From assembly GCA_040388625.1 (NCBI GenBank), contig JAZKBK010000005.1, positions 159,478 through 223,477 on the forward strand: a stretch of 64,000 nucleotides of DNA. The letters run 5' to 3'. The stretch is from Gemmatimonadota bacterium (lineage in GTDB: Bacteria; Gemmatimonadota; Gemmatimonadetes; Gemmatimonadales; Gemmatimonadaceae). Every line of letters starts with the position of its first letter. Within the stretch, counting starts at the first letter, position 1. Positions 1-64,000 of the stretch are shown one piece after another. A program made the position numbers and the translations under genes. The notes below the pieces were generated by a model. It made no database searches and had not been told where the DNA came from. It worked only from the letters and a program-made list of their open reading frames with translations.

Positions 1-1559
1 CGCCACGGGATGTTGCGAGCCGTGGCGAGCCATTTCGCGTGCTGGTTGAACATCGAGTCCACGATATGGATGAACGCTTCGTAGCAGGAGAACAGGCCGT
101 GTCTGCCGGTAAGCAGGTATCCCTCCAGCCATCCCTCGCACATGTGCTCGCTCAACACCTCCATCACTCTGCCGTCGGGTGCGACGTGCTCATCGCTCGG
201 CAATATCTCGGCGGTTGACGTGCGATCGGTGACATCGAACAGTGCGTCCAGCCTGTTGGAACTCGTTTCGTCCGGCCCCATGATCCGAAAGTTGCGTGCG
301 CTCATGTTGAGTCGCATTACATCCCGAAGAAACTTGCCGAGCACGCGGGTGGATTCTGCGTCGACGGCTCCCGGCGCCGGTACGCTCACGGCGTAGTCAC
401 GGAAGACCGGCATTGCGAGATCCTTGAGCAGCAGCCCGCCATTGGCATGCGGATTGGCGCTCATGCGGCGTGTGCCTGTGGGCGCGATGCTAGCGATCTC
501 CGGAACGAGTGTGCCATTCTCATCGAACAGTTCTTCGGGGCGGTAGCTCTTCATCCACTGCTCGAGCAATGCGACATGTCCCGGATTATCCTCAAATCCG
601 GTGACCGGTACCTGATGCGAGCGGAACGATCCCTCCGTCTGCTTCCCGTCGACGAACTTGGGGCCCGTCCATCCCTTGGGCGAACGCAGGACTATCATCG
701 GCCATGGAACGCGATGCGTGAAGCCGTGTTCGCGCGCGTCCTGCTGGATGCGCTTGATGTCCGCCAGAACGGTGTCCATGGTGGCGGCCATGAGCTGGTG
801 CATCACGTGTGGGTCGTCGCCGGAGACGAAACGAGGATCGTAGCCGTAGCCTCGCAGCAGCGACGTCAGCTCGTCGTCGCCGATTCGTGCAAGAACGGTC
901 GGACCGGCGATCTTGTAGCCGTTGAGGTGCAGGATCGGAATAACGGCGCCGTCCCGTGCGGGATCGAGGAATTTGTTCGAATGCCAGCTTGTCGCGAGCG
1001 CGCCTGTTTCTGCCTCACCATCCCCGATTGCACAACAGACGAAGAGATCCGGATTGTCGAATACGGCGCCATACGCGTGCAGCAGCGAATATCCCAGCTC
1101 TCCGCCTTCATGGATGGATCCAGGTGTTTCCGGAGCGACGTGACTGGGGATGCCGCCCGGAAACGAGAACTGCTTGAACAGGCGCTGGAGACCAGCGGTG
1201 TCACGACTTACCATCGGATAGATCTCGCTGTACGTCCCCTCGAGGTAGGTGTTGGCGACGACACCAGGTCCGCCGTGGCCTGGACCGGCGATGAAGATCG
1301 CGTCGATGTCGTGCTTCCGGATCAGCCTGTTCATGTGCACGTACATGAAGTTCAGTCCTGGTGTCGTGCCCCAGTGACCGAGCAGCCTGCGCTTTATGTG
1401 GTCGAGGCTCAGCGGTGCGCGCAGGAGAGGATTGGCGAGGAGATAGATCTGGCCGACGGAGAGGTAGTTCGCGGCGCGCCAGTATGCATCGATCAGCCGG
1501 AGTTCATCCGCGGAAAGTGGATTCCGGCTCGGCGTTTCATTCGCAATGACTGTCGTCAT
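1..1559 (-). CDS. xfp: phosphoketolase (xylulose-5-P/fructose-6-P), N-terminal ~519 codons; 3' end lies beyond the window start
   Basis: Own translation of the minus strand from ATG at 1559: [40 protein letters not shown]...GPGHGGPG...[10 protein letters not shown]...[17 protein letters not shown] lies 8 nt upstream. It is absent from the ORF track because there is no stop inside the window. The 382-aa + ORF 447..1595 is its antisense shadow. Confidence 0.9.
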
Positions 1560-1581
1560 GTCGATTGCTCCATGGGAATTG

Positions 1582-1627
1582 CAGGATCAGGATGATCCTG
1601 CCGTCCTGTCAGTGACTGGCAGGACGG
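1582..1627 (-). terminator. two adjacent inverted repeats downstream of the 4-TM gene (possible terminator / operator)
   Basis: CAGGATCA-GGA-TGATCCTG (1582..1600) and CCGTCCTGTCAGT-G-ACTGGCAGGACGG (1601..1627, one G:U). No U-tract. Confidence 0.35.
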
Positions 1628-1678
1628 AATACGCCGATGCAGCGCACGCGACATGCCGCAGGAGTGGCGACGTGCGGG

Positions 1679-2143
1679 TCAGAACCGCTCGCCCTTCGCC
1701 TCGCGTGCCTGACTGCCCACAGGCCGAATTCTTGTCCACATCGTGAAGAAGAAGACCCCGATCGCGATTCCCTGCAGGAAGCCGGCCGCGACGATCGCGA
1801 CGCGCAGCCACATTGCGGAGATGTTGAACAGGCTGGATCGCATTATTTCGCCACCGACCCGCGTGACGGTTCCGATCGTGATCAGCCAGTAAGCGATCGC
1901 GGCCAGTCGCGGATTGTATTGCGCGTCCGTCTTTTCCGGACGCGGAAAGAGCCACAGCGCGACACCCATGATCATCATCATCACGAAGCCGACGAACAGC
2001 GCGTGCGTGTGAGCGCTGACGAGATATTCGTCCGGTGCCGCACCCTGGAATTCCCGGCGCGCGATCAGGTACCCGCCTATCGACAGCCCGACTGCCAGAA
2101 AGGCGATTGCGGTCTTGAGGTAACGGCGGACGAGCGTGTACAC
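1679..2143 (-). CDS. 4-TM membrane protein with HxH..L.GF motif (mini NnrS/haem-copper-oxidase-like module), copy A
   Basis: 154-aa ORF with four hydrophobic helices. TM2 reads AHTHALFVGFVMMMIMGVALWLFPR. It is a paralogue of 14223..14645 and matches the repeat unit of 16268..17674. Confidence 0.75.
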   Translation of the reverse strand: MYTLVRRYLKTAIAFLAVGLSIGGYLIARREFQGAAPDEYLVSAHTHALFVGFVMMMIMGVALWLFPRPEKTDAQYNPRLAAIAYWLITIGTVTRVGGEIMRSSLFNISAMWLRVAIVAAGFLQGIAIGVFFFTMWTRIRPVGSQAREAKGERF

Positions 2144-2163
2144 GTCGCGCTACGCGCCGGCGC

Positions 2164-2233
2164 TCATGCAGCGACGCTCATGCAACTGCATTCATGCAAC
2201 TGCATTCATGCAGCTGCAGTCGTGCGGCCACCT
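2164..2233. repeat. tandem 14-nt repeat, about 5 units (TCATGCAACTGCAT), each unit an ATGCA-NN-TGCAT palindrome
   Basis: Units start at 2164, 2178, 2192, 2206 and 2220. Units 2 and 3 are identical and the outer units are degenerate. Together they fill the 62-nt spacer between the cupin stop (2206-2208) and the 4-TM start (2143). Confidence 0.85.
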
Positions 2234-2568
2234 GGCCTGGGCGTGATCGCCGCCAGTACGACGAATGGACCGCGAGGCGCGCGCATGCCGTGCAATTCGT
2301 TCGGCTCGTAGGTAACGACGCTTCCCGCGGAAACCGTCACGTCCTGTATCTCTCCATTGACCGGTCCGGAGATCACACCGGTGCCGCTGACCACTGAAAG
2401 AACGACGGTAGACGTACTCGTGTGCATGGCCACGCTGTCTTCAGGATTCAGTCGGAAGACGACGAGGCGCACATCTGGCGAGTCGTGCACGATCGCGCTT
2501 GCCGCTCGGCCAACCGACCCGGATACTGCCTTGTCGGCGATCGTCAGGCAGTCGTGTACTTGCATCAT
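2206..2568 (-). CDS. cupin-domain protein
   Basis: Start taken at MMQVHDC (ATG 2568), overlapping the upstream stop as ATGA. The small beta-barrel-like sequence includes VVFRLNPEDSVAMHTSTSTVVLSVVSGTGVISG...YEPNELHGMRA. The longer Arg-rich N-terminus given in the track is rejected. Confidence 0.7.
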   Translation of the reverse strand: MMQVHDCLTIADKAVSGSVGRAASAIVHDSPDVRLVVFRLNPEDSVAMHTSTSTVVLSVVSGTGVISGPVNGEIQDVTVSAGSVVTYEPNELHGMRAPRGPFVVLAAITPRPGGRTTAAA

Positions 2569-2795
2569 ACTGCCATTCCCGTGCTGTGGCGCCGGCCGGC
2601 GACCACTGCGTTCAGTGCGTTCAGCAACGCAGCTGGATCTGCACCGTCCCGCAGGGCGGCGTCCTGAACGGAAGTTGCACCACCGCAACACGCGTCTATT
2701 CCAAACTCGTTGAACACGTTTGTCGTGCCAGGGTGTGACTGTATGACGTCGTTGACGACGGATGCAAAAGTGATGACTTCGTCTTGCAATGACAT
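2565..2795 (-). CDS. ScdA_N (DUF542) domain-only protein, equivalent to the N-terminal domain of YtfE/ScdA di-iron repair proteins without the hemerythrin part
   Basis: Contains the FGIDACCGG motif typical of ScdA/YtfE N-terminal domains. Start is probably ATG 2795 (MSLQDEVITF); a TTG at 2831 is the alternative. Confidence 0.7.
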   Translation of the reverse strand: MSLQDEVITFASVVNDVIQSHPGTTNVFNEFGIDACCGGATSVQDAALRDGADPAALLNALNAVVAGRRHSTGMAV

Positions 2796-3020
2796 GAGTG
2801 ATGTCCGGATTTGATAAATGAATGTAGGCAATTCGCGACCTGATTCAAACTAGAGAACCGGGCGCACCATCGGTGTCAGTGTTTCCCTGAGATGGCGCAA
2901 CCCGTTGCCTGACAAAAAAATCCGGGCTTGCCCGACTGTTTGCGGTGTCCGGCGCCCGTACGTTCATCTCAATGCAGTCACTCACCCGCGCTCCACGCGA
3001 GCCATAAGCGAGGTAGTTGT

Positions 3021-5069
3021 ATGAGATCGTCGGTCAAGCTATATGCGGCTGTCGGGTACGTAGGCATCACCCTGAGCGGCCTCGCGTATGCCTGCGCGCC
3101 GAGTGTCAAGACGAATGCGTCCTCCGGCCTGCTGGCCGGTGACGCCGCGACTCGAACCTACGTGCCGCCAGGTTCGTACGACGAGTATTACGCCTTCCTG
3201 TCGGGCGGCTTCAGCGGCCAGGTGACGGTGTATGGGCTCCCATCCGGTCGTCTTTTCAAGCAAATACCTGTTTTTTCGCAATTTCCACAGACGGGCTACG
3301 GCTACAACGAGGACACCAAGGCGATGCTGACGACGACCTTCGGCCAGGTGCCGTGGGACGACTCGCATCACACGGAGATGTCGCTCACTGATGGCGTCCC
3401 GGATGGCCGCTGGCTGTTCATCAACGGTAACAACACTCCCCGTATAGCCCGTATCGATCTCAAGAAGTTCGAGACCGAGGAGATACTCCAGATTCCAAAC
3501 GCCGCGGGTGGCCACGCGTCACCGTTCGCGACGCCGGATACCAAATACGTGGTGTCGGCGACGCGCTTCAGCGTTCCGATTCCGCAGACCGACGTTCCCA
3601 TCGACAGCTACAAGAAGAACTTCAAGGGAACCATCACGTTCGTCAGAGCCGACCAGCCAGGGAAGATGGACGTCGCCTTCCAGATCATGATGCCGGGATA
3701 CGACTACGATCTCGGGCACGCCGGCAAGGGTCCGTCCGACGGCTGGTTCTTCTTCACGACGTACAACTCCGAAGAAGCGAATACGAAGCTCGAGGTGAAC
3801 GCGTCACAGGCCGACAAGGACTACATCGCCGCGATCAACTACAAGCAGGCGGAGAAGTGCATCGCCGACGGAAAGGGAAAGAAGTTCGGCGGGAGCTACG
3901 TCCACAACTATATGAATCCGGCCACCGGGATCGCGACGAGCGAGACGAAGACCGGTGTGACCATGTTGTATCCAGCCGATTGTGACGGTCTCGTGTACTA
4001 CCTGCCGACGCCGAAATCACCGCACGGTGTCGATATCGATCCGACAGGCGAGTACATAGTTGCCGGTGGCAAGCTGGCTACCGTCATTCCCGTGCACTCG
4101 TACACGAAGATGATCAAGGCGATCGCGGACAAGCAATTCGAGAAGACGATCGACGGAATCCCGGTTCTCCGTTACCAGGCAGTCATTGCAGGCGAAGTAC
4201 AGAAGCCGGGCCTCGGCCCGCTGCACACCGAGTTCGACGGCAAGGGCAACGCCTACACGTCGATGTTCATCTCGTCCGAAATCGTGAAGTGGAAGCTCGG
4301 CACTTGGCAGGTACTGGACCGGATCCCGGTGTACTACTCGGTGGGACACCTGATGATTCCCGGCGGAGACAGCAAGAAGCCGTGGGGCAAATATCTCGTC
4401 GCGCTCGACAAGATCACCAAGGACCGCTACCTGCCCACAGGCCCGGAAGGATCGCGCTCGGCGCAGCTGATCGACATCAGTGGCGACAAGATGAAGATGT
4501 TGCTGGACTTTCCGACCATGGGTGAGCCGCACTACGCGCAGGCAGTTCCGGCGAGCATGCTGCAGCCCACCTCGCTCAAGTTCCAGAAATTGACGGACAA
4601 CCACAATCCGGATGTCACGACTTCGGAAGCCGCTGGCGGAATCACACGCAAGGGCAAGCGCGTCGATGTGAAGATGATTGCGATTCGCAGTCACTTCGCG
4701 CCCGACAATCTGGAGGGAATCGAGCTCGGCGATACAGTGTACTTCCACGTCACCAACATCGAGCAGGACTGGAACATCGCGCACGGGTTCGCCGTGTTCG
4801 GTGCGAACACGTCCGGTGTCACGCTCCCGCCAGGTGAGACGAGGACACTGAGATGGGTTCCACAAGCAACCGGCATCTATCCTTTCTACTGCACGGACTT
4901 CTGCTCCGCGCTGCACCAGGAGATGCAGGGATACGTTCGAGTGTCGGCGCCGGAGATGCACGTTCCACTATCGGCGAACATCAGCAAGATCGCACAGACT
5001 CAGAATGGTCGCATGCCTGCCGAGCGCGGGCAGCACGGCGAGCGTGGCGAACATGGCGAGCACAGGTAG
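3021..5069 (+). CDS. nosZ: nitrous-oxide reductase NosZ, Sec-type signal (clade II-like)
   Basis: CuA motif CTDFCSALHQEM lies near the C-terminus and the body is beta-propeller-like. ATG 3021 is preceded by GAGG. N-terminus MRSSVKLYAAVGYVGITLSGLAYA has no twin-arginine motif. Confidence 0.93.
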   Translation: MRSSVKLYAAVGYVGITLSGLAYACAPSVKTNASSGLLAGDAATRTYVPPGSYDEYYAFLSGGFSGQVTVYGLPSGRLFKQIPVFSQFPQTGYGYNEDTKAMLTTTFGQVPWDDSHHTEMSLTDGVPDGRWLFINGNNTPRIARIDLKKFETEEILQIPNAAGGHASPFATPDTKYVVSATRFSVPIPQTDVPIDSYKKNFKGTITFVRADQPGKMDVAFQIMMPGYDYDLGHAGKGPSDGWFFFTTYNSEEANTKLEVNASQADKDYIAAINYKQAEKCIADGKGKKFGGSYVHNYMNPATGIATSETKTGVTMLYPADCDGLVYYLPTPKSPHGVDIDPTGEYIVAGGKLATVIPVHSYTKMIKAIADKQFEKTIDGIPVLRYQAVIAGEVQKPGLGPLHTEFDGKGNAYTSMFISSEIVKWKLGTWQVLDRIPVYYSVGHLMIPGGDSKKPWGKYLVALDKITKDRYLPTGPEGSRSAQLIDISGDKMKMLLDFPTMGEPHYAQAVPASMLQPTSLKFQKLTDNHNPDVTTSEAAGGITRKGKRVDVKMIAIRSHFAPDNLEGIELGDTVYFHVTNIEQDWNIAHGFAVFGANTSGVTLPPGETRTLRWVPQATGIYPFYCTDFCSALHQEMQGYVRVSAPEMHVPLSANISKIAQTQNGRMPAERGQHGERGEHGEHR

Positions 5070-5070
5070 A

Positions 5071-5679
5071 ATGATGTCACGCCTCACCCGCATGCTCACG
5101 GCGATTGCGTCGCTCGCTCTTGCAGGACTCTTCGTCCTCCCACTGTGGCGCGTACAGCTGGTCGCGCCACAGTACCCGGAGGGACTGGGCATGCGGATCG
5201 GGATCAGCGATGTCCGCGGGACCATGCCGACAGATCTCGACAACATCAATGGTCTGAATCACTACATCGGCATGAAGCACATCACGCCGTCCGCCATTCC
5301 CGAGCTGCGGTACATGCCGTGGATCGTTGCCGCACTGATACTACTCGGGCTCATCGCCGCCAGCGTGGGCAGCAGAAAGTTGCTGCTCACCTGGATCGGC
5401 GGATTCGCCGTCCTTGCAGTTGCTGGACTGGCCGATTTCTGGCGCTGGGAATACGACTACGGCCACAACATCGACTTCGAGCACGCGATAATCAAGATCC
5501 CGGGGATGACGTACCAACCTCCGCTGATAGGCGTGAAACAGCTGCTCAACTTCACGGCGATATCCTGGCCGGATACCGGTGCGTGGCTGGCACTGGCTGC
5601 ATTCGGACTGGGTGTGCTGGCAGTCATCATGACGTTCAGGCAGCGCGTTCCGGCTGCTCAGGAACATGCGCCCTCGTAA
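5071..5679 (+). CDS. nosB: NosB-like integral membrane protein of clade II nos clusters
   Basis: ATG lies 1 nt after the nosZ stop. About 200 aa with several TM helices, placed between nosZ and nosD as in clade II clusters. Confidence 0.6.
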   Translation: MMSRLTRMLTAIASLALAGLFVLPLWRVQLVAPQYPEGLGMRIGISDVRGTMPTDLDNINGLNHYIGMKHITPSAIPELRYMPWIVAALILLGLIAASVGSRKLLLTWIGGFAVLAVAGLADFWRWEYDYGHNIDFEHAIIKIPGMTYQPPLIGVKQLLNFTAISWPDTGAWLALAAFGLGVLAVIMTFRQRVPAAQEHAPS

Positions 5680-6939
5680 GTTGCTGCGCCCCGGCGCAGC
5701 CGCGCTGCTCTTGAGTCTTGGTGCGATCACCACGCCAGGGCTGGCGTCGCCTGTGCGTGCTGCGCAGCAGGTCGTCAACGTGTCGCCGACCGGGCCGGTA
5801 CGCAGCATACGGCAGGCGCTGACGATGGTCGCGCGCGGCGGCACGATCATCGTGCATCCCGGAGTCTACAGGGACACCACGATCGTGGTTTCAATCCCCG
5901 TCACGATCATGGGAGACCGGTATCCGGTCCTCGATGGCGAGAACGTACGCCAGATAATGACCGTGACGGCGGACAGCGTTACTGTGCGCGGCATCGCATT
6001 TCGGAACGTCGGTGTCGCGTTCACGGAAGATCTCGCCGCGATAAAGGTCGTGCGGGCGCGCTACTGCTCGATATCCGACAATCGCATCGACAACGGCTTC
6101 TTCGGCATCTACCTGCAGGAAGCCCAGTACTGTGCGGTGATTCGCAACGTGATACGCGGCACGCACGCGCGGGATGCAACATCCGGCAACGGTATTCATC
6201 TCTGGCATTCGCGCGACATCGTCATCCAGGGAAACCGAGTGTCCGGTCATCGCGACGGAATCTATTTCGAGTTCGTTCGTGAGGCTCACGTTCACGACAA
6301 TCTCAGCACGGGAAACCTGCGGTACGGCCTGCACTTCATGTTCTCCGACAGCTGCGATTACGAAGGCAATACCTTCCGGCGCAACGGTGCCGGTGTGGCG
6401 GTCATGTACACGCACAACGTGCGGATGGTGGGTAACCACTTCACCGATAACACCGGCTCGGCCGCATACGGCTTGCTGCTCAAGGAGATATCCGACAGCG
6501 AGCTCAGGGACAACATCTTTTCCGGTAATACGTCGGGGCTGTACGCAGATGGAGCCACGCGGCTGAATGCGCATCACAACACCTTTCTAAACAACGGCTG
6601 GGCGCTCAAGCTCCAGTCCAGCACCGAAGATGCCACATTCACGGCCAACAACTTCGCTGGCAACACGTTCGATGTGAGCACCAATAGTCGCTCGGCACAC
6701 TCGACCTTTCGCGGTAATTACTGGTCCGAGTATCAGGGATACGATCTCAACCGCGACGGTGTAGGAGATGTGGCGTACCGTCCGGTACGGCTCACGTCCG
6801 TCGTGGTAGCGAGATATGAGCCTGCGCTCATCCTGCTACGCAGCAACTTCCTTTTGTTGATGGACGCCGCGGAGCGAGTGCTGCCGGCTCTCACACCTGA
6901 AACGCTGGCCGACTCCGCGCCCGCGATGCGATGGGTAAA

Positions 6940-6943
<4 letters not shown>
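5666..6943 (+). CDS. nosD: NosD, periplasmic parallel beta-helix protein for CuZ assembly
   Basis: Signal peptide plus repeated beta-helix turns (NRIDNGFFGIYL, GNRVSGHRDGIYF, GNTFRRNGAGVAVM...). Position directly before nosF-nosY. Confidence 0.88.
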
Positions 6944-7667
<724 letters not shown>

Positions 7668-7671
<4 letters not shown>

Positions 7672-8456
7672 ACACCATGATGAAGGTTCTCAAGTATCAG
7701 GCGAGAGACGCCATCCGCAGTCGGTGGTTGATTGCCTATGCGCTGTTCTTCCTGGTGGTGACCGACGCGCTGCTGCGCTTCAGTGGCGATCCGGTAAAGG
7801 CTCAGCTGAGCCTCGTGAGTATCGTCCTCTTCGTCGTTCCGCTGGTCGCCATCGTGTTTGGAACCGTATACCTCTACAACGCACGGGAGTTCGTCGAGCT
7901 GATTCTCGCACAGCCTGTCGATCGTCGTCAGACGTACTGCGGCCTCTATCTCGGCCTCACACTTCCGCTGATCGTAACCTTTGTCGTCGGTCTTGCGCTG
8001 CCATTCGCCTTGAACGGACTCGACGCGTTGGCCTGGGGCAGGCTCGCAGCGCTCCTCGTTGCCGGAACCGTCCTGACGTGTGTATTCACAGCAATCGCGA
8101 CGTCGATCGCCGTGAAGTGCGAGGACCGGCTGCGCGGCCTCGGAGCCGCGATCGGAGTGTGGCTGCTCGTTACCATCGTGTACGACGGATTCGTGTTGCT
8201 GGTACTGGCGGTGCTATCGGATTATCCGCTGGAGCGTGCGACGCTCGGACTGATGATGGCCAACCCGATCGACATCGCACGGGTCGGCCTGCTGCTGAGA
8301 TTCGACGGGGCCGCGATGATGGGTTACACCGGCGCCGTATTCCTCAAGTTCTTCAGTGGCTCGTCTGGAATGGTCGTCGCCACGCTTGCGCTGACGGCCT
8401 GGATCATCGCACCGATCGCGTTCGGGGTGCGCGTGTTCCAGAGGAAGGACTTCTGA
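7668..8456 (+). CDS. nosY: NosY, ABC-2 type permease
   Basis: 262 aa with about 6 TM helices. ATGA overlap with the nosF stop and GGGAGG upstream. Confidence 0.85.
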
Positions 8457-8519
8457 TCCGTAGTCAGAAGCACAGCAAGCACGGAAACTGCAAAAACAAC
8501 AATCTTACCGGATGCAATC

Positions 8520-8975
8520 GTGAATCGTTCAGGTCTCAAGTCGAGCTTTGTCGTACTCTCCCTATTAGTGATCGGCGCGTGTGGGGGCGGGGAAAAGAAG
8601 GGAGAGAGCGAGGCGGGAGCTCCAGCGTCTTCGTCGCAGTCGTCGTCCCCGAGTGGCGACGTGGCTGCTCCGACTGGAAAAGTGGTGGTCGTCGAGCTCA
8701 ACAGCGACGCGCAGGGCAACTATTTCAAGCCTGCGAAATTCGAAGTGCATCGCGGTGACGTGATCCGGTTCACTCTGAAGAGCGGAGTGCATAACGTGCA
8801 CTTCCTGCCTGATTCCAATCCCGGCAAGACAAACCTCCCTCCGGCGAGTGATTTCCTTCAGCTGCCGGATCAGACTCTGGATGTCCCCGTCAACCTGGCA
8901 CCGGGAAAGTACTATTTTCAGTGTGATCCACACGCAGCGCTGGGGATGCACGGATACGTGGAGGTAGAACGCTGA
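8520..8975 (+). CDS. plastocyanin-like type-1 cupredoxin lipoprotein
   Basis: Lipobox LLVIGAC. T1 Cu ligands GVHNVHF ... CDPHAALGM, with the C-x2-H-x4-M spacing of plastocyanin. GTG start. Confidence 0.85.
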   Translation: MNRSGLKSSFVVLSLLVIGACGGGEKKGESEAGAPASSSQSSSPSGDVAAPTGKVVVVELNSDAQGNYFKPAKFEVHRGDVIRFTLKSGVHNVHFLPDSNPGKTNLPPASDFLQLPDQTLDVPVNLAPGKYYFQCDPHAALGMHGYVEVER

Positions 8976-8995
8976 AGGCAAGTGCCACCGATGAG

Positions 8996-10870
8996 GTGCG
9001 ACGGAGCAAGGTCACCAACTGGTACAATTCTCCGGCTGTAATTCCCGGCCTGGCGACGGCCTTTGTCCTGGGTGGTCTCGCGGCATGGATCCTCAGGTTA
9101 CCCGTATGGGCCCATCACATATGGATGGCTGGGCTGGTTGCGGGTGGTGCAATCGTCGTGACGGGCACCATCCGCGGTGCGCTGCACGGCAGGTGGGCGT
9201 CGGACATCGTCGCGGCCATGGCGATCGTCACATCTGTCGTCATGGACCAGCCCCTGGCCGGCCTCATCGTGGTGGTAATGCAAACTGGCGGCGAGGCGCT
9301 CGAGCGATATGCGGAGGGTCGAGCATCGCGTGCGGTTCAGGAGCTCGAGGCGGATCGTCCCAAATCAGCCCACGTTCTGCGCGGCGGCGAAGTATCCGAT
9401 ATCAGAGCAGACGAGATTGTCGTCGGCGACAGGGTAATCGTACGCGCCGGCGAACTGATACCGTGCGACGGAATCGTCGAAGAGGGTAGATCCGAGCTCG
9501 ACACATCAAGGCTCACCGGTGAATCGCTGCCGCAGTCGATCGAGCCGGGCGTACCGGTCAGTAGCGGAAGCATCAACGGCGATCGGTTGTTCACGATGCG
9601 CGCCACTGCGATCGCCGAGGCCAGTCAGTATGAGCGCATCGTGCAGCTCGTTCGGGCGGCACTGGAAACCAAGGCGCCGTTTCAACGGATCGCGGATCGC
9701 TACGCCGTCTGGTTCACGCCAATCACGCTCGTGGTAGCTGTTGTCGCGGCGGCAACCACGGGAGACTATCAGAGATTCCTGGCGGTGCTCGTCGTCGCGA
9801 CACCATGCCCCCTCATACTCGCCCCGCCGATCGCGATAATCGGGGGAATCAATCGTGCGGCCCGGCGTCAGATAATCGTGCGCAACGGCGCGGCAATCGA
9901 GCGACTCGCGACCGCCAATGTTGCCGTGCTCGACAAGACCGGCACACTGACGATCGGAAAGCCCGTAGTTCATGCAGTCATTCCACATCCACCATTCTCG
10001 CGCGCAGACGTATTGCGTCTGGCCGGCGCCGTGGAGCAGGGCGCCGCCCATCTGCTCGCACGTACACTCACCGACGCAGCGAAGGCGGAGAATGCGTCTC
10101 TACCACCCGTTCGGGATGTCGTTGAAGCTCCCGGCCGCGGCGTCACCGGGAGTATCGGCGACGATACGGTGATGGTCGGCTCGCACGGTTTCATTGCTGA
10201 GCGTCTGACGCTGGACGCCGATAACTCGATTCCCGAGGATTCCTCCGTCGGACTCAAGGCGTATGTCGCGATCAATGGAAGATTCGCTGGCGTGGTGGCA
10301 TACGACGAGCAGCTGCGAGAGAGCGTGCCAGCAATTCTCTCCGATCTCGAGTCACTCGACATTCCACGCGTCCTGCTGCTGTCAGGCGATCACGGTGACA
10401 ATGCCCGTGCGATAGCAAAGTCGCTCGGCATTACCGAAGTTCGCGGCGATATGAAACCGGGAGACAAGGTTGATGTAGTAAAGGAGTTGACCGCAGCGGG
10501 TGCTCGCGTTCTGATGGTGGGTGACGGCACCAACGATGCACCGGCGTTGAGCGCCGCAACCGTCGGAATAGCGCTCGCAGGTCACGGCGGCGGTGTCACT
10601 GCGGAGGCAGCCGATCTCGTGATTCTGGTCGACGATCTGGGCCGCGTACCCGAAGCGATTCGCATCAGTCGCCACAGCATGAAGATCGCACGAGAAAGCG
10701 TCTGGGCCGGACTTGGGCTCAGTGGAATCGCAATGCTGTTCGCGGCCGCTGGCAAGATCGCGCCAGTGCCCGGCGCGCTGCTTCAGGAAGTGATCGACAT
10801 CGCGGTGATAATCAACGCACTACGCGCCAGTGCTGGCCCGCGACGACCCGTTCAGCGACCCATCAAGTAA
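8996..10870 (+). CDS. heavy-metal P1B-type ATPase with TPCP transmembrane motif (P1B-5-like); no N-terminal metal-binding domain and no hemerythrin domain
   Basis: Motifs LTGESLP, VATPCPLILAPP, DKTGTLT and GDGTNDAP. 624 aa, GTG start. Confidence 0.85.
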   Translation: MRRSKVTNWYNSPAVIPGLATAFVLGGLAAWILRLPVWAHHIWMAGLVAGGAIVVTGTIRGALHGRWASDIVAAMAIVTSVVMDQPLAGLIVVVMQTGGEALERYAEGRASRAVQELEADRPKSAHVLRGGEVSDIRADEIVVGDRVIVRAGELIPCDGIVEEGRSELDTSRLTGESLPQSIEPGVPVSSGSINGDRLFTMRATAIAEASQYERIVQLVRAALETKAPFQRIADRYAVWFTPITLVVAVVAAATTGDYQRFLAVLVVATPCPLILAPPIAIIGGINRAARRQIIVRNGAAIERLATANVAVLDKTGTLTIGKPVVHAVIPHPPFSRADVLRLAGAVEQGAAHLLARTLTDAAKAENASLPPVRDVVEAPGRGVTGSIGDDTVMVGSHGFIAERLTLDADNSIPEDSSVGLKAYVAINGRFAGVVAYDEQLRESVPAILSDLESLDIPRVLLLSGDHGDNARAIAKSLGITEVRGDMKPGDKVDVVKELTAAGARVLMVGDGTNDAPALSAATVGIALAGHGGGVTAEAADLVILVDDLGRVPEAIRISRHSMKIARESVWAGLGLSGIAMLFAAAGKIAPVPGALLQEVIDIAVIINALRASAGPRRPVQRPIK

Positions 10871-12279
10871 TCGATGACGTCGGACGCGGTGTACGTCGTA
10901 CGCGTGCCGAGGAAGTTCTGAATACCAAGCAGATCATCACCGCTCGTCAGCAGCGGCGGCTCCTCGATTCCGCCACCTCGCACCTGCGCCTGCCCGATGT
11001 TCGCTGTCAGTCCGTTGCAGAGACATTCACGACCCTCTGTGTCCGCGAGCGCGCCGCCCTTCTTGACGTACGCGTCCACCGGCTCGGCGGGACAGCGATA
11101 TCCAATGCGGCCATCCGCATCGCGATAGGCAGTGCGCAGATAGCCGAGATCGCATTTACGCTCACGACGCGGCCCGTCGGCGTTGTCGCCGACCCATCGC
11201 ACGACCTTGAAGGGATATCCTGTTGGCGACGCACGCGGATCCGTCACCACATCCAGGTCTCCCAGCGCTGCATGGGCCAGGACTTCCTTCTTGAGCGACT
11301 CAGCGATGCCAGATTCCTCGCAGTACGCGAATAGCGTTCCGACCTGAACGCCGGCCGCACCGGCGACAAGCGCGTCAACGAGTGCTTTCGGTGATCCGGC
11401 GCCACCCGCGATCCAGAACGGCAGACCGAGCTCGGCGATGCGTGCGATGTCGACGACGTCGCGCTCTCCATAGATCGGCTCGCCCCGCTCGTTCAGCTTC
11501 TGTTCACCTCTCGGTGGCGCGTTGTGGCCACCTGCGGTCGGACCTTCCACCACGAAACCATCCACGCGGCCGTTCGCCTTTCTGGCAAGCGTGGCTGCAA
11601 GCGACGTCGCCGCCACGATGGCGATGAATTTCGGCCGCTTCATCGGCATCGACTGGTCGACACCATGAGCCGCGGGATCGAAACTGAGAATTTCGGACTC
11701 CCCGGCCGGCATTCCCTCGACGTCGAATTTCATCGATGCAGTGCGATGCTCGGAGAGCGCGTCCAGCACGCCGGGGATCTCACGTGGGATTCCAGCGCCC
11801 ATCAACACGTAATCCACGCCAGCGAGCATTGCACCGCACAGCGACGCCAGATTTGGCAGCTGTACCTTGGCGAGAAGATTGACGCCGACCAATCCGTCGT
11901 GGCCTTCCCTGGCCAGATACACTTCGACGAAATTCGCGAGCATCGTGACCTGCTGGCGCGCGACGCTGACGTGTTGCTTGTACATCGGAAGCATCTTGTA
12001 CGGCTGAGCTGCTGCGCGACCATTCGGAAGGAAGTAGCGCTTGAGCGCATCCTCACCGACGTGGGCGATCGGAAAATGCTCGATCGCTCGCCGTATGTGT
12101 CCACCCGGATCGCCGTCCTGGAGTCGGCGCACGAAAACCGTATCGAGCGCAGTTCCCGAAACGACGCCAAGATGACCGGCGCGCGCAACGGCGCGCGCCA
12201 GAGGCCAGTTTGAAACACCGACTCCCATTCCACCCTGAATGATGGTCGGAAGCATGATGTTGCGCGGTACGGTAGTCAT
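10852..12279 (-). CDS. nitronate monooxygenase (2-nitropropane dioxygenase) family flavoprotein, long form
   Basis: N-terminus IIQGGMGVGVSNWPLARAVARAGHLGVVSG and TIM-barrel FMN-type motifs (PFWIAGGAGSP). The 3' end overlaps the ATPase 3' end by 19 nt (convergent). Confidence 0.75.
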   Translation of the reverse strand: MTTVPRNIMLPTIIQGGMGVGVSNWPLARAVARAGHLGVVSGTALDTVFVRRLQDGDPGGHIRRAIEHFPIAHVGEDALKRYFLPNGRAAAQPYKMLPMYKQHVSVARQQVTMLANFVEVYLAREGHDGLVGVNLLAKVQLPNLASLCGAMLAGVDYVLMGAGIPREIPGVLDALSEHRTASMKFDVEGMPAGESEILSFDPAAHGVDQSMPMKRPKFIAIVAATSLAATLARKANGRVDGFVVEGPTAGGHNAPPRGEQKLNERGEPIYGERDVVDIARIAELGLPFWIAGGAGSPKALVDALVAGAAGVQVGTLFAYCEESGIAESLKKEVLAHAALGDLDVVTDPRASPTGYPFKVVRWVGDNADGPRRERKCDLGYLRTAYRDADGRIGYRCPAEPVDAYVKKGGALADTEGRECLCNGLTANIGQAQVRGGGIEEPPLLTSGDDLLGIQNFLGTRTTYTASDVIDYLMGR

Positions 12280-12316
12280 GCGGTGGGAAGTTACGGTTGG
12301 CTGCTTCTGCGTTCAG

Positions 12317-12346
12317 TCGGGGTAAGCTGGAAATATCGTAAAGGAA
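12317..12346 (-). promoter_or_regulatory. conserved upstream motif, copy 1 (shared with the nirK upstream region)
   Basis: TCGGGGTAAGCTGGAAAT-atc-GTAAAGGAA lies 38-67 nt upstream of the NMO-family ATG. It matches 29031..29048 at 17 of 18 positions, and the second 9-mer is identical to the one in the nirK copy. Confidence 0.5.
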
Positions 12347-12359
12347 TCCCCGACCATCA

Positions 12360-14156
12360 TCACTTGCGCGACGGATCTGGCGCCGCCGTAAATACGAACG
12401 TTTTGACTATCGCGAATGCAAACAGCACGAGCAACACCGACTGAAGGGCAGTAGTCTCGACCGTGGGGAACACTCCCAGCCACGAAATGTCGGGTACGTG
12501 CGGCAACGGCGTCATCGGCAGCACGTTACCCTCCTGCAATTCCCGTATTCCGCGACCCGCGAACACGAACGCCATGTAGTACAACAGCAGGCTGGTTGCC
12601 GCGAAGAACGTCCGCATCGGAATCTTTACACCGAACCGGTAGAACAGCACGAATACGATGCCCAGCGCGACGGAGCCTGTGACAATTCCCAGCGTGAGCG
12701 GCAGCGCCGCGCCGTGTGCCTGACTGAACAGCGCCTGATAGAAGAGAGCTGTCTCTGCGCCCTCGCGGTACACCGCAAGGAATGCGATGAGCATCAATGC
12801 TCCGCCACTACCTTGCTCCAGCGCCAACGACACCTTCTCTCTGATGAACTTCTGCCATTTGTGCGCTTCGACCTTGGAGATCAGCCAGTAGCTGACGGAG
12901 AAGAGCACCACGACTGCAACCAGCAGCGATACCGCTTCGACGATTTCGCTGCTCGCTGGAATCGCGGCGAGCGCAGTCTTGAGGATCACCGCTGTTATCG
13001 CGCTGGCGACGACACCGAGTGCCGCGCCGATCCAGATGGAGCGCAACCGTTTACGGTTTCCGGTCTTGATGAGAAACGCGACTACGGCACCCACAACGAG
13101 TATCGCTTCGAATCCTTCTCTGAGGATTATGATGAACGATTGCCAGAACATCGTCACGGCACCTTCGTCACTTCCATTTGCGAGCGCCACCGCGCGCGGT
13201 AGTGTGTCTGCGATCTCGTTGCGAGCACGAGTCGCCGCAGCCGTATCACCGCCGCGCACGGCGACCCTGAACTCGCCGAACAAGCGCTCCAACAATGAAA
13301 CCAGTCGGGGGTCCTTCGCGCGCACGACAGTTTCGAGCGGCTCGAAGGCGAGATACGCGTCGAACGCTCCGTCGCTTGCCGTGGCGGCGTTTCCGCGCCT
13401 CGCCGATGCGAGCGAGCTGTCAAGCAATGCGACTATCGAGGCCGCGGTGCTGCTGGCACCGGCTCCAGCGCCGGCAGCCTGCGACGGGAGTGGCATCGGC
13501 TGTCCGCGCAGCTGGTACACATAGTTCACTACCTCCCATCGCTGCTGAGGAGTGAGCGATTCCCCGAACGGCGGCATGGCGGTGCCGTTGATGCCGACCG
13601 ACGTCACATTGTACGCAAGCGTCGGAGTCAGATTCGGGGTGCCCGCCGCGCTTCCGATCGCCGGCACAGCCGTGGACAGAGTCCGCGCCACGGGTCCGTC
13701 GCCGAGCCCGCGCGAGCCATGGCACGAAGCGCAGCTTTCCGTGAAAATCTGTCGCCCGACGGCGGTATCGAGTGGTGCGGACGGCAGCTCCAGTGCAGCT
13801 GCATCGCCCAGGGCCGAAAGCAACGAGGCCCGGTATTGCTCCAGAGCCGCCGGCGGTCGTTTCTGCTTCACGGCGTCGATCAGTTCCTGGAGTGCCGCGC
13901 TGGCGGCCGGAGCGTCCCGTCCCTCCAATCGGCCCGCGACCTCACTGGCGTTTTCCAGGAATCCGGCGACCTCGGCGTACTCCTCCGCCGAGATAAGCTG
14001 GCCTCGCTTGTCGACCGCCAGCCCGTACTCGGAGACTGCGACCGATACGATGCTCGCCAACCTTCTGGCGGCCGTATCCTGGGATCTCATGGTCGCTGGC
14101 GTAAGCCATAGTGAGGCGAGGGCGCAAAGGCACCCTACCCGCCGCTTGCAGTTCAT
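12360..14156 (-). CDS. cytochrome c - FTR1 (high-affinity iron permease) fusion protein
   Basis: N-terminal signal, haem-binding CASCH plus distal MPPF, then a 7-TM FTR1 part with two REGxE motifs (ILREGFEAIL, VYREGAETAL). Confidence 0.85.
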   Translation of the reverse strand: MNCKRRVGCLCALASLWLTPATMRSQDTAARRLASIVSVAVSEYGLAVDKRGQLISAEEYAEVAGFLENASEVAGRLEGRDAPAASAALQELIDAVKQKRPPAALEQYRASLLSALGDAAALELPSAPLDTAVGRQIFTESCASCHGSRGLGDGPVARTLSTAVPAIGSAAGTPNLTPTLAYNVTSVGINGTAMPPFGESLTPQQRWEVVNYVYQLRGQPMPLPSQAAGAGAGASSTAASIVALLDSSLASARRGNAATASDGAFDAYLAFEPLETVVRAKDPRLVSLLERLFGEFRVAVRGGDTAAATRARNEIADTLPRAVALANGSDEGAVTMFWQSFIIILREGFEAILVVGAVVAFLIKTGNRKRLRSIWIGAALGVVASAITAVILKTALAAIPASSEIVEAVSLLVAVVVLFSVSYWLISKVEAHKWQKFIREKVSLALEQGSGGALMLIAFLAVYREGAETALFYQALFSQAHGAALPLTLGIVTGSVALGIVFVLFYRFGVKIPMRTFFAATSLLLYYMAFVFAGRGIRELQEGNVLPMTPLPHVPDISWLGVFPTVETTALQSVLLVLFAFAIVKTFVFTAAPDPSRK

Positions 14157-14222
14157 ATCCGATAAAAACTATCGGGTTACACTTGTACCGCTACTGCGGG
14201 CCTGTCCGGCCGCGAGGCCGCT

Positions 14223-14645
14223 TCAGACAGGGGTGGCTCCGGGCCGCCGCCGGGCGCCGTCGATGGTCCGCCAGATATTGTATACAAAACAGTATGCTGC
14301 GACGGCTGCCAGGACGCCTCCCGTGCCCAGCACGAACGGCGCAGCCGGCACTGCATTTGGCGCGAGGCAGAAGCCGATCACCATCAGCGCCAGACCTGCA
14401 TTGGCGAGCCACCATTGCACAGCTGCCACGCTCCGATTGTGCAACGGATGGCCAGTGAAACGCGGAATTACATGATATGCGACACCGTAAATCATCATCG
14501 TCACAAAGCCCAGCAGATTCATGTGAACGTGCGCAGGCCGGTAGATAATGAGTTGCGGATGCACGGCCATGGCGACACCAAGCGTTACGCCGAGTGCGAG
14601 CCAGGTGATGCTTGCCTTGAGAAACGCCTTTACGAACCACTCCAT
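14223..14645 (-). CDS. 4-TM membrane protein with HxH..L.GF motif, copy B
   Basis: 140 aa; TM2 reads AHVHMNLLGFVTMMIYGVAYHVIPRF. It aligns along its whole length with 1679..2143. Confidence 0.75.
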   Translation of the reverse strand: MEWFVKAFLKASITWLALGVTLGVAMAVHPQLIIYRPAHVHMNLLGFVTMMIYGVAYHVIPRFTGHPLHNRSVAAVQWWLANAGLALMVIGFCLAPNAVPAAPFVLGTGGVLAAVAAYCFVYNIWRTIDGARRRPGATPV

Positions 14646-14809
14646 TTACACAATTGCGTGTGAGTGAGATACATCTGCTGCTTGTGACGCAACTTACGTG
14701 GACGAGGAATTGATCGGTGTCGGCGTTTCCCTGAAGTGAGCGCGGCGATCTCCCGACACGGAATCCTGCGTCAGCGCACCGTGGCAGAACTTCTTTGTTC
14801 TGGTCTTCT

Positions 14810-15058
14810 CTAATCCCGGGCTGCGTCGACTGGGGCGAGCAAGGCTGTCCACAATCCTACGCGCTCGGCTGTAATCGCGTTTGGCGGCTCGAGCCGGTAC
14901 CGTGTGGGAACAGAACCGATCGGCCAACCAGCGAGGTAATCCTGTACTGTACCGGACACACCACTCCCACGCGCTTCCCGGACTGCGCGCGTGGGGTAGT
15001 GCACCATGATCTCTCCGCCACGAGCGGTGTAGCCAAGTCCCGTGGAATCAATCAGCAT
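14810..15058 (-). CDS. hypothetical 82-aa protein (weak call)
   Basis: The only sizeable same-strand ORF in the 434-nt gap of the operon. It starts 21 nt after the DUF2249 stop. No recognisable motif, and third-position GC looks lower than in neighbouring genes. Confidence 0.25.
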   Translation of the reverse strand: MLIDSTGLGYTARGGEIMVHYPTRAVREARGSGVSGTVQDYLAGWPIGSVPTRYRLEPPNAITAERVGLWTALLAPVDAARD

Positions 15059-15079
15059 ACGAGAACCTTGCGCTGACGA

Positions 15080-15334
15080 TCACTTCCGGGCAATCTGCAC
15101 GCGCCAGATTTCCGGTCCCTGTGCCTGATACGTCCACTCGAAAGTACCGGGATGCTCCGCTTCGAGCTGATACCGAAGCGGACGCGGATCGTGGTCGTTG
15201 ATGAGAATCATCGACTCCCCTTTCTTGAGACCCTCGAACGCGCGGAAGATGGTGGGATGCTTGTCGCGCGGAGGAATGACGCGAACGTCGAGCTCTATCG
15301 GGCTGGTGGACTGTGCTGCAGTTGACTGTGACAC
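15080..15334 (-). CDS. DUF2249 domain protein
   Basis: 84 aa: ELDVRVIPPRDKHPTIFRAFEGLKKGESMILINDHDPRPLRYQLEAEHPGTFEW, the typical single-domain DUF2249 pattern. Confidence 0.8.
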   Translation of the reverse strand: MSQSTAAQSTSPIELDVRVIPPRDKHPTIFRAFEGLKKGESMILINDHDPRPLRYQLEAEHPGTFEWTYQAQGPEIWRVQIARK

Positions 15335-15389
15335 GTATTACTCCTGATAGGAAAATTGGTATCTGTCGTTAATGGTGTGATTTCGCCTG

Positions 15390-16271
15390 CTATGCGTTGC
15401 GCCAGATTCTCACCTGGACTTCGCTGGTCTCTGGTTCGTCTATGATGAAGTGAAATCCTCGCTCTCTCAGGATTGGTAGAAGGAACTGTGGGACACGCTG
15501 ATTGACCTGGACCAGCATGCTATCAACAGGCAGCGTCTCGAGCGCTTCCAGCGTGCGCACCAGTGGCTCTGGAGGTTCGAGGTCGCGGACGTCGAGCCAC
15601 ACTTCCGTCCGTGCCGTGACACGGTTGTCCGCGCTGTCGCTCATCACGATTCGTGGTGCGACAGGTGCCGACGCCGTTGCTGGTGCCGTTGCTGGTGCCG
15701 TTGCTGGTGCCGTTGCTGGTGCCGTTGCCGAGGGCTCGATTGGTTCCTTTCGCCGAAAGAACCAGACCGACCAATCATCATCGGCATGCTGCTCGACCTT
15801 GTGACCAAAGCCGCGCTTCTCCATCACTCCGAACAGCGGCACCGGCTCGAATGGGGCACGTAGATGCAATACCGCGTCATCACCGAGCCCAGCGACAGCA
15901 GCCATGATTCGCGAGAACGGCTCACCTCCCTTCTTGAGCTCATCGCGCACGTCCAGCTCGACGACGGATGTGAACGGGGGCAAGGGGGTCGAATCGTCCG
16001 ATGTTGCCGCGACCGGACTTGCGGAAATACTTGCGCCTCCGATTCCGAGTACGCCGTTGAGCTCGTTTACGAGAGACTCGACGTTCATCTTGCAGACGCG
16101 AGCTGCCTGTGCCACCGTGGTCACACGGGCCATTATCCGGCGCATCGGCGAATGACGCAATTTCGCCAGTTGCGGTGAGTGGCTCGCTATGACGTCGATC
16201 AAACGCTCGTCGCGCTCGAACAGGCTCTGCAGCTTGTCCGACGCCTGTACAGGGGTAATGCTCGTATTCAT
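15390..16271 (-). CDS. DUF1858-like N-terminal domain plus two DUF2249 domains, with an (ATAP)n linker
   Basis: Start at ATG 16271 (MNTSITPVQ), overlapping the upstream stop as ATGA. The two domains begin VELDVRDELKKGGEPF... and VWLDVRDLEPPEPLVRTLEALETL... The 180-aa Arg-rich extension in the ORF track is rejected. Confidence 0.8.
   Translation of the reverse strand: MNTSITPVQASDKLQSLFERDERLIDVIASHSPQLAKLRHSPMRRIMARVTTVAQAARVCKMNVESLVNELNGVLGIGGASISASPVAATSDDSTPLPPFTSVVELDVRDELKKGGEPFSRIMAAVAGLGDDAVLHLRAPFEPVPLFGVMEKRGFGHKVEQHADDDWSVWFFRRKEPIEPSATAPATAPATAPATAPATASAPVAPRIVMSDSADNRVTARTEVWLDVRDLEPPEPLVRTLEALETLPVDSMLVQVNQRVPQFLLPILRERGFHFIIDEPETSEVQVRIWRNA
15673..15729. repeat. 12-nt tandem repeat GCCGTTGCTGGT x4.5 encoding the (ATAP)n linker
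   Basis: Direct reading of 15673..15732; it encodes PATAPATAPATAPATAPATA on the minus strand. Confidence 0.9.
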
Positions 16272-17674
16272 CTCGATGCCTTCGTGATTGTGGGTTGCAC
16301 GCTCGCCGAGCCTATGCCTCTGAACGATGTGGCAAGCGCCACGCGTGCTATCTGACTCACGAACAGCGCTACGGCGGACGCTACCAGGATCGCTGCGATC
16401 CGGACCACTGGCGAAATGCCCGTTACGACACCTGTAACCATGCCGAGACTGCCGATAGCGAATAACGCGAGATCGATGTGCGCCACGAGCGGGGAATACA
16501 GCTCCGCCACGGTCGGAACACGCTTCTTTCCCATCTCGTTGCGGAAGCGTGCCATCCAGGCGAGGAACGGCACGATCTTGTAGAACTGCCCGATCACATA
16601 GAGTGTGAGGCCGCCGAGCAGGCCCAGCATCACGTAGGCAGTATCGAGTCGACGGTACTCCGGGCCTAAGGCCAGAACTACCGGAGCCAGTGCGGCAGTC
16701 GCCGCGAGAAAGATGAGAGCGGTGCCAGCATGTCGCAGTCCCGCGTCGAGTCGCGGCCGCTTGCGTGCTCTGAAAAAGAGCCACGCCTGTCGGAGAAAGC
16801 AGAATATTCCGCATTCAATCAACAGGAGCCCCAGCCACACGACGACGCTGGATCTGACGCTGTGGCCGACCAATATCCCCGGTGCCAGAAGCAGGACGCC
16901 AGCCGTGAGCAGCGTGAGTGCGCGAGCCGTCCATCTCGTATCGGCGCCGTGCGCCAGGAGAAACATCGGCAGGAGGCGATGTGATATACCGACGATCATC
17001 ACCAGAACCCATCCGATCAGCGCGACGTGGAGATGCGTCGCGAGCACGGTGACGCGCCAGTCGCCGAGGAATCCGGTGTGCAGATTCTGCGAGAGTATGG
17101 CACCAATGCCGAACGTCACGGTGAGAAACGAGAGTGCTATCACGATCGCACTCCATATCACGTCGCGATCGGCCACTCTGCGCAGCGACAGCGCGACATT
17201 TACGATGAGACACGTGACGCCGATCGCTATCAGCGTGATTCCGGAGTTGCGGAGCATCACCGAGCTGAATGCGACTCCGGACGCAAACAGTGCGACACCG
17301 GGCGCGAAGGCGCAGAAGCTGACGTGTCCGGCGCGCTCCGATCTGATCGATACACCGAGTGCGACTGGCAGCAGTTGGTACATCGCCCCGAAGATCGTCA
17401 TGCTGAGCCAGCCGAGCGTGAAGCAATGTGTCACGCCGGCGACATGCGGAGAGAGATACAGACCGGCGGCGAGCTCCGGCGCGATCCAGATGAGTCCGAT
17501 GCAGCCTGTGCACAGGAAGAGCAGCGCGGCCGCGAAGTGCTCGCCGGGAAGGCGTAGCGACGGAGCGCCTTCCATTGCGAGCGCCGCCATCCCTGGCGCA
17601 CGTGGTGGTGCTGACCGCGCGGACCAGGCTGGAGCGCGCGCCGCGATGCGCGGTACCGGTGGAGCGGCACTCAC
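16268..17674 (-). CDS. 12-TM integral membrane protein built from three 4-TM repeats, with NnrS-like / haem-copper-oxidase-like His motifs (family uncertain)
   Basis: 468 aa with about 12 hydrophobic helices. Motifs are VTHCFTLGWLSMTIFGAMYQLLP, THLHVALIGWVLVMIVGISHRLLP and YVMLGLLGGLTLYVIGQFYKIVP. The GTG start overlaps the mrp stop as GTGA. Confidence 0.8.
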   Translation of the reverse strand: MSAAPPVPRIAARAPAWSARSAPPRAPGMAALAMEGAPSLRLPGEHFAAALLFLCTGCIGLIWIAPELAAGLYLSPHVAGVTHCFTLGWLSMTIFGAMYQLLPVALGVSIRSERAGHVSFCAFAPGVALFASGVAFSSVMLRNSGITLIAIGVTCLIVNVALSLRRVADRDVIWSAIVIALSFLTVTFGIGAILSQNLHTGFLGDWRVTVLATHLHVALIGWVLVMIVGISHRLLPMFLLAHGADTRWTARALTLLTAGVLLLAPGILVGHSVRSSVVVWLGLLLIECGIFCFLRQAWLFFRARKRPRLDAGLRHAGTALIFLAATAALAPVVLALGPEYRRLDTAYVMLGLLGGLTLYVIGQFYKIVPFLAWMARFRNEMGKKRVPTVAELYSPLVAHIDLALFAIGSLGMVTGVVTGISPVVRIAAILVASAVALFVSQIARVALATSFRGIGSASVQPTITKASR

Positions 17675-18783
17675 TCTGCGACTGCCTCGCCTTGCGCGAG
17701 CTGCCAGCCAAGCGCGTTGACGACTCTGTGCGCGATCGCGTCGAAGCTTCTGGCGAACTCGCTGTCGCCTCGCGTGATTACAGTCGGAGTGCCTGCGTCT
17801 CCCTCGCCCACCGCCAGTGCATCGAATGGGACTGTTCCGAGCAGCGGCACGTTCAGCGCGGTCGCGACGATGTTACCGCCGCCGCTGCCAAACGCGCCTG
17901 ACATGTTTTCCACGACGCCCAGTACGGGCACATCCAGCTTCGCGAACATGTCTCCCGCCTTCTGCGCCTCGACAGCTGCGAGCCGTTGCGGTTGCGTGAC
18001 AACGATTGCACCGGATACTTCGACGGCCTGCACGAGACTGAGCGGAATGTCGCCCGTGCCCGGCGGCAGATCGACGACGAGTACGTCGAGCTGCGGCCAT
18101 TCCACTCCACGCGCGAACTGCTTCACCGCCTTCGATACCATGGGGCCGCGCCAGATCGCCGGCGACCCCTCGCCCAGGAAGAAACCAAAGCTGATGAGCG
18201 TGAGTCCCAGCACCTCGACCGGAATTATGTGCTTGTCGGCGGTCACGCGAACCTGTTGCGCGCCGTTCTCGATTCCGAGCAGGATCGGCACACTGGGGCC
18301 GTAGATATCGGCGTCGAGAAGGCCGACCACGAATCCCGCGCGAACGAGCGCAAGGGCAAGGCTGACTGCGACCGTACTCTTTCCAACGCCGCCCTTTCCC
18401 GCGCCGACGGCGATGATGTCGCGGACGTTGCTCAGTCTGACGCGGTCCGCCCATGGGTCCGGTACTCCGGCGCGAGCGTGTCCGGAGTCAGGAGCGTGCG
18501 GAACTGGCCTGGTCGGTGGATCCGGTTTGACTATCTCGACCGTGACGAGTGTCGCGCCCATTGCGGAGAGGCGATCCCGGACCGCGACGCTGAGCCGCTC
18601 GGGGATGGACTCGTCCGTGGTGCGGAGCCCCAGCTGAACCTTGACCTGGGTCCCGCACACGGAGACGTGCTTCACCATCCCGAACGACACGACATCGCGC
18701 GTCAGCCCGGGGTAGTGAACGTCTCCGAGCGCGCTGCGTACCTTATCAACGTCGAGCTCGATATCTGGCTCAGCTGTTGCCAT
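17671..18783 (-). CDS. mrp: Mrp/ApbC/NBP35-family Fe-S cluster carrier ATPase with N-terminal DUF59 domain
   Basis: IIAVGAGKGGVGKSTVAVSLALAL deviant Walker A, an N-terminal VHYPGLTRDVVSFGMV segment, and CPxC-less Mrp architecture. 370 aa. Confidence 0.88.
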   Translation of the reverse strand: MATAEPDIELDVDKVRSALGDVHYPGLTRDVVSFGMVKHVSVCGTQVKVQLGLRTTDESIPERLSVAVRDRLSAMGATLVTVEIVKPDPPTRPVPHAPDSGHARAGVPDPWADRVRLSNVRDIIAVGAGKGGVGKSTVAVSLALALVRAGFVVGLLDADIYGPSVPILLGIENGAQQVRVTADKHIIPVEVLGLTLISFGFFLGEGSPAIWRGPMVSKAVKQFARGVEWPQLDVLVVDLPPGTGDIPLSLVQAVEVSGAIVVTQPQRLAAVEAQKAGDMFAKLDVPVLGVVENMSGAFGSGGGNIVATALNVPLLGTVPFDALAVGEGDAGTPTVITRGDSEFARSFDAIAHRVVNALGWQLAQGEAVAE

Positions 18784-18844
18784 GCCAGCACGCTAGCTTG
18801 ACTCCATCTGGCGAGGTGTGACGGATGTCTCAGGAAGACGAGCG

Positions 18845-20071
18845 ATGAGCGATCATGTAGTTGGTTCTGCAGCCCGCGCGAGGGTTCTGCACGAAACGCT
18901 GGCGACACAGTTTCCAGCGTCATTGTTCCAGTTCGATGCGCGAATGGCGGACGGATACTACTCCGACCGCTATTTCGTTCTGACCGCGAAGACCATATCG
19001 CACGCCGGGCTCGATCCGATTGTCACCATGCAGGTGTTTGCAAAACAACAGGGGATCCTTGCTGGCGTTTACGAAGCGCTTCGAATACTGCAGACTCAGC
19101 TCGCGATCAATCCGCGTACCGGAGTTCGCTACGACTTCGCCGAGCTCACGATCGATACGCTCGTGGATGGCGACGTCGTCGTTCCGTGGGAGCCGGTCAT
19201 GCACATCACCGGTCCCTACCTTGCGTTCGCGCATCTGGAAACCGATTACCTGGGCGTGATCGCAAGGCGCACATTGATCGCAACCAACGTGCGACGTGTC
19301 ATCGACGCTGCCAACGGTAAGCCTGTCATCTTCATGGGTGCCCGGCACGACGACTGGCGCGTGCAGACCGCGGACGGATTCGCGGCGAAGATTGGTGGCA
19401 TCGCCAGCGTCTCCACGGATGCGAATGGCGCGTGGTGGGGCGGTGGTGGCGTCGGCACGATGCCACACTCGATGATCGCGTCGTTTGGTGGCGACGTGGT
19501 GCGCGCGACACTTCAATTCGCACGATACTGTCGCGAAGCAGCGCTGAACATCGACGTCGTGAGTCTTACCGATTATCACAACGATGTGATCGGCGACTCG
19601 CTCGCAGTCGCGCGCGCAATGCGCGATGAGTTTGGCGACGGCGCGCTTTGGGGTGTGCGCGTCGATACGAGTGAGAAGCTCGTCGACAGGTCGCTCGAGG
19701 CGCAGGCGATGCGCTTTCCGGAACGACGGCTCAATGGAGTGTGCCCGGAGCTGATCGTTCTGCTGCGGTCGGCGCTCGATGCCGAAGGGTTCCGGTACGT
19801 CAGGATCGGCGTGTCCGGCGGATTCCACGGGCGGAAGATCGAGCGCTTCGAGACGGACCATGTTCCCGTGGACTTCTACGGGGTGGGGAGCTCCCTCCTT
19901 GGTCACAATAACGGTGATATCGACGGCCTCGCGAACAACTTCGACTTCACCGCGGACGTAGTTCGCCTCGATGGGAACGCCGAGAGCAAGGTGGGCAGGG
20001 AGGAACGCGGCAACGCGAGGTTCATACGGGTGGATCACGACCGGCTCGAGCGCACAACTGCCGCGCGATGA
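18845..20071 (+). CDS. nicotinate/nicotinamide phosphoribosyltransferase family protein
   Basis: ADGYYSDRYF..., GILAGVYEA..., GTMPHSMI and VRVDTS motifs of type II PRTases. A GTG at 18818 is an alternative start. Confidence 0.75.
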   Translation: MSDHVVGSAARARVLHETLATQFPASLFQFDARMADGYYSDRYFVLTAKTISHAGLDPIVTMQVFAKQQGILAGVYEALRILQTQLAINPRTGVRYDFAELTIDTLVDGDVVVPWEPVMHITGPYLAFAHLETDYLGVIARRTLIATNVRRVIDAANGKPVIFMGARHDDWRVQTADGFAAKIGGIASVSTDANGAWWGGGGVGTMPHSMIASFGGDVVRATLQFARYCREAALNIDVVSLTDYHNDVIGDSLAVARAMRDEFGDGALWGVRVDTSEKLVDRSLEAQAMRFPERRLNGVCPELIVLLRSALDAEGFRYVRIGVSGGFHGRKIERFETDHVPVDFYGVGSSLLGHNNGDIDGLANNFDFTADVVRLDGNAESKVGREERGNARFIRVDHDRLERTTAAR

Positions 20072-20143
20072 AGGCCGCTTCAGCTTGCATGTAGTCACAC
20101 CGCCCCGCAGATTGCGCGCGATGATACCGGTCGAGGTTGGATA

Positions 20144-20740
20144 GTGACAGTCTGCCTGTGGCTCACGGCGCATGGGTCCAGTTGCCTGGAGGCTGTCGCG
20201 GTCATCTTTGGTATCATCAGCGTCTACCTCGGCACGCGCGAGAATATCTGGAGCTGGCCAACTGCGCTCGTCAACGTGGCGCTCTTCTTTGCGCTCTTCC
20301 TCGAGTCCGGTCTGTACTCGGATACGGGGCTGCAGGTAGTCTATTTCGTCCTGTCACTGTACGGGTGGTACGAATGGCTGTACGGTGGTGCCGGTCGTAC
20401 TGCGATCACTGTAACGCGCACGTCGCGAAGGACGTGGACCGTGCTGGCCGGAATCGGCGTCGTGGTATGGGCGTTGCTCGGAACCATCACGTCCCGGCTG
20501 CCGGGAACAGCACTGCCGTACGTCGACGCCGCGACCACGACTGTGAGTCTGCTGGCTCAGTGGATGATGACCCGCAAGCTCATCGAGAACTGGTTGATCT
20601 GGATTGCCGTCGATGTGGTGTACGTCGGCATGTTCATCTATAAGGGGCTGTATCTCACCGCATTCAATTATGGGATCTATCTCGTCCTGGCGGTGATGGG
20701 CTACTTCGCATGGAAACGATCGCTCGCGGCGACGGCTTGA
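20144..20740 (+). CDS. pnuC: PnuC-family transporter (nicotinamide riboside or related vitamin)
   Basis: About 7 TM helices. TRENIWSWPTALVNVALFF...GWYEW...WIAVDVVYVGMF is the typical PnuC pattern. Confidence 0.8.
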   Translation: MTVCLWLTAHGSSCLEAVAVIFGIISVYLGTRENIWSWPTALVNVALFFALFLESGLYSDTGLQVVYFVLSLYGWYEWLYGGAGRTAITVTRTSRRTWTVLAGIGVVVWALLGTITSRLPGTALPYVDAATTTVSLLAQWMMTRKLIENWLIWIAVDVVYVGMFIYKGLYLTAFNYGIYLVLAVMGYFAWKRSLAATA

Positions 20741-21249
20741 TCCGGGTTGTTCTGATCGGATCGGAATCCACTGGCAAAACTGAGCTTGCCAGGGAGCTAG
20801 CCGAGCACTATCGCGCCGAGCTGGTGCCCGAGTTCGTGCGCGATTTTGCCGTGCGGAAAGCATCTCCGATCGAGCTTGCTGATACCGACGCAATCGCGCA
20901 CGGACAGATGGCGCTCGAAGATGAGCACGCAAAGCGGGCAACGCGGCTGTTGATACAGGATACAGATCTGCTCAGTACTGTCGTATATAGTGGGCACTAT
21001 TACGGAAAGTGTCCGGCGTGGATTGCCGCCGCTGCACACGAGCGCAGGCCGGACCTGTACCTTCTGCTCGAGATCGACGTACCGTGGGTACCGGACGATG
21101 TGCGGGATCGGGGAACACGCCGCAAAGAGATGCAGCAGCTCTTCCGCGACGCGGTCGCCAGATCCGGGTCGGCCTACGTCGTGATCGAGGGGACGTGGGA
21201 GCAGCGATCACTGCGCGCGCGCGCTGCGATCGATCGGTTGCTCGCGTAG
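20737..21249 (+). CDS. NadR-type ribosylnicotinamide kinase-like P-loop protein (kinase domain only)
   Basis: VVLIGSESTGKTELARELA P-loop. TTG 20737 overlaps the pnuC stop as TTGA; ATG 20710 is the alternative start. Confidence 0.7.
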   Translation: MIRVVLIGSESTGKTELARELAEHYRAELVPEFVRDFAVRKASPIELADTDAIAHGQMALEDEHAKRATRLLIQDTDLLSTVVYSGHYYGKCPAWIAAAAHERRPDLYLLLEIDVPWVPDDVRDRGTRRKEMQQLFRDAVARSGSAYVVIEGTWEQRSLRARAAIDRLLA

Positions 21250-21281
21250 CGTTCGGTAACGCCTGTACTACGCGAGCAACC
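21236..21281. terminator. bidirectional hairpin between convergent genes
   Basis: Perfect 14-bp inverted repeat GGTTGCTCGCGTAG / CTACGCGAGCAACC with an 18-nt loop. It spans the kinase stop codon, 9 nt before the receptor stop. Confidence 0.55.
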
Positions 21282-21289
21282 ACGCCTGG

Positions 21290-23383
21290 TCAGATCCCGA
21301 CTTTCAGTGTGACGAATACGTTGCGGGGCGGAAGCACGAAGTAGTACGACACCCCTTCACTCGCATATCCACTTCCGTACTTCTTGCTGTTCGTGAGGTT
21401 GTTGCCGCGAACGAGCAACTCCGCCTGACCGATTCGCCAGCCGATCGACGCATCCAGGTCAGCAGACTCCGGCAGGACATATCTGCGATCGCTCGTGTTC
21501 GCCAGGAATGAGACGCTCTGATATCTACCCTGCACGGCGAGATCGATCGACGGCGTCAGCGCGAACTGCGCGCGCGCGAAGCTCAGGAAGCGCGGCGTGA
21601 GCAACGGCTCGACGTTATGGTAGGTTACCGGCACATTGCCCGACGAATCGGTGTATTCGCGGATCCGGTTCATGCTTTCCGTCGCGTTACCGGAAAGTAT
21701 CCAGCGCGGAAGTCCGCGATAGGTGACGTCGGTCTCGATACCGCGACGGTAGCTCGATGCGACGTTCTTGTTCAAAGGGCTTCCGATGTAGCTGAGTGCG
21801 CCAATCGGTGCGATCTCGTTGCGGAAGTCCATCGAGTAGAGGTTGGCCTGGACATCCAGCGTCGCGCTGCGGTAGTTCGTGCCGATCTCGACGTCGTGAA
21901 CCGTTTCCGGTTTCACGCGACTCAGGCTGCCGACGAATCCGACACTGGACGTGTCCAGATTATCGAAACCGGCGAACATGTCGGTACGCGTCGGCTCGCG
22001 CGAATTCTTGCCGTACGACGCGTACACGGAAAGCGGACGCGTGAGCTGGTATGTAGCACCCACCTTCGGATTCAGGAACGACCATGAGGTCGAGCTGCCC
22101 GGTATGTCGGCATGAACGTCCGGCCTGTACCTGAACTCGGCGTGCCGTGCCTGAAGATCTCCGAATAGAGTTGCGCGGCCCAGGGTATATCCAACCTTGG
22201 CGAAACCAGCCAGATCATGCTTGTAGCTCGTATTGAAGTACAACGGATTGCTGAGATCAGGATGCATGAATGCGTAGTGATCGCGCGCGTAGCTGTCACC
22301 GTTGGCTCCGACGTCGAGCTTGAATCCCGAGAGATGATAACTCCATGCGCCGGTGAAACCGTACGACACGAAGTCGAGGTGCAACGTTTCGAGCGAGTCC
22401 AGAAGGACGTCGTAATCGCCCGTGGCAGCCAACCTGTAAATCGTCCCTGTGAAGGACGAGTTGGAGTTGACCAGATGGGTGTACGACAGGGCCGCCAGTC
22501 GCTCACCGAAGCCGTCGCGTTCCTGCGGGGAGAGCGGATTGATGCGGCGATTGGTGTCCAAGTCGGCTTTTGGAACGGCGAGGTAAGCCATGGTGTCTCG
22601 CATGTAGCCGGCCGTGACTGTGAATTTCAGAATGTCCCTGTCGCCAAAGTAGCCGCCACTCAGAAAGCCGGAAGCGCCATTGACCCCGGAGTGATACCGG
22701 TATCCGTCGGTCTTCAGCTGCGAGACGCGTCCGTAGAAGGCAAGATGGTGCGGTAGCAGACCTGTGTTGTAGTTCGCGCTGGCCCGCAATGAACCGAACG
22801 ATCCGGCCTCTGCCTGGAGCGTGCCGGACCGCGGCGCAGCGGCGAGCGACATCGTTTCCATGTTGATGGAGCCAGCGTACGAAGCTGTACCGTTGCTGCT
22901 GGTTCCGACGCCTCGCTGCACCTGTATGGACTGCAGACTGTTCGCGAGATCGGGAAAGTCTGCGAAGTAGAGAACCTGATCTTCCGGATCGTTGAGCGGG
23001 ATACCGTCCAGAGTGATGTTGATTCGCGACTGATCGATGCCGCGCAACCGGATGTAACTGTAGCCCCAGTAGTTGCCCGTTTCGGCATACGACGTGAGCG
23101 ACGGAGTAGCGCCCTGCAGCACGAGCGGAATGTCCTGCCCGAAATAGTGCTGCTGGATGTCGCTGCGCGACAGTGTTTTCTGCGAGATTGGCGCGTCGGG
23201 TTCTCTGACCGCCGAGATCATCACGCGCTCGAGCTTCCGGGCCGAATCGGCGCGGGACGTCGTATCTCGTTTTGTGTTCTGGGCCGTGAGCGGCGCCGTG
23301 GCCGCAAGCGTGATGAGGATTGACGTCGCAAAGGCAAACGTCGTGACGCGCCTGTAGCGCGGGGGTGTAGCAACTCCATTCAT
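21290..23383 (-). CDS. TonB-dependent outer-membrane receptor (probable thiamine/precursor uptake)
   Basis: 697 aa with signal peptide, plug region and long beta-barrel with a Y/F/G/N-rich pattern. It lies immediately downstream of the TPP riboswitch. Confidence 0.85.
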   Translation of the reverse strand: MNGVATPPRYRRVTTFAFATSILITLAATAPLTAQNTKRDTTSRADSARKLERVMISAVREPDAPISQKTLSRSDIQQHYFGQDIPLVLQGATPSLTSYAETGNYWGYSYIRLRGIDQSRINITLDGIPLNDPEDQVLYFADFPDLANSLQSIQVQRGVGTSSNGTASYAGSINMETMSLAAAPRSGTLQAEAGSFGSLRASANYNTGLLPHHLAFYGRVSQLKTDGYRYHSGVNGASGFLSGGYFGDRDILKFTVTAGYMRDTMAYLAVPKADLDTNRRINPLSPQERDGFGERLAALSYTHLVNSNSSFTGTIYRLAATGDYDVLLDSLETLHLDFVSYGFTGAWSYHLSGFKLDVGANGDSYARDHYAFMHPDLSNPLYFNTSYKHDLAGFAKVGYTLGRATLFGDLQARHAEFRYRPDVHADIPGSSTSWSFLNPKVGATYQLTRPLSVYASYGKNSREPTRTDMFAGFDNLDTSSVGFVGSLSRVKPETVHDVEIGTNYRSATLDVQANLYSMDFRNEIAPIGALSYIGSPLNKNVASSYRRGIETDVTYRGLPRWILSGNATESMNRIREYTDSSGNVPVTYHNVEPLLTPRFLSFARAQFALTPSIDLAVQGRYQSVSFLANTSDRRYVLPESADLDASIGWRIGQAELLVRGNNLTNSKKYGSGYASEGVSYYFVLPPRNVFVTLKVGI

Positions 23384-23390
23384 TTCACTG

Positions 23391-23470
23391 ACTCCCTACG
23401 CCGGTACAAACCGGATCAGGTTCTACGGGACTCTCTCAGCCTGCGCCCTTCGTGGGCAGGCACCCCGGTC
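23391..23470 (-). promoter_or_regulatory. TPP riboswitch (THI element)
   Basis: Minus strand reads CCGGGGUGCCUGCCCACGAAGGGCGCAGGCUGAGAGAGUCCCGUAGAACCUGAUCCGGUUUGUACCGGCGUAGGGAGUCAGUG. It contains the conserved GGGGUGC, CUGAGA and ACCUGAUCCGG...ACCGGCGUAGGGA blocks and ends about 8 nt before the receptor ATG. Confidence 0.9.
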
Positions 23471-23521
23471 AATGGATCAATTTATCGAGCTATGCGTGAC
23501 GGCGCCACGCTCTTGCGCGGA

Positions 23522-25411
23522 TCACTCAGTGGCTGTTTCGACTTCCTCGTCCAGGGGAGAGCAGAGCCACGCATACAACCCGACGGTGAAGATTGCACCG
23601 CCAAGCAGCATGAGCCACAGCTGCTCGTGCCAGATGAGGCCGATGAATGCGATGGTAATCCCAGCAGCGGTAATCAGCGGCTTGACCGTGCCTGCTGGTA
23701 CGTCGATCCCGAGCTCCGCGGCTGTTGATTCAGTCTCGTGCTGGTATGGCGCGGCGCCACTGGCGATCGGGTGGCCATTTCTGTCCCACAATGGATATCG
23801 TGACTCGATGGTCGGCACCACAGCGTAGTTATAGACTGGTGGCGGCGATAGCGTGGACCACTCGATCGTCGGTGCGCCCCATGGGTTGTTGCCTGCGATC
23901 GCCCCATGCCGGCGACTTCGCAGAACGTTGATCACGAAGATCAGCGTCGCTACGGCGATGATGTACGCGCCGATCGTCGATATCTGGTTGTCCAGCGTGA
24001 TCCCCTGTGCGGCGTCGTACGTATACACTCGCCTCGGCATCCCGTTGAGGCCGGCGAAGTGCATGGGGAAGAAGGCGAGGTTCGCCCCGATCAGCGTCAA
24101 CCAGAAATGCCATTTGCCGAGTGGCTCGTCGAGCAGGTGACCGGTCACCTTGGGGAAGTAGTAGTAGAAGCCCGCGAACAATCCCATCATTGTTCCGCCG
24201 AACAGCACGTAGTGAATGTGCGCGACGACAAAGTACGTGTCGGTTTGCTGCAGATCGGTAGGCGCCGATGCGTGCATGACACCGGAAATTCCGCCAATGG
24301 TGAACATCCCGACCAGCCCCAGCGCGAAGAGGCACGCGGTGGCGAAACGGATCGAGCCGCTCCATACGGTCCCCAGCCAGTTGAAGATCTTGATTCCTGT
24401 CGGGATCGCGATCAGCATCGACGTAACGCTGAAAGTCGCATCGGCGACCGGCCCCATGCCGACGGCGAACATGTGGTGCGCCCAGACACCGAACGCGAGA
24501 AATCCGATCAGTATCAACGAATACACCATCGCAGGATATCCGAACAGCGGCTTGCGCGCGAAGGTCGGCAGCACTTCAGAGACCAGGCCGAACGCCGGGA
24601 GAATCAGGATGTACACTTCCGGATGGCCGAACAGCCAGAACAGGTGCTGCCACAGCAGCGGGTCGCCACCGGCCGCGGGTTCGTAAAACTGCGTCCCGAA
24701 GAATCGGTCGAACAACAGAAATGTCAGCGCGACTGTCAGGACCGGAAACGAAACCAGAATCAGGAACTGAGTGACGAATGCTGACCACGTGAATACCGGC
24801 AGCCGCATCATGCGCATGCCGGGCGCACGCATGTTGATGATGGTCGTGATGAAGTTGAACGATGAGGCAAGCGTGGACAGTCCCAGGATCTGCAGTCCGA
24901 TCACATAGAAGTCCATGTTGAGGCCCGGATTGTACAACCGGGTGCTCAGCGGCGCATATCCGAACCATCCGCCGTTTGGCGCCGCGTTCCACAGCCAGCT
25001 CGCGTTGATGAAGAGTCCACCGAGCAGATAGACCCAGTAGCTGAACGCGTTGAGCCGCGGAAAGGCGACGTCGCGCGCGCCGATCTGAAGCGGGACCAGG
25101 ATGTTGAAGAAGGCCGCGCTCAACGGCATGAGAGCCATGAATATCATGGTCGTGCCGTGCATCGTGAATATCTGATTGTACAGCTCGGCGGACACCAGTC
25201 GACCATTTGGTCCAAAGAGCTGCGCGCGGATTACCAGCGCTTCGATTCCACCGAGCAGGAAGAACGTGAGCGAAGTGTAGAGGTACAGCTGGCCAATTCG
25301 CTTGTGGTCGGTGGTGGAGAGCCAACTCCAGATACCGCTTCGTTCTTTCCTTTCTACGTGCGGCGCACCATCCACAGACGTTCGTGGAGGAGCGGTCACC
25401 GTCGTTGCCAT
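23522..25411 (-). CDS. ctaD: haem-copper oxidase subunit I (A-type cytochrome c oxidase CtaD/CoxA), 14-TM form
   Basis: TTDHKRIGQLYLY, FWLFGHPEVYILILPAFG, WAHHMF and HYVLFGG motifs, plus a C-terminal extension with two extra helices. Start at MATTVTAPP (ATG 25411). Confidence 0.9.
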   Translation of the reverse strand: MATTVTAPPRTSVDGAPHVERKERSGIWSWLSTTDHKRIGQLYLYTSLTFFLLGGIEALVIRAQLFGPNGRLVSAELYNQIFTMHGTTMIFMALMPLSAAFFNILVPLQIGARDVAFPRLNAFSYWVYLLGGLFINASWLWNAAPNGGWFGYAPLSTRLYNPGLNMDFYVIGLQILGLSTLASSFNFITTIINMRAPGMRMMRLPVFTWSAFVTQFLILVSFPVLTVALTFLLFDRFFGTQFYEPAAGGDPLLWQHLFWLFGHPEVYILILPAFGLVSEVLPTFARKPLFGYPAMVYSLILIGFLAFGVWAHHMFAVGMGPVADATFSVTSMLIAIPTGIKIFNWLGTVWSGSIRFATACLFALGLVGMFTIGGISGVMHASAPTDLQQTDTYFVVAHIHYVLFGGTMMGLFAGFYYYFPKVTGHLLDEPLGKWHFWLTLIGANLAFFPMHFAGLNGMPRRVYTYDAAQGITLDNQISTIGAYIIAVATLIFVINVLRSRRHGAIAGNNPWGAPTIEWSTLSPPPVYNYAVVPTIESRYPLWDRNGHPIASGAAPYQHETESTAAELGIDVPAGTVKPLITAAGITIAFIGLIWHEQLWLMLLGGAIFTVGLYAWLCSPLDEEVETATE

Positions 25412-25541
25412 GCGTCCATCCCGTGTGCGAAATGGGCAGAGCTCGAAGTGGTGATGCACGGACCATTTCGGCAGTGCCTCCGACGCAGTCTAGGACGATG
25501 GACGGTCGCTTGATGTGACTTATGTCACGTTTCGCGAGTAC

Positions 25542-26264
25542 CTATCTCCCTTGAGCGCGCGCTCGCAGCTTTGCAACATCAGGAATCCGCATCCGCCCGC
25601 GCGGGAGCGATTCCACCAGCCCGGTGCGCTTCAACTGCCGCATCGCGCGTGAAACCGATTCCCGGGCGCTGCCTATCTCCATCGAGAGCTCTTCCTGCGT
25701 ACGATCGAGCTTGATCTCGATTCCGAACTGAGTGTGCGTGCCCGATCTTTCCGCATATCCGACGAGCAGCATCGCCAGCCGCGCGGCTACATCGTGGAAC
25801 GCAAGCGTCTCCGTCACGTGAACGAGGTGCCGGAGGCGCTTGCCGAGTGCGCGAATTATCGCCTGGGCTATGTCCGGATGCTCGCGGTACATCATTTCGA
25901 AATCATCACGCGCGAGAAACATCAGACGTGACGGCTCGACGGTAATCGCCGACGCGGGGTACGGGCCCCCGTCGAACAGTGGCAGCTCGGCGACAGGACG
26001 TCCGGGGCCCTCGATGTGCAGTACCTGCTCCTTGCCGTCCGGGCTCGTGCGATAGATACGCACTCGTCCCGACTGGATCACGTAGAGGCCGCGGCAGGTA
26101 TCGCCAGCGGTAAAGAGCACACGGCCGGCGCCGAAGTCGCGCGCGACACACCGGGCTGCGAGCTGGTGAATTGCCGAGTCTTCGAGTTCCGAGAAGATCG
26201 CCATCTGCCTGAGCAGATGGGTGATCCCGGTTGACGACTCGTCAGTCGATTTTTCCCGTATCAT
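25542..26264 (-). CDS. Crp/Fnr-family transcription regulator (no Fnr-type Cys cluster)
   Basis: cNMP-binding-like domain (GDTCRGLYVIQSGRVRIY) plus C-terminal HTH (TQEELSMEIGSARESVSRAMRQL). ATG 26264 overlaps the upstream stop as ATGA. Confidence 0.85.
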   Translation of the reverse strand: MIREKSTDESSTGITHLLRQMAIFSELEDSAIHQLAARCVARDFGAGRVLFTAGDTCRGLYVIQSGRVRIYRTSPDGKEQVLHIEGPGRPVAELPLFDGGPYPASAITVEPSRLMFLARDDFEMMYREHPDIAQAIIRALGKRLRHLVHVTETLAFHDVAARLAMLLVGYAERSGTHTQFGIEIKLDRTQEELSMEIGSARESVSRAMRQLKRTGLVESLPRGRMRIPDVAKLRARAQGR

Positions 26265-27040
26265 GGGGCGCCGATTCGGAGCGGCGACCACGATGGAGGA
26301 TCGCTGGCCGGGAAGCTGTCGATGGTGCTGTCACGGAATATTTCGCGCGTATCGTGCACACGACGTTGCTCGATCGCGCTGTCAAACAACGCACGGGTGG
26401 AGTCCGTGCAACTGTCTCCGACGCAGGTGAGCGGCGGTACCGAAACGATTCTGCGGTTCCGGACCCTGGCCATCGCGAGTGGCGTGCGCAGACGCGTGCC
26501 GTCCTGCAGCATCATGGTTGGCGTCCCGCGGACGTGATATTCCTCCCGACCGATCCTGCCCTCCTCGGCGACTGCGGCACGTGCGGCCGGACTGGCGAAG
26601 TCACGCTCGAATCGTGCGAAGTCGAGATCGGCAGCGCGTGCCAGCTCCAGCAACACACTGCGGTCGCCGATGTTGCGGCTCTCGCCGAAGAAGGCGCGCC
26701 GTACCGCGAGATCGAGACCCATGGCGATATTCATCCCCTGTTGCCGCGCTGCCCACACGGCTTCGAACGCCGGGAGAGTGGTCGCAGGCCAGTCAGGTGC
26801 AGTATAGGGGACGAAAGATGCGCCTGGCTCCTGTATCGCCGCGAGCCACCATTCCTGCTCCAGCACGTCGCGCGGGGGTGCCTCGTGATTGAACAGCTCC
26901 AGCGGGAAGAAACGCGTATATGCCAGAACGCGGCCGGCGTACTCCGGCTGAACGCGATGCACGCGGACAGCCATCACGTAGCACCAGGGGCAATAGTATT
27001 CAGCCCATTCCCACAATTCCGCGATCGATCGATCACTCAT
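26261..27040 (-). CDS. cytoplasmic DsbA/FrnE-like thioredoxin-fold oxidoreductase
   Basis: CPWC active site near the N-terminus (WAEYYCPWCYV) and no signal peptide. GGGAGG lies 8 nt upstream of ATG 27040. The C-terminal tail ends ...DSFPASDPPSWSPLRIGAP. Confidence 0.7.
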   Translation of the reverse strand: MSDRSIAELWEWAEYYCPWCYVMAVRVHRVQPEYAGRVLAYTRFFPLELFNHEAPPRDVLEQEWWLAAIQEPGASFVPYTAPDWPATTLPAFEAVWAARQQGMNIAMGLDLAVRRAFFGESRNIGDRSVLLELARAADLDFARFERDFASPAARAAVAEEGRIGREEYHVRGTPTMMLQDGTRLRTPLAMARVRNRRIVSVPPLTCVGDSCTDSTRALFDSAIEQRRVHDTREIFRDSTIDSFPASDPPSWSPLRIGAP

Positions 27041-27125
27041 CTGTGTGACCTCCCGTCCAGTTCTGAAGTGTGCGCTCTGAAATCTGCGTCCTACAGCGTG
27101 CGCCCCGGCGGTACTCGGTTGCGGT

Positions 27126-27141
27126 TGTGACAATAATCACG
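27126..27141. promoter_or_regulatory. CRP/FNR-type box TGTGA-N6-TCACG
   Basis: TGTGACAATAATCACG matches TGTGA-N6-TCACA at 9 of 10 positions. It lies 86-101 nt upstream of the dsbA-like/crp/ctaD operon and 113 nt upstream of the divergent DUF59 gene. Confidence 0.45.
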
Positions 27142-27253
27142 TTTCCACGTCCGGCACAGCGCGATCATTCAATCTATCAGATACGACGGGCAGAGGATGC
27201 AAACACGCCCTTTCGCAGACAATACACGTACTTGAGCAGACTGGAATACGCCG

Positions 27254-27565
27254 ATGGAGACACATAACGCAGCCGAAGGCGACATCTGGAACGCGCTACG
27301 TACCGTTATCGATCCGGAAATCGGTCTCGATATCGTTACGCTGGGCCTTGTATATGATGTCGCCGTCGGCACCGATTCCGCGGTGCCTGGCGAGACTATC
27401 CGCGTCACGCATACACTCACCACGCCCGGATGCCCCATGGAACGTATAATCACGTCCGGCATTCGCTCGGCGGTGGGTCGTGTTCCCGGTGTTGTGGCGG
27501 TGGAGACGAACCTGGTGTGGGATCCCATGTGGCACTCCGGGATGATCGCACCGGGTGCGTGGTGA
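27254..27565 (+). CDS. DUF59 (SufT/PaaD-like) Fe-S assembly family protein
   Basis: IWNALRTVIDPEIGLDIVTLGLVYDV...LTTPGCPM is the classic DUF59 signature. 103 aa. Confidence 0.85.
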   Translation: METHNAAEGDIWNALRTVIDPEIGLDIVTLGLVYDVAVGTDSAVPGETIRVTHTLTTPGCPMERIITSGIRSAVGRVPGVVAVETNLVWDPMWHSGMIAPGAW

Positions 27566-27584
27566 CGCTGATTACCCGGAGCAG

Positions 27585-27651
27585 CTGACAGAACCGCGCT
27601 CGCGCTGTTGCTGGCATCGGATGCCAGCGCTGCGAGCGGCGGTTCTGTCAG
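27585..27651. terminator. long nested hairpin between convergent genes
   Basis: Outer arms CTGACAGAACCGC / GCGGTTCTGTCAG (13 bp), inner arms GCTCGC/GCGAGC and GCTGGCATC/GATGCCAGC. The right arm contains the DUF3565 stop codon. Confidence 0.5.
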
Positions 27652-27884
27652 ATGATTCCAGCTTCGCGCGGGTCGCAGCACTTGACGCATTCGAGCGTCT
27701 TGCCCAGGAAAGTCGCGCGGCCCGATTCAGTCGTGACCCAGGTTCTGACCTGCCACGGTGGGTCGTGCCGCACGTGTTGTGTGTGCCCGCACTCGAGATC
27801 GGCGACCCAGTGGTTCTCTTCATCCTGATGGAATCCGATTATCCGTCTTGGAATCGCCGACCCCGCGCATGCATCCCGCTGCAT
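27648..27884 (-). CDS. DUF3565 domain protein (Cys/His-rich)
   Basis: IGFHQDEENHWVADLECGHTQHVRHDPPWQVRTWV matches the DUF3565 core; C-terminal CVKCC. It starts 31 nt downstream of nirK on the same strand. Confidence 0.75.
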   Translation of the reverse strand: MQRDACAGSAIPRRIIGFHQDEENHWVADLECGHTQHVRHDPPWQVRTWVTTESGRATFLGKTLECVKCCDPREAGII

Positions 27885-27915
27885 TACAAACTCCGTTGAT
27901 GTCCGTCGATGTCGC

Positions 27916-28935
27916 CTAGTGCGACATTGTGGTGAACTGCTTTGGTGTTCCGACCTGCACCATCCCGACCGCGCCCTTCTCGGCGTCGGCGAACGAGTGG
28001 GTCACGAAGGGATACAGACCTTCGCCACTCTCGTCCTTGTTGAACACCGCCTCGAACACTACTCCGCCACCGGCGGGCACCGGATAGGTCTGAACACCTT
28101 CCAGAGCGTGAGCCGGGTTACCGTCGGGATAGACACGATCGAATATCGCGCCGACGAGATGGAAGTCGCTGTTGAAGTTCGGTCCGGCGTTCACTACATA
28201 AAAACGTACTCTGTCGCCAACCGCAACCTTGAGCGGATGTTCCTTGTACTGGCTCGCGCGGCCGTTGAAGACAACGTAGCTCGCCTGCTTCGCGCGCTCG
28301 GCGTCCCAGTCAGCCTGGACCACGTTGCTGTCGGCAGTCGGCTTGGTGTAGAACTCGCTCTGCACGATTACGAATTCCTTGTCGGCCTTTGTGCCCCAGC
28401 CGTCGCGCGGATCCACGATGATCGGGAGATACATCCCCTGCATGATGTGCATGGTGACAGGCGGAGTTCCGCAGTGGACCATGAACGCTCCTGCGTCGCG
28501 CGCAACGAACTCGAATGCTACGGAGTCCCTGGGGAGTATCATTCGATATGCGACGTTCGCCGCGATCTGCGCGGCGTGAAAGTCGATCGAGTGCGGCATG
28601 TTGGATTCGTTGACGACGTTCACGCGAACCCGATCACCCTGCCGGACGTGTATTATCGGACCAGGCACGGTCCCGCCGAATGTCCATCCGTCGTACTTCA
28701 CGCCGTCCGCGATCTCGATCACGGCGTTCTTGATCGGGATGCGGTATTCCTTGATGCCAGCGTCGGACGCGTCGGTCAGACGCGCGTTGTACACTGGTGT
28801 GGTGGCGGTTACGACCTTGTCAAAATCGATATACTGCACCTTGTTCGCGCGGATCGCATTGTCGGTGAACCCCAGTACACCAGCTGTGAGGACACCAGTT
28901 ACGGCCAGCGCTGCAAGAATCTGTGTACGTGTCAT
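27916..28935 (-). CDS. nirK: copper-containing nitrite reductase NirK (compact two-cupredoxin-domain form)
   Basis: HSIDFH (T1 His, catalytic Asp, T2 His), VHCGTPPVTMHIMQGM (T2 His, T1 Cys, His, Met), FHLVG (catalytic His) and VTHSF (third T2 His). HC is not followed by His, so this is not a laccase. Confidence 0.75.
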   Translation of the reverse strand: MTRTQILAALAVTGVLTAGVLGFTDNAIRANKVQYIDFDKVVTATTPVYNARLTDASDAGIKEYRIPIKNAVIEIADGVKYDGWTFGGTVPGPIIHVRQGDRVRVNVVNESNMPHSIDFHAAQIAANVAYRMILPRDSVAFEFVARDAGAFMVHCGTPPVTMHIMQGMYLPIIVDPRDGWGTKADKEFVIVQSEFYTKPTADSNVVQADWDAERAKQASYVVFNGRASQYKEHPLKVAVGDRVRFYVVNAGPNFNSDFHLVGAIFDRVYPDGNPAHALEGVQTYPVPAGGGVVFEAVFNKDESGEGLYPFVTHSFADAEKGAVGMVQVGTPKQFTTMSH

Positions 28936-29030
28936 GATCTTCTCCGGATGATGCGAGATGTTCTGTTTCTCGCCTGCGGTTGTTCCGCATGTTGCATCGG
29001 GAAGCTAGGAGAAATATGGTATCCAATCTG

Positions 29031-29083
29031 TCGGGTTAAGCTGGAAATTCCCTGCGGGAATTGCCGTCCTGCGGGTAAAGGAA
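29031..29083 (-). promoter_or_regulatory. conserved upstream motif, copy 2, interrupted by a 26-nt segment containing a perfect palindrome
   Basis: TCGGGTTAAGCTGGAAAT ... GTAAAGGAA lies 96-148 nt upstream of the nirK ATG. The internal AATTCCC-TGC-GGGAATT sits at 29046..29062, and direct CCTGCGGG repeats sit at 29051 and 29068. Confidence 0.5.
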
Positions 29084-29179
29084 AGCCTTACCCGGAGTGG
29101 CCGCTGTAGGGGATTTCCGTACATATTTCGTTGTGGCTCCCCGACTTTGGAGAGTCTCCGACAGGGGTAGCTTTGACTC

Positions 29180-30448
29180 ATGGATGCGGCCGCAAAAGAG
29201 ACGGTGGAGCAGGGAGCCCGGCCGGAGGAGGAGATCCGTCCGGTGCCGCACGGCGCGCTGCTGACCCGGTTGGAGCGCGCCGATCAGTCCCCCCCGGGAT
29301 TCCAGGACCGAGACACGGACTTGGACGCCGATCTGACAGCGCGTCAGGCGGACGGGCAGGGTGTCCGCAGAGTCCCTCGCTGGATCGAGCGTCTGCTCCG
29401 CATCCCGCTGCCAGTGAAGCTTGTCGGCGCAAACGTCCTTCTGCTCGTCGTGGCGGCAACTACAGCGCTCGTGCTACGCCATCGCGAGCTGAGCACCGGC
29501 CCCGTCCTCGCGGTTGTGATCATCGCATATCTCGTCGCACTGCTGCTGAACACGGGGCTCGTCGTACTCGCGGTTCGGCCGCTTCGTGTACTCGAGAAAA
29601 CGGTGGACACGATCTGGCATGGTGATCTCGATGCACGGGTCCCGATATCCCTGCTCGCCGACAGACATGTCAGGCGTGTTGCGCGCATGTTCAACATTCT
29701 GCTCGATGGCCTCGTCGCGGACCGCGCACGCACGCGCCGCCTCGCCAGCGAGATCATCGACGCTGGCGACAGGGAGCGCGCCGCTATCTCACGCGAGTTG
29801 CACGATTCAGCCGCTCAGTCTCTCGCAGCGCTCGCGATGCAGCTCGGCGTCGCGGTCCGAAGCATCGACGACGCACCGCCCCACACGGTCCGCGAGCGCA
29901 TCGAAGGAGCTCGGACACTCGCAAACAGCACGCTGGAAGAAATACGCATGCTGGCGCATACGATGCACCCGCGCGTGCTCGACGATCTCGGCCTCATCGC
30001 AGCGCTCAAGCGCCTCGCGCGCGAGACGGCGGATCATTCCGCCAGCTACGCAACAGCGGGGAAGGCCGGGGCCATCGTCGTTGAAGTGCTGGCGACGGAA
30101 GGCAGCGACGATGCGCTGTCGGCACCTGTCAAGTCGGTGTTGTATCGTGTCGCGCAGGAAGCTGTGCAGAATGCGCGCCGGCACGCAGCGCCCAGACATA
30201 TCGAGATCCGTCTCGAGACCGGCGCGCGCTCCGTGATTCTGGAGATCGCAGATGACGGCCGCGGCTTCGATCTTGCCGCTAAGCAGCGCGAACAGACGGG
30301 CATTGGACTGTTCACGATGCGGGAACGCGTCGCCCTCGTCGACGGTGAGTTGCATGTCACAACCAGGCCGGGAGGCGGTACGTCCGTAGTTGCGTCGATA
30401 CCGTTGCACGATTCATCTTCAGAAGTTCAACGCGGAGCAGATACATGA
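29180..30448 (+). CDS. sensor histidine kinase, NarX/LiaS-like (HisKA_3 + HATPase_c), two TM helices with a minimal periplasmic loop, HAMP
   Basis: ERAAISRELHDSAAQSLAAL H-box and the GIGLFTMRERV G-box region. Confidence 0.85.
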   Translation: MDAAAKETVEQGARPEEEIRPVPHGALLTRLERADQSPPGFQDRDTDLDADLTARQADGQGVRRVPRWIERLLRIPLPVKLVGANVLLLVVAATTALVLRHRELSTGPVLAVVIIAYLVALLLNTGLVVLAVRPLRVLEKTVDTIWHGDLDARVPISLLADRHVRRVARMFNILLDGLVADRARTRRLASEIIDAGDRERAAISRELHDSAAQSLAALAMQLGVAVRSIDDAPPHTVRERIEGARTLANSTLEEIRMLAHTMHPRVLDDLGLIAALKRLARETADHSASYATAGKAGAIVVEVLATEGSDDALSAPVKSVLYRVAQEAVQNARRHAAPRHIEIRLETGARSVILEIADDGRGFDLAAKQREQTGIGLFTMRERVALVDGELHVTTRPGGGTSVVASIPLHDSSSEVQRGADT

Positions 30449-31104
30449 GCGCACCCACCATTCGCGTAATTCTCGCCGACGATCACGCCGTCGTCCGTGC
30501 AGGCCTCAGGGCGGTGCTCGGCGCCGCACCCGACATCGATGTGATCGGTGAAGCCTCCAATGGAGCCGAAGCCGTGCAGCTCGCCGACACTCTCGATCCC
30601 GACGTCGTTGTCATGGATCTGACGATGGATGGCATGGATGGCGCCACCGCAACACGCGAGATCGTCGCCAAGCATCTGCGCGCGCGCGTGCTCGTGCTGA
30701 CGATGCACGCCGAGGAGGACTATCTCATCCCCGTACTCGAAGCAGGGGCGGCGGGCTATCTGATGAAGAACGCCGCCGATCGCGAGCTGGTCGATGCCGT
30801 CCGCACCGTTGCAGGCGGCGACATGTTCATACGTCCAAGCGCCGCCAAGATTCTCGCGCAGGGCGTGACGAAGAAGGATCCGCTGAACGCCGACCGCACG
30901 CGCTTCGAGCGCCTGACCGATCGCGAACAGAACGTCCTGCGCCTGACGGCGCAGGGATATTCGGCACCGGAGATCGGCGAGCGGCTATTCATCAGTCCCA
31001 AGACAGTCGATACATACAAGCAACGCATAGGCGACAAGCTCGGACTCACTCACCGCGCCGAATACATCGCGTTCGCGCTGAAGCTGGGGTTGCTGACGGA
31101 ATAG
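30445..31104 (+). CDS. NarL/LuxR-family response regulator
   Basis: IRVILADDH...DVVVMDLTMDGMDG receiver plus C-terminal LTDREQNVLRLTAQGYSAPEIGERLFISPKTV HTH. ATGA overlap with the kinase stop. Confidence 0.9.
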   Translation: MSAPTIRVILADDHAVVRAGLRAVLGAAPDIDVIGEASNGAEAVQLADTLDPDVVVMDLTMDGMDGATATREIVAKHLRARVLVLTMHAEEDYLIPVLEAGAAGYLMKNAADRELVDAVRTVAGGDMFIRPSAAKILAQGVTKKDPLNADRTRFERLTDREQNVLRLTAQGYSAPEIGERLFISPKTVDTYKQRIGDKLGLTHRAEYIAFALKLGLLTE

Positions 31105-31125
31105 CACTCGTCATTCCTGCTCCCC

Positions 31126-34100
31126 CTACCGCTTCGTGTCCAGCTGCGCCAACAGTGTCGCGACAGCGGCATCAAGCTGTGAATCCTTCCCCGAATAACT
31201 CTCGCCCATCGGACGTGTAACTTCCACGTCCACTGGACGCGGATGCAGCTCCATGTCCTTTCCGTCGAGACTCGTGATTCGCGTTGACGGAAGGCGCTCG
31301 GTCGTGCCATCGATCAACGTCGCCGCCGAGGTGAAGATGATCCACCCGCCAGTCGGCTCGCCAACTACCTTGCCGAGCTTGAGCGTGCGATAGCCCTGCG
31401 TGAAATCCTCGCCGTCACTCAGCGTGTGCTGATTGGTCACGAGTATCGTCGGACGCTCCAGCGAGCGCTGGCCAAGCTGCGTGCGCGCCGACACCACGGG
31501 CCGGTCCCGGCTCTCCATGTTCAGATACGGTTGCCGCGATAGTACGTCCATCGCGTAAACATTGACGAATCCGCCATTGTTGTTGCGTACGTCTATCACG
31601 ACTCCGTCGCGCTTCATGTTCTCTGCATCGAGATCGACGTACAGCTGGTCCAGCGCGTTCTGCGACATGTCGTACATGTGTACGTAGCCGAGGCGCCCGT
31701 GGCTCGCCTTCTCGACGTACGCTCGCCGCTGCTCCACCCACGCACGATACAGCAATCCCTTCTCCGTAGTCGTGTTCACCGGGAGCACTGCAACATCGCG
31801 TGGTGCTGCAGACGGCGTGGCCGAAACTCCGAGCGTGGTTCTCCGGCCAATGGTGTAGGCGAGCAGCTGCTGAAGATTGGAGTGAGAGGTGAGCGGTGTG
31901 CCGTCCACGCTGCGCAGGTATTCGCCGACCTTGATGCCTGAAACCTCAGCCGGTGAAAGTGGAACGACCTGCGTGATGTGAAAGACACCGCTTCGCTCGT
32001 ACTCGTCGCGATCGAATCCGAGCCCGACGCGGCCCGCATATGGAGGATGCGGAGCCTGCGCACCGATTCCGGAGTGCGACGAGTTCAGCTCACCGACCAT
32101 GAGCGACAGAATTCTGCGCATCTGATCCGGTGTCTCCGCGCCTTCGATTCGCTGTGCGTATTCCGTGCGTATCGCGTCCCAGTTGACGCCGTTCATTCTG
32201 GGATTGAAGAAATTGTCGCGGAGATAGCTCCATGCTTCCGCGAAAACTTCGCGTTTCTCCCGCGAGAAGTCGACGTCCATCTCGGCCGACACTGCCAGTG
32301 GATGCGCCACGCGCGATTCGACCGTGATGCTGTTTATCCGGCCGCCTTCCAGGTAGAACACTTCCTTGCCGTCAGGCGACCATTGCGCGTCCGACTTGCG
32401 GCCCGTACTCGACGTCAGTTGCCGAGCCACCACGGGAGTCTTTGCGAGATCGTCGAGCGAGTACGTGTACAGGTTCGTCTGACCCGCCGAGCCCGCCGTC
32501 AGCAGCGCCGTTTTACCATCGGGACTTATCGACACGTCGAAGACATCCACTTCCACTGGAAGTAGCGACAGACGATCGCGAATTCTATCGAAGACGATGT
32601 TCGTCCGCGCCGGCGACCCCTTCACTCCATTGCGCCGCGCGGGTTGTGAATCCGGGCTGCTGATTGCGTTCCTGCTCGTGTCGCTCGAATCCCGCGGCGT
32701 CGCCGGCTGCTGGCGCCGCGGCAGCGGTTGAGTTTGCGGAGTCGGGACCCGTGGCGATTCCTCGCGAAAGAGATCGTGGAACTGATCTTCGCGAAAGTGC
32801 GGCGTACGCGGAATGAGATCGATGCGCGCAAGCTGGCGCATCTCTGTTCTCTGTCCCGTTGAGAGGAGTATGTAACTGCCATCCCTGCTCCATGCAATCG
32901 CGTTGCTGGACGTATTCGCCAGGAAGCTCACTGGCCTGCTATCCCCCCCGGCGATGTTCACTACCTGCACGTTGGAGAAATTTCTCGGGCCTGCATCCGG
33001 CGTGTAGGCGACCCAGCGGCTGTCCGGCGAGAACGCCATGTCGGATCTGCCAAGGAAGGGCGGCCGACTCAACTCCGCCGTTGCGAGCAGCCGATCGCTC
33101 ATACTCGGCATGTCGAGCACTCGCAGCTCGCGTGCATCACGCGTGTACACGATGTGCGCGCCATCCGGCGACCATTGCGGAGATACGTCGCTCGAACCAC
33201 CGTGCGTGAGCTGAGTTTCTTTGTTCGTGGTGAAGTCGTAACTGAAGAGGTGTCTTGGTCCGTCCCTGTCGCTGGTGTACACCAGCCGCTTGCTGTCGGG
33301 AGCCCACTCGAGCTGGTCTTCGGCGGCCGGCGTATTGGTCACGCGAATCGCATCGCCTCCGTCTTTTGACGACGCAGCGAATACCTCGCCGTGCACGATG
33401 AACGCCACCTTTCTGCCATCAGGCGATAGCGCGAATCGCTGAATGCCGTTCGTGAATGTGCGATGGTCGGTGCCTGCGGCAGCGGGGGAACCGCGCAGTG
33501 TGATCGGAACCGCAGCAGCCTTGTGCGTCGCGACGTCGTAACGCCATATCCCGAAATTGCGCTCGAACACGATCGACTTGCCGTTCGCCGATATCGCCGG
33601 CCAGATCACGCGGCCGTCGGTGAACGTCGTCAGTTGCCGTGCAGTCGCATTGGCGGATGCGGCTTGCTCCCACAGATTCGCGGTACCGCTCCGGTCCGAC
33701 ACGAAGTAGATGGTCGCCCCGTCAGCACTCCACATCGGCCAGCCACTCTTCGCGCCCATCGGAACTATCGGTGTATAGGTCGGCGTGCCACGTACATCGC
33801 GAACGAGATCGATCTCGCTCTCGTCCAGGTGGCTGTGACCCTTCCGCCACCACTGCCCGCGCGAGACGCCGCGCGCCGTGATCGCGAGTGTGTTGCCGTC
33901 GGGCGATGGTGCACCCCAGAATTCCGCCGCATAGCGATCGCCCGCCACCGCCATCGGCGTCCCGCCGTCGGAGTGCACGCGAAATTCGTCACTCATTCCC
34001 GAGATGTCGCTCCGGCCGGACGAGAAGTACAGCCACGCGCCATCGTGCGACCACGCGTCCAGCTGCTCTGCCTGATCGTCGTACGTGATACGTTGCAGCT

Positions 34101-34446
34101 CTCCAGTCGCCAGCGTCAGCACGTATATGTCGCCGTTTCCCGTGCGCGTGGATACGAACGCCATGCGCGTACCATCCGGCGAATACAGCGGCCGCGATTC
34201 GTCCGCAGCGTTCGACACCAGCAACCTTGCATCGCCACCCTGCGCTGGCACCGTCCATATATCGCCCGCCGATACGAACGCAATCTCGCTTCCGTCCGGC
34301 GACAGACTCGGCTCCGCGAACGACGGGAGCGCAGTTGGAGTGGGAGCGACGGCAGCTGTGGAACCGCGTTGCACCGACATCGGTCCGCTCGGAAGCGCGG
34401 CGATGGCGACGGACATGGCGAGGACTACGCGCGAGGAAAACAGCAT
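31126..34446 (-). CDS. tricorn-protease-like protein (PD40/TolB beta-propellers + PDZ + S41 peptidase domain)
   Basis: 1106 aa with repeated PD40 segments (SPDGSEIAF, SPDGTRMAF, SPDGRKVAF, SPDGAHIVY, SPDGKTALL, SPDGKEVFY) and a C-terminal S41-like region. Confidence 0.8.
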   Translation of the reverse strand: MLFSSRVVLAMSVAIAALPSGPMSVQRGSTAAVAPTPTALPSFAEPSLSPDGSEIAFVSAGDIWTVPAQGGDARLLVSNAADESRPLYSPDGTRMAFVSTRTGNGDIYVLTLATGELQRITYDDQAEQLDAWSHDGAWLYFSSGRSDISGMSDEFRVHSDGGTPMAVAGDRYAAEFWGAPSPDGNTLAITARGVSRGQWWRKGHSHLDESEIDLVRDVRGTPTYTPIVPMGAKSGWPMWSADGATIYFVSDRSGTANLWEQAASANATARQLTTFTDGRVIWPAISANGKSIVFERNFGIWRYDVATHKAAAVPITLRGSPAAAGTDHRTFTNGIQRFALSPDGRKVAFIVHGEVFAASSKDGGDAIRVTNTPAAEDQLEWAPDSKRLVYTSDRDGPRHLFSYDFTTNKETQLTHGGSSDVSPQWSPDGAHIVYTRDARELRVLDMPSMSDRLLATAELSRPPFLGRSDMAFSPDSRWVAYTPDAGPRNFSNVQVVNIAGGDSRPVSFLANTSSNAIAWSRDGSYILLSTGQRTEMRQLARIDLIPRTPHFREDQFHDLFREESPRVPTPQTQPLPRRQQPATPRDSSDTSRNAISSPDSQPARRNGVKGSPARTNIVFDRIRDRLSLLPVEVDVFDVSISPDGKTALLTAGSAGQTNLYTYSLDDLAKTPVVARQLTSSTGRKSDAQWSPDGKEVFYLEGGRINSITVESRVAHPLAVSAEMDVDFSREKREVFAEAWSYLRDNFFNPRMNGVNWDAIRTEYAQRIEGAETPDQMRRILSLMVGELNSSHSGIGAQAPHPPYAGRVGLGFDRDEYERSGVFHITQVVPLSPAEVSGIKVGEYLRSVDGTPLTSHSNLQQLLAYTIGRRTTLGVSATPSAAPRDVAVLPVNTTTEKGLLYRAWVEQRRAYVEKASHGRLGYVHMYDMSQNALDQLYVDLDAENMKRDGVVIDVRNNNGGFVNVYAMDVLSRQPYLNMESRDRPVVSARTQLGQRSLERPTILVTNQHTLSDGEDFTQGYRTLKLGKVVGEPTGGWIIFTSAATLIDGTTERLPSTRITSLDGKDMELHPRPVDVEVTRPMGESYSGKDSQLDAAVATLLAQLDTKR

Positions 34447-34728
34447 GGCGAGTTTGATTACCGAGTGAAGAACGAAATCCCGATCGTGAATGCGAGCTGG
34501 TTCAGGCTGTCACTGTGGTTGGAGCACCCCGATGGGCGCAATTCGCCTCGCTACACCTTCGCTGCATATTATGTACGATAGCGTACATATCCAGTGATGG
34601 GTGTACACAGAGCCGGCATTCCGGGGCAGAATAATCTGGCCAATTCTGAGCGAGCTTGTGAGGGTGCGGGAGGTGCGCGTCCGTTGCTCGTTGCCCGTGT
34701 CTGGCACACTACTTACAGCTACCCCGGT

Positions 34729-35406
34729 GTGAACAGTCGACATCGACACGCAGCGGTGGTCATCATTGCGTTGCTTTCCTTCACCGCTTGCCATGGCCAC
34801 TCGCCCGACTCCGGCGGTGATGTGGCACTCGCGCGCGATCTCGCCGAGGCTCAACTCGCTGGCTCGTCTGCGAGCGCGGGAGGGCGTGTCGCGTCGGACT
34901 CGGCGGACGCCGCCCCCAGCTCGGATGCAGGCAATCCGCCCGCCGTCACACCCCCCGGTGCGGCTTCGCTTGCGACTCGTGCCGCCGTCAGGAACGCCGT
35001 GGCATCTGCTGCATCGTCGCGGAAAGCTGTGGATCGCACACGCAACCGTGCGAAACAAACACGAACCGATCCTTGTGCATCAACCGAATCGCAGGATCAG
35101 AGCAGGTGCCTCGCGCTGAGTGCTCATCGCTCCAATGTGCGACTCGACTCGATCTATCGACTGATTGTGAAGGCCGTGCGCAAGCAGCAGCGCGTTCCGG
35201 CTGGTGCCGCAGATCCGCCCTACGCCGCGACGCTCGGTCAGGCAGAGAAGACGTGGACGTCGTGGCGCGACGCGGAATGTGAGCGAGTCACACGCGGCAA
35301 GGGCGGTGATCAGTGGGCCGTGCCGCGCGCCAGGTGTCTTGCGACTCTGACCGATGAGCGCGCAGCCGAGTTGGATCGGATACTGGGGAAGGCAAGGAAG
35401 CGCTGA
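34729..35406 (+). CDS. DUF1311 (LprI-like) domain lipoprotein
   Basis: Lipobox LLSFTAC. C-terminal LGQAEKTWTSWRDAECE...RARCLATLTDERAAELDRIL is the DUF1311 pattern. The GTG start is uncertain. Confidence 0.6.
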   Translation: MNSRHRHAAVVIIALLSFTACHGHSPDSGGDVALARDLAEAQLAGSSASAGGRVASDSADAAPSSDAGNPPAVTPPGAASLATRAAVRNAVASAASSRKAVDRTRNRAKQTRTDPCASTESQDQSRCLALSAHRSNVRLDSIYRLIVKAVRKQQRVPAGAADPPYAATLGQAEKTWTSWRDAECERVTRGKGGDQWAVPRARCLATLTDERAAELDRILGKARKR

Positions 35407-35442
35407 CGCGCCGTGCTCACCGCCAGCTATGAGGGGCGAGCC

Positions 35443-36018
35443 CTACTTCGTTCCGTCCTTGACCGCCTGTGCTACCGCTGCGGCCACCTGATTCCCGATG
35501 CCAGCGTTGACGGTACATGGCGCCGGGTCGCCGGACGTGCCGTTGGCTTTTGCCGACGCACTCGCAACGCTCGTAACTGCGCTGCTCTTTTCAGATCCGC
35601 GCAACGCTGTCGTCACCTGTATCGTCACGTCGTATCGCGAAGCGTTCGGAATCCCGGCGACATCGCCGCACTCGATCAGCGACGTGAGCGGCTTGCCACC
35701 GAAGTCGCTGTGCGAACGATCACGCTCTCCAGCGATGACGTGCGTCGTGGAATCATACTTCGTGATTCGCAGACCCAGCTTGCTGTACGCGATGGGTAGA
35801 TATTGCCAGGTGGTTGTGGCTGACGCCTCGATATTGTGCCACACAAGCGGGGTCGGAGAGTTCGGAATGAAATCCACGCTCGTTGCGCCCACCTGAACCT
35901 GTTTGACGTCGGTCGTCTGCCCAATGTCGCTCGACGTGCCGGCGCCACCGCTTGCGCAGGCCATACAGGCTACACAGGCTGCCAGGGTGAGTGCACCAAT
36001 TGTCGCAGATGATTTCAT
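35443..36018 (-). CDS. hypothetical lipoprotein
   Basis: MKSSATIGALTLAACVACMAC signal/lipobox, with a strong GGAGGTAAGG immediately upstream of ATG 36018. No recognisable domain. Confidence 0.65.
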   Translation of the reverse strand: MKSSATIGALTLAACVACMACASGGAGTSSDIGQTTDVKQVQVGATSVDFIPNSPTPLVWHNIEASATTTWQYLPIAYSKLGLRITKYDSTTHVIAGERDRSHSDFGGKPLTSLIECGDVAGIPNASRYDVTIQVTTALRGSEKSSAVTSVASASAKANGTSGDPAPCTVNAGIGNQVAAAVAQAVKDGTK

Positions 36019-36194
36019 CCTTACCTCCAATAGGCGATTTTCTTCAGGGCGATTCCGCGCGTGGCCGCTCAACCCGGAAGCTACAGCGCGCAGGCTGGCG
36101 GCGACAGCTGTTCCCGGGGGATACCTTTATAGCCGGGTATCACAGGGTTCCACGCAATCACCAACATCCGTCCTGGACAAACCGTAAGCTTGCT

Positions 36195-37136
36195 ATGCTG
36201 ACCCCATATTCGCTTTTACAGGCAGCCGAGGTCCATATAACGGCCTCGGACGTCGCGACTGAATACGCCGGCTTCCTCGCGTACTTCGGTATATTCGGAG
36301 CCCTCGGCTTCCGATGGCTCGTGCTCCGTCGAACTGCGTCACGCCAGCCGGAGATCGGCGCAACCGGCAGTCCAGTTGCGCTATCGCTGCAGTCGGCGGA
36401 GATAGGCGCCGCGCGCATCGGTATGATCGGTGCGTTTTTCATGTTGCTCAATCTGCTGATGAACCTTTCAGCCCGAGCCGCCGACAAGGGAATATCCTTC
36501 GGGAGCGCGATCGCAGCGGGCGGTGGGCGGACAGTAGCAGCGTTCCTGTTCGTCGCCGTGTTTTTGCTGGCGTTCGCGGTCGCACTCAAGCGTGCACGCG
36601 CCGCGTGGATCGTTGCTGCGCTTGCCGGCATCATATACGCATTGCAGAATATCAGGTCGGGCAAGTGGGCGTCACTCGTCAATCCGCTGCACGAAGTGGC
36701 GGCATCGCTGTGGATCGGCACGCTGTTCGTCCTCGTAGTCGCGGGGCTCCCCGCGATTCTTCGCAGCTCGCTTTCGTCCGAGCGGCGCGGCACGCTGGTC
36801 GCTGATCTGGTCGGCGACTTCTCTCCGGTTGCGATCGGTGCCTCGTTGCTGCTTGTGATCACAGGTATCACTACAGCGTGGCGCCATCTCAAGTTCGTAG
36901 CGGCGCTGTGGACCACACCGTATGGCTACGCCCTCGACGTCAAGCTCGTGCTGGTTGCAACAGTCGTCGCGCTCGGTGCGTGGAACTGGCGACGCATGCG
37001 TCCGCGGCTCGGCGCGGAGCAGGCCGCGCATGACATACGGCGCAGTGCAAAGGCGGAGTTGTTCGTTGCGTCGCTCGTGCTGGTTGTAACTGGCATACTC
37101 GTAAGTCTGCCATCACCGCGGCTTCCACACCCGTAG
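36195..37136 (+). CDS. CopD-family copper-resistance membrane protein
   Basis: About 8 TM helices and CopD-like C-terminal helices (LDVKLVLVATVVALGAWNWRRMRP). Start at ATG 36195. Confidence 0.6.
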   Translation: MLTPYSLLQAAEVHITASDVATEYAGFLAYFGIFGALGFRWLVLRRTASRQPEIGATGSPVALSLQSAEIGAARIGMIGAFFMLLNLLMNLSARAADKGISFGSAIAAGGGRTVAAFLFVAVFLLAFAVALKRARAAWIVAALAGIIYALQNIRSGKWASLVNPLHEVAASLWIGTLFVLVVAGLPAILRSSLSSERRGTLVADLVGDFSPVAIGASLLLVITGITTAWRHLKFVAALWTTPYGYALDVKLVLVATVVALGAWNWRRMRPRLGAEQAAHDIRRSAKAELFVASLVLVVTGILVSLPSPRLPHP

Positions 37137-37153
37137 CGAGAGCTGGGGACGAC

Positions 37154-38512
37154 TCAGGAAGAAATCGTTTCACTCGCCGTCGCAGGCTTTGAGCTCGGCG
37201 GTGATGTCAGTATGCCGCGCCTCTCGTAGATCGGGTGCATCACCGCGCGCAGTCTGGGAAGACGTGACGCGAACCATATTCCGGCCGCGACCGAGGCTGC
37301 GCCGCCGAACAGGATCGTGTACTCCGATCCGATTTTCGCGGCGACCGCTCCGGCCAGGAGACTGCCGATCGGTGCGGTGCCCAGGAATGCCATGACGTAG
37401 AACGCCATCACGCGCCCGCGGAGACGCTCGTCGACGAGCGTCTGGATGATGGTGTTGATCGATGCCATCTGCACCATGAATCCTGCTCCCACGATCGGCA
37501 GTATCGCGAGCGACAGCCACAACTGGCGCGACAGCGCGAAGCCGATGAGTCCGAGTCCGAACGTGACGGTTGCCATGGCACTCACGTCCTCGAGTCCTAT
37601 CACCGACAATCTCGAAGCGAGATACAGCGCGCCGATTAGCGCGCCCACACCCGATGCTGTCATGAGGAAACCCAGCGTGTGCGCGCCGCCATGCAGCGTT
37701 TGCGTTGCGATTGCAGGCATGAGCACGGTGTAAGGCATGCTCATCGTGCTCACGATCGCGAGCAGTATCAGCGCGGTGCGAATCGGCAGCGAGCCCTTGA
37801 TGTATTGCAGTCCCGTGCGAAACTCCTCCGTCACGCGCGTCGTTATCGGCTCGCGCTCCGCGCGTGTGACGTGCATCGCCAGCAGCGAAGCGATCACCGC
37901 GATGTAGGAGATTGCATCGACCATGAAGCACCAACCCTCGCCGGCGAGCGCGATGATCATACCACCGATGGACGGCCCCACGATGCGACTCGCATTCACC
38001 ATCGTCGAGTTGAGCGCTATCGCGTTTGACAGATAGCTGCGATCCTCCACCATCTCGACGACGAACGCCTGGCGCGCGGGAGTGTCGAACGCATTGATGC
38101 TTCCCTGTACCAGCTGGAGGATCAGGATCTCCGTGACGGTGATCACGCCGGCGAACGCAAGAATGGCGAGCGCGAGTGATTGCAGCATCGATAGAACCTG
38201 CGTCACCACCAGCACGGTATGACGGTTCCATCTGTCGATCAGCACGCCGCTGAACGGCGTGAGGATCAGCGTCGGGATCTGGCTGCAGAAGCCGACGACG
38301 CCGAGCAGTAACGCGGAGCCGGTGAGTCGATATACCAGCCAGCTCGTTGCGATTCGGGTGATCCATGTACCGACGAGCGATACACTCTGACCGCCGAAGA
38401 ACAGGCGGTAATTGCGGCTGCTGAGTGCGCGGCCGATGCTCGGTCGGCGGGAAGTCGGTGGTGGTGTGGGGAGGGGTGCGGAGATGGGTGCGGTCATTTT
38501 TTCATGCCGCAC
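37154..38512 (-). CDS. MFS transporter (EntS/MFS_3-like)
   Basis: 452 aa with 12 TM helices. N-terminus reads NYRLFFGGQSVSLVGTWI. Confidence 0.8.
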   Translation of the reverse strand: MRHEKMTAPISAPLPTPPPTSRRPSIGRALSSRNYRLFFGGQSVSLVGTWITRIATSWLVYRLTGSALLLGVVGFCSQIPTLILTPFSGVLIDRWNRHTVLVVTQVLSMLQSLALAILAFAGVITVTEILILQLVQGSINAFDTPARQAFVVEMVEDRSYLSNAIALNSTMVNASRIVGPSIGGMIIALAGEGWCFMVDAISYIAVIASLLAMHVTRAEREPITTRVTEEFRTGLQYIKGSLPIRTALILLAIVSTMSMPYTVLMPAIATQTLHGGAHTLGFLMTASGVGALIGALYLASRLSVIGLEDVSAMATVTFGLGLIGFALSRQLWLSLAILPIVGAGFMVQMASINTIIQTLVDERLRGRVMAFYVMAFLGTAPIGSLLAGAVAAKIGSEYTILFGGAASVAAGIWFASRLPRLRAVMHPIYERRGILTSPPSSKPATASETISS

Positions 38513-38574
38513 GTCGGTTATTCAAGGAGCACGCCGCGCCGGCTTTCCGCAGCGTTCGTCAGATGGGGCCCGAA

Positions 38575-38931
38575 TCAGTGCTCGTCGGATCCGGCAGGCA
38601 GCGTGGCTGCCAGGTCGGCCGGCTGGATCCATTCATTGGCCCAATCGCCGATCGCGACGATCGCCGTTTCGAGTGCGCGGCCCTTGTCCGTAAGCTCGTA
38701 TTCGATGCGCACCGGTGTCGTGGGGAATACGTTCCGTTTCACCACCCCTTCGGCTTCCAGCTCCCGTAACCGCTCCGCGAGCATCCGATCGCTGATGTCG
38801 GGGACGTTCTCCCGGATTTCGTGGTATCTGGATTTGCCGGCGAGCATTGCGCTGATGATCGCGCCAGTCCAGCGGCGACCAATCAGTTCGACCGCCTTGT
38901 GATACTTGGGGCAAACCGATTCCTGGCTCAT
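38575..38931 (-). CDS. HxlR-family transcription regulator
   Basis: CPKYHKAVELIGRRWTGAIISAML...RYHEIRENVPDISDRMLAERLRELEAEGVV. Confidence 0.9.
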   Translation of the reverse strand: MSQESVCPKYHKAVELIGRRWTGAIISAMLAGKSRYHEIRENVPDISDRMLAERLRELEAEGVVKRNVFPTTPVRIEYELTDKGRALETAIVAIGDWANEWIQPADLAATLPAGSDEH

Positions 38932-38959
38932 ATACTGTATGTAAATAGGAGTACGGGCA

Positions 38960-38988
38960 TTGACAATAGTTACTTATCTAAATATAGT
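38960..38988 (+). promoter_or_regulatory. sigma70-type promoter for the yceI-like gene
   Basis: TTGACA (38960-38965), a 17-nt spacer, then TATAGT (38983-38988), inside an AT-rich island. Confidence 0.6.
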
Positions 38989-39009
38989 AACTTATCTAGA
39001 GTTATCTAC
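38968..39009. repeat. direct repeats TAGTTACTTATCTA / TAGTAACTTATCTA / GAGTTATCTA (candidate HxlR operator)
   Basis: The two 14-mers lie 18 nt apart with one mismatch and overlap the -10 region. A third, partial copy follows. Confidence 0.6.
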
Positions 39010-39057
39010 ATGACTCTATGACCGAACGGTTTAAAATCCCCTTCTCGGAGACTTTGG

Positions 39058-39633
39058 ATGTTTACAAGTACAAAGAACGACACAGGAGCTGGCGTGACTA
39101 GCTTGGCCGGAACATGGAAGATCGATCCTGCGCATTCGGGAGTCGAGTTCGTCGTCACCCACCTGATGATATCGAAGGTTCGGGGGCGGTTTTCGGATAT
39201 TTCCGGCTCCGTCGTGACCGATGGCCATCCGGCGGGATCGCGGATCGAGGCGGAGATCGGCACGGCGAGCATTACGACCAATGATGCGGGGCGAGACACG
39301 CATCTTCGGTCGGGGGACTTCTTCGATGTGGAGAAATTTCCGAAGATCCGGTTCGTAAGCACCGCCGTGAAGCCGGCCGGGGACAACGAGTTCGTGGTAG
39401 CCGGTGATCTGACGATCCGCGGCGTCACGCGCCCGGTGGAGATGAAGGTCACCGCCGAGGGGTTCACGAAGGATCCGTGGGGCAACGACAGGGCGGGATT
39501 CAGCGGCTCGCTCAAGATCGACAGGCGCGACTTCGGCCTCACGTGGAATCAGGCGCTGGAAGCCGGCGGCGTCATGGTGTCGAACGAGGTGAGGCTGACG
39601 GTTGACGTCGAGCTGACGCATGCGCCGCAGTAG
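39058..39633 (+). CDS. YceI-family periplasmic/lipid-binding protein
   Basis: WKIDPAHSGVEFVVTHLMISKVRGRF...RDTHLRSGDFFDVEKFP. Confidence 0.9.
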   Translation: MFTSTKNDTGAGVTSLAGTWKIDPAHSGVEFVVTHLMISKVRGRFSDISGSVVTDGHPAGSRIEAEIGTASITTNDAGRDTHLRSGDFFDVEKFPKIRFVSTAVKPAGDNEFVVAGDLTIRGVTRPVEMKVTAEGFTKDPWGNDRAGFSGSLKIDRRDFGLTWNQALEAGGVMVSNEVRLTVDVELTHAPQ

Positions 39634-39706
39634 ACTCGCCATGTAGCACGGATTTTGCCCCCTTTCTGCTTCGCGAGGCCAATACGGCAGACAGCGAACC
39701 AGAGAG

Positions 39707-40339
39707 GTGGCAATCATGGTACGTGGGACCAGAAGCAGCGCATTTGCGGTCGCGCTCTGCGCGGTGACGATGCTCGGCGCATGCAAGAAGGGGAATGAGG
39801 CGGCCGATACGACCATGGCCGGTGCCGGCACAACCGACACGTCGATGGCTGCCGGCGCGGGATCGAGCACTTCGATGAACGCACCCGCCGCGACCATGAC
39901 GGATGCGCAGATCTTCGCGATGCTGGCGGCAGCCAACCGGGGCGAGATCGACGCCGGCAAGATGGCATCGACCAAGGCGACGAGTGCATCGGTCAGGTCG
40001 TTCGCGCGCGATATGGTGACGGCGCATACCAAGATGCTGAACGATGGCAACGCACTGGCAAAGAAACTCAACATCACGCCTGACACGACAGCGGCCGATT
40101 CCATCAATGGAATGAATCAGTCGACCGCGGCGACGCTGACGGCAGCGGCGAAGGGTGCGGCGTTCGATTCGGCGTACGTGAACGCGCAGGTAGCAGGGCA
40201 CGAGTACGTGCTGGACATGATCAAGCGCGCGGAAGGGCAGGCGCAGAACCCGGAGCTCAAGTCAGCTCTGACATCGGCGGAGCCCCAGGTTCAGCAGCAC
40301 CTGGACCGAATAAAGGATATTCAGAGCAAGCTGAAATAG
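39707..40339 (+). CDS. DUF4142 domain lipoprotein
   Basis: Lipobox MLGAC. Duplicated helical pattern: GEIDAGKMASTKATSASVRSFARDMVTAHTK... and DSAYVNAQVAGHEYVLDMI. Confidence 0.75.
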   Translation: MAIMVRGTRSSAFAVALCAVTMLGACKKGNEAADTTMAGAGTTDTSMAAGAGSSTSMNAPAATMTDAQIFAMLAAANRGEIDAGKMASTKATSASVRSFARDMVTAHTKMLNDGNALAKKLNITPDTTAADSINGMNQSTAATLTAAAKGAAFDSAYVNAQVAGHEYVLDMIKRAEGQAQNPELKSALTSAEPQVQQHLDRIKDIQSKLK

Positions 40340-40341
40340 CA

Positions 40342-40700
40342 CTTCGCGGACGCGACATCGATCGCGTATTTCTGGACGGAGTGGAGCGTCGCTCGAGAGC
40401 GATGCTCCACTATCTGGTCGCCGCGATGCGGGCGACACAGACGACGGAACTGCAGTATCTGATTCAGAGAACTGCGCCGGTGTTTCTGAACGACATGGAC
40501 CGCGCACACACGCTCAGAGGAATATTCTGAGAAGTGGAGTGCGCGGTTTTTGTCCGGTGTCAGTGCCCTGTGCGCGATGGTCGATGCGTTCATGCGTGGT
40601 GGCAGTACGATGCGCACGATTGGGGACCACTTAGGCATCCATCACTCGCGCGTGAGCCGGATCAGCAGCAACTCAGAGAGAGCGCGCGCGGGACGAGGCC
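40342..40700 (+). pseudogene. possible frameshifted relic of the C-terminal HTH part of a transposase-like (IS200/Y1-associated) gene
   Basis: Two frames give ...RTAPVFLNDMDRAHTLRGIF* and then ...MRGGSTMRTIGDHLGIHHSRVSRISS. The second resembles the GYS..IA.HLG.HYSTVSR HTH seen at the C-terminus of some Y1-transposase-like proteins (from memory). Confidence 0.3.
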
Positions 40701-40786
40701 TGACCGCGGATTTTCGGGTGCTGGATCTTCGGGTGGACAACCACCGCCTGAAACACCAGATTATCCCGGCCTCCTCGAAAACAATC

Positions 40787-42784
40787 ATGCTCCTGCGTCG
40801 TTGTGGCAATGTTGCGCTGATTCTGTTGCTGGGCGTCGCGCTAAGCTGTTCAAGCGACACTGTCGCCGGTCCCGGACGACCCGCCGCGGGCACTGCGTTC
40901 ACACGATCGCTGACGTCGGTCTCCGGTGCACGCATACCGGCTGTGTATTTCTCGAACCCGACCGCGGGCTATCGCTCGTGGGCAGATAGTGCTACCGCGA
41001 CGTTGCAGGCGGACGGTGTGCTGGCATTCCATCTTTACGAATCAGGCACCAGCCCGCTCAGCGCGCCACACGAAAACCAACCGTCCACCGCGTATTTTGC
41101 GTCCGGGGTCCTGACCAGCGATTCGACGTTCGCCATCTACTATTTGGGTTCCTCGATCCCCGATCTCGGAACGATAAACGCCGATGGCAGTGTCACTGTC
41201 AACTTCAACGGCGTCGATGATAACGGCCAGCGAGTGTCATTCGGTCGCTGGGTTTTTGCGAGTGCGTATCGCGGACCGGCGCTCAACCCGGCGCCGCACA
41301 TCAGCGGTGTCGATCCAGCAACCGTCACGGTCAGCGACAAGGCTGTCATGCTGACGATCAATGGATCCAGCTTTACGCCTGCCTCGACAGTCTCCGTCGG
41401 CGCTCAACAGCTGCAGTCGGTCCTGGTAGGCTCGACGCAATTGCAGGTGAATCTGCCACCGCAACTCGTGGCGACTCCGAGCACGTTCAACATCCTGGTT
41501 ACGAATCCCGGGCCCGGCGGTGGCACGTATTACTACCCGGTCTCCGTCACGCGCGCCGCTCCGACAATTGCTTCGCTCTCTCCGAACACTGTTGCCGCCG
41601 GCGCCGAGATCTACACCATCACGATTACAGGATCCGGGTTTGACGCTGGCACGATGGTGTCGGTCAATGGCGTGCTGCGACACGCTTCGGGGGCGGTAAC
41701 ACCGACGACTCTGTCAGTGTGGATGGATCCATCGGAACTCGCCGCTGCTGGCGTCATCCAGATCGCGGTGGTGAATCCACCACCGGGTGGTGGGTCATCC
41801 AGTTCGCTGCCGTTCACGGTAACTGCAGCAGCGCGGCAACTCACATCGGAGATCATTGCTCCGGTATCGGCGACCGTCCTGGCCAGCGACCCTGTTCGGT
41901 CAGTGGTCTATGCAGGAGAGGACGGCTTCGATCCCGTTCACCCGAGATCCATAATCGCGCTCGACGGGGCAACTGGCAACGTGCTCTGGTCGATACCGAC
42001 GCGCGGAACGCCAACGATGCTTGCAGTCTCGGGCGATGGTCAGTTCCTGTATTATGCCGCGTCCCTGGACTCTGCAATGCACCGCGTTGTACTCGCAACG
42101 GCGACGGTCGATCTCACGATACCGATGTACAACACTTCGCAGTGTTTTCCTCGGGTACCATTCGGCGTCGTGACTCCGGGAAGTCCTCACACTCTCGTCG
42201 TAGAGCAATACTGCTTTCCAGGCCTGGATTTCGGGTTTAGCGGAGTGATGGTATACGACGACTCGATTGCGAGGCCGAAGTTTGCATTCGATCCAAACAG
42301 TACGATGCTGGGTCCGCTCGCATTTGGAGCGTCTGCCACGGCACTGAATGCATTCTATGCGGGAGCAGTGTATGACATTTCGATCGATGCAGCTGGAGCG
42401 ACGAGCAGCGCACCCCACTATATAAACGGCGGTCCACCCAATTCCGACATCGCGTACTTGAACGGAATAGTCTATTCGACCATAGGGCCACTCTATAATT
42501 CAGTCACGCACGGTCAGGTTGCGCGATCGACCTGGTTCCCATCCACCGTGTATTCCATCACCCCCGGCCGCGACGGAAAAACCCTGTACGCAATCACCGA
42601 CAGATTGACGCTCGATGCGCTGGACGTGAGTCAGGGCACATTTGTCGGGAGCGTAGCTGTTCCCGGTCCGGATGCTCCAAGGCAGCAACTCGTTCGCTGG
42701 GGTACCGACGGTGTCGCGTTTATCGGTGGCGGAACTGGCCACGGTGGAAGTGTCTATCTGGTACGATCCGATCTCGTTCACTAG
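40787..42784 (+). CDS. secreted/lipoprotein with three IPT/TIG domains and a C-terminal beta-propeller-like region
   Basis: Lipobox LLGVALSC. Three repeats of the P.I.S..P....AG....ITI.GSGF type (ISGVDPATV..LTINGSSF; IASLSPNTV..ITITGSGF). Confidence 0.7.
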   Translation: MLLRRCGNVALILLLGVALSCSSDTVAGPGRPAAGTAFTRSLTSVSGARIPAVYFSNPTAGYRSWADSATATLQADGVLAFHLYESGTSPLSAPHENQPSTAYFASGVLTSDSTFAIYYLGSSIPDLGTINADGSVTVNFNGVDDNGQRVSFGRWVFASAYRGPALNPAPHISGVDPATVTVSDKAVMLTINGSSFTPASTVSVGAQQLQSVLVGSTQLQVNLPPQLVATPSTFNILVTNPGPGGGTYYYPVSVTRAAPTIASLSPNTVAAGAEIYTITITGSGFDAGTMVSVNGVLRHASGAVTPTTLSVWMDPSELAAAGVIQIAVVNPPPGGGSSSSLPFTVTAAARQLTSEIIAPVSATVLASDPVRSVVYAGEDGFDPVHPRSIIALDGATGNVLWSIPTRGTPTMLAVSGDGQFLYYAASLDSAMHRVVLATATVDLTIPMYNTSQCFPRVPFGVVTPGSPHTLVVEQYCFPGLDFGFSGVMVYDDSIARPKFAFDPNSTMLGPLAFGASATALNAFYAGAVYDISIDAAGATSSAPHYINGGPPNSDIAYLNGIVYSTIGPLYNSVTHGQVARSTWFPSTVYSITPGRDGKTLYAITDRLTLDALDVSQGTFVGSVAVPGPDAPRQQLVRWGTDGVAFIGGGTGHGGSVYLVRSDLVH

Positions 42785-42790
42785 CGTTCA

Positions 42791-45721
42791 CTATTGTCGT
42801 TTGCCTTTCCCCTCTGCCTCTATCGCCCCCGCTCCGCCGGCTCTCCTCGGATCAGCGCCCGCCGTAACAGTCCTGTCACTGAACGTGATCGCGGCTGCGT
42901 AGCCCATCCTGAGCTCGCCAGGTAGCGAGATGAAACGAAGCTGGTGGCCGAATTTCTCGAGGTCGCGCTCCACACTCGGCGCGAAGCCATCCTCGAGCTC
43001 GACGACGAAGTCGCTGCGATTCCCCACGCGGTCGCGTGAAAGAAGAAAACGAGGGAGCTCGATTGCGCGCTGAACGTCCAGCTTCTGATCCAGCACTCCC
43101 TCGACGATGCTGTATACCGCCGACGTGATCCACGAGTTGCCTGCGGCACCAACCGCGAGCACGGGCCGAAGCTTCGCGCCCGATCCATGGAAGACGATCG
43201 TAGGTGCAAGCGTGCTGCCGTTGCGAGCATACGGTGCGCGACCTCCGAACGCGGCGCTGTCGCTGCCGTACGACGTGACCTTGTCGTTGTAGAGGAAGCC
43301 GAGCCCAGGTGACACGTAGAAGCTCCCACCCCATGTGCCGAGTGTCTGAGTCACCGCTACCACGTTGCCGTCTGCATCGCCGACGGTGAATGCAGTGGTG
43401 CCGGTGCGGTGACAGTCGCTCTCGCCCTCTTCGGCGTCTGTGCCGCCGCATCCTGTCGCAAGCATCGTGTTTCCGCCGTCGGCTCCGCTCTGCTTGCGGC
43501 CAGTATCACTCGCTGCACCGCTCGCACTGTCCTTCGCGGCGCCACCGGTGTGCGCCATGGCGCACTTGGGTGTGTCGCCGCTCAACTCCTTGCTCGTGAG
43601 CGCGCGCCGCGCATCGAAGCAATTCCATCGTGCGCGCGCACTGTCCTTGCTCGTGAACGCGCTGATGTTGACCGGCCAGAGGCCGGGATCTGCGATGCGG
43701 TTGCGTGCCGATGGAACGAGCTTCCACGCTTCGATCATCGCGTGGATGGTGGCCGCATCTTCAGTATATGATGGGAGCCGCGGCAAACGCTCGAGCATGT
43801 TGAGCTGCGCAACGAGCGTCGCGCCGCCCGAAACTGGAGGGGCGCTCGAGTAAACAGTAAAGCCGCGGTAACTTCCGGCAACCGGCTCGCGCTCGGCGGC
43901 GTAGTAGCGCATGAGATCGCTCATGCGCATCGCGTTGCCGTGTCCGCGCAGATCGGCGACCATTCGGCGGCCAACGGCGCCCCGATACACCGCATCCGCG
44001 CCGCTGTCGGCGATCTGTTGAAGTGACCAGGCGAGATCAGGATTGCGAAGTGTATCGCCAGCTTGCAACGGCTTGCCGTCCGGGAAGAACAGCTTGCGAC
44101 TTCCTTCGTATTTGAGGAAATGCTCCCGCTCCGTGGCGAGTGTGGTGGCAAGCCCATCGCTCACGACGTATCCGCTCCTCGCTGCGCGTATTGCGGGTGC
44201 GACGAGATCGGCCCACTTGACCTTGTGGCTCCCGTATTCCATCCATGCCTTGTGCATCCCTGCAATCGTGCCCGGTACGTTCGGCAGCACGGGGCCGTCG
44301 TCAGGGTAGCGTCCGTTGACGAGAATCGCGTGCTCGTTGGTGAGGACGTCCTGTGGAAGTCGCGTCATGAACTCGATGACGACGGGGTGCGGCATCGAGT
44401 CGAGCCGGATGAGCATCTCGCCGTAGCCGCCGATCCCGCTCGCGTCGGGCTCTACGACGCCGAGTGCGAATGACACAGCTACCGCGGCGTCGACGACGTT
44501 TCCACCCTTGCGAAGAATTTCGAGACCAGCTTCAGTGGCAACCGGATTCGCGCTCGAGACGGCGGCGTGTCCTGTAGCTGGTTCGCGCAGCGATGGACGA
44601 CGCAACAGCATCTCGTGCACGATCTTCGCGAGATCATCATCGGACCTTGCCGCAAGTGCGCGCGGACGGAACGTGTCGCGGAGTGTCTCCCACTGCGTGC
44701 GACGCGACGCAGCATCCGGAGTCGAGTAATACAACTGCGCGGTGCGCTGCCACGCGGCGTCGAATCGCGCAGCGTTGCGATCGCGACGATCGACTGCGAT
44801 CGCCAGCGTTGCGGAGTTTCCACTATCGGGTGCGGGCGGTGCGGACACATACCACAACTCGCCCGATCCCTTCTGCACTGCGCCCGCGGCGCGATCACCC
44901 AGACGGTCTGGATCACCGTTGTAGCCGGGTGGCGGCGGTGGAAGCTCCACGAGTGCGAGAGTGCTTCCGCTTGGCGACCACGATGGTGCAGCCCGGCGCG
45001 CGCTGACGAGATTCACGTAATCGTTATCCGGCGTGGTGATCCAGACACCAGCGGGACCGCTACGCGTGCCGAATGCGATCCGATGCCCGTCCGGAGACCA
45101 TGTCGGATGCTCGACTTCGCGATTGGTTACTACGGTTGAAATGGAATCGCCATGCATCGAGGCGATGCGGAGCCTGCTCCCCGTTTCCGTGACTGCCACG
45201 AAGGCGATCTGTTTGCCATCGGGCGCGAACGCCGGCCAACCCTCGGCGCCGGTCTTCGACTTGGTGAGTCGTCGCTCATGTCCATCTGTCGAACGGATGT
45301 AGATGCGTGCTGTGGGGCCGCGGCCGCGTACAAAGGCCAGCGTGCCGTCGGGTGCGAATGTTGGGCTGCTCTCCCATGCGTTTGAATCGGTCACACGCTG
45401 GGGAGACCCCGCGGCCGTGCTCGTTCCTGCGGCGCCGAGCCGCACTTTATAGAGTCGGGAGTCGCCTTCGCGACTGGACGCGAACACGAGAGAGCTGCCG
45501 TCCGCGCTCCACGCCGGCTCGCGGTTCCATGCAGCTCCTGACGTGATCTGGATCCAGTGCGTGGCATCACTCGCAGAGCGCTGCACCCAGATGTCGCCGT
45601 CGATGGCGAGTGCCAGGCGGCCGCCCGGTCCGTAAGCCGCGTCCTGTACGCCGCCGGTCGGTGTTCCGGGACTGGCTGCTGTCTGGAGGACGAGCAACAT
45701 GGCTGCGAGCTGAACCATCAC
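42791..45721 (-). CDS. fusion of an N-terminal PD40/TolB-like beta-propeller (~380 aa) with gamma-glutamyltranspeptidase
   Basis: PD40 segments (SADGSSLVF, APDGTLAFV, APDGKQIAF, SPDGHRIAF), then GGT motifs AVSSANPVATEAGLEILRKGGNVVDAAVA and the autoprocessing site GTTAFTVGDADGNVVAVTQTLGTWGGS. Confidence 0.85.
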   Translation of the reverse strand: MMVQLAAMLLVLQTAASPGTPTGGVQDAAYGPGGRLALAIDGDIWVQRSASDATHWIQITSGAAWNREPAWSADGSSLVFASSREGDSRLYKVRLGAAGTSTAAGSPQRVTDSNAWESSPTFAPDGTLAFVRGRGPTARIYIRSTDGHERRLTKSKTGAEGWPAFAPDGKQIAFVAVTETGSRLRIASMHGDSISTVVTNREVEHPTWSPDGHRIAFGTRSGPAGVWITTPDNDYVNLVSARRAAPSWSPSGSTLALVELPPPPPGYNGDPDRLGDRAAGAVQKGSGELWYVSAPPAPDSGNSATLAIAVDRRDRNAARFDAAWQRTAQLYYSTPDAASRRTQWETLRDTFRPRALAARSDDDLAKIVHEMLLRRPSLREPATGHAAVSSANPVATEAGLEILRKGGNVVDAAVAVSFALGVVEPDASGIGGYGEMLIRLDSMPHPVVIEFMTRLPQDVLTNEHAILVNGRYPDDGPVLPNVPGTIAGMHKAWMEYGSHKVKWADLVAPAIRAARSGYVVSDGLATTLATEREHFLKYEGSRKLFFPDGKPLQAGDTLRNPDLAWSLQQIADSGADAVYRGAVGRRMVADLRGHGNAMRMSDLMRYYAAEREPVAGSYRGFTVYSSAPPVSGGATLVAQLNMLERLPRLPSYTEDAATIHAMIEAWKLVPSARNRIADPGLWPVNISAFTSKDSARARWNCFDARRALTSKELSGDTPKCAMAHTGGAAKDSASGAASDTGRKQSGADGGNTMLATGCGGTDAEEGESDCHRTGTTAFTVGDADGNVVAVTQTLGTWGGSFYVSPGLGFLYNDKVTSYGSDSAAFGGRAPYARNGSTLAPTIVFHGSGAKLRPVLAVGAAGNSWITSAVYSIVEGVLDQKLDVQRAIELPRFLLSRDRVGNRSDFVVELEDGFAPSVERDLEKFGHQLRFISLPGELRMGYAAAITFSDRTVTAGADPRRAGGAGAIEAEGKGKRQ

Positions 45722-45815
45722 TGGGTGATCTCCTTGAGTGATCGGGGGCGAGGCCCGACCCGTGACTACCGACCTCGAGCGTGGAAGAGGACGGGAAGCG
45801 GAATTGCTTTATTGA

Positions 45816-46205
45816 TTACGGTATGTACGCGATGCAGTCGATCTCGACTCGCAGTCCGTCGCCCGGCAGAGCCGCCGCCTGCACCGTCGTGCGAGCAGGG
45901 CGGTGATCGCCGAACACGCGACCATAAACAGCGTTCATCCGGCCGAATTCATTCATGTCGATGAGAAACACTCCGCAGCGCAGCACATGCTGCAGGCTGG
46001 ATCCGGCCGCCTCGAGTATGGTCTGCACGTTCCTGAGGCACTGCTCCGTCTGACTTTCGACATCTTCACCCGCCATGCGATTCGTGGCCGGATCGAGCGC
46101 GCCCTGTCCGGAAACGAACACCAGTCGCTCGAATCCCATCGCGGGAGAGTATGGGCCGAGCGGCCTGGCTGAGCCGCTGGGTGTGATGGGGAAGTGGTCG
46201 GTCAC
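45816..46205 (-). CDS. RidA/YjgF/L-PSP family enamine/imine deaminase
   Basis: PLGPYSPAMGFERLVFVSGQGALDP...ARTTVQAAALPGDGLRVEIDCIA. GTG 46205 is chosen to keep the conserved GPYS motif. The 368-aa ORF in the track is an upstream read-through. Confidence 0.8.
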   Translation of the reverse strand: MTDHFPITPSGSARPLGPYSPAMGFERLVFVSGQGALDPATNRMAGEDVESQTEQCLRNVQTILEAAGSSLQHVLRCGVFLIDMNEFGRMNAVYGRVFGDHRPARTTVQAAALPGDGLRVEIDCIAYIP

Positions 46206-46421
46206 GATGTGTGGGGCTGTGAGTGAAATTGTACCTGAGCCTAGTGCGTTGGCGTGCGTGCCGGTAGTCGTGTTCCTGCTGCCATGGATCCGGAAGCGGG
46301 TGGCGGCGCGGAGCGTTGGAAAGTTCTTCTTGCGGTTGTGCGCGACGCCGGTATCTTGGTGCCCTTGGTCAGGCGTTCGCACCTGCGCAATCTGTCGCTC
46401 TCCACGCACAACGAGGCGTCG

Positions 46422-47891
46422 TTGAGTACTTCCGTTGGGCGTCCCGCGAACCTCCGCTCCTTTGCTCGGAGCCTGATGGCGGCATCGCTTGCGATGCCCA
46501 TAGTACCAGTGGCTGCGCTGCATGCGCAACCCATGGTGGTGCAACAGGTCGGCTCCAAACCGGCTGCAGACACGCTCAGGAACCCGCCGGTTCTGCGCAA
46601 CATCTCCTCCAAGCCGCACACGGTCGAGGTAAACATCGTCGCGGCGCCCGCCCGGATTTCTGTCCTGCCGGGCCGTCTCACCGATGTGTATGCGTATAAT
46701 GGATCCATTCCGGGCCCAACGCTGGAGGCACGCGAAGGCGACCGAGTCATCATCCACTTTCGCAACGAGCTGCCGGAGGCGACAACCGTGCACTGGCACG
46801 GGGTGCATCTGCCTGCAAAGATGGATGGCAGCCCGTTCGACCCCGTGCCGCCGGGCGGACACTACGATTACATCTTCAACATCCCACGCGGAACCGCCGG
46901 AACGTACTGGTATCACCCCCATCCCGACGGACGAAGTGAGTACCAGGCCGCGATGGGATTGTTCGGCGCATTCATCGTTCGCGCAGCCAATGATCCAATA
47001 GCGACGCTTCCGGAAAAGTTGCTCATACTGTCGGATAACCGCTTCCGACCCGACGGATCGATCGAGTTCGCCGATTCGAATTCAACCCAGTCAAACATTG
47101 ACATGGAGAACGGGCGCGAAGGCAACGTGCTCTTCGTCAACGGCCAGGTCATGCCTTCCATCGTGATCCGTAAGGGCGAGGTCCAGCGTTGGCGCGTGGT
47201 CAATGCGTCGGCGGCGCGCGTGTACCGGCTTGCCATCCCCGGTCAGGTGCTGCTGCACGTTGGGAGTGACGATGGTTTGTTCGAGCACGCGGTGCAAAGG
47301 AACGACATCGTGGTTGCCAACTCCGAGCGAGTGGAGCTGCTCGTTCGTGGAACAGGGAAACCCGGGAGCAACGCGGAGCTCATGGATCTGCCCTACGATC
47401 GCTACATGCCGCAGACTCGGCCGGCGGACTGGAATACGTCGCGTGTTCTGCTCGACTTGCACTACAGCGATCGGGTGATGCCGGCTCCTGTCACGCTGCC
47501 GACGACGTTTCGAGTCGTTCCAGCACTCGATACGGCCACTGCTACGGTTACGCGTACTGTCGTGCTGAGCCAGGGTATGATCAACGGACACACGATGGAC
47601 ATGTCACGCGTTGACATGCAGGCGTCCGTTGGCGCGACAGAGATATGGGACGTAGAGAACGTCGTTGGCATGGATCATCCATTTCACCTCCACGGATTTC
47701 AGTTTCAGGTGATCGACCGGAACGGTGTACCGGAGCCGTTCCGCAGCTGGAAGGACGTCGTCAACATCCCCAAACACGAAGCCGTGCGATTCATCGTCCG
47801 CTACGCCGACTTTCCTGGGAAGTGGATGTTTCACTGTCACATCCTCGCGCACGAGGATCATGGCATGATGGCGGTTCTGCAAGTGCGATAA
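46422..47891 (+). CDS. three-domain multicopper oxidase (CueO/laccase-like)
   Basis: TVHWHGVHLP, HPFHLHGFQF and WMFHCHILAHEDHGMM copper motifs. The start is uncertain; TTG 46422 has GAGG 5 nt upstream, and the first possible start is 46254. Confidence 0.85.
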   Translation: MSTSVGRPANLRSFARSLMAASLAMPIVPVAALHAQPMVVQQVGSKPAADTLRNPPVLRNISSKPHTVEVNIVAAPARISVLPGRLTDVYAYNGSIPGPTLEAREGDRVIIHFRNELPEATTVHWHGVHLPAKMDGSPFDPVPPGGHYDYIFNIPRGTAGTYWYHPHPDGRSEYQAAMGLFGAFIVRAANDPIATLPEKLLILSDNRFRPDGSIEFADSNSTQSNIDMENGREGNVLFVNGQVMPSIVIRKGEVQRWRVVNASAARVYRLAIPGQVLLHVGSDDGLFEHAVQRNDIVVANSERVELLVRGTGKPGSNAELMDLPYDRYMPQTRPADWNTSRVLLDLHYSDRVMPAPVTLPTTFRVVPALDTATATVTRTVVLSQGMINGHTMDMSRVDMQASVGATEIWDVENVVGMDHPFHLHGFQFQVIDRNGVPEPFRSWKDVVNIPKHEAVRFIVRYADFPGKWMFHCHILAHEDHGMMAVLQVR

Positions 47892-47910
47892 CCCCTGCAA
47901 GGAGGTCAAA

Positions 47911-48603
47911 GTGACGCGAACCTTCCTTACGCGACTGCTTGCTGTCAGCTCATTAATATCTGCCGTCGCAATAGTGGGATGGGTGCACCAGAGTCCGGAC
48001 GAAGTCGGCCGCGTCGCCTTGAAGTCGAATCACCTGACGCCTTCTCCCGACGACGAGATTCTACTGGGACGATCCCTGGTATTGAATCACGATTGCGCAG
48101 GGTGTCACGGCGGTGTCAGCCCGGCATCGAAGGAGTGGCTCGCCGGCATGACGCGTCCCGACCAGGAGTTTCTGATCGGGCCCTGTGCGCTCAAGCTCGA
48201 TGCAAAACCGTGCTGGCGCACGCGTCCGCGCAATCTCACACCGGACAATGCAACAGGCCTGGGGCGGTTTACCGAACGGCAGATATTCAACGCGCTGCGT
48301 TATGGCCTTCGTCCGGAAGACACGCCTGACGTCGACATCACGTCGGGTACTCCGGGCGTCGGCAACTTTCCTCAGCACCCGCACTATCTCGCTCCACCGA
48401 TGCCGTGGCCGGGTTGGCGCTACATGTCCGACAGGGAGCTGCAGGCGATCGCCGCATATCTCAAGCGCGCCGTCAAACCTGTGAGCAACAAGGTTCCGGA
48501 GAGCGAAGGACCGCCCGACTTCTGGGCGAGCGTTTACACCGTCGATCTGATCGGTCCCTATCCGCCGCCGGCATTCCCCGCTGCCAACGAGCGGGTTCCT
48601 TGA
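47911..48603 (+). CDS. membrane-anchored monohaem cytochrome c
   Basis: N-terminal TM helix and a single CAGCH motif. GTG start 19 nt after the oxidase stop. Confidence 0.75.
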   Translation: MTRTFLTRLLAVSSLISAVAIVGWVHQSPDEVGRVALKSNHLTPSPDDEILLGRSLVLNHDCAGCHGGVSPASKEWLAGMTRPDQEFLIGPCALKLDAKPCWRTRPRNLTPDNATGLGRFTERQIFNALRYGLRPEDTPDVDITSGTPGVGNFPQHPHYLAPPMPWPGWRYMSDRELQAIAAYLKRAVKPVSNKVPESEGPPDFWASVYTVDLIGPYPPPAFPAANERVP

Positions 48604-48608
48604 TGGAG

Positions 48609-48666
48609 AACGAAATACGGGACGGCAGCTGCGGATCGAGTCCGAGCTGCCGTCCGGTATTTCGTT
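48609..48666. terminator. bidirectional hairpin between convergent genes
   Basis: 22-nt arms AACGAAATACGGGACGGCAGCT / AGCTGCCGTCCGGTATTTCGTT with one mismatch, and a 14-nt loop that itself pairs CGGA/TCCG. Confidence 0.6.
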
Positions 48667-49198
48667 ATTGCGCTGGCTGGCTCGACGGCGGCACGAGCCC
48701 GAGCATGCGCATGTAGGTAACCATGTTTCCGTAATGCTCGTTGTCGTGCGTCGCGTTTACCAGGAGCACACCACCCTGCGTGAAATGCTGTCCGAACATT
48801 TCCACGGCTCCGCCCAGATTCGAGGGCGGCACTGCATACGCGCGTGCACAGTACGTATTTGACTCATCCAGTGCCTTCACGAGCTCGGCCTTGGACATGT
48901 TCCGCTTCTCGAAGTCATCTTCGGCTGGCACCTTTTCGCCAAGTGCAGCGGCGCAGAACATCATCTGAGAGCCGGCGACGTGCGCGACGAGCTGACCGAA
49001 GCTTCGAACGGTCGCGACCGGCTTGTACGCATAGGAGGATTCCGGCACCGCTGCCGCCGAACGAGCCAGGTACTTGCTGACGGTGACCCACTGGTCGCGC
49101 ACTTCGGAATCGGGGGAGCGTGGCGACGAGCCAGGGGCCTGAGCGAACAAGGGCGGCGCAACAAGGAACGCCAACACAATCGCTGGGCGGATGAACAT
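48665..49198 (-). CDS. DinB-family (DinB_2) protein with signal peptide
   Basis: MFIRPAIVLAFLVAPPLFAQA signal peptide. FGQLVAHVAGS...ATHDNEHYGNMVTYMR is the His triad pattern. Confidence 0.75.
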   Translation of the reverse strand: MFIRPAIVLAFLVAPPLFAQAPGSSPRSPDSEVRDQWVTVSKYLARSAAAVPESSYAYKPVATVRSFGQLVAHVAGSQMMFCAAALGEKVPAEDDFEKRNMSKAELVKALDESNTYCARAYAVPPSNLGGAVEMFGQHFTQGGVLLVNATHDNEHYGNMVTYMRMLGLVPPSSQPAQ

Positions 49199-49361
49199 GG
49201 CGAAGCTCCTGAGCGAGAGGGGGCCGACGATACTCGAATGTCGCGCCGGTCGGGATTGCGCGCAAGGAGCAAGATGGCGTGCCCCCGCTGCTGGAATCCC
49301 TCGCCGAATAACCTTGTGCGACGGGAACAACCTGATCCCGTCGCACAACCTGCGGACCTCC

Positions 49362-49715
49362 CTACGGCTTCTTCGTCTCGCTCTTCGCCTCTTTTCGTTC
49401 GTCCTTCGGCGTCTCGTGTCCGACTTCCACTATCGCGCCGGTCTTTGCGTTGACGTTCACTTCGTCGATACCGCTCTTGCCGGACGTCTTCATGTCGAAC
49501 GAGTAGATCAGACGTCCCTTTTCCTGTTCCAGCTCCTGCGACTGAATCGACGCTTTCGGCAGACGCTTCATCGCGATGGCGCGCGCAGAGTCGAGTGATA
49601 TCTTCGCCTGCTTTGCGAGCGCAGGCGGGACGTCCGTCTTAGGCGTCGTTCCCTGTGCGAACAGGGGCGCGGCGATCAGAGTAGCGGCTGCTGCCGCGAT
49701 CGATGCGATCTTCAT
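49362..49715 (-). CDS. PepSY-domain secreted protein
   Basis: MKIASIAAAAATLIAAPLFAQG signal peptide and ISLDSARAIAMKRLP...IYSFDMK...EVNVNAKTGAIV. AGGAG lies upstream of ATG 49715. Confidence 0.75.
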   Translation of the reverse strand: MKIASIAAAAATLIAAPLFAQGTTPKTDVPPALAKQAKISLDSARAIAMKRLPKASIQSQELEQEKGRLIYSFDMKTSGKSGIDEVNVNAKTGAIVEVGHETPKDERKEAKSETKKP

Positions 49716-49805
49716 GATGCTATCTCCTGTGATGGTTGAGCGCGGCGTGCACTTCGCGCCGATCATCTAACCATACGGCGTCAACCTGTCCCGCCGGTTA
49801 CAACA

Positions 49806-49838
49806 GGAGCCCGATCGCCAAACGCTCGATCGGGCTCC
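49806..49838 (-). terminator. hairpin downstream of the beta-propeller gene
   Basis: Perfect 12-bp arms GGAGCCCGATCG / CGATCGGGCTCC with a 9-nt loop. Flanking CAAC/GTTG extends the stem. Confidence 0.55.
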
Positions 49839-49862
49839 GGTTGCACTCTCGTTGTGTAGATA

Positions 49863-50891
49863 CTACCGACTCATCTCGATCAACACGAACGATCCCGGCA
49901 ATACGGGCGGACGCCTGCGCGGTGCACCAGCTACCTGCGCGGGTGAAGGACCGAACTCCGCGGTAACTGTGTACAGTTTGTGAGTCTTTGGATCGAACGT
50001 CATGGTGCGCGCCGCTGGCATCGTCGTGATAGTCTGCAATACGGCAAACGTGCCAGGCTTCGTCTCATGCGCGACAGTGATCGTGCCGTCTCCGTTGGAG
50101 CTGAACGCGAGGCCGGTACCAGGATCGAACTTGTTTGCATCCACACCAGATCCGATCGGCACCGTACCAACCACCGCACCGCGCTTGATGTCGGACATCG
50201 CCATCACCTTGCTGTGACATCCACTGAACAGCAGCATGTGCGCGCGATCGATCGCCAATCCACTCGGCGACTGGCACGGTGCCAGCGGCCAGCGACGGAC
50301 AACCTTCATGGTGCGCGTGTCGATCTCGACGATCTGACTCTTGTCCTCGATGTTGGCGTACACCTTACCGTTGCCGCCACTGACACCGAATTCCGGCTTG
50401 CCGTCCAGCGGAATGTTGGTGATGAGCTTGCCAGTTACCGGGTCGATCACCGATGACGAGCCAGCGTCACCATTCATCGTGAAGATCCTGTTCGACGCAT
50501 CATCGTAGAGAATTGCATCATCGTCCACTGCAGCAACCGTCTTGCCGAGTACGCGGAGCGTCTTGAGATCGAACATGTACACGGTGCTGTCTTCGCCTGA
50601 TGTCACGAACCCATGTCCTGCATGGTATGCGAAGGCGACACCGTGCGCACGGTTGAGTCCCTTGATCTCACCAAGGAGCTTTCCGTTGGACGGATCCACC
50701 ACCATTACGCGATTTTCGCGTGCAATGAAGATGCGGTTCCCGACAGTATCGAACGCAAGGTAGTCCCAGCTTCCGTCGCCGCCGAGCTTGTAGCGGTTGG
50801 TGATGTGGTACTGGCCGTTCTGTGCGGCAAGCGCGAGTGGAACCGCAAGCGTCGCGATCAGGGCGAGCTTACCGATGGTACGTAATGTCAT
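49863..50891 (-). CDS. YncE-like / YVTN-repeat seven-bladed beta-propeller protein, secreted
   Basis: Signal peptide. DGSWDYLAFDTVGNRIFIARENRVMVVD...AHGVAFAYHAGHGFVTSGEDSTVYMFD repeats. Confidence 0.75.
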   Translation of the reverse strand: MTLRTIGKLALIATLAVPLALAAQNGQYHITNRYKLGGDGSWDYLAFDTVGNRIFIARENRVMVVDPSNGKLLGEIKGLNRAHGVAFAYHAGHGFVTSGEDSTVYMFDLKTLRVLGKTVAAVDDDAILYDDASNRIFTMNGDAGSSSVIDPVTGKLITNIPLDGKPEFGVSGGNGKVYANIEDKSQIVEIDTRTMKVVRRWPLAPCQSPSGLAIDRAHMLLFSGCHSKVMAMSDIKRGAVVGTVPIGSGVDANKFDPGTGLAFSSNGDGTITVAHETKPGTFAVLQTITTMPAARTMTFDPKTHKLYTVTAEFGPSPAQVAGAPRRRPPVLPGSFVLIEMSR

Positions 50892-50946
50892 TTACGGTTC
50901 TCGAATAGACGCGGGACGATGGCTGCCACGGCATCACTACCTGCAG

Positions 50947-51420
50947 CTACGGTTTGATCGGGAACGGTGCGTCGCGGAAGACTTCCGCTTCTGTCTTGTA
51001 TCCGCCGCGTGGTGCCTGTTGCACCGGCGTTGGACGACGTGTCGCCTCACCGGTTGCGGGCGTTGGTGTCACGGCAGTCGGTGCGGCAGCTACTGCTTGC
51101 GGTGGCGTCACAGGCTGCGGCGCAGCTGCGACCGGCTGGACAACTGCAGGCGGCGGCGCTCTGTGCTCGGCGACCTGTTTCTGCGCTGGAGCGGGCGCGC
51201 GTTGCGCGTCCGGGGCTCGCTCGACCGCAGAAACTACATCGCGACTACCGGATGCGGGAGCGAGCGTGAGCGAAGACGATGTCGACGACGCCGCGTCGAG
51301 ATCTCTGCTCAGATCCGAAGACGGCTTGGCCGGCGCGTTGCACGCCGCCACGCCAGTGACAGCGACCAACGTCATTCCAGATAGCCATACCAAGCGTCGT
51401 GTCTTCACCGCATCCTCCAC
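50947..51420 (-). CDS. Pro/Ala-rich hypothetical lipoprotein
   Basis: Lipobox VTGVAAC followed by a low-complexity PA-rich body. No domain recognised. Confidence 0.5.
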   Translation of the reverse strand: MEDAVKTRRLVWLSGMTLVAVTGVAACNAPAKPSSDLSRDLDAASSTSSSLTLAPASGSRDVVSAVERAPDAQRAPAPAQKQVAEHRAPPPAVVQPVAAAPQPVTPPQAVAAAPTAVTPTPATGEATRRPTPVQQAPRGGYKTEAEVFRDAPFPIKP

Positions 51421-51580
51421 AGGATCATCAGTTGAACCTACGATCTATAGTACTCCCTACCCGCCTGTCCGAGCCATCGAATACCGCGAAAGCCCGAATC
51501 GAACGACCGTTCGAAGAATTTACCCGTCAGACTTGAGCGAATCACTTGTATGTGCCCGTTTCCTGCAAGGGTAGGGTGAT

Positions 51581-52099
51581 TTGTCAGTGTATCGGGGGCA
51601 TCGAAGGGTGGATACGTTTCTTGGGAGAGCACTTACTGACGCCGCGACGGGCCTGCCGAACATCCCCTATTTTCGGATAATTCAGAACTGGGAGGAGCGG
51701 AGGGCCAGGCGCAGGAACACCATGGTCAGAGTAATACGCGTCGCCGCCGAGGGCGGCGCCGAGAGCCTGCGGCGCGCCCTGCTGTGGCGACTCTGCCAGG
51801 AGCTCCGGACTTCGGACCTGATCGCGTCGGAGGGGAAAGACACATTCCACATCCTGCTGACCACGCCGGATGCCGAGAATGCCGCCGCGATCGCAGAGCG
51901 AGTTCAGCGCCTCGGCGCCACGCTCGGGGAGTCCGCCAACCTCGAAGGCTCGCCGCTCGTGCTACGGACGGCAATAGAGCCGCCGACGGAACATGTCGCC
52001 GAGAAGGGACCCTGCGACCCATGTGAGGACCACGAACTCATCAGACAGCCACCGCCCGCGGCGCGTGGTGACGGGCCGGCATCTGACGATCCGGCCTGA
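51581..52099 (+). CDS. degenerate GGDEF-domain protein (A-site GKDTF, I-site RxxD retained)
   Basis: DAATGLPNIPYF matches the DxLTGLxNRRxF entry motif. In RTSDLIASEGKDTFHILL, RxxD lies exactly 5 residues before the degenerate GGDEF. TTG start. Confidence 0.6.
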   Translation: MSVYRGHRRVDTFLGRALTDAATGLPNIPYFRIIQNWEERRARRRNTMVRVIRVAAEGGAESLRRALLWRLCQELRTSDLIASEGKDTFHILLTTPDAENAAAIAERVQRLGATLGESANLEGSPLVLRTAIEPPTEHVAEKGPCDPCEDHELIRQPPPAARGDGPASDDPA

Positions 52100-52238
52100 T
52101 CGCACCAGGCGGAAAGCGCTGGCGCTGGCCCGGCCCCGGGCCGCAGGGCATTTTCAATGCTCACCAATAACCCGGAAGTTTCGTTTGACTGACGAACTCG
52201 GATCGCGCGCATGCAGGGCTGTCAGGCGTGCGCGTCCC

Positions 52239-53873
52239 ATGCACGCAATCGCTGGAAATTGCTTCGGTGCGCTGATCGCGCTGGTTCTGTGCATCGGGAC
52301 GAATGCGCTCGCACAATCCACAAAATCTGCACCGCGTAAATCCTCGAGTAAATCTGCGCCCGACAAGTCTGCGTCGATAAAGAGCGCCGAGTCTTTTGTG
52401 TTGAAGAGCGGCAATGACACAATCGCCGTCGAGACCGTGCAACAGAACGGCAACGACATCAGCGCGGCGATGGATGCGCGCGGCAGCAGTCGTTACACGC
52501 TGGATGTGAAAGTCGATTCGCAGAGTCTCGTGTCACGTCTCGAGATCAAGGCGTACAGTCAAGCGGGCACGACACCGACGGCACACGCAATCGTCGCGAT
52601 CGTCGATGATAGTGTATTCGCACAGGTCGGTACGGGAATACAGCGCGCCGCCACGAAAGTCGGGGCAATTCCGTGGGTCAATCCGTCGTTTGCATTGCTG
52701 CAGGTACTCGTGCAGCGCGCACGTCGACTCGGAGCGGGACCGGTCACGATCCCTCTCTTTCTCATCGAGGGCGGCAGCACCGTCTCGGCGACTGTCACGC
52801 GGCTCGGCGCGGATTCCACGATCGTCGACGTGGGTGGCGCAGAGCTGCGGTTGCACACGTCACCGAATGGAGAGGTTCTGGGCGGCGCAGTTCCCGCCCA
52901 GCATTCGGAGATCGTACGTCACACGATTCCGTATTCCGCGACCGGTGTCGCGCTCGCCAAGCCCGATTATTCCGCACCGGCGAATGCGCCGTACACGAGT
53001 GAAGAAGTGAGGGTGACTACTCCCGGGTCGTTCGTACTGGCTGGAACACTCACGATGCCCAAACGCCGGAACGCACGCGTTCCCGCGGTGGTCATGATAA
53101 CGGGTTCTGGACTGGAGGATCGCGACGAAACCATCCCCGGTGTGGTTGGTTATCGTCCGTTCCGCCAGATAGCCGATACACTCAGCGCGCGCGGTATCGC
53201 GGTCCTGCGCATGGACGACAGGAGCTTCGGCGCATCGGGCGGCGATGCTGCTTCGGCCACGACGGCCGATTTTGCGAATGACATCCGCGCTGCGCTTGCA
53301 TATCTCAAGTCGCGCCCCGACGTAGATGACGGGCACCTCCTTTTGATCGGACACAGCGAAGGTGGCGAGATCGCGCCGATGATTGCAGCAACCGATCCAT
53401 CGCTCGCGGGAATCGTGACGCTCGCTGGACCGGCGTCGACCGGCCGCGAGATCAGTCACGCACAGCTCGAATACGCTGTCACGCGTGACACTGCGCTCAG
53501 CGCCGTGCGGCGCGATTCCATACTCAAGGGACAGGACGCGATCCTGGATTCGGCGGCGGCGCATCAACCGTGGGTGAAGTACTATCTGTCGTACGATCCG
53601 ATCGCCACGGCCAGGAACGTACGCGTTCCCGCTCTGGTGCTTCAGGGTGGCAACGATCGGCAGATCAGCCCGGATCAGGCGGAGAAGCTCGCGGCAGCGC
53701 TACGGGCTGGTGGCGACAAGGATGTTACGGTGCACGTCTTTCCGGAGCTCGACCATCTATTCCTGGTGGATCCGACCGGTGATCCGAGCGGTTATGCGAG
53801 GTTACCGTCGAAACTCATCGGTGCTGACGTCCTGGGGACGATCGCCGATTGGGTGAGCGAGCACTCGAACTAG
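52239..53873 (+). CDS. secreted alpha/beta-hydrolase (S9/dienelactone-hydrolase-like) with an N-terminal beta-rich domain
   Basis: Signal MHAIAGNCFGALIALVLCIGTNALAQ. Nucleophile elbow GHSEGG. C-terminal LVLQGGNDRQ...ELDHLF supplies the Asp and His. Confidence 0.8.
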   Translation: MHAIAGNCFGALIALVLCIGTNALAQSTKSAPRKSSSKSAPDKSASIKSAESFVLKSGNDTIAVETVQQNGNDISAAMDARGSSRYTLDVKVDSQSLVSRLEIKAYSQAGTTPTAHAIVAIVDDSVFAQVGTGIQRAATKVGAIPWVNPSFALLQVLVQRARRLGAGPVTIPLFLIEGGSTVSATVTRLGADSTIVDVGGAELRLHTSPNGEVLGGAVPAQHSEIVRHTIPYSATGVALAKPDYSAPANAPYTSEEVRVTTPGSFVLAGTLTMPKRRNARVPAVVMITGSGLEDRDETIPGVVGYRPFRQIADTLSARGIAVLRMDDRSFGASGGDAASATTADFANDIRAALAYLKSRPDVDDGHLLLIGHSEGGEIAPMIAATDPSLAGIVTLAGPASTGREISHAQLEYAVTRDTALSAVRRDSILKGQDAILDSAAAHQPWVKYYLSYDPIATARNVRVPALVLQGGNDRQISPDQAEKLAAALRAGGDKDVTVHVFPELDHLFLVDPTGDPSGYARLPSKLIGADVLGTIADWVSEHSN

Positions 53874-53987
53874 AGCGATCAACGTGGAGTGCAGGGCGAG
53901 TCGTGGTGACGCACAATGTCGGATGGGGTTGATCCGCGGCGAGTGTAGCGGATGCGAGACCAACCCCACCCTCCATCCCAGCTTCAA

Positions 53988-54407
53988 CTACGGACCGTAG
54001 CCTGGAGGTGGCGCCGGATTGTTCGTCGTCGACGATGCGGCGACGATGATGGTGCCAGTCATCTGCGGATGGATCGTGCAGTGGAACGTGTAAGTCCCAG
54101 CTGTGCTGAATGTGCGCGAGATCGACGTGTTTGCATTGACGCCGGTTATGTCGCCGGGCGGATTGGTTCCGGTATCGAACTTCACCGCATGCCCCACCGT
54201 TCCGAAGGCGAAGGTCACCGTACCGCCGGGCGCGATGGTGACGGCGTTGGGCGAGAAAGCCAGTTGTGCTGTAGCGGCTACCGTCGCGGTTTGGGGGGAC
54301 GGCCCCGGCGGTCCCATGGTTCCGCTTCCGCTCGCGCCTGACGATCCGCATCCGACGAGTCCTGCGGCGAGTACTGCGGTAGCCAGTGTCAGGTTTCCAA
54401 GGTGCAT
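53988..54407 (-). CDS. amicyanin-like type-1 cupredoxin lipoprotein
   Basis: Lipobox AAGLVGC. T1 ligands GHAVKF ... HCTIHPQM, with the C-x2-H-x2-M spacing of amicyanin. Confidence 0.85.
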   Translation of the reverse strand: MHLGNLTLATAVLAAGLVGCGSSGASGSGTMGPPGPSPQTATVAATAQLAFSPNAVTIAPGGTVTFAFGTVGHAVKFDTGTNPPGDITGVNANTSISRTFSTAGTYTFHCTIHPQMTGTIIVAASSTTNNPAPPPGYGP

Positions 54408-54742
54408 TTCGGGTACCTCTGTTGTAGAGATGAAGTCTTACCTGTGGATATCTGATTTGCGTACATGTACGTAACAACCACATTGCGAGAGAGCGCATTC
54501 GCAGCACGGTGAATCGCATGTGATTGTCGGTCAACGATTCGCACTGCGCGATGTAGTTGTCTGCGTGGATTTCGTTGGCATTCGCGATGAGTATTGCGAT
54601 GCGAGTTGACTGATGTCACGAGCATTTGCACCGGCACATGCATGCGACAATCACGGCTTGCCGTTGACGGACGCAAACACGCCGTCCAAGCGCAGGGATA
54701 TACCGTTCACCGTATTGCGATTCATGATGCTATTATTACAGG

Positions 54743-55984
54743 ATGTCACGGGGCGTCCAAGCGATGGGTAGAACCGTTACGCCGGCCTCCGGCGCCGCAT
54801 CTGATACCGGGATGAGCGGCCTCCGGTGGAGGACGCTCATCGCGATCTGGTCGCTTCCCGCCTTCGTCGCGTCGTACTCTTCATATGTAGCCGCCGGCGC
54901 CCAGGGGCACCCGATTGCGTTCTGGCGAGCGCTCGCGATGCAGTGTCCGGGATGGTATGTGTGGGTGCCGCTCACGCCAGTCGTGTTTGCGCTTGCGAGA
55001 AGATTCCCCGTCGAGCGGCGTCCGAATCTTCGCACCGTCGGCGTGCACGTGGCGTTTCTGATTCTCGCGCTCGTCCTGTACACCACGGTCTACGTCTGGG
55101 CCAACATCGAGTTCAGGCCGTCACCGCTCGCGCTCACGCCTGCGTTGGTCAAGTCGGTGCTCGTCGGCTCGATCGTCATGACGCTGGTGCTGTACGCCGC
55201 AACGCACACAACGTGTCTCGCTTTGGAATATGCAACGCGCGATCGCGAGCGCGAGCGGCGCACACTGGAGTTGGAAGCGCAGCTTGCCCGCGCGGAACTG
55301 CATACGCTCCGCGCACAGTTGCATCCGCACGTTCTGTTCAACGCGCTTCACACTATCGCCTTGCTGGCGCGCCGCGATTCCAATGAAGCGATCCGCGTTA
55401 CCGTGCTGCTCGGCAACGTTCTCCGAAGCGTGCTCGACAGCGGTGGCACCGACGAGCGTCCGCTGCGCGAAGAGATATCGCTGATACAGCAGTATCTGGC
55501 GATCGAGCTCGTGCGCTTCGCCGACCGGCTTCAGGTGGTGTGGGAAATCGAGGACGAAACGCAGGACGCGATGGTTCCAACGTTGCTGTTGCAGCCCCTG
55601 GTGGAAAACGCGCTCCGCCACGGAATCGCGCGCAGCGTGAATGGTGGCACCGTAGTCGTTTCAGCACAACGGTCGGAGCAGAGCGTGTGCATCACGGTCT
55701 GGAACAACGGACCGTCGTTGCCCGGTGGCAGAATCGGGCGCCGCGGTGTGGGGCTGCAGAACACGGAAGAGCGGCTGCACAGGCTCTATGGTGACGCCGG
55801 ACGCCTTACCATCGTCAATGATCCGCGCGGCGGGGTGAGTGTCCGCGTCTGCGCGCCGTGGCGTACCGCCGATGTCGCGGCACCCGGTGACAAGGCGGAG
55901 CTAGTGGTCGGTCCCTACACCACGTACAGCGTGACTCGCGAGGCGAACTCGGATCTCGTCGTAGCGTCGACGCCCGACAGGTAG
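54743..55984 (+). CDS. LytS/YehU-type sensor histidine kinase (copy 1)
   Basis: LRAQLHPHVLFNALHTIALL (His_kinase motif) and QPLVENALRHGI...GVGLQNTEERL. The last ~28 codons overlap the convergent regulator gene. Confidence 0.85.
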   Translation: MSRGVQAMGRTVTPASGAASDTGMSGLRWRTLIAIWSLPAFVASYSSYVAAGAQGHPIAFWRALAMQCPGWYVWVPLTPVVFALARRFPVERRPNLRTVGVHVAFLILALVLYTTVYVWANIEFRPSPLALTPALVKSVLVGSIVMTLVLYAATHTTCLALEYATRDRERERRTLELEAQLARAELHTLRAQLHPHVLFNALHTIALLARRDSNEAIRVTVLLGNVLRSVLDSGGTDERPLREEISLIQQYLAIELVRFADRLQVVWEIEDETQDAMVPTLLLQPLVENALRHGIARSVNGGTVVVSAQRSEQSVCITVWNNGPSLPGGRIGRRGVGLQNTEERLHRLYGDAGRLTIVNDPRGGVSVRVCAPWRTADVAAPGDKAELVVGPYTTYSVTREANSDLVVASTPDR

Positions 55985-56764
55985 CCGCGTCCCGTCACGC
56001 AGTACCATCGCGGCTGATCCGTCACGTTCGCGCCTCAGCTCGGCAATCTGATCGACGTTCACCAGAATCGATCGATGCGCGCGCGCGAAGTTGTTCGGAT
56101 CGAGATCCTGTTCGATCGCGCCGAGTGTGCCGCGCAGTAGATGCGCCTTTCCCTGCGAATGGACGACGATGTAATCGTTGTCGGCCCCGATCCATTCGAC
56201 GGTATTCACCGGCACGATGATTGTACGCACGCCATGCGGAATCAGAATGCGCTGTACGTACGCCTTGGGTGTGGCTGCAGCCGCAGACGGCGCGAAATCA
56301 TTCCGCGCCAGCGACAACACTGCCTGGCTCAGCCGCTCCGCCCGTATGCGCGCATGCAACCGTCGCACCCGATCCATGCAGCGAGCGATTCTCGCATCGG
56401 TGAACGGCTTGACGAGGTAATCCGACGCGGCGAGGTTGAACGCTTCGATCGCATAGCTGGAATACGCCGTGACGAAGACGAAGATCGGCAGCTCTTCCGG
56501 CGGCGCTTCTTCCTGCAAGGTGCGTACGACGTCGATTCCGTTGACGTCGGGCATCTCGACATCCAGAAAAACGACATCCGGCCGGTTAGCGCGGATCATC
56601 TTGATCGCCTCTCTGCCGTTCCTGGCGCCCGGAAGTACTTCGATCCCATCCAGTGCGGCGAGGATATGGCCAAGTCCGTCGCGCGCGATGGCCTCGTCAT
56701 CCGCTACCAGAGCGGTAAGTGTCGCCGTGGGCGTCGTGGCCGAATTCGACTCGTCGGACGTCAT
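55901..56764 (-). CDS. LytR/AlgR (LytTR) family response regulator (copy 1)
   Basis: LTALVADDEAIARDGL...DVVFLDVEMPDVNG receiver plus C-terminal LytTR (IVPVNTVEWIGADNDYIVVHS...HRSILVNVDQI). Start at ATG 56764. Confidence 0.85.
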   Translation of the reverse strand: MTSDESNSATTPTATLTALVADDEAIARDGLGHILAALDGIEVLPGARNGREAIKMIRANRPDVVFLDVEMPDVNGIDVVRTLQEEAPPEELPIFVFVTAYSSYAIEAFNLAASDYLVKPFTDARIARCMDRVRRLHARIRAERLSQAVLSLARNDFAPSAAAATPKAYVQRILIPHGVRTIIVPVNTVEWIGADNDYIVVHSQGKAHLLRGTLGAIEQDLDPNNFARAHRSILVNVDQIAELRRERDGSAAMVLRDGTRLPVGRRRYDEIRVRLASHAVRGVGTDH

Positions 56765-56852
56765 ACCATGGAGAATACCATCCGACGGCGTAAAGGGCGA
56801 ACCAGCACGCCTAATGGTCGGTGGCACGGGCTGAACGGTCGGCCTCGCGGGT

Positions 56853-57557
56853 CTAGCTGATACGCTGCCCGGCGAAGCGATATCCACGTTTCCGGACTGT
56901 CATCAGATAGCGCGGCTCGGACGGCACCGGCTCCAGCTTGCGCCTGAGCTCAGCGATGTGAATGTCGACTGTGCGTGTGACCACTTCCGAGTGGTAGCCC
57001 CAGACCACCTTGAGCAACGTCGCGCGCGAGGCGATGGCGCCGCGCATTCGTATCAGCGCGACCAGCAGGTCGAATTCCTTGGTCGTGAGCGCAACAGGTA
57101 CTCCGTTCTTCCTGACGGCGCAGGCAGGAATATCGATCTCGACGTCGCCGAAAGCGAGCACGGTCGCAGTATCATCATCGCTCGGCGCTGATTCCTGTAC
57201 CAGAGTCTTGAGTCGCGCCAGAAATTCGGTGGGAGCGAACGGCTCGACCGTGCACCTGCCGCCCATCGACGCTCCCAGGGCGGAAGACCCGGTCCCCGAC
57301 GCCCATGGAGCGAGTATCAGAATCGGTGTGTCTCGGCTCGCCGAGCGCGGCGTGCTGATCATCGAAAGTGGCGGTGCATTGGGAGTGCAGGATGCAACGA
57401 CGATAGCACCGGGGCGATTCACCAGCGTGCTGCTCGCGATTCTGAGATCGTCGGCTCTCTGAACGTCGTAACCAGCGGCGGCCATGAGTCTGTCGATGCC
57501 GAGCGCCGCGCCATATTCCGCGCCGATTATGGTGATGCACTGTGCTGGGTTGGCCAT
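56853..57557 (-). CDS. OmpR/PhoB-type winged-helix regulator with a degenerate (pseudo-)receiver domain
   Basis: The C-terminal domain is canonical (LTTKEFDLLVALI...VWGY...RTVDIHIAELRRKL...TVRKRGYRF). In the receiver, the acidic pocket (IIGAEYG), the phospho-Asp position (AIVVASCTP) and the conserved Lys (VEPF) are all replaced. Confidence 0.75.
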   Translation of the reverse strand: MANPAQCITIIGAEYGAALGIDRLMAAAGYDVQRADDLRIASSTLVNRPGAIVVASCTPNAPPLSMISTPRSASRDTPILILAPWASGTGSSALGASMGGRCTVEPFAPTEFLARLKTLVQESAPSDDDTATVLAFGDVEIDIPACAVRKNGVPVALTTKEFDLLVALIRMRGAIASRATLLKVVWGYHSEVVTRTVDIHIAELRRKLEPVPSEPRYLMTVRKRGYRFAGQRIS

Positions 57558-57699
57558 GCGTCAGCTCCGTTCAGTGGTGAACAACTACACGCAATGCTAA
57601 CGTAACCCGTACAATGCTGTCCTGTCGCCGACATTGCGGTGAGGTGCACCGGCCGCGCGGCGAACGGTCCCATTCGCCGCATTCATGCACCCGCCGCAG

Positions 57700-58161
57700 C
57701 TATTGCCGCACCATGGTCTCCTGCGCGGCAGTAGCCTGCCAGCGCCCGTCCAGATACCGGAGCACATCGGTGAAGCGAAGCGTGGATACCGGCTTGTTGT
57801 CCGCACCGGCGATCGTATTCAATCCCCGCACCAGTACAGTGTTGTCGAAGCGATCGATACGCCACTCGCTGAAATGCTGAGTCAGTCCCGGCGGGGTTAC
57901 CGGGGCGCTCGCGAGCACGTCACGTCTGGTTCGCAACATGCCCTGCCAGTTGGTATCGACAAAATTGTTGGCCAGCATGCATCGTAACGTGGTGGTGTCA
58001 TGCGCAACCGCCGCCGTCGCCCATGTCGTTTCGAACGACACGACGGCGGAGTCCGTCATGATCCTGTGCATTGTTGGCGCGCAGGAGGATCGTTGCGCAC
58101 CAGCAGGCGCAACAGCGGCGATTATCCAGAGGCTGGTCGCTGCAATTGATGCGAATCTCAT
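57700..58161 (-). CDS. DUF4440/SnoaL-like (NTF2-fold) secreted protein
   Basis: Signal peptide. ...TWATAAVAHDTTTLRCMLANNFVDTNWQG...FTDVLRYLDGRWQATAAQET. Confidence 0.65.
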   Translation of the reverse strand: MRFASIAATSLWIIAAVAPAGAQRSSCAPTMHRIMTDSAVVSFETTWATAAVAHDTTTLRCMLANNFVDTNWQGMLRTRRDVLASAPVTPPGLTQHFSEWRIDRFDNTVLVRGLNTIAGADNKPVSTLRFTDVLRYLDGRWQATAAQETMVRQ

Positions 58162-58320
58162 TCAACCGCTCGTTCGTTCAGATCCACAGCCATTCACGGG
58201 TAGAATGGCCGCCCGTCCCGGATACGACCCGCTTGTCCCACGGGTATGGACAATCGACGTCATGATCGATTAGTCATAGGGTGAACTTACGCATTTTTTC
58301 TCCCACTATAGCTTGGTGGC

Positions 58321-59418
58321 ATGAGAGTGTTCTGGCGGCGCGCAGAGATCGTCGTGGTCGTGGCCACCGCGGTCGGCCTCCTGATGTTCGGATATCACTA
58401 CCTCGACTTCGTGACGCGGGGAGTGTCCGTGCCGATCTACGATCCTCTCATAAGCGAGATGACCGGCGCATGGGGCGCGATTATCCTGCTGATGGGCCCC
58501 GTGCTTCCCATTGTACGCAGGATTCAGAAGCGTGGTGGCGCCCTGGCAGTACCGTTTCACCTTGCCGTGCTCGTTGGCTTCTCTGTCCTGCACACGTCAT
58601 GGAACGCCGTCACGCGGCAGCTCCTGTACACGATCTTCGGGCTCGGTCACTACGATTACGGAATCATGCCGACGCGCTATTTCATGGAATTTCCCATGGA
58701 TGTGATCGCGTACGCATTGTTCGTATCCCTCGTGACGCTGGTAGATCACTATGGCGCGTCTCGCGATCGCGAGGTGCAGGTTGCGCGACTGGAAGGAGAG
58801 CTCAACAGGCTGCGGCTCGCGACGCTCGAGTCTCAGCTGCAACCGCATTTTCTTTTCAATGCACTGAACACCGTGTCGTCCGTGATGTACGAGGATCTCG
58901 CTGCCGCGGATAGCATACTCGCGTCTCTCGCCGATCTGCTGCGCCGCACACTGCGCTCGTCGCCGGGCCCGGAAGTATCGCTGCAGGATGAGCTCGAGAC
59001 GTTGGACCTCTATCTCGCGATAATGCGCGCGAGGTTTGCGGACAGACTCACTGTCGATGTCGATATTTCCGATGACGTACGTCGCGCGGCCGTCCCACCG
59101 CTGTTGTTGCAACCGCTCGTTGAAAATGCGCTCAAGCACGGCGATCCAGGGCCTTCGATTCCGGCGCATGTCACGCTGCGAGCCCGACAATCAGGCGGCG
59201 ATCTTCTGCTCGAAGTCCAGGACAACGGCCTTGGAATCACGGGATCTCCCGAAGCTGCAATCGGAAAGGGGATAGGACTCGGCAATACCAAGCGTCGCCT
59301 CGACCATCTCTATGGCGACCACCACCAGCTGGCGTTGCAGAACAGATCGTCTGGCGGTCTCAGTGTCACGGTCAGGATCCCGTTCCACCGTATCGCGCCG
59401 GAGGCGACTCATGAGTAA
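58321..59418 (+). CDS. LytS/YehU-type sensor histidine kinase (copy 2)
   Basis: LESQLQPHFLFNALNTVSSVMYED and QPLVENALKHG...GIGLGNTKRRL. Confidence 0.88.
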   Translation: MRVFWRRAEIVVVVATAVGLLMFGYHYLDFVTRGVSVPIYDPLISEMTGAWGAIILLMGPVLPIVRRIQKRGGALAVPFHLAVLVGFSVLHTSWNAVTRQLLYTIFGLGHYDYGIMPTRYFMEFPMDVIAYALFVSLVTLVDHYGASRDREVQVARLEGELNRLRLATLESQLQPHFLFNALNTVSSVMYEDLAAADSILASLADLLRRTLRSSPGPEVSLQDELETLDLYLAIMRARFADRLTVDVDISDDVRRAAVPPLLLQPLVENALKHGDPGPSIPAHVTLRARQSGGDLLLEVQDNGLGITGSPEAAIGKGIGLGNTKRRLDHLYGDHHQLALQNRSSGGLSVTVRIPFHRIAPEATHE

Positions 59419-60187
59419 CGCAGCCGGCCTCAAGGTGCTGATAGTGGATGACGAGCGCCCCGCTCGGCAGAAGCTGCGCAGATTGCTTGGCAGTGATACG
59501 GAGGTCGTTGCGATATATGAAGCGGCCGACGGCGTCGCGGCGATCGAGACGATCCGCAACGAAGCACCCGATGTAGTATTTCTGGACGTCCAGATGCCGG
59601 GCGTGGACGGGTTCGGTGTTGTTGATGCGCTGCCACCCGATGCGTTGCCCCACCTGGTATTCGTCACGGCTTTCGACACATACGCCGTGCGAGCGTTCGA
59701 CATGCACGCCGTCGACTATCTGCTCAAGCCGTACGATGCCGAACGGTTCGAGCGTGCGTGGGCGCGTGCCAAGGAGACCGTCGCGGGCAGGCTAGTCGGC
59801 GAGGAGCGCGACCGTTTGCGCCGATTGGTCGAGGACGCCGAGGCTTCGCGCCCGCAGCGCGCAGAACGGATACTCGTCGAATCGGGCGAGCGCGTATTAT
59901 TGATTTCCGTGGACAGGATCGACCGTATCGAGTCAGTGCGAAATTACGTGCGGCTGAAGGTTGGACCGGATGTCTACCGCGTTCGCGCCACCCTGACGCA
60001 ATTCGAGCGGCGGCTCGATCCCGTGAAATTCGTGCGCATCAGCCGCTCGCAGATCGTGAATCTCGATCGCGTCGCCGAGCTCAGGCCCTGGTCGCACGGA
60101 GACTATGTAGTCGTGATGCGCGACGGCTCGCAGACGCGGTTGAGTCGCCGTTACCGGGACGGGCTGGATCGATTCGGACTTTCCTGA
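59411..60187 (+). CDS. LytR/AlgR (LytTR) family response regulator (copy 2)
   Basis: LKVLIVDDERPARQKL...DVVFLDVQMPGVDG plus LytTR (ISVDRIDRIESVRNYVRLKV...ISRSQIVNLDRV). 8-nt overlap with the kinase. Confidence 0.9.
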   Translation: MSNAAGLKVLIVDDERPARQKLRRLLGSDTEVVAIYEAADGVAAIETIRNEAPDVVFLDVQMPGVDGFGVVDALPPDALPHLVFVTAFDTYAVRAFDMHAVDYLLKPYDAERFERAWARAKETVAGRLVGEERDRLRRLVEDAEASRPQRAERILVESGERVLLISVDRIDRIESVRNYVRLKVGPDVYRVRATLTQFERRLDPVKFVRISRSQIVNLDRVAELRPWSHGDYVVVMRDGSQTRLSRRYRDGLDRFGLS

Positions 60188-60359
60188 CCCGGGCGCCGGG
60201 CGGGGCACTCCGCCGGCGTGGGGCGGCCAGCTTGTCGCTCAACCATCTGTATCAACCGCTCGCCGCGCGATGGCGGTCATCGGCGGACGTTACGTCAGAT
60301 GCCGCGGTGCAGTGGCCATATTTATAGTTTGTGGGGTATCTTCGCACCGTGGCCCAATC

Positions 60360-60896
60360 ATGATATCACAGCTCTCATATACTACTCCTGCACGCAGGAT
60401 ATCTCACCGCATCCTTCACGCCGCCCTGGCCGCGGCCTTGCTCGTCGGCGCCAGGCCCGTCGTGGCGCAGTCGGGTGAGGGAATCGCGATCGGGGCGATG
60501 GCGCCGGCAGTGACCGTCGCCGACGTGTCCGGCAAATCCGTTCGCGTGACGCCGACGATCGGACGCCCCATGCTGATCGAGTTCTGGGCGACGTGGTGTG
60601 AATTCTGCGAGCGTCTCGAGCCGACGATGAAGGCGACGTACAGCAAGTACGGCGACAAGGTTCAGTTTGCAGCGATCGCCGTGAACGTGAATCAGTCGCC
60701 CAGGCGCGTCGCGAAGCACGTGAAGGATCGGTCGCTCAAGTATCCCGTGTACTACGACGACAGTGGCAAGGCAACCGATGCATACGATGTCGCAGCCACT
60801 TCTTTCGTCGTGATCATCGACAAGAAGGGGAGGGTCGCGTACACGGGCGTTGGCGACAAGCAGGATCTGGACGCGGCCATTCGCGGCGTTCTGTAG
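60360..60896 (+). CDS. TlpA/ResA-like periplasmic thiol:disulfide oxidoreductase
   Basis: Signal/anchor, then LIEFWATWCEFCERLEP (CxxC redoxin motif). Confidence 0.85.
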   Translation: MISQLSYTTPARRISHRILHAALAAALLVGARPVVAQSGEGIAIGAMAPAVTVADVSGKSVRVTPTIGRPMLIEFWATWCEFCERLEPTMKATYSKYGDKVQFAAIAVNVNQSPRRVAKHVKDRSLKYPVYYDDSGKATDAYDVAATSFVVIIDKKGRVAYTGVGDKQDLDAAIRGVL

Positions 60897-60973
60897 TCAA
60901 TTCGGTTGTCAGCACGGTAATCAGTTCTTCAATCCATCCCGTAGTTCGTCCGTAACTCTCCAGCAGCGAGTCG

Positions 60974-61561
60974 ATGACAATGTTCAGGATCATGAAATTC
61001 CCGGCAATCGCGATGTTGATGGCAGCGCCATTCTGTTTGAAGGCCCAGGGATCGATGGGTGGAATGGCGATGCCTCCGGCGCAGGCTTCATCCGCACCCG
61101 AAGTGGGCACGATGGCGCCTGATTTCACGGCGCAGGGCGCGGACCAGTCCGGTACGCATGCTGTATCTCTCAGTTCCCTGCGCGGGCACGTTGTCGTGCT
61201 GGCGTTCTATCCGGCGGATCGGTCGAGCGGATGCACTCACGAGCTCAACAAGTTCCGCGATGAGTACTCCAAGATATTCGGATCCGATGTAACGGTGCTT
61301 CCCATCTCGCTCGACAGCCTCGAATCACACGTGAGCTGGGCACACGACTCGAAATTCCCATTCACGCTCGTCGCCGACAACGGCGGAAAGATCGCGAGCA
61401 CGTATGGCTCGTTGATGGCGGGGCGTCCGTACGCCAGCCGGACCGTGTTCGTGATCGGCAAGGATGGCAAGATCGTGAGCCGCAACATGAAGTTCGGTGC
61501 ACTGGATCAGCACGCCTACGACGATCTTACCGCGGCGATCGCGAAGGCGAAGACCGAGTAG
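60974..61561 (+). CDS. secreted Bcp/AhpC-TSA family peroxiredoxin
   Basis: Signal peptide (MKFPAIAMLMAAPFCLKAQG). APDFTAQG...VVLAFYPADRSSGCTHELNKF holds the peroxidatic Cys. Confidence 0.85.
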   Translation: MTMFRIMKFPAIAMLMAAPFCLKAQGSMGGMAMPPAQASSAPEVGTMAPDFTAQGADQSGTHAVSLSSLRGHVVVLAFYPADRSSGCTHELNKFRDEYSKIFGSDVTVLPISLDSLESHVSWAHDSKFPFTLVADNGGKIASTYGSLMAGRPYASRTVFVIGKDGKIVSRNMKFGALDQHAYDDLTAAIAKAKTE

Positions 61562-61592
61562 CACGACAGTCGGGAAACTGTAGCTCGGAAGC

Positions 61593-62294
61593 GTGGATCT
61601 CTCCCAGATCGGAATCCGGCTGTCGCAGAGTCCTGCGACAGCCATTCCGATCCTGTTCTTCACCGGCGTCCTCACCAGCCTGACGCCGTGCATCTATCCA
61701 ATGATTCCGATCACCGCGGCAATAGTCGGTGGTCAGTCGGTTGGCCGCAGCACTCGCCGCGGCGTCGCGTTGACCCTGATGTACGTCTTCGGGCTCTCGC
61801 TGGTTTACGCGCTGCTCGGGTTGCTCGCGGGGCTCACGCAAACGCTGTTCGGCACTGTGAGTGCGAGTCCGTGGGCAGCACTCGTCACCGGCAATCTGCT
61901 GCTTCTATTCGGTCTCTGGATGCTCGACGCGATTCCGATCCGAATCCCCTCCGCACTACTCGGCGGCGGACGCACCGAATCGGTCAGTTCGCTCGGCGGC
62001 GCATTCATAATGGGATGCGCATCGGGACTCGTCGCGGCACCGTGTTCCGCGCCAGTGCTCGCCGCGGTTCTCACATGGGTCGCGGTGACCAAGAGCGCGG
62101 TACTCGGCTTCATCTACCTGTTCGTCTTCTCCATCGGCATGTGCGCGTTGCTGGTGGTAGTCGGAATATTCGGCGCAACATTCGCGCGATTGCCGAAGTC
62201 AGGGATGTGGATGGTATGGGTCAAGCGCGCGCTCGCGCTCGTGATGCTCGGCGCTGCGGAGTACTACTTCGTCCACGCCGGCTTGACGATGTAG
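61593..62294 (+). CDS. ccdA: CcdA/DsbD-family transmembrane thiol-disulfide electron transporter
   Basis: FFTGVLTSLTPCIYPMIP and GLVAAPCSAPVLAAVL are the two conserved Cys helices. 6 TM helices. Confidence 0.88.
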   Translation: MDLSQIGIRLSQSPATAIPILFFTGVLTSLTPCIYPMIPITAAIVGGQSVGRSTRRGVALTLMYVFGLSLVYALLGLLAGLTQTLFGTVSASPWAALVTGNLLLLFGLWMLDAIPIRIPSALLGGGRTESVSSLGGAFIMGCASGLVAAPCSAPVLAAVLTWVAVTKSAVLGFIYLFVFSIGMCALLVVVGIFGATFARLPKSGMWMVWVKRALALVMLGAAEYYFVHAGLTM

Positions 62295-62389
62295 GCGTGT
62301 TCCACGCGCACTCTGGATCTCGCGTGTCGAGCGCCGCACGGGTGCGCTGCAGGACTCAACCGATTCCATCGGGCTGCAATACAACGCCG

Positions 62390-63289
62390 TTAGAACGCCG
62401 CAGGCAACAGGCGTCGCGGTGGATCGAACGCCTTGTGACCGCGCGTGTCGTACGGGACGTCCCGCGGCGCACCTCCATTCGGCCAGTCCAGCTCCTTCCC
62501 GTGTGAATCACGTCGCGGATGAGACACGACAAACGCCGCGACGTCGTATGCTTGCTGATCGCTCAATATGCCAGCCGAATCGAACGGCATGTTGTGTCTG
62601 ATGAACGACGCCGCGCGCTCCATACGCGCCAGCGACGCCCCTATCGAATAGGAGCGGGGCCCCCAGAGAGGGGTTGCAGGTGGTATCCCCTGTCCATCGG
62701 CGCCATGGCAACGCGCGCACCGCGCGGTAAATATCGATGCGCCACGTGACGTCTCGCCGCTCATATCAGGCATCTTCGGCAACCCTTCGCCGCTCACGTG
62801 ACTCCCCACCGCCACTCCGTGCGACACGAGCGCGAGATATGTAACTATGTCGTTCATCTCCCTGCTGTCTGACGGAATATTTCGCCCCGCCATGCTGCGC
62901 CGCATGCAGTTGTTGACACGATCCTGGATCGTGATCACGCGCCCGTCGCGCGTCGCATAGTTGGGATAGCGTGCGTACGCGCCCGTCAACGGAATCCCGT
63001 TTGGGCGTCGGCCGTTGTCGACGTGGCAACTGAAGCAGCGGAGTGAATTGCCGACGTAGCCGGGCAGGCTGTCGCGCGTTGCCGCAAGAATCGCGAAGCC
63101 GCGCCGCGCCGACGCCCCTTCCGGGCCGGATGGATATGTCGCGGAATCGTAAAGCGTCACAATCGTTCTGGACGCGATCGTAGTCGTACTGCTCGTGCGA
63201 AGACTGTCGCGCGCGTTTGCAGCATCATTCGCACGAGTGCCACACGCGAGCGACGCAAGCGCAACTACGCTGGCCGTAATGCGAAGCAT
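62390..63289 (-). CDS. dihaem c-type cytochrome (TsdA/SoxA-like family)
   Basis: Two CxxCH motifs (CFSCH, CARCH) and lipobox-like LASLACG. Directly downstream of the PQQ dehydrogenase. Start at ATG 63289. Confidence 0.8.
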   Translation of the reverse strand: MLRITASVVALASLACGTRANDAANARDSLRTSSTTTIASRTIVTLYDSATYPSGPEGASARRGFAILAATRDSLPGYVGNSLRCFSCHVDNGRRPNGIPLTGAYARYPNYATRDGRVITIQDRVNNCMRRSMAGRNIPSDSREMNDIVTYLALVSHGVAVGSHVSGEGLPKMPDMSGETSRGASIFTARCARCHGADGQGIPPATPLWGPRSYSIGASLARMERAASFIRHNMPFDSAGILSDQQAYDVAAFVVSHPRRDSHGKELDWPNGGAPRDVPYDTRGHKAFDPPRRLLPAAF

Positions 63290-63439
63290 GAATTCCCGTC
63301 CAACTCCTGACATCGGTCCTCCGTGGAGCGCTGCAACGTCCCAGGCAATGGGAAGGTAACGCTCCACGGAGGACCTGCGCGACCGCTGGTCGAGCCCGCC
63401 AGCCGCGATCGCCAGCCGCGGCCGCCAGCTACGCGGGCA

Positions 63440-64000
63440 TCACTGTTGCGCCGGCAGCGCGAACGCCATCACGTAGTCGCCAACGCCGAATTCCTTGCCT
63501 CCGCCGGCCGTGATCACCATGTACTGCCTGCCATCCCGTCCGCTCACGTAGGTCATGGGCGTCATGCGAGCGCCTGCCGGAAGTCGAGCGCTCCAGAGTT
63601 CGTTTCCGTTCGCCGCATCGTAAGCGCGCACCATGCGGTCCAGTGTGCCGGCCTGGAATATGACTCCGCCCGCGGTCACGATGGGGCCGCCCAGCGCCAG
63701 ACCACCCCATTTCTCGCGGCCCGGCCCGCCCGTTGGCCAGCCGCCGAGCGGCACTTCCCAGCGCCGCGCGCCGGTCGACATGTCGATTGCAATCAGCGTT
63801 CCGAATGGCGGCTTGACGCACGGTACGGAATCCGGACCGACCAGCAGGGAACGGCGTCGCATCACATACGGAGTTCCGTGCATGTGTGTGTATTCGTATC
63901 CCAACCGCGAATCGGAGCTGCTGATGCCGTCGCGCTTGTATTCAACCGAGTCGATGAGCTGCACCATCGCCGGAATGCGATTCGCCGGCACGATGATCGT
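63440..64000 (-). CDS. PQQ-dependent (quinoprotein) dehydrogenase, C-terminal ~186 codons; 5' part lies beyond the window end
   Basis: GTLIAIDMSTGARRWEVPLG...GGPIVTAGGVIFQAGTLDRMVRAYDAANGNELW...TPMTY...RQYMVITAGG are PQQ beta-propeller W-motifs. The frame stays open to position 64000. Confidence 0.8.
   Translation of the reverse strand, partial: TIIVPANRIPAMVQLIDSVEYKRDGISSSDSRLGYEYTHMHGTPYVMRRRSLLVGPDSVPCVKPPFGTLIAIDMSTGARRWEVPLGGWPTGGPGREKWGGLALGGPIVTAGGVIFQAGTLDRMVRAYDAANGNELWSARLPAGARMTPMTYVSGRDGRQYMVITAGGGKEFGVGDYVMAFALPAQQ

Follow-up and report, generated by a model that had tools for sequence, protein, structure and literature searches.

A nosL-less clade II nitrous oxide reductase cluster in a Gemmatimonadaceae bacterium, with a lipoprotein cupredoxin proposed as electron donor

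Gene content of the nos cluster

We analysed a 64 kb stretch of DNA (henceforth the window) in which seven genes lie on the + strand at positions 3021–10870, in the order nosZ, nosB, nosD, nosF, nosY, a cupredoxin gene and a P1B ATPase gene. They are spaced, in this order, by a gap of 1 nt, overlaps of 14, 13 and 4 nt, and gaps of 63 and 20 nt. The identities and order given in the initial annotation were confirmed by profile matches (NosZ and NosD above curated cutoffs) and by the NosB motifs, and its description of a single strand with tiny gaps or overlaps also held, none exceeding 63 nt. The same gene order was found in independent assemblies, metagenome contigs included (L001, L002, L006, L087, L090–L092). 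A simple consensus scan of the + strand detected no terminator-like sites between the nosY, cupredoxin and ATPase genes, and we infer that the last two are co-transcribed with nosZDFY.

The first gene, nosZ (3021–5069, +), has a GAGG 6–9 nt 5' of its ATG at 3021 and encodes a clade II, Sec-exported N2O reductase. Its product scored 909 bits against TIGR04246 (cutoff 625) versus only 367 bits against the Tat-type model, and the N-terminus (MRSSVKLYAAVGYVGITLSGLAYAC) is devoid of an RR motif, in agreement with the Sec signal originally described. It also matches nos_propeller (E = 3e-35) and contains the CuA motif CTDFCSALHQEM and DSHH, the copper-ligand motifs being intact. Given that the signal peptide ends in a Cys kept in all relatives, NosZ may be a lipoprotein, and it is probably lipid-anchored.

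Directly downstream, nosB (5071–5679, +; start uncertain, 5005–5074) encodes a polytopic membrane protein of the kind usually found in clade II clusters. It matched no Pfam or NCBIfam model and carries LNHYIGM and YGHN, published conserved stretches of NosB (PMC9697520). A homolog (41–97% identity) sits directly 3' of nosZ in every related locus covering this position. The maturation genes comprise nosD (5666–6943, +), for a periplasmic beta-helix protein (TIGR04247, 414 bits, cutoff 300; PF05048, E = 8e-38), and two genes for the remainder of the NosDFY complex, the ABC ATPase gene nosF (6931–7671, +; ABC_tran PF00005, E = 6e-28) and the ABC-2 permease gene nosY (7668–8456, +; ABC2_membrane_2 PF12679, E = 9e-13). 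Both nosF and nosY are syntenic in all related loci that cover their position. The cluster is a genuine N2O-reductase operon of a soil-type Gemmatimonadaceae bacterium; that it is a functional clade II operon belongs to a broader explanation that we consider, as a whole, reasonably probable (see below).

Loss of nosL

An HMM for NosL, built from 41 relatives and run over all frames of the 64 kb, gave no match (best E = 12). When the ~55 called genes, which cover the window apart from a few short inter-gene stretches, were scanned against Pfam and NCBIfam, no NosR, ApbE/NosX or NosG/H-type protein was detected. The reported absence of nosL, nosR, nosX, nosG and nosH from the cluster thus extends to all scanned genes of the 64 kb. 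We compared the window with 80 related nos loci, of which 46 cover both flanks fully. Lack of nosG, nosH, nosR and nosX, initially presented as a special feature, turned out to be common to these relatives: none of the 80 has space for such genes between nosB and nosY (one, L074, holds an unrelated insert there).

The situation of nosL is different. In 41 of the 80 loci it lies between nosB and nosD, and not after nosY, the intervening gene of these relatives matching PF05573 (nosL). In the window nosD overlaps the nosB stop by 14 nt and therefore leaves no room for it. We infer that nosL was deleted in this lineage, and it may also be absent genome-wide. Such losses have occurred at least six times, only inside the clade that carries the cupredoxin, and never among 23 loci of the cytochrome c type. 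With the losses restricted in this way, the cupredoxin, or some other factor specific to the clade, could still have a copper-related role.

In its fullest form that role would make the cluster a self-contained copper route, with the cupredoxin doubling as, or replacing, the NosL donor and the ATPase exporting Cu(I) for CuA/CuZ. The missing nosL and the confinement of its losses to cupredoxin-bearing clusters speak for this model. Against it, 13 loci carry nosL and the cupredoxin gene together, and the two genes occupy different positions. For the same reasons the cupredoxin is not filling the slot normally held by NosL, as had been proposed.

Another reading of the same absence is that the cluster is a decaying, non-functional remnant, deprived of both nosL and an electron-input module. 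It has indeed been reported that most N2O reducers have nosL and that recombinant systems need it for copper loading (PMC8457098). However, a nosL mutant reduces N2O normally under copper sufficiency (PMC7558416), the NosZ copper ligands are intact, and the seven genes are complete and tightly packed, with 63–98% protein identity among nosL-less lineages from many independent genomes and metagenome contigs. We give decay hardly any credence.

The cupredoxin and its apparent exchange with cytochrome c

The gene at 8520–8975 (+) encodes a lipoprotein type-1 cupredoxin (PF00127, 44 bits, cutoff 21.2), made up of a signal peptide with the lipobox-like sequence LVIGAC, the lipobox Cys21, a disordered Ala/Ser/Pro/Gly linker of ~30 residues and a plastocyanin-like domain. 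Its scores against the plastocyanin and pseudoazurin equivalog models and the halocyanin model do not reach the cutoffs. Neither Cys21 nor any of the ligands His91, Cys135, His138 and Met143 varies among 40 homologs. In an AF2 model the domain has a pLDDT of ~90 and the linker <50, and the best structural matches of the predicted structure are plastocyanins and pseudoazurins. A closed, invariant His/Cys/His/Met site is that of electron carriers, and the linker has no Met/His/Cys-rich copper-binding motif; both features argue against the cupredoxin as a copper donor.

A survey of nos neighbourhoods for such lipoproteins, as suggested originally, placed the cupredoxin gene after nosY in 39 related loci, regardless of the flanking genes. 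The 46 fully covered loci fall into two sets: 29 carry the cupredoxin gene 3' of nosY, and in the other 17 a gene for a lipoprotein monoheme class I cytochrome c immediately precedes nosZ. No locus has both genes or lacks both. Such a cytochrome c gene upstream of nosZ is found in Bacteroidota, Ignavibacteria, Calditrichia, Zixibacteria, Rhodothermales and two Gemmatimonadales-labelled MAGs (L060, L064). On the NosZ tree this exclusivity traces to one branch and hence to one evolutionary event, so that the Fisher test (p = 6e-13) overstates the evidence; it looks like one swap at the base of a Gemmatimonadales NosZ clade. The two proteins share a layout of lipobox, low-complexity linker of 25–45 residues and small redox domain.

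This pattern supports an electron-donor role for the cupredoxin. Electron donation to clade I N2O reductase by pseudoazurin is well established. For haloarchaea, halocyanins and azurins have been put forward as the proteins that supply NirK and NosZ (PMC11218638). We propose that the cupredoxin is a dedicated electron donor to NosZ; the initial annotation had raised this role, and it gains comparative support from the exclusivity, the conserved type-1 site and the predicted fold.

Neighbouring genes and other possible partners

The window also encodes a NirK-like two-domain multicopper protein (27916–28935; TIGR02376, 192 bits, below cutoff), a CtaD-type oxidase subunit and CueO-like multicopper oxidases, any of which the cupredoxin could serve, a point against the electron-donor reading. 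Pseudoazurins serve several denitrification enzymes in proteobacteria. The cupredoxin might be a general carrier for a NirK-type nitrite reductase or a terminal oxidase, with NosZ fed by an unlinked cytochrome c, and a 98%-identical sister contig does have a lipoprotein cytochrome c gene 5.2 kb upstream of nosZ, in a region outside the window. That protein, however, whose linker is Met-rich, is encoded by the first gene of a TolC/MFP efflux operon, an indication of metal efflux rather than of a link to nos. The cupredoxin gene, moreover, follows nosZBDFY at its 3' end in 39 of 39 loci, whatever flanks them, and its distribution is the exact complement of that of the nos-linked cytochrome c. 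On balance we regard the general-carrier role as doubtful.

The cluster itself encodes no cytochrome c, as first noted. The further statement that none lies next to it was not fully accurate, given the sister-contig gene and an opposite-strand gene 1.5 kb downstream of the cluster (12360–14156), in which a c-type cytochrome domain is fused to an FTR1 iron permease. We found no quinol-oxidising input complex in the window.

A small 4-TM protein (1679–2143, −; PF00115, 40 bits; weak NnrS and DUF2871 matches) resembles the N-terminal helices of heme-copper oxidase subunit I and NnrS, and in many loci a member of its family is the immediate neighbour of the cupredoxin gene or of nosZ. A paralog, also a small COX1/NnrS-like 4-TM protein, is encoded at 14223–14645 (−; PF00115, 34 bits, just under cutoff; family HMM E = 6e-65). 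Genes associated with iron or nitric oxide stress are numerous in the neighbourhood (DUF2249, DUF1858, Mrp/NUBPL, DUF59, FTR1).

A P1B-5-type ATPase

Starting 20 nt 3' of the cupredoxin stop, the last gene (8996–10870, +) encodes a heavy-metal P-type ATPase of the P1B-5 type (TIGR01525, 493 bits, cutoff 346). It has the motifs VVATPCPLILA (TPCP), DKTGT and LLQEVID (QExxD), and lacks a CPC motif, an N-terminal HMA (metal-binding) domain and a C-terminal hemerythrin domain. Over its full length it is 40% identical to a Nia-like ORF of Sinorhizobium meliloti pSymA with the same motifs and a hemerythrin domain (PF01814), which we take to be Nia. Only one P1B-5 enzyme, to our knowledge, has been characterised for its substrate. 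Those listed for Nia and P1B-5 are Ni2+ and Fe2+ (PMC7558416 Table 4; PMC4932525). The ATPase is probably an exporter of the Fe2+/Ni2+ class co-expressed with nos.

Copper export for CuA/CuZ, the function first suggested, did not hold up. The absence of a CPC motif and of a metal-binding domain leaves a copper-supply role unsupported, the score on the IB1_Cu model TIGR01511 (338) is below its cutoff (397), and the protein groups with the Ni/Fe-type P1B-5 pumps. In favour of the copper route, ATPases of this kind are repeatedly found close to nos clusters: in Gemmatimonadales, P1B-5-like enzymes are encoded within 10 kb of nosZ in at least four different arrangements, S. meliloti pSymA has one at such a distance as well, and 13 of the 16 scorable loci with a nos-linked ATPase have nosL-less clusters. 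Against this, many nosL-less clusters have no ATPase within their flanks (e.g. L010, L018, L019, L022, L024, L030, L032). Taken together with the nosL and cupredoxin evidence, we consider the copper-supply model quite improbable. The recurrence near nos is nonetheless more than a casual neighbourhood, and a stress-efflux function does not explain it in detail. Homologs on Rhodobacterales plasmids have an iron-type context (PepSY, a ferric reductase-like protein, VIT), and in Ensifer they adjoin a universal stress protein gene.

Proposed mechanism

Our preferred explanation, a nos operon with a cupredoxin donor, a lost nosL and a P1B-5 stress-efflux pump, is one that we hold, in all its parts together, with a little more than even confidence. 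NosZ would be Sec-exported and probably lipid-anchored; NosDFY would mature it, and NosB would be the clade II membrane component. The cupredoxin, the product of the final dedicated gene, is lipid-anchored and tethered by its linker, and most likely shuttles electrons one at a time from the respiratory chain in the membrane to the CuA of NosZ; its own source would be a quinol-oxidising complex encoded elsewhere, and it would stand in for the lipid-anchored monoheme cytochrome c whose gene immediately precedes nosZ in related lineages. With nosL deleted, copper presumably reaches NosD/NosZ by a path in which no cluster-encoded chaperone takes part, much as in nosL mutants under copper sufficiency. 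The ATPase is most likely a metal efflux pump for low-oxygen or nitrosative stress, co-expressed with N2O respiration, rather than a copper feeder.

Relationship to known systems

The ATPase shares the P1B superfamily architecture of the CopA/CtpA/FixI-type P1B-1 Cu(I) pumps and differs from them in the absence of CPC and of the N-terminal HMA and in its below-cutoff TIGR01511 score. LpCopA is among its three best PDB matches (253 bits), along with the Co/Zn-type sCoaT (256 bits) and ZntA (234 bits), so that it is equally distant from all three. With S. meliloti Nia it has in common the transmembrane motifs VLVxATPCPLILA and GALLQExIDI, 40% identity over the pump core and proximity to nos genes (the pSymA ATPase gene is 8.7 kb upstream of nosZ); unlike Nia, it has no C-terminal hemerythrin domain and appears to be in one operon with nos.

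As a whole, the cluster resembles the Bacteroidota-type clade II arrangement (cytochrome c, nosZ, nosB, nosL, nosD, nosF, nosY) in NosZ subclade (61–68% identity), Cys-ending Sec-type signals, nosB directly 3' of nosZ, the nosDFY order and the absence of nosR/nosX and nosG/nosH. It differs in lacking the upstream lipoprotein cytochrome c and nosL and in adding the lipoprotein cupredoxin after nosY and the P1B-5 ATPase. The loci of the Gemmatimonas aurantiaca type (L020, L023, L026, L038) are also similar: in them nosD, nosF and nosY are likewise followed by an orthologous cupredoxin gene, and no cytochrome c precedes nosZ-nosB. They differ in that nosL is still present between nosB and nosD and that no P1B-5 ATPase adjoins the cluster, L038 having an SPC-type ATPase in its place. 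Finally, the pseudoazurin/cytochrome c550 donors of clade I and the haloarchaeal halocyanins offer the parallel of a small type-1 copper protein of similar fold proposed to reduce the CuA of NosZ (PMC11218638). The cupredoxin of the window differs from them in being lipid-anchored via a long linker and encoded inside a clade II nos operon, and in its sequence and C-x2-H-x4-M loop pattern it is closer to plastocyanin than to the pseudoazurin and halocyanin donors.

Organization of the nos operon

Seven tightly packed genes on the + strand form the nos operon (3021–10870), in the order and with the identities proposed by the initial annotation: nosZ (3021–5069), nosB (5071–5679), nosD (5666–6943), nosF (6931–7671), nosY (7668–8456), a cupredoxin gene (8520–8975, 151 residues) and a P1B ATPase gene (8996–10870, 624 residues). 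The successive junctions are a gap of 1 nt, overlaps of 14, 13 and 4 nt, and gaps of 63 and 20 nt, and a simple scan of the + strand found no terminator-like site in the intervals between the last three genes, from nosY on. The NosZ clearly belongs to the Sec-dependent clade II type, scoring 909 bits against TIGR04246 (cutoff 625) versus 367 bits, under the cutoff, for the Tat-type model TIGR04244. Its N-terminus as read in translation (MRSSVKLYAAVGYVGITLSGLAYAC) has no twin-arginine (RR) motif, the ligand motifs of CuA and CuZ (CTDFCSALHQEM and DDSHH) are both present, and GAGG lies a few nucleotides before the ATG. The nosB ORF had no Pfam or NCBIfam match; its product contains both LNHYIGM and YGHN, which are conserved NosB stretches (PMC9697520), the gene begins 1 nt past the nosZ stop, and a homolog follows nosZ in all related loci that cover this position. 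NosD was identified with TIGR04247 (414 bits, cutoff 300). Given that NosF- and NosY-specific models do not exist, the assignment of the ABC ATPase (PF00005) and the ABC-2 permease (PF12679) to nosF and nosY rests on synteny.

Searches for regulatory signals found no FNR/CRP-type palindrome 5' of nosZ, no sigma-70-like promoter in 2000–12500 and no Rfam family in 1–16000. There is a conserved non-coding block 5' of nosZ (~2872–2940), common to the window and seven related nos loci (L004, L005, L069 and L008–L011), that reads GTGTCAG..TTTCCCTGAG..CCTGACA, an A-run and ATCCGGG.TTGCCCGACT; within it are a GC hairpin and the inverted repeat TGTCAG/CTGACA, and neither an FNR-type box nor a match to any Rfam family was found.

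One genome per species was scanned, which gave 80 loci with NosZ relatives. An exact-sequence look-up of the window NosZ returned no match. The closest relative (98% identical) comes from a MAG labelled Gemmatimonadetes and most other loci are labelled Gemmatimonadaceae or Gemmatimonadales, while the distant ones (61–68% identity) belong to Bacteroidota, Ignavibacteria, Calditrichia, Zixibacteria and Rhodothermales. The identical cupredoxin sequence was found in three other assemblies with its neighbours unchanged. Metagenome contigs, one of them 385 kb long, keep the gene order too, around homologs that are less closely related.

Cupredoxin and cytochrome c at nos loci

Several features identify the sixth gene product as a type-1 (blue) cupredoxin of the plastocyanin/azurin family. 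It matches PF00127 with 44 bits (cutoff 21.2), and the copper ligands H91, C135, H138 and M143, spaced C-x2-H-x4-M, are invariant in 40 homologs. The AlphaFold2 model (pLDDT ~90 over residues 51–150, with a disordered linker at 22–44) found plastocyanins and pseudoazurins as its best PDB matches in Foldseek (E from 4e-9), with TM-scores to plastocyanins of 0.74–0.84 when normalised by target length. The protein falls under the equivalog cutoffs of plastocyanin (TIGR02656, 47 against 88), pseudoazurin (TIGR02375, 32 against 110) and halocyanin (TIGR03102, 21 against 94), and so represents a separate subfamily. Judged from sequence only, it has a lipobox-like LLVIGAC whose Cys21 is invariant in the 40 homologs and in the loci; no Met/His/Cys-rich copper-binding motif was found in the linker. 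A second cupredoxin paralog (30% identical) lies downstream of the P1B-5 ATPase gene in two related loci (L008:13747–14256 and L063:20241–20834), and in the former a universal stress protein gene separates the nos cupredoxin gene from the ATPase gene.

Clustering of all ORFs of the loci revealed a family of ~170-residue proteins with one CXXCH, encoded directly upstream of nosZ in 23 loci and recognised by Pfam as class I cytochromes c. They share with the cupredoxin an architecture of lipobox, low-complexity linker and small redox domain. Among the 46 loci in which both flanks are covered, 17 carry only the cytochrome c and 29 only the cupredoxin; none carries both and none lacks both. On a neighbour-joining tree of NosZ the cupredoxin loci form one clade, a pattern best read as a single putative replacement of cytochrome c by cupredoxin at the base of a Gemmatimonadales lineage. 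Since the tree shows a single transition, a Fisher test on the cytochrome c/cupredoxin table is descriptive only and does not count as independent evidence.

The complementary occurrence, the tethered build that both have and an unvarying place in the operon speak for a common function of cupredoxin and cytochrome c. Pseudoazurin is an accepted donor to the clade I N2O reductase. In haloarchaea copper proteins have been proposed as donors (PMC11218638). On this evidence the cupredoxin is a reasonably probable dedicated electron donor to the CuA site of NosZ. In NosZ itself a Cys closes the signal peptide in every member of the subclade (all loci L004–L083), as LSGLAYAC in the window (N-terminus at 3021–3095) and as LGSC, LSGC or ITGC in Bacteroidota. 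Because of this conserved Cys, NosZ too is probably a lipoprotein, as with NosL and with either partner (cytochrome c or cupredoxin), which suggests that NosZ and its partners may form an assembly tethered to the membrane surface.

Other electron-transfer and metal genes around the operon

Among the ~55 genes of the window scanned with Pfam and NCBIfam, none was found for bc1, alternative complex III, NosR or NosGH. The scan likewise detected no domain of the NosR/NosX electron module of clade I or of the NosG/NosH/NosC1/C2 module of Campylobacterota-type clade II (FMN_bind/4Fe-4S membrane protein, ApbE, NapG/NapH-like or multi-heme cytochrome c). That nosR, nosX and nosG/H are absent had been correctly noted before, and is normal in this NosZ subclade. 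A 4 kb insert in the related locus L074 was considered as a NosG/H module and rejected, as the genes in it are those of CtaA, YwiC and a beta-eliminating lyase.

The claim that no cytochrome c gene lies nearby holds only in part. At 12360–14156 (−) a cytochrome c domain is fused to an FTR1 iron permease, and 5.2 kb upstream of nosZ the 98%-identical sister contig (L006), which extends past the left edge of the window, encodes a lipoprotein cytochrome c whose linker is Met-rich (MGGGAMGSRMGSMSMMG). Its gene is the first of an operon with TolC-like and membrane-fusion (MFP) genes (L006:1498–4746 (−)) that looks like a Cus-like metal efflux system, and neither of the two cytochromes looks dedicated to nos.

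More generally, the neighbourhood of nos encodes DUF2249, DUF1858, Mrp/NUBPL and DUF59 proteins, the cytochrome c-FTR1 permease and a Crp/Fnr regulator. The DUF2249 proteins, one of them with DUF1858 and TusA-like parts, the Mrp/NUBPL Fe-S carrier and the DUF59 protein are found at 15080–15334 (−), 15390–16178 (−), 17671–18783 (−) and 27254–27565 (+); in Haloferax, denitrification induces DUF2249 genes (PMC11218638). At 13–18 kb from the operon there are a divergent NirK-like two-domain copper protein (27916–28935 (−); TIGR02376 192 bits, below the cutoff of 296), the Crp/Fnr regulator (25542–26291 (−)) and a stand-alone CtaD-type oxidase subunit I (23522–25459 (−)), and the region has the look of an island devoted to denitrification and low oxygen. 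Other copper-related genes of the window encode a CopD-domain membrane protein (35991–37136 (+)) and a CueO-like multicopper oxidase (46254–47891 (+)) followed by a weak cytochrome c-like ORF (47911–48603 (+)).

Two small proteins with four transmembrane segments, encoded at 1679–2143 (−) and 14223–14645 (−), resemble part of heme-copper oxidase subunit I and NnrS. Similar COX1/NnrS-like proteins recur at the nos clusters of related loci (L011, L017–L019, L022, L024, L030, L034, L042, L045, L047, L053, L054 and L072), where their genes immediately follow the cupredoxin gene, immediately precede nosZ or, in an Ignavibacteria locus, come after nosY. They are possible accessory or electron-input candidates.

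The P1B-5 ATPase

The last gene of the operon encodes a P1B ATPase (TIGR01525, 493 bits) with the motifs VVATPCPLILA, DKTGT and LLQEVID. The solved structures that match it best represent three other subgroups and are equidistant from it (256 bits for sCoaT, 253 for LpCopA and 234 for ZntA). It is 40% identical to an ORF of S. meliloti pSymA which we take to be Nia, the characterised P1B-5 pump, and the motifs of the two are identical; they differ in that only the pSymA protein has a C-terminal hemerythrin domain (PF01814), no hemerythrin-like domain being found in the window ATPase, whose chain stops 20 residues past the last helix. The PCP signature has reportedly been assigned to P1B subgroup 5 by Arguello in 2003 and Smith in 2014. 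PCP is a listed P1B signature (PMC4932525), and a hemerythrin-like domain is present in only some P1B-5 pumps (PMC9388753). From these sequence features the ATPase is assigned to P1B-5 and not to the P1B-1 Cu(I) type (CopA/FixI/CtpA). The initial annotation had suggested that it may export copper, an idea that finds no support, given a score against the Cu-type model TIGR01511 of 338, under the cutoff of 397, the absence of an HMA domain and a CPC motif from the protein, its TPCP-type motifs and its resemblance to Nia, for which Ni2+ and Fe2+ have been reported as substrates (PMC4932525, PMC7558416, PMC9388753).

Pumps of the TPCP type recur near nos. Their genes immediately follow the cupredoxin gene in the clade of the window and immediately precede nosZ in L014–L017; in L008 and L063 they are 2–3 kb downstream, and they lie within 3–7 kb in L029, L052, L055–L057 and L064, the last a locus of the cytochrome c type. 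On pSymA itself (L086, positions 625001–675000 of the plasmid) the hemerythrin-bearing P1B-5 ATPase gene (L086:12292–14787) lies 8.7 kb upstream of a clade I nosZ (L086:23068–24876), so this neighbourhood is not confined to Gemmatimonadales. Elsewhere, an ATPase homolog adjoins a universal stress protein gene in Ensifer canadensis, and on Rhodobacterales plasmids homologs are part of an operon with PepSY, ferric-reductase-like, ApbE and VIT genes. The ApbE (NosX-family) neighbour was considered as a nos link and rejected, as PepSY, the ferric reductase-like protein and VIT mark the operon as iron-type. We infer that the pump may be a metal exporter for low-oxygen or nitrosative stress, co-regulated with N2O respiration. 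Its recurrent linkage with nos, seen both in Gemmatimonadales and on Sinorhizobium pSymA, offers a clue to what this poorly understood class of pumps does physiologically.

Repeated loss of nosL

Many relatives have a gap of 500–900 nt between nosB and nosD, with an ORF for a lipoprotein matching NosL (PF05573, E 1e-13 to 3e-9). A custom NosL HMM built from the gap sequences of 41 relatives was positive in 41 loci, invariably between nosB and nosD. Run against all frames of the 64 kb window, the same HMM gave no NosL (best E = 12); nosB and nosD overlap there, so that the gene has been cleanly removed. As this is the site of nosL, the cupredoxin gene does not occupy the NosL slot, contrary to what had been suggested, and 13 loci carry both genes. 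Of the others, 26 have the cupredoxin only, 18 have nosL only, and none lacks both.

When mapped on the NosZ tree, nosL is kept in 23/23 loci of the cytochrome c type, and at least six branches, all inside the cupredoxin clade, have lost it separately. Clusters that lack nosL have intact, well-conserved genes. Loss of nosL need not abolish function, because a Paracoccus nosL mutant shows normal N2O reduction when copper is sufficient (review PMC7558416). Within the cluster, the repeated losses show that the supposedly near-universal nosDFYL set is not obligatory. Their confinement to the cupredoxin clade could reflect the ecology of the lineage, an unlinked nosL or an alternative copper route specific to the clade. 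One version of the last, which we regard as improbable, is that NosL became dispensable after the swap and was lost repeatedly, with the copper of NosZ being loaded via the cupredoxin, a copper-acting P1B-5 pump or the flanking small COX1/NnrS-like proteins. If true, a major group of N2O consumers in soil would reduce N2O with a periplasmic module that uses copper throughout and no heme, and whose maturation follows a pathway not known before.

Relation to known N2O reductase systems

Gemmatimonadota are among the most abundant soil carriers of clade II nosZ, and the electron supply of clade II enzymes outside Campylobacterota is still largely unknown. An operon-encoded, membrane-tethered cupredoxin, exclusive of a nos-linked cytochrome c, is a testable candidate for the last electron-transfer step. 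Were it the donor, this branch would need copper in place of heme, a point relevant to the limitation of N2O consumption by copper availability. In the literature searched we found no description of a nos-linked cupredoxin or plastocyanin in gemmatimonads, of nosL loss at the level of the cluster or of P1B-5 linkage, any of which may have been published before. Copper proteins as donors to NosZ are already known in principle; what sets this system apart is the exchange of cytochrome for cupredoxin across a whole clade of Gemmatimonadales, together with nosL having repeatedly dropped out of the cluster and the linkage to a P1B-5 pump.

Follow-up and report, generated by a model that had tools for sequence, protein, structure and literature searches.

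A conserved Crp-linked operon encoding a 12-TM oxidase homologue and DrpA/DrpB relatives in a denitrifying Gemmatimonadota bacterium

What does a tight pack of minus-strand genes, encoding an Mrp-like ATPase, a polytopic membrane protein and two DUF2249 proteins, do beside the denitrification genes of a Gemmatimonadota bacterium? The window analysed here is a stretch of 64,000 nucleotides. A reading made from the sequence alone (here, the sequence-only reading) had described an operon of five to six genes with overlapping starts and stops at 14223–18783, and had suggested a module for the delivery or repair of Fe-S, haem and Cu centres. All five open reading frames are found at the coordinates given there, as are both 4-nt overlaps, GTGA between the mrp-like and 12-TM genes (17671–17674) and ATGA between the 12-TM and drpB-like genes (16268–16271).

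A comparison of gene order and co-occurrence, which had been proposed as a check, was run across 80 related Gemmatimonadota genomes. Of 68 loci with the first junction, 41 show a 4-nt overlap and 63 an overlap of any length; for the second junction the corresponding figures are 54 and 65 of 69 loci. As they are kept in relatives, these overlaps are not due to chance. The drpB–drpA spacer measures 55 nt here, against a median of 55.5 nt in the relatives. Synteny holds for Mrp in 67/75 and for DrpB in 67/69 by raw counts (70/75 and 68/69 when loci with overlapping neighbours are included), DrpA is adjacent in 59/62, and the four-gene unit is intact in about 60–70 of the 80 genomes. A real, conserved operon is thereby confirmed, its conserved unit comprising the mrp-like, 12-TM, drpB-like and drpA-like genes; the 4-TM gene counted as a member in the sequence-only reading is a loose, variable satellite outside this core.

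At the centre of the unit is the 468-residue 12-TM protein (16268..17674, minus strand, GTG start). It belongs to no Pfam family, its match to COX1 is weak (17.4 bits against a cut-off of 34.8), and a profile search of PDB sequences returned no oxidase. The AF2 model (pLDDT 79.8, pTM 0.81) gives as best Foldseek matches the cbb3 subunit CcoN (PDB 3mk7, E 1.8e-7, TM-score 0.69) and NorB (3o0r/4xyd), with the 12-TM fold common to all (TM-scores 0.63–0.69) at a sequence identity of 12–14%. The His-motif protein noted earlier is thus a homologue of haem-copper oxidase/NOR subunit I, referred to here as HNH12, and its family comprises 2,892 clusters at 50% identity. Invariant across eight distant taxa are only H83 (TM2) and H214 (TM6), in units 1 and 2, each a few residues into its helix. 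Because just these two histidines are universally conserved, HNH12 is judged not to be a catalytic oxidase or NOR; of the six histidines that serve as canonical metal ligands in CcoN/NorB it keeps two at most, with no apparent CuB/FeB site. The pair would be suited to binding haem. A positive-inside reading places both near the periplasmic face and the termini in the cytoplasm, a predicted topology also like that of CcoN/NorB. The Gemmatimonadota subfamily has further conserved histidines (H216, H232, H46, H117 and H242) and an HxH motif in TM6.

The HNH families that Pei, Li, Kinch and Grishin described in 2014 (Protein Sci 23:1220) are said to include NnrS and 4-TM single-unit proteins. HNH12 is of the same kind, a 12-TM, three-unit relative of oxidase subunit I with a reduced histidine set, and so is the 4-TM protein described below, as a one-unit relative. 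Likewise a 12-TM haem protein, NnrS has no detectable sequence relationship to HNH12, which lacks a PF05940 match (hhalign probability 0.1). PMC11218638, citing Pei et al. 2014, places HCO/NOR homologue (HNH) proteins in denitrification and NO contexts and links them to DUF2249.

The first gene of the operon (17671..18783, minus strand) encodes a 370-residue P-loop ATPase of the Mrp/NBP35 family (PF10609, 2.7e-79; Walker A GKGGVGKS) with an N-terminal DUF59 domain (PF01883, 9e-7), an arrangement shared with bacterial Mrp. Family and domain are therefore as proposed; the role of Fe-S carrier is not borne out. Carriers of the Mrp/ApbC/NBP35 type use a CxxC motif to bridge a [4Fe-4S] cluster, whereas here an 11-residue deletion relative to the closest solved relative (PDB 8zkc, E 1e-63) removes it, and none of 69 orthologues has it. 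The protein scores 258 bits against the ApbC equivalog cut-off of 348 and also falls below that of MrpORP. Its single cysteine is C43, the canonical DUF59 'TTxxCP' cysteine being replaced too; among the orthologues H39 is 90% and C43 96% conserved. Also matched in the sequence search is PDB 3vx3, which we take to be archaeal HypB, a CxxC-less Mrp/MinD-type ATPase and metallochaperone partner of Ni-chaperone type. Presumably, the absent CxxC makes the Mrp-like protein resemble this HypB more than a cluster carrier.

Following HNH12 are the two DUF2249 proteins, whose domain make-up, as first described, is confirmed by Pfam. The larger (15390..16271, minus strand; 293 residues from the ATG at 16271) combines a DUF1858 domain, at 31.9 bits just below the 32.2 cut-off, with two DUF2249 domains, and is 31.5% identical to Thermus thermophilus DrpB over its full length (E 1e-33). 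The smaller (15080..15334, minus strand; 84 residues) is a single DUF2249 domain (PF10006, 6e-31), 61% identical to T. thermophilus DrpA over all 72 residues (E 1e-34). Judged by these alignments, the two genes are orthologues of Thermus drpB and drpA. In the AF2 model of the DrpB-like protein (pLDDT 83), domains match SirA/TusA 3hz7 and YeeD in 8k1r, which gives DUF2249 a TusA fold; 8k1r is also a solved precedent for the docking of a TusA-like protein to a membrane partner. The alignment of DrpB-like orthologues contains no invariant Cys or His; the DrpA-like protein conserves His33 (KHP) and His55 (NDHDP), and our own reading of the motif would put His33 at the position of the TusA cysteine. 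Direct carriage of a cluster or metal by DrpB and the Mrp-like protein appears doubtful, owing to the lack of invariant Cys or His in the former and of CxxC and the canonical DUF59 cysteine in the latter. To describe DUF2249 and DUF1858 as having no defined biochemistry was fair, although for Thermus DrpA and DrpB (denitrification regulatory proteins A and B) genetics have been published (PMC6282519).

Separating drpA from the 4-TM gene is the 434-nt gap reported earlier, which is real (14646..15079) and non-conserved. Scans of it found no RNA family (Rfam), terminator or promoter/operator, and an ORF within it (14810–15058) is not conserved. The spacer is 82.5% identical to one related locus (L001), where an extra 309-residue ORF follows, whereas another (L002) has lost half of it; the ScdA_N-like similarity of the spacer is non-significant (E ~0.8). 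The 4-TM gene beyond it (14223..14645, minus strand; 140 residues), which adjoins the operon in some genomes only, encodes a single-unit oxidase homologue (COX1 1.7e-8, 34.2 bits, profile positions 344–399) with a motif H39-x-H41...H58 like that of oxidase helix X. Its 2,147 homologues are frequently annotated 'cbb3-type cytochrome oxidase subunit 1', and it aligns with TM2–4 of HNH12 (hhalign probability 94%). Tblastn, ORF, Pfam and NCBIfam matches reveal a second cassette divergent from nosZ (1679..2831, minus strand), formed by ScdA_N (2565–2831), cupin (2206–2565) and another 4-TM oxidase homologue (1679–2143); the same ScdA_N–[cupin]–mini order recurs in unrelated contigs (L081–L083). The sequence-only reading had stated that the window holds no hemerythrin domain; tblastn of the window with a RIC protein, a limited test, matched the ScdA_N part only and no hemerythrin-type domain.

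Upstream of the mrp-like gene is a CRP-type operator, TGAGACATCCGTCACA (18817..18832, unstranded; TGAGAC-N4-GTCACA, or TGTGA-N6-TCTCA on the reverse strand), centred 41.5 nt before the ATG. Among 72 corresponding upstream regions, 58–59 contain the heptamers TGAGACA and CCGTCAC. In related loci totalling 1.03 Mb, 90 sites match TGTGAC-N4-GTCACA with at most one mismatch, against an estimated expectation of about 3, and nearly all lie upstream of mrp or crp. The Crp-family regulator of the window (25542..26291, minus strand; Pfam cNMP_binding and HTH_Crp_2) has the recognition helix RESVSR and no FNR-type Cys cluster; in 30 of 67 loci crp lies on the same strand within 500 nt upstream of the operon, directly so in many relatives. 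A site at 25514–25529, with one mismatch to the palindrome and two to the mrp-type site, precedes an orphan CtaD-type gene (23522–25459) whose synteny with the operon is shared by the closest relatives, and a candidate with two mismatches (27126–27141) lies near a stand-alone DUF59 gene. Upstream of nirK, nosZ and the 4-TM gene, no operator was found within the 64-kb window.

The claimed surroundings (nirK, nosZ, cytochrome c-FTR1 and a DUF59 gene) are all present, together with nosDFY, and the operon sits in a denitrification island. The stand-alone DUF59 gene (27254..27565, plus strand; PF01883 3.8e-17) retains the canonical TTPGCP cysteine, is divergently oriented to crp in 55 or more of 80 related loci, and is 39% identical to the Thermus DUF59 that adjoins the Thermus HNH gene; in other phyla its family is the conserved partner of HNH12. 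Thermus, R. etli, S. meliloti, M. loti, Aliarcobacter and haloarchaea have these families together as well, and across phyla nirK, nnrS, nar and nor genes are found next to them. The rhizobial order is DUF2249–HNH–2xDUF2249–DUF59, next to nnrS and nirK. In natural fusions HNH12 carries a C-terminal DUF59 (three separate clusters, one of them in three independent assemblies) or is joined to DUF2249 and ScdA_N, which implies that the membrane protein is physically tied to these domains. Haloferax DUF2249 genes are induced under denitrification, and one is a fusion of a P-loop Fe-S carrier with DUF2249 (PMC11218638).

One of the nearest known counterparts is the Thermus cluster downstream of nar, on the nitrate-respiration element, in which DrpB has the same DUF1858 plus 2xDUF2249 architecture and is followed directly by a 4-TM oxidase homologue, then by a 383-residue HNH homologue and a DUF59 gene. 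In both cases there is dependence on, or a link to, a regulator of the Crp family. The orders differ (mrp–hnh12–drpB–drpA here, drpA–drpB–mini–protoglobin–HNH–DUF59 in Thermus), the protoglobin gene has no counterpart here, and DUF59 is a separate gene in Thermus but fused to the CxxC-less ATPase here. PMC6282519 and PMC7694296 report that drp transcription requires the Crp-family DnrT, that without DrpB the nar and dnr promoters are constitutive, and that in a drpAB double mutant nar and dnr expression becomes nitrate-independent and nitrate reductase is still produced as protein, with its activity lowered about 10-fold. This work treats drpAB as a bicistronic nitrate sensor and DrpA as periplasmic, and in the text searched neither paper takes up the genes downstream of drpB. 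This reported location and the sensor role favoured by those authors do not fit the cytoplasmic docking considered below.

These phenotypes lend themselves to a reading as pure signal transduction, in which HNH12 would serve as a haem-based sensor in the membrane, responding to NO, to a nitrogen oxide or to the redox state, and DrpB and DrpA, as has been proposed for the Thermus pair as nitrate sensors, would relay its state to Crp/Dnr by protein–protein contact without repair or maturation chemistry. The constitutive promoters and lost nitrate dependence in Thermus fit such a relay, as do the proximity of crp in many genomes with operators before both crp and mrp that close a feedback loop, the lack of metal-type invariant residues in DrpB, and the protoglobin-domain gene in the Thermus cluster. 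We consider it possible but rather unlikely, as it leaves unexplained the universal DUF59 partner and the Mrp ATPase, both of metallocentre-assembly families, and the 10-fold loss of nitrate reductase activity at normal NarG protein level reported for Thermus, and no component has a DNA-binding or phosphotransfer domain.

Alternatively, HNH12 could be a subunit-I-like scaffold or chaperone that helps a genuine oxidase or NOR acquire its haem or metal, possibly the orphan CtaD-type protein, with the ATPase and DUF59 driving cofactor hand-over. Its subunit I fold, the related operator before the syntenic CtaD-like gene, and hemN and norQD beside the module in rhizobia would suit this role, which is nonetheless improbable: most of the 80 genomes have the operon without an adjoining oxidase gene, the nearby oxidase or NOR varies among Thermus, rhizobia and Aliarcobacter, and we know of no subunit-I paralogue that acts as an assembly chaperone. 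That HNH12 is itself an enzyme converting NO or some other nitrogen oxide, filling a NorB gap between NirK and NosZ, is very improbable, for although no NorB or NnrS homologue was found in the window and the HxH in TM6 resembles oxidase helix X, a ligand of two haems, only two histidines are universal with no evident three-His CuB/FeB site, rhizobia and Thermus have homologues alongside canonical norCB, and a nor gene may lie elsewhere, the window being only 64 kb of the genome.

We therefore favour, tentatively and at slightly less than an even chance, a module under Crp control which, during denitrification, works at the inner membrane face to protect or mature iron centres and feeds back on regulation. 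HNH12, as a non-catalytic NorB/CcoN relative, would hold one b-type haem between His83 and His214 on the periplasmic side, and its conserved basic cytoplasmic loops and C terminus would dock the DUF2249 proteins, the ScdA_N-like DUF1858 domain and the DUF59 domain, the last fused in this lineage to the CxxC-less Mrp/MinD-type ATPase. Nucleotide-driven exchange of partners would be the task of the ATPase, which would carry no cluster itself. Switched on by the Crp-family regulator under denitrifying conditions, the complex may protect, repair or deliver Fe-S/haem centres of denitrification enzymes against NO, resembling in this NnrS, which under NnrR/Dnr control shields the iron pool against NO (PMC11526790), and RIC/YtfE. 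With RIC/YtfE/ScdA it has in common an ScdA_N/DUF1858-type helical domain and an NO/denitrification context; their hemerythrin-like di-iron domain is absent here, and the redox partner would be the membrane protein. A link to NO or iron-centre stress, as in the sequence-only reading, is plausible, and nothing found here supports the delivery of Cu centres proposed there. Feedback from the state of the complex on Crp/Dnr regulators would explain the regulatory phenotype of the Thermus drpAB mutants. Whichever chemistry it performs, mrp–hnh12–drpB–drpA is well supported as a Crp/Dnr-type-regulated accessory operon of denitrification and, equally well, as the Gemmatimonadota version of a module spread over several phyla.

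A Crp-regulated, translationally coupled accessory operon of denitrification is the well-supported reading of the gene set described here. Encoded on the minus strand are an Mrp-like ATPase (17671–18783, 370 aa), a 12-transmembrane (12-TM) protein (16268–17674, 468 aa, GTG start), a protein with one DUF1858 and two DUF2249 domains (drpB-like, 15390–16271, 293 aa), a single DUF2249 protein (drpA-like, 15080–15334, 84 aa) and a 4-TM protein (14223–14645, 140 aa). These five open reading frames (ORFs) lie exactly where the sequence-only reading had placed them, and the GTGA and ATGA start/stop overlaps that it described were both verified; the fourth gene is preceded by a 55-nt spacer and the fifth by a 434-nt gap. 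Relatives of the 12-TM protein, with one genome scanned per species, define 80 loci, all from Gemmatimonadota (50–96% identity), in which neighbours were counted where enough contig lay beyond the gene. Directly 5′ of the 12-TM gene is the Mrp-like gene (67/75 loci in the raw count, 70/75 including overlapping pairs), directly 3′ is the drpB-like gene (67/69 raw, 68/69 including overlapping pairs), and the drpA-like gene comes next in 59/62. So counted, the gene set is conserved across related genomes, its four-gene order being kept in most Gemmatimonadota loci with room for it. The 4-nt overlap is retained at the Mrp/12-TM junction in 41 of 68 loci and at the 12-TM/drpB junction in 54 of 69, which supports both translational coupling and the upstream GTG as the true start of the 12-TM gene.

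The proposed membership of the 4-TM gene was not upheld. This gene lies 3′ of drpA in the closest relatives only (L001 and L002 of the numbered related loci), a paralogous 4-TM type takes that position in L004, L008, L009, L011 and L023, and both types occur in L066, immediately beyond drpB but on the opposite strand. The 434-nt gap is weakly conserved, with 82.5% identity to L001 and half of it deleted in L002, and scans for Rfam families, terminators, promoters and operators revealed no Rfam family, terminator or operator within it; Rfam and terminator/promoter scans of the operon itself were likewise empty. A hidden ScdA_N gene in the gap was considered and rejected, as the similarity reaches only E of about 0.8 and L002 lacks half of the ORF. 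With its position variable and the gap poorly kept, the 4-TM gene is best described as a recurrent satellite outside the operon. An extra 309-aa ORF lies between drpA and the 4-TM gene in L001 (10985–11917), whose 12-TM protein is 96% identical. Downstream of the 4-TM gene, likewise on the minus strand and after gaps of 66 and 80 nt, come a cytochrome c–FTR1/EfeU fusion (12360–14156) and an NMO-like gene (10852–12279). L001 and L002 share this trio; elsewhere, NMO adjoins mrp and has an operator upstream.

Upstream of mrp is a conserved CRP-type operator. The FNR box TTGAT-N4-ATCAA occurs 22 times in the window against 14.6 expected, never in the relevant intergenic regions, and upstream of mrp in relatives it is found in 5 of 73 loci, against a control rate of 7%; as it showed no enrichment, it was replaced by a motif derived de novo. 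K-mer counting recovered TGAGACA and CCGTCAC in 58–59 of 72 regions 5′ of mrp, giving the motif TGAGAC-ATCC-GTCACA, which on the opposite strand reads TGTGA-N6-TCTCA, one base off the Escherichia coli CRP consensus. Within 1.03 Mb of related loci are 90 sites with at most one mismatch to TGTGAC-N4-GTCACA (about 3 expected by our estimate), nearly all of them 5′ of mrp, of the 12-TM gene where mrp is missing, or of crp, where the variant is CGTGAC-NNTT-GTCACA. In the window, a perfect site (18817–18832) has its centre 41.5 nt before the ATG of mrp, and the candidate Crp target sequence is TGAGACATCCGTCACA; a related palindrome (25514–25529) lies 5′ of an orphan CtaD-like gene and a related site (27126–27141) between dsbA–crp and a stand-alone DUF59 gene. 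The Crp-family protein of the window has no FNR-type Cys cluster and carries a CRP-like RESVSR recognition helix. In 30 of 67 loci a Crp gene precedes the operon on its own strand by no more than 500 nt; in the window, the oxidase gene, a TonB-dependent receptor gene and a block of NAD-salvage genes separate crp from the operon. The listed GTG start of a divergent phosphoribosyltransferase-like gene (QRPTase_N match, 18818–20071, plus strand) overlaps the conserved operator, and translation probably begins at the ATG of position 18845 instead (MSDHVVGS...).

The 12-TM protein, which we refer to here as HNH12 (for haem-copper oxidase/NO reductase (NOR) homologue), has a 100% identical counterpart at NCBI, a ‘hypothetical protein’ from a Gemmatimonadota bacterium, and belongs to no Pfam family, with COX1 reaching only 17.4 bits (cut-off 34.8). 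Its AlphaFold2 model (pLDDT 79.8, pTM 0.81) has the cbb3 oxidase subunit CcoN as best Foldseek match (PDB 3mk7, E 1.8e-7, TM 0.69) and also matches cNOR NorB (3o0r, 4xyd) and subunit I of aa3 and ba3 oxidases; 3mk7, 3o0r and 4xyd align with TM 0.63–0.69 and probability 1.00. No other fold was found by Foldseek at E 0.05, the next being membrane pyrophosphatases with TM of about 0.2. At the sequence level, no oxidase was found with the HNH12 profile among PDB sequences, and hhalign against the CtaD-like protein of the window was non-significant. HNH12 has the 12-TM fold of subunit I with its three-fold pseudosymmetry, an internal unit resembling the 4-TM protein by hhalign, but it lacks the six conserved histidines that hold two haems and CuB/FeB in catalytic subunits. 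Remote relationship to subunit I, a reduced histidine set and denitrification or NO contexts place it among the HNH families (Pei et al. 2014), whose members reportedly consist of one or three four-helix units. From NnrS it is distinct, with no match to PF05940 and an hhalign probability of 0.1 against Mesorhizobium loti NnrS. Clustered at 50% identity, the HNH12 family numbers 2,892 clusters at E ≤ 1e-3 and 1,766 at the stricter E ≤ 1e-10.

Invariant in Gemmatimonadota HNH12 are H83, H214 and H216, and nearly invariant are H46, H117, H232 and H242. An eight-taxon alignment of HNH12 with its homologues from Natrinema, Halogeometricum, M. loti, Sinorhizobium meliloti, Rhizobium etli, Aliarcobacter and Thermus retains only H83 (TM2) and H214 (TM6). 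The N-in/C-in topology, read directly from the sequence by the positive-inside rule, sets these two a few residues from the periplasmic helix ends, the same near-periplasmic placement as that of oxidase haem ligands. HNH12 is thus predicted to bind one bis-His b haem and to have no CuB/FeB site, which would make it neither a catalytic oxidase nor a NOR. The lineage-specific H46, H117, H232 and H242 are grouped at the predicted cytoplasmic membrane surface and could form a metal site near the docking face. In other phyla these positions are mostly Tyr or other residues, with H242 a His in three of seven distant homologues.

The HNH families reportedly include 4-TM single ‘evolutionary units’ as well as 12-TM members such as NnrS. 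The 4-TM protein of the window matches COX1 in the helix-X region (34.2 bits), and its H39-x-H41...H58, by our reading, is spaced like the HFH...H motif of oxidases, as in bovine helix X. It aligns with TM2–4 of HNH12 (hhalign probability 94%), H41 with H83, and has 2,147 homologues, many labelled ‘cbb3-type cytochrome oxidase subunit 1’. Elsewhere these usually sit in a cassette of ScdA_N, an optional cupin and the 4-TM gene, next to NirK-like or Rrf2 genes; a second cassette of the window, composed of ScdA_N, cupin and a 4-TM oxidase homologue (1679–2831, minus strand), is divergent from nosZ. This type of cassette is found again next to NirK-like/Rrf2 genes in unrelated metagenome contigs (L081–L083) and also adjoins DUF59/crp in many Gemmatimonadota loci. 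Both 4-TM proteins of the window match NnrS PF05940 at sub-threshold level only (19 and 24.7 bits, cut-off 28).

The Mrp-like protein has a ParA/NUBPL-type P-loop domain (PF10609, 2.7e-79), with the deviant Walker A motif GKGGVGKS conserved at 90% or more, and an N-terminal DUF59 (PF01883, 9e-7). It had been read as an Mrp/ApbC Fe–S carrier ATPase, of which the P-loop ATPase domain stands and the cluster-binding site does not. In Mrp/ApbC/NBP35 carriers a C-terminal CxxC binds a bridging [4Fe–4S] cluster, whereas here an 11-residue deletion relative to PDB 8zkc removes this motif, which is missing in 69 of 69 orthologues, most having a single Cys. Scores fall below the NCBIfam equivalog cut-offs (ApbC 258 versus 348 bits; MrpORP 232 versus 450), and the PDB matches include HypB (3vx3), a CxxC-less protein of Mrp/MinD type. 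In the DUF59 domain, the canonical T-x-x-x-C-P Cys is replaced (‘RTTDESIP’) and an H39/C43 pair is conserved instead. The stand-alone DUF59 gene (27254–27565) encodes a TTPGCP motif; at least 55 of the 80 Gemmatimonadota loci have such a gene in divergent orientation to crp.

The two DUF2249 proteins correspond to DrpA and DrpB of Thermus thermophilus. The 84-aa protein shares 61% identity with DrpA across all 72 residues (E 1e-34) and has its hallmarks, a single DUF2249 of about 70–85 aa with the KHP and NDHDP histidines (conserved pattern ELDVR-IPPR-KHP...NDHDP...GPE-WRV), encoded in a nitrogen-oxide respiration cluster. The 293-aa protein shares 31.5% identity with DrpB over its full length (E 1e-33) and has the same DUF1858 followed by two DUF2249 domains in about 270–295 aa, its gene lying beside drpA; the DUF1858 scores 0.3 bits below the Pfam cut-off. 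The DrpB-like protein has no invariant Cys or His. In its model (pLDDT 83), a helical DUF1858 domain is followed by two domains of TusA/SirA fold (3hz7, TMt 0.76, r.m.s.d. 1.8 Å; TusA 3lvj, TMt 0.76; PF01206 sub-threshold at 4.9e-5), with a further match to TusA-like YeeD, seen in 8k1r docked on YeeE, a membrane protein. In place of the catalytic Cys of TusA/SirA (CPxP), by our own reading of the motif, are ‘GGEPF’ and ‘EPPEP’ in DrpB and ‘KHP’ in DrpA. No solved homologue of DrpA, DrpB or DUF2249 was found by sequence. Rhizobial DrpA-like proteins (L089, 5575–5859; L087, 5641–5922) end in a Cys-rich tail, GCDCCCGSH, which hints at metal binding and is missing from the Gemmatimonadota and Thermus proteins.

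Surrounding the operon is a denitrification island with nosZ, nosD, nosF, nosY, NirK, cytochrome c–FTR1, a P-type ATPase, the NMO-like gene, the Crp-family regulator and an orphan A-type cytochrome c oxidase subunit I (23522–25459, minus strand, 645 aa; CtaD_CoxA equivalog 714 bits versus 671). The orphan gene has Crp directly upstream and the TonB-dependent receptor downstream, with no subunit II among the ORFs scanned on both sides, and it is syntenic in L002, L006, L008 and L009. Directly downstream of nirK is a gene for a small DUF3565 protein (27648–27884, minus strand; PF12088, 6.7e-31). In line with the sequence-only reading, no hemerythrin domain was found in the window by tblastn with a RIC protein, which reached an ScdA_N part only (2664–2756). 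In contrast to the fusion of a hemerythrin-like di-iron domain with ScdA_N in RIC/YtfE/ScdA, only ScdA_N/DUF1858-type domains were seen.

Orthology of the operon content to the Thermus drp–HNH–DUF59 cluster and to a rhizobial module beside nnrS/nirK is well supported. Searching plasmids by tblastn yielded 107 records with distant HNH12 homologues (25–30% identity). S. meliloti pSymA and R. etli p42f carry DUF2249, HNH, 2xDUF2249 and DUF59 beside nnrS, nirK and hemN, with norQD-type genes alongside in p42f (no papers were found under the S. meliloti locus tags); M. loti has NnrS, HNH, 2xDUF2249, DUF1858 and Crp/Fnr; an Aliarcobacter plasmid has a weak DUF2249, HNH and DUF59; and in haloarchaea DUF2249 is found near HNH, accompanied by ric in Natrinema and by cupin genes in Halogeometricum. 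In T. thermophilus JL-18 the order is narGHJI, transporter, drpA, drpB, 4-TM homologue, protoglobin, HNH (383 aa) and DUF59. These repeated neighbours identify DUF59 as the universal partner of HNH, joined to an Mrp ATPase in Gemmatimonadota only. Fusions of HNH12 with a C-terminal DUF59 form three separate clusters, one of them found in three independent assemblies, and a fusion with DUF2249 and ScdA_N also exists; such natural fusions attest to physical linkage at the cytoplasmic face. Two further candidates were set aside. The 645-aa apparent 12-TM–DUF2249 fusion P0043 shares its metagenome-assembled genome (MAG) and its 15,035-base contig size with L008, where frameshifts are evident, and was discounted as a probable assembly artefact; P0456, an Mrp fragment plus HNH, is doubtful too. 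In L008 and L009 (MAG MFD09603.bin.2.52), several cluster genes are split by apparent frameshifts.

It is very probable that the operon products assemble into a complex on the cytoplasmic side of a haem-type membrane protein. Thermus DrpA has been reported as periplasmic, in conflict with this placement, for which the C-terminal DUF2249/DUF59 fusions argue and, on direct reading, the N terminus of the DrpA-like protein of the window, which has no hydrophobic signal-like segment. The proposal of a metal-centre/NO-stress system is partly supported, its parts belonging to known but biochemically unsolved kinds. Under NO, the complex may guard, repair or mature the iron centres of denitrification enzymes, its state feeding back on the Crp/Dnr regulator and the CxxC-less ATPase not carrying a cluster but working as a nucleotide switch, a tentative reading to which we give a little less than an even chance. 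NnrS, a haem protein of the membrane whose expression is governed by NnrR/Dnr, is reported to shield the iron pool from dinitrosyl-iron formation (PMC11526790).

The genetics of Thermus bear on whether the set is instead a pure sensor relay, which is possible but rather unlikely. There, anoxia together with nitrate induces drpAB by way of the Crp-family DnrT, the promoters of nar and dnr become constitutive when DrpB is missing, and a drpAB double mutant produces NarG, the enzyme being about 10-fold less active (PMC6282519, PMC7694296). A role in nitrate-dependent nar/dnr control and in full nitrate reductase activity is known for Thermus DrpA/DrpB alone (PMC6282519); Haloferax induces all four of its DUF2249 genes during denitrification, and one product is a P-loop Fe–S-carrier–DUF2249 fusion (PMC11218638). 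DUF2249 has been linked to the haem-copper oxidase superfamily (Pei et al. 2014, as cited in PMC11218638). An oxidase/NOR assembly factor set is improbable. That HNH12 is a catalytic NO-handling enzyme is very improbable indeed.

Returning to the guarding and repair of iron centres by the complex, a bolder form is conceivable, although we regard it as improbable. HNH12, DrpB, DrpA and DUF59(-Mrp) would form a membrane machine acting on NO-damaged iron (dinitrosyl-iron or nitrosylated Fe–S), a membrane counterpart of RIC/YtfE with an oxidase-like haem protein as redox/NO centre, or the His-enriched HNH12 would turn over NO in Gemmatimonadota that have NirK and NosZ without NorB. If either were true, DrpA and DrpB, the ‘nitrate sensors’ of Thermus, would have to be reinterpreted as subunits of a membrane machine.

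New here is the Gemmatimonadota arrangement (Mrp fusion, operator and gene order). A widespread and long-standing ‘known unknown’ of denitrification and NO tolerance is made more testable; it is not a categorically new system. A 12-TM family with no Pfam model keeps the same small partners in denitrifiers of Gemmatimonadota, Deinococcota, Alphaproteobacteria, Campylobacterota and Halobacteria. The link to DrpA/DrpB matters because these are the sole members of the set with genetics, and it touches the unexplained 10-fold loss of nitrate reductase activity in Thermus; together with the DUF59, DUF2249 and ScdA_N fusions it yields a testable hypothesis, for which T. thermophilus, S. meliloti and R. 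etli are tractable models. The conserved CRP-type operator delimits a small Gemmatimonadota regulon, which helps in interpreting N2O-related metagenomes from soil.

Follow-up and report, generated by a model that had tools for sequence, protein, structure and literature searches.

Homologues of subunit I of haem-copper oxidases (HCOs) were reportedly described in 2014 by Pei, Li, Kinch and Grishin (Protein Sci 2014;23:1220) as stand-alone proteins with four transmembrane (TM) helices, each representing a single evolutionary unit, and also as 12-TM homologues consisting of three units, among them NnrS. There, the 4-TM proteins are said to have been proposed to imitate subunit I by assembling into homo- or heterotrimers. 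The preliminary description of the DNA stretch analysed here had stated that no characterised 4-TM member of such a family was known, thereby overlooking this work. The triplicated architecture was thus already known from a computational description, and since our concept matches an evolutionary idea in print since 2014, the finding adds no new concept. A literature search on HCO-homology (HCOH) proteins gave nothing relevant, and searches with guessed locus tags returned no experimental papers on the S. meliloti homologue. In the passages concerned, the 2014 study is cited for a link to DUF2249 (PMC11218638) and for the trimer/MAPEG topology (PMC4602095). Two further systems are relevant for comparison. 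The Thermus thermophilus proteins DrpA and DrpB regulate nar and dnr expression, DrpB being attached to the membrane without a TM segment (PMC6282519, PMC7694296). MAPEG homotrimers and YgdD illustrate how protomers of 4-TM topology can, as trimers, form a bundle of 12 helices like that of oxidases (PMC4602095).

In this study, we analysed a stretch of 64,000 nt from a Gemmatimonadota bacterium (JAZKBK010000005.1, positions 159,478-223,477), here called the window; gene coordinates are window coordinates. A 12-TM, three-unit HCO-homology membrane protein is encoded at 16268..17674 (minus strand), as judged from the ORF, the AlphaFold model, Foldseek and the family profile. Two genes encode single-unit proteins, termed mini A (154 aa; 1679..2143, minus strand) and mini B (140 aa; 14223..14645, minus strand). 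These three ORFs and the helix strings quoted earlier for them were all present as described. The 12-TM protein has 468 aa if translated from its annotated start, GTG at 17674, which overlaps the stop codon of the Mrp gene (GTGA), and about 440 aa if translated from the ATG at 17590. For most homologues, the start is called at the residue equivalent to M29 (about 439 aa), and the family comprises 2054 clusters at 50% identity.

The 12-TM protein consists of three homologous 4-helix units, delimited by hhalign between units: unit 1 (aa 38-168, TM1-4; 17171..17563), unit 2 (aa 169-308, TM5-8; 16751..17170) and unit 3 (aa 309-452, TM9-12; 16319..16750), all on the minus strand. In profile-profile comparisons of the family sub-alignments, unit 1 matched unit 2 with P=2.3e-8 (95%) and unit 3 with P=1.8e-6 (90%), and unit 2 matched unit 3 with P=4.1e-5 (70%), compared to P=0.05-0.18 in reversed-sequence controls between the units. 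The earlier reading of the protein as three times four TM helices was thereby borne out. The motif G-x7-G-x6-P on which this reading had drawn is found in the 468-aa protein at residues 88, 221 and 354, at spacings of exactly 133 and 133 residues, and lies in helices 2, 6 and 10 in the AlphaFold model as well. A fourth match at residue 28, in the N-terminal extension, is due to chance; three or more matches occurred in 11 of 20000 shuffled versions of the protein, and four matches in 0 of 20000. As reported, the first Gly is preceded at a distance of five residues by a His in repeats 1 and 2 (HxH in repeat 2) and by a Met in repeat 3. This Met is variable in the family, while the Tyr two residues earlier is conserved.

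The AlphaFold model of the 12-TM protein comprises 12 helices (pLDDT 89.7), and the best 39 matches of this model in a Foldseek search against the PDB were all HCO/NOR subunit I; TM-scores to such subunits lay in the range of 0.66-0.75 (0.73 for CcoN, 3mk7). The profile of the 12-TM family matched CcoN at E=1.6e-9. The protein from the window itself reached 17.4 bits with Pfam COX1 (PF00115), far under the gathering threshold of 34.8, and 65 of 100 family members match COX1. Foldseek, Pfam and profile matches thus agree on the suspected link of the 12-TM protein and the minis to HCO subunit I. The 12-TM protein probably belongs to the 'HCO homology' branch of the HCO superfamily, with the subunit-I fold and without a catalytic binuclear centre.

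Among 100 members of the 12-TM family, only two histidines are invariant, namely His83 in TM2 of unit 1 (codon 17426..17428; H55 in the 440-aa numbering) and His214 in TM6, the first His of HxH (codon 17033..17035; H186 in the 440-aa numbering). The second His of HxH in TM6, His216 (codon 17027..17029), is present in 66% of the family. In TM10 of unit 3, Tyr347 (codon 16634..16636) occupies the first-His position and Met349, which is not conserved, the second-His position. His216 and Tyr347 co-vary, both being present in 62 and both absent in 29 of the 100 members, with 9 mixed cases. Conserved histidines in TM3, TM7 or TM11 were not found in these 100 members, and the set of six canonical histidines (TM2 H, TM6 H, TM7 HH and TM10 HxH) is incomplete in the family. 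In the alignments, the HxH of TM6 corresponds to H345/H347 of CcoN and the His of TM2 to H207 or H347. Conserved residues three positions before the Pro are Gln in TM2, Arg/Lys in TM6 and Lys in TM10.

From the sequence alignment to oxidases, together with the pore geometry of oxidases, His83, His214, His216 and Tyr347 were tentatively assigned to pores. His83 would correspond to the CuB ligand of helix VI, and His214 to the residue that ligates the high-spin haem on its proximal side. Between them, these two residues may bind a single haem b, placed in the pore that true oxidases leave empty; this haem would have either bis-His ligation or five-fold coordination with a His on the distal side. 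His216 and Tyr347 would stand where oxidases have the two ligands of the low-spin haem, and a second, His/Tyr-ligated haem is predicted for about two thirds of the 12-TM members, including the protein from the window. These placements would make the cofactor layout a cyclic permutation of the oxidase layout. An extra metal site formed by His18 and His214 with His188 and Tyr319 (all in the 440-aa numbering) was also considered and dropped, because tight co-variation of the residues was lacking.

The minis show the kinship to oxidases in their own sequences. Mini A reached 40.2 bits with Pfam COX1, over the threshold of 34.8, and mini B 34.2 bits (E=1.7e-8), just under it, aligned to helix X; the NCBIfam alignments place both minis on positions 340-470 of CtaD/CcoN, corresponding to helices IX-XII. 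The AlphaFold model of mini B has four helices (pLDDT 83.3) with the motif in helix 2, and was superposed by Foldseek on four CcoN helices with a TM-score of 0.82 and an rmsd of 2.4 A. The minis align with each other end to end, as had been observed before, with 28% identity across the full length (BLASTP E=2e-11), and mini A matched the mini-B family in hhalign with 98.3%. From this end-to-end alignment, we infer four TM helices for mini A. The proposed topology of 12 and 4 TM helices with the motif in equivalent helices was thus confirmed by AlphaFold for the 12-TM protein and mini B, and is likely for mini A from the alignment. HxH (His45/His47 in mini A; His39/His41 in TM2 of mini B) is invariant in both mini families.

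The mini-B family matched units 1, 2 and 3 with P=1e-9 to 5e-6 (reversed controls 0.002-0.31), and the mini-A family matched unit 1 and unit 2 with P=1.2e-5 each (81%), while its comparison with unit 3 was no better than the control (P=0.024, 2%). Homology of the minis to the repeats, as assumed in the preliminary description, therefore holds for mini B with all three units and for mini A with units 1 and 2, but not for mini A with unit 3. With DUF2871 (PF11070, threshold 27.4 bits), mini A reached 20.7 bits and mini B gave no match. The minis are free-standing single units keeping both helix-X histidines. Their most likely assembly would be a trimer in which haems are bound between the subunits. 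Homologues number at least 2147 for mini B and at least 2739 for mini A, the latter bearing the PGAP name 'cbb3-type cytochrome c oxidase subunit I'.

The next gene upstream of the 12-TM gene encodes an Fe-S carrier of the Mrp/ApbC type that has a DUF59 domain at its N terminus (17671..18783, minus strand; Pfam). Downstream follows a DrpB-like gene encoding DUF1858 and two DUF2249 domains (15390..16271, minus strand; Pfam), whose ATG overlaps the 12-TM stop codon (ATGA). Overlaps of 4 nt join these three genes, and the 12-TM gene is translationally coupled to the genes of both the Mrp Fe-S factor and the DrpB-like protein. A DrpA-like single-domain DUF2249 protein of 84 aa is encoded at 15080..15334 (minus strand; Pfam E=6e-31). 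Mini A is located downstream of a cupin gene (2206..2691, minus strand; weak match to Pfam Cupin_2, 22.6 vs 27.2 bits). Other neighbours in the window, i.e. FTR1-cytochrome c, NMO and Cu-ATPase, are not conserved across loci.

Two sources were used for the comparison of loci: the survey from close alignment covers Gemmatimonadota only, and the breadth across phyla comes from tblastn against plasmids. Within Gemmatimonadota, 71 of 80 loci have Mrp as the next gene upstream of the 12-TM gene, 74 have the DrpB-like gene downstream of it and 66 have the DrpA-like DUF2249 gene, so that the order Mrp, 12-TM, DUF1858/DUF2249, DUF2249 is kept in 66-74 of 80 genomes. A CRP-family gene is adjacent in 54/80 loci. 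In rhizobia, the order is DUF2249, 12-TM, DUF2249, DUF59, located between nor/hemN and nnrS/nirK, and in Thermus it is DUF2249, DrpB-like, mini, protoglobin, 12-TM, DUF59; on Thermus plasmids, the mini and the 12-TM homologue directly follow a drpAB-like gene pair. In a haloarchaeon, the 12-TM gene lies near ric and DUF2249 genes. The cassette is found in the first three groups, and of its other genes only DUF2249 genes in the vicinity were seen in haloarchaea. Genes of the nir, nor and nos groups adjoin the cassette in rhizobia and in some Gemmatimonadota. Of the 80 Gemmatimonadota loci, only about 15 have a mini gene at a distance of up to 10 kb from the 12-TM gene, and a fixed physical partnership of the minis with the 12-TM protein is therefore not implied. 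A mini in one locus adjoins ScdA_N, cupin and nrfHA, and the cupin-mini pair occurs also in loci L027 and L085.

The upstream regions were searched for an FNR/DNR box or a shared palindrome, and none was found; a TTGA-N6-TCAA box does not occur in the window. The commonest palindrome upstream of Mrp, CGCGA-N7-TCGCG (16/69 loci), is no commoner in the window than expected by chance and does not occur in the intergenic regions concerned. A search for promoter and terminator patterns gave nothing convincing. As there is no FNR/DNR box, NO- or O2-dependent regulation is suggested only by the CRP-family neighbour.

We favour, with a probability of about 70%, the joint explanation that the 12-TM protein is a triplicated HCO-homology protein lacking the binuclear centre, predicted to bind haem b and acting with DUF2249 and Mrp proteins in the NO response. 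Judged from its genomic context, it most likely acts in the NO/denitrification response, as a membrane protein with a predicted haem b. The same context suggests that neither the 12-TM protein nor the minis are respiratory enzymes, and that they may work with DrpA/DrpB-type DUF2249 proteins and the DUF59/Mrp Fe-S factor. The role could be sensing, or protection or repair of metal centres, by analogy with NnrS.

Several other explanations were weighed against this one. If the repeats were a by-product of transmembrane amino-acid composition, without true internal homology, the identity of only about 25% between the units and the non-significant BLASTP comparison of mini B with unit 3 (E=0.56) would be easily understood. 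However, reversed controls of the same composition stayed at P=0.05-0.18, compared to 2e-8 to 4e-5 for the real units, the motif recurs twice at exactly 133 residues, and the model shows the pseudo-threefold oxidase fold; because of the controls, this explanation is effectively refuted. It is also extremely unlikely that the 12-TM protein belongs to the NnrS family of haem/copper NO-response membrane proteins, the link drawn in the preliminary description. The 12-TM protein gave no match to Pfam NnrS (PF05940, threshold 28 bits), only 1 of 100 family members did so, weakly (E=4e-4), and hhalign against R. phaseoli NnrS resulted in 2.6% probability. These comparisons refute NnrS membership in spite of the 12 TM helices, the denitrification context and the sub-threshold NnrS matches of the minis (24.7 and 19.0 bits, threshold 28), for which COX1 is the better match. 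NnrS itself was reportedly classed as a three-unit HCO homologue by Pei et al. 2014, which would speak for a relationship, but rhizobia encode a bona fide NnrS beside the 12-TM gene, so the two families are distinct.

A new catalytic HCO/NOR branch reducing NO or O2 would agree with the subunit-I fold, the location in a denitrification island and the invariant His pair at the positions of a high-spin haem ligand and one CuB ligand. We consider it very unlikely, since conserved histidines are lacking at the helix-VII HH positions and their rotational equivalents, and no gene for an electron-entry subunit (subunit II or CoxB, CcoO, NorC) was found beside the 12-TM gene in the window operon or in the Gemmatimonadota, rhizobial, Thermus and haloarchaeal loci. 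In addition, the standard enzymes are already there (CtaD in the window, norB in the rhizobial loci), and the Pfam COX1 score is only half of its threshold. With the helix-VII copper histidines and the partner subunit absent, a catalytic oxidase or NOR role was rejected. It is also unlikely that the 12-TM protein lacks a cofactor and serves as a channel or transporter, for example of NO, nitrite or a metal ion, with the conserved histidines lining the conduction path. The three-pore fold, the FTR1 and Cu-ATPase neighbours in the window, FeoAB near one Thermus locus and DUF59/Mrp, which suggests metal trafficking, would fit such a function. The metal-transport neighbours, however, differ from locus to locus, the conserved residues fall exactly on the positions of oxidase haem ligands, and the conserved Gln, Arg/Lys and Lys before the Pro look more like candidate binders of haem propionates.

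The favoured reading of the 12-TM protein as a predicted haem-b protein of the NO response can be extended. In this extension, which as a whole is tentative and rather doubtful, the HCOH proteins would be the missing membrane component of DrpA/DrpB, would have the permuted cofactor layout and would, as minis, form homotrimers with three haems. DUF2249 proteins, haem-binding HCOH proteins and DUF59/Mrp might then constitute a membrane system that uses haem to sense NO and nitrogen oxides or to protect against them, in Gemmatimonadota, rhizobia, Thermus and possibly haloarchaea. A ligand-accessible haem would be bound between the TM2-His and the TM6-His, in addition to the His/Tyr haem, and the three-haem mini homotrimers could resemble the ancestral state of respiratory oxidases.

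The proteins described here bear on the way in which the catalytic core of oxidases and NO reductases arose through triplication of a haem-binding unit of four helices. They are abundant, with at least 2000 sequence clusters of the 12-TM family and thousands of minis, and represent uncharacterised genes inside denitrification islands, which control soil NO and N2O turnover. For the minis, the automatic name given above misleads metabolic reconstruction from metagenomes.

Compared to subunit I of HCO/NOR enzymes (CcoN, NorB, CtaD), the 12-TM protein has the same 12-TM pseudo-threefold fold, and its HxH-x4-G[WF] resembles the helix-X motif. In contrast to these enzymes, its HxH is located in TM6 instead of TM10, where Tyr-x-Met takes the place of HxH, the helix-VII HH pair for CuB or FeB is missing, and there is no partner subunit. 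NnrS (PF05940), a 12-TM membrane protein of NO-responsive regulons, is encoded in the same denitrification loci, but it is separate by HMM and profile comparison. A close match is provided by the HCOH proteins of Pei et al. 2014. These are said to include stand-alone 4-TM proteins nearest to helices IX-XII and 12-TM homologues with only two conserved histidines, and to have genomic ties to denitrification genes and DUF2249. Single-unit HCOH proteins are characterised by a 4-TM gene of their own, likeness to helices IX-XII and the helix-X histidines, all of which were found for the minis, the helices of mini A by alignment. Likewise, the 12-TM protein has the 12 TM helices, three homologous units and about two conserved histidines of the three-unit HCOH proteins. 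For the 4-TM proteins, trimers were reportedly proposed, as predicted here for the minis. MAPEG proteins have no sequence relationship to the minis and no HxH, and mini B reached a TM-score of about 0.43 with LTC4 synthase in Foldseek (E>0.5), compared to 0.82 for CcoN. In the Thermus study, drpAB was handled as a two-gene operon and membrane proteins were outside its scope; the proteins encoded at 15080..15334 and 15390..16271 share the domain architectures of the T. thermophilus DrpA and DrpB, respectively (PMC6282519).

The preliminary description had read the 468-aa product of 16268..17674 (minus strand; the 12-TM protein) as an internal triplication of a 4-TM module, and this observation was confirmed, with a signal well above chance. 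The motif G-x7-G-x6-P lies at residues 88, 221 and 354, with a spacing of exactly 133 both times, and at least three matches to it were obtained in 11 of 20000 shuffles of the protein. For the repeat test, 117 family members were aligned, the alignment was split into three units, and the units were compared by hhalign. This gave P=2.3e-8 for units 1 and 2, 1.8e-6 for units 1 and 3, and 4.1e-5 for units 2 and 3, versus 0.05-0.18 for reversed-sequence controls, which preserve composition and hydrophobic periodicity. A confident AlphaFold2 model (68-sequence alignment; pLDDT 89.7, pTM 0.89) contained 12 helices and placed the motif in the second, sixth and tenth of them, in agreement with the placement proposed earlier.

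Two single-unit 4-TM proteins, mini A (1679..2143) and mini B (14223..14645, both minus strand), align with each other end to end as had been stated (BLASTP, 28% identity, E=2e-11), and their families matched with P=1.8e-14 (98.3%). Their proposed homology to the repeats was found for the mini-B family with all three units (P=1.1e-9, 2.6e-7 and 4.9e-6 for units 1, 2 and 3; reversed controls 0.002-0.31, a margin narrower than between the units, yet clear). For the mini-A family, matches were limited to units 1 and 2 (P=1.2e-5 each); profile comparison gave none with unit 3 (P=0.024). In the mini-B model (pLDDT 83.3), the second of four helices carries the motif.

The proposed link of these proteins to subunit I of haem-copper oxidases (HCOs) was borne out by structure and sequence. 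In a Foldseek search of the 12-TM model against the PDB, the top 39 matches were exclusively catalytic subunits of HCOs and NO reductases, including CcoN 3mk7 (TM-score 0.73, E=1.8e-7) and NorB 4xyd and 3o0r. The mini-B model could be superposed on a set of four helices in these subunits (with 3mk7_A, TM-score 0.82, rmsd 2.4 Å, 21% identity), whereas MAPEG proteins matched it weakly (~0.43). With Pfam COX1, mini A scored 40.2 bits, above the threshold, mini B 34.2 bits, just under the threshold of 34.8, and the 12-TM protein only 17.4 bits. A profile built from 100 diverse members of the 12-TM family matched CcoN at E=1.6e-9, and 65 of these 100 individually matched COX1. In NCBIfam comparisons, the minis aligned to positions 340-470 of CtaD and CcoN, corresponding to helices IX-XII including the helix-X HxH.

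The interpretation given in the preliminary description is supported apart from the assignment of the 12-TM protein to NnrS, which was rejected. The NnrS model did not match the protein, one of the 100 family members matched it weakly, profile comparison with a genuine NnrS gave a probability of 2.6%, and rhizobia encode a real NnrS beside their own copy of the 12-TM gene. A function as an oxidase was rejected as well: at the helix-VII HH positions, which bind CuB or FeB, no conserved histidine is present in the family, and in none of the lineages examined does a gene for subunit II, NorC or CcoO adjoin the 12-TM gene. Elsewhere, the window encodes a normal A-type CtaD (23522..25459).

In the close family (residues numbered by the 468-aa form), His83 (TM2), His214 and His216 (TM6 HxH) and Tyr347 (TM10) are invariant. 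Among 100 representatives (23-62% identity), invariance (100/100) was confined to His83, His214 and one Gly, with His216 in 66% and Tyr347 in 67%; the Met of repeat 3, highlighted earlier, is not conserved in the family. His216 and Tyr347 co-vary (window positions 17027..17029 and 16628..16636): in the alignment of these diverse members, the two residues occur together in 62, both are missing in 29, and 9 are mixed. The pattern suggests that the family falls into two subclasses, distinguished by the presence or absence of a second (His/Tyr) cofactor site, and gives independent support to the two residues forming one site. In HMM alignments to CcoN, the TM2 His is matched to the helix-VI CuB ligand, H207, or, equivalently, to H347, and the TM6 HxH to H345/H347. 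Both HxH histidines are invariant in the mini families.

The twelve helices of oxidases form three pores, XI-XII-I-II, III-VI and VII-X, closed by helix VI, X and II, respectively. The helix-II His and the second helix-X His hold haem a/b between them; haem a3/b3 is bound by the first helix-X His, opposite the His of helix VI. Projected onto this geometry, His83 and His214 would face the pore that stands empty in oxidases and would be counterparts of the active-site pair of CuB ligand and proximal His, while His216 and Tyr347 would be equivalent to the two ligands of the low-spin haem. On this reading, the oxidase cofactor layout would be cyclically permuted in the family, with one predicted haem common to all members (bis-His, or five-coordinate with a distal His) and a second, His/Tyr-ligated haem predicted in about two thirds of them, including the window protein. 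A mini homotrimer could offer a His-His pair at each of three interfaces.

The three ORFs named in the preliminary description were all present as given, with the quoted helix strings. The window (G+C 61%) comes from a Gemmatimonadota metagenome-assembled genome, and the 12-TM protein is 100% identical to the NCBI entry 'MAG: hypothetical protein [Gemmatimonadota bacterium]'. Along the minus strand, the gene order is Mrp/ApbC Fe-S carrier (18783..17671), 12-TM protein (17674..16268), a protein with DUF1858 and two DUF2249 domains (16271..15390), a DUF2249 protein (15334..15080), mini B (14645..14223), FTR1-cytochrome c (14156..12360) and a nitronate monooxygenase-like protein. Because stop and start codons overlap at both junctions (Mrp stop with the 12-TM GTG start, GTGA; 12-TM stop with the following ATG, ATGA), the first three genes are translationally coupled. 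The 12-TM start is ambiguous (GTG 17674 or ATG 17590, minus strand); database homologues are mostly called at ~439 aa, and the 28-residue N-terminal extension is Ala/Pro/Arg-rich with low model confidence. The FTR1-type iron permease is fused to a ~330-residue N-terminal region with a mono-haem cytochrome c domain, and only the closest relatives (L001, L002) share its adjacency to mini B.

Mini A lies downstream of a cupin gene and divergent from a nos cluster (2928..8456, plus strand) of Sec-dependent (clade II) nosZ, nosD, nosF and nosY. Between nosZ and nosD, a 224-aa ORF (5005..5679) had no Pfam or NCBIfam match. A 382-aa ORF (447..1595, plus strand), antisense-adjacent to the mini A 3′ end, had no Pfam match and failed the codon-position G+C filter for likely genes, so that it may be spurious. 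An NAD-salvage-like trio (18818..21249, plus strand), divergent from the Mrp operon, encodes a QRPTase N-terminal-domain protein, a transporter of the PnuC type and a NadR-like (AAA_28) kinase; the PnuC and QRPTase-like genes hold this position in the closest relatives (L001, L002, L006-L009). A TPP riboswitch (Rfam RF00059, 73 bits; 23376..23477, minus strand) directly upstream of a TonB-dependent receptor gene (21290..23383) suggests uptake under thiamine control. The canonical CtaD gene (714 bits, minus strand) adjoins a CRP/FNR-family regulator gene (25542..26291, minus strand), which in most related genomes is located directly upstream of the Mrp/12-TM operon, not beside CtaD.

In a library of 1.8 billion proteins, the 12-TM family comprised 2054 clusters (50% identity) at E<=1e-3 and 982 at E<=1e-10. 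The mini-B and mini-A families had >2000 matches each, named 'cbb3-type cytochrome (c) oxidase subunit I/1' or 'heme/copper-type cytochrome/quinol oxidase subunit 1'. Across 80 Gemmatimonadota genomes, Mrp directly precedes the 12-TM gene in 71; the genes that follow it include the DUF1858/DUF2249 gene in 74 and the small DUF2249 gene in 66. In 54 genomes a CRP-family regulator is nearby, and minis and nosZ are found within 10 kb in ~15 and 6, respectively. In one Gemmatimonadaceae genome (L070:12165-13200), mini-A-like and mini-B-like genes stand in tandem right after the 12-TM and DUF1858/DUF2249 genes, which would fit a heteromeric assembly of different single units. One mini occurs in the order ScdA_N, cupin, mini, nrfH, nrfA next to a nirK-like gene, another divergent from a CRP regulator.

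Searching plasmids by tblastn gave 108 records of the 12-TM family in Rhizobium, Sinorhizobium, Ensifer, Mesorhizobium, Thermus, haloarchaea and Aliarcobacter, all 'hypothetical protein' where annotated. S. meliloti pSymA and R. phaseoli have the order DUF2249, 12-TM, DUF2249 (double) and DUF59 'metal-sulfur cluster assembly factor', flanked by norQD/hemN and nnrS/nirK, with nnrR and nnrU further along in R. phaseoli. Two T. thermophilus plasmids (L083:4512-8310, L089:9512-13310) carry a six-gene cassette that begins with genes for DUF2249 (72 aa) and DUF1858/DUF2249 (273 aa) proteins and continues with those for a 4-TM mini of 144 aa (containing SHVHAGLVGF), protoglobin, a homologue of the 12-TM protein and, last, DUF59. 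On a Natrinema plasmid, the 12-TM gene is near DUF2249 genes, ric and a multicopper oxidase gene.

The finding is already known as a concept and as a family. Pei, Li, Kinch and Grishin (2014) reportedly described oxidase subunit I as three 4-TM units, stand-alone 4-TM homologues that may trimerise, and non-catalytic 12-TM homologues including NnrS in denitrification contexts. Passages of later articles cite this work for a link between DUF2249 and the superfamily and for functions in detoxification and denitrification (PMC11218638), and for the likeness of 4-TM homotrimers (MAPEG, YgdD) to the oxidase core (PMC4602095). The literature search yielded no experimentally characterised mini or member of the 12-TM family. 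Three points may go beyond published work: the co-variation of His216 with Tyr347, the reading of the cofactor layout as permuted, and the occurrence across three bacterial phyla of a cassette that includes DUF59/Mrp and DrpAB-like genes (in the haloarchaeon only nearby DUF2249 genes were seen).

DUF2249 presumably corresponds to COG4309. For a COG4309 gene of Ralstonia, co-regulation with norB has been predicted (PMC1274295). In T. thermophilus, DrpA and DrpB modulate nar and dnr expression in answer to nitrate, and DrpB is attached to the membrane despite having no TM segment (PMC6282519; PMC7694296). The 72-aa and 273-aa Thermus proteins agree with DrpA and DrpB in sizes, overlap and domain architectures; these architectures recur in the window genes at 15080..15334 and 15390..16271. 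Since gene junctions abut or overlap in the T. thermophilus cassette, drpAB, described as bicistronic, may be part of a longer operon with two HCO-homology membrane proteins and a globin. The 12-TM protein and the minis are plausible candidates for the membrane partners of this DrpA/DrpB-type system.
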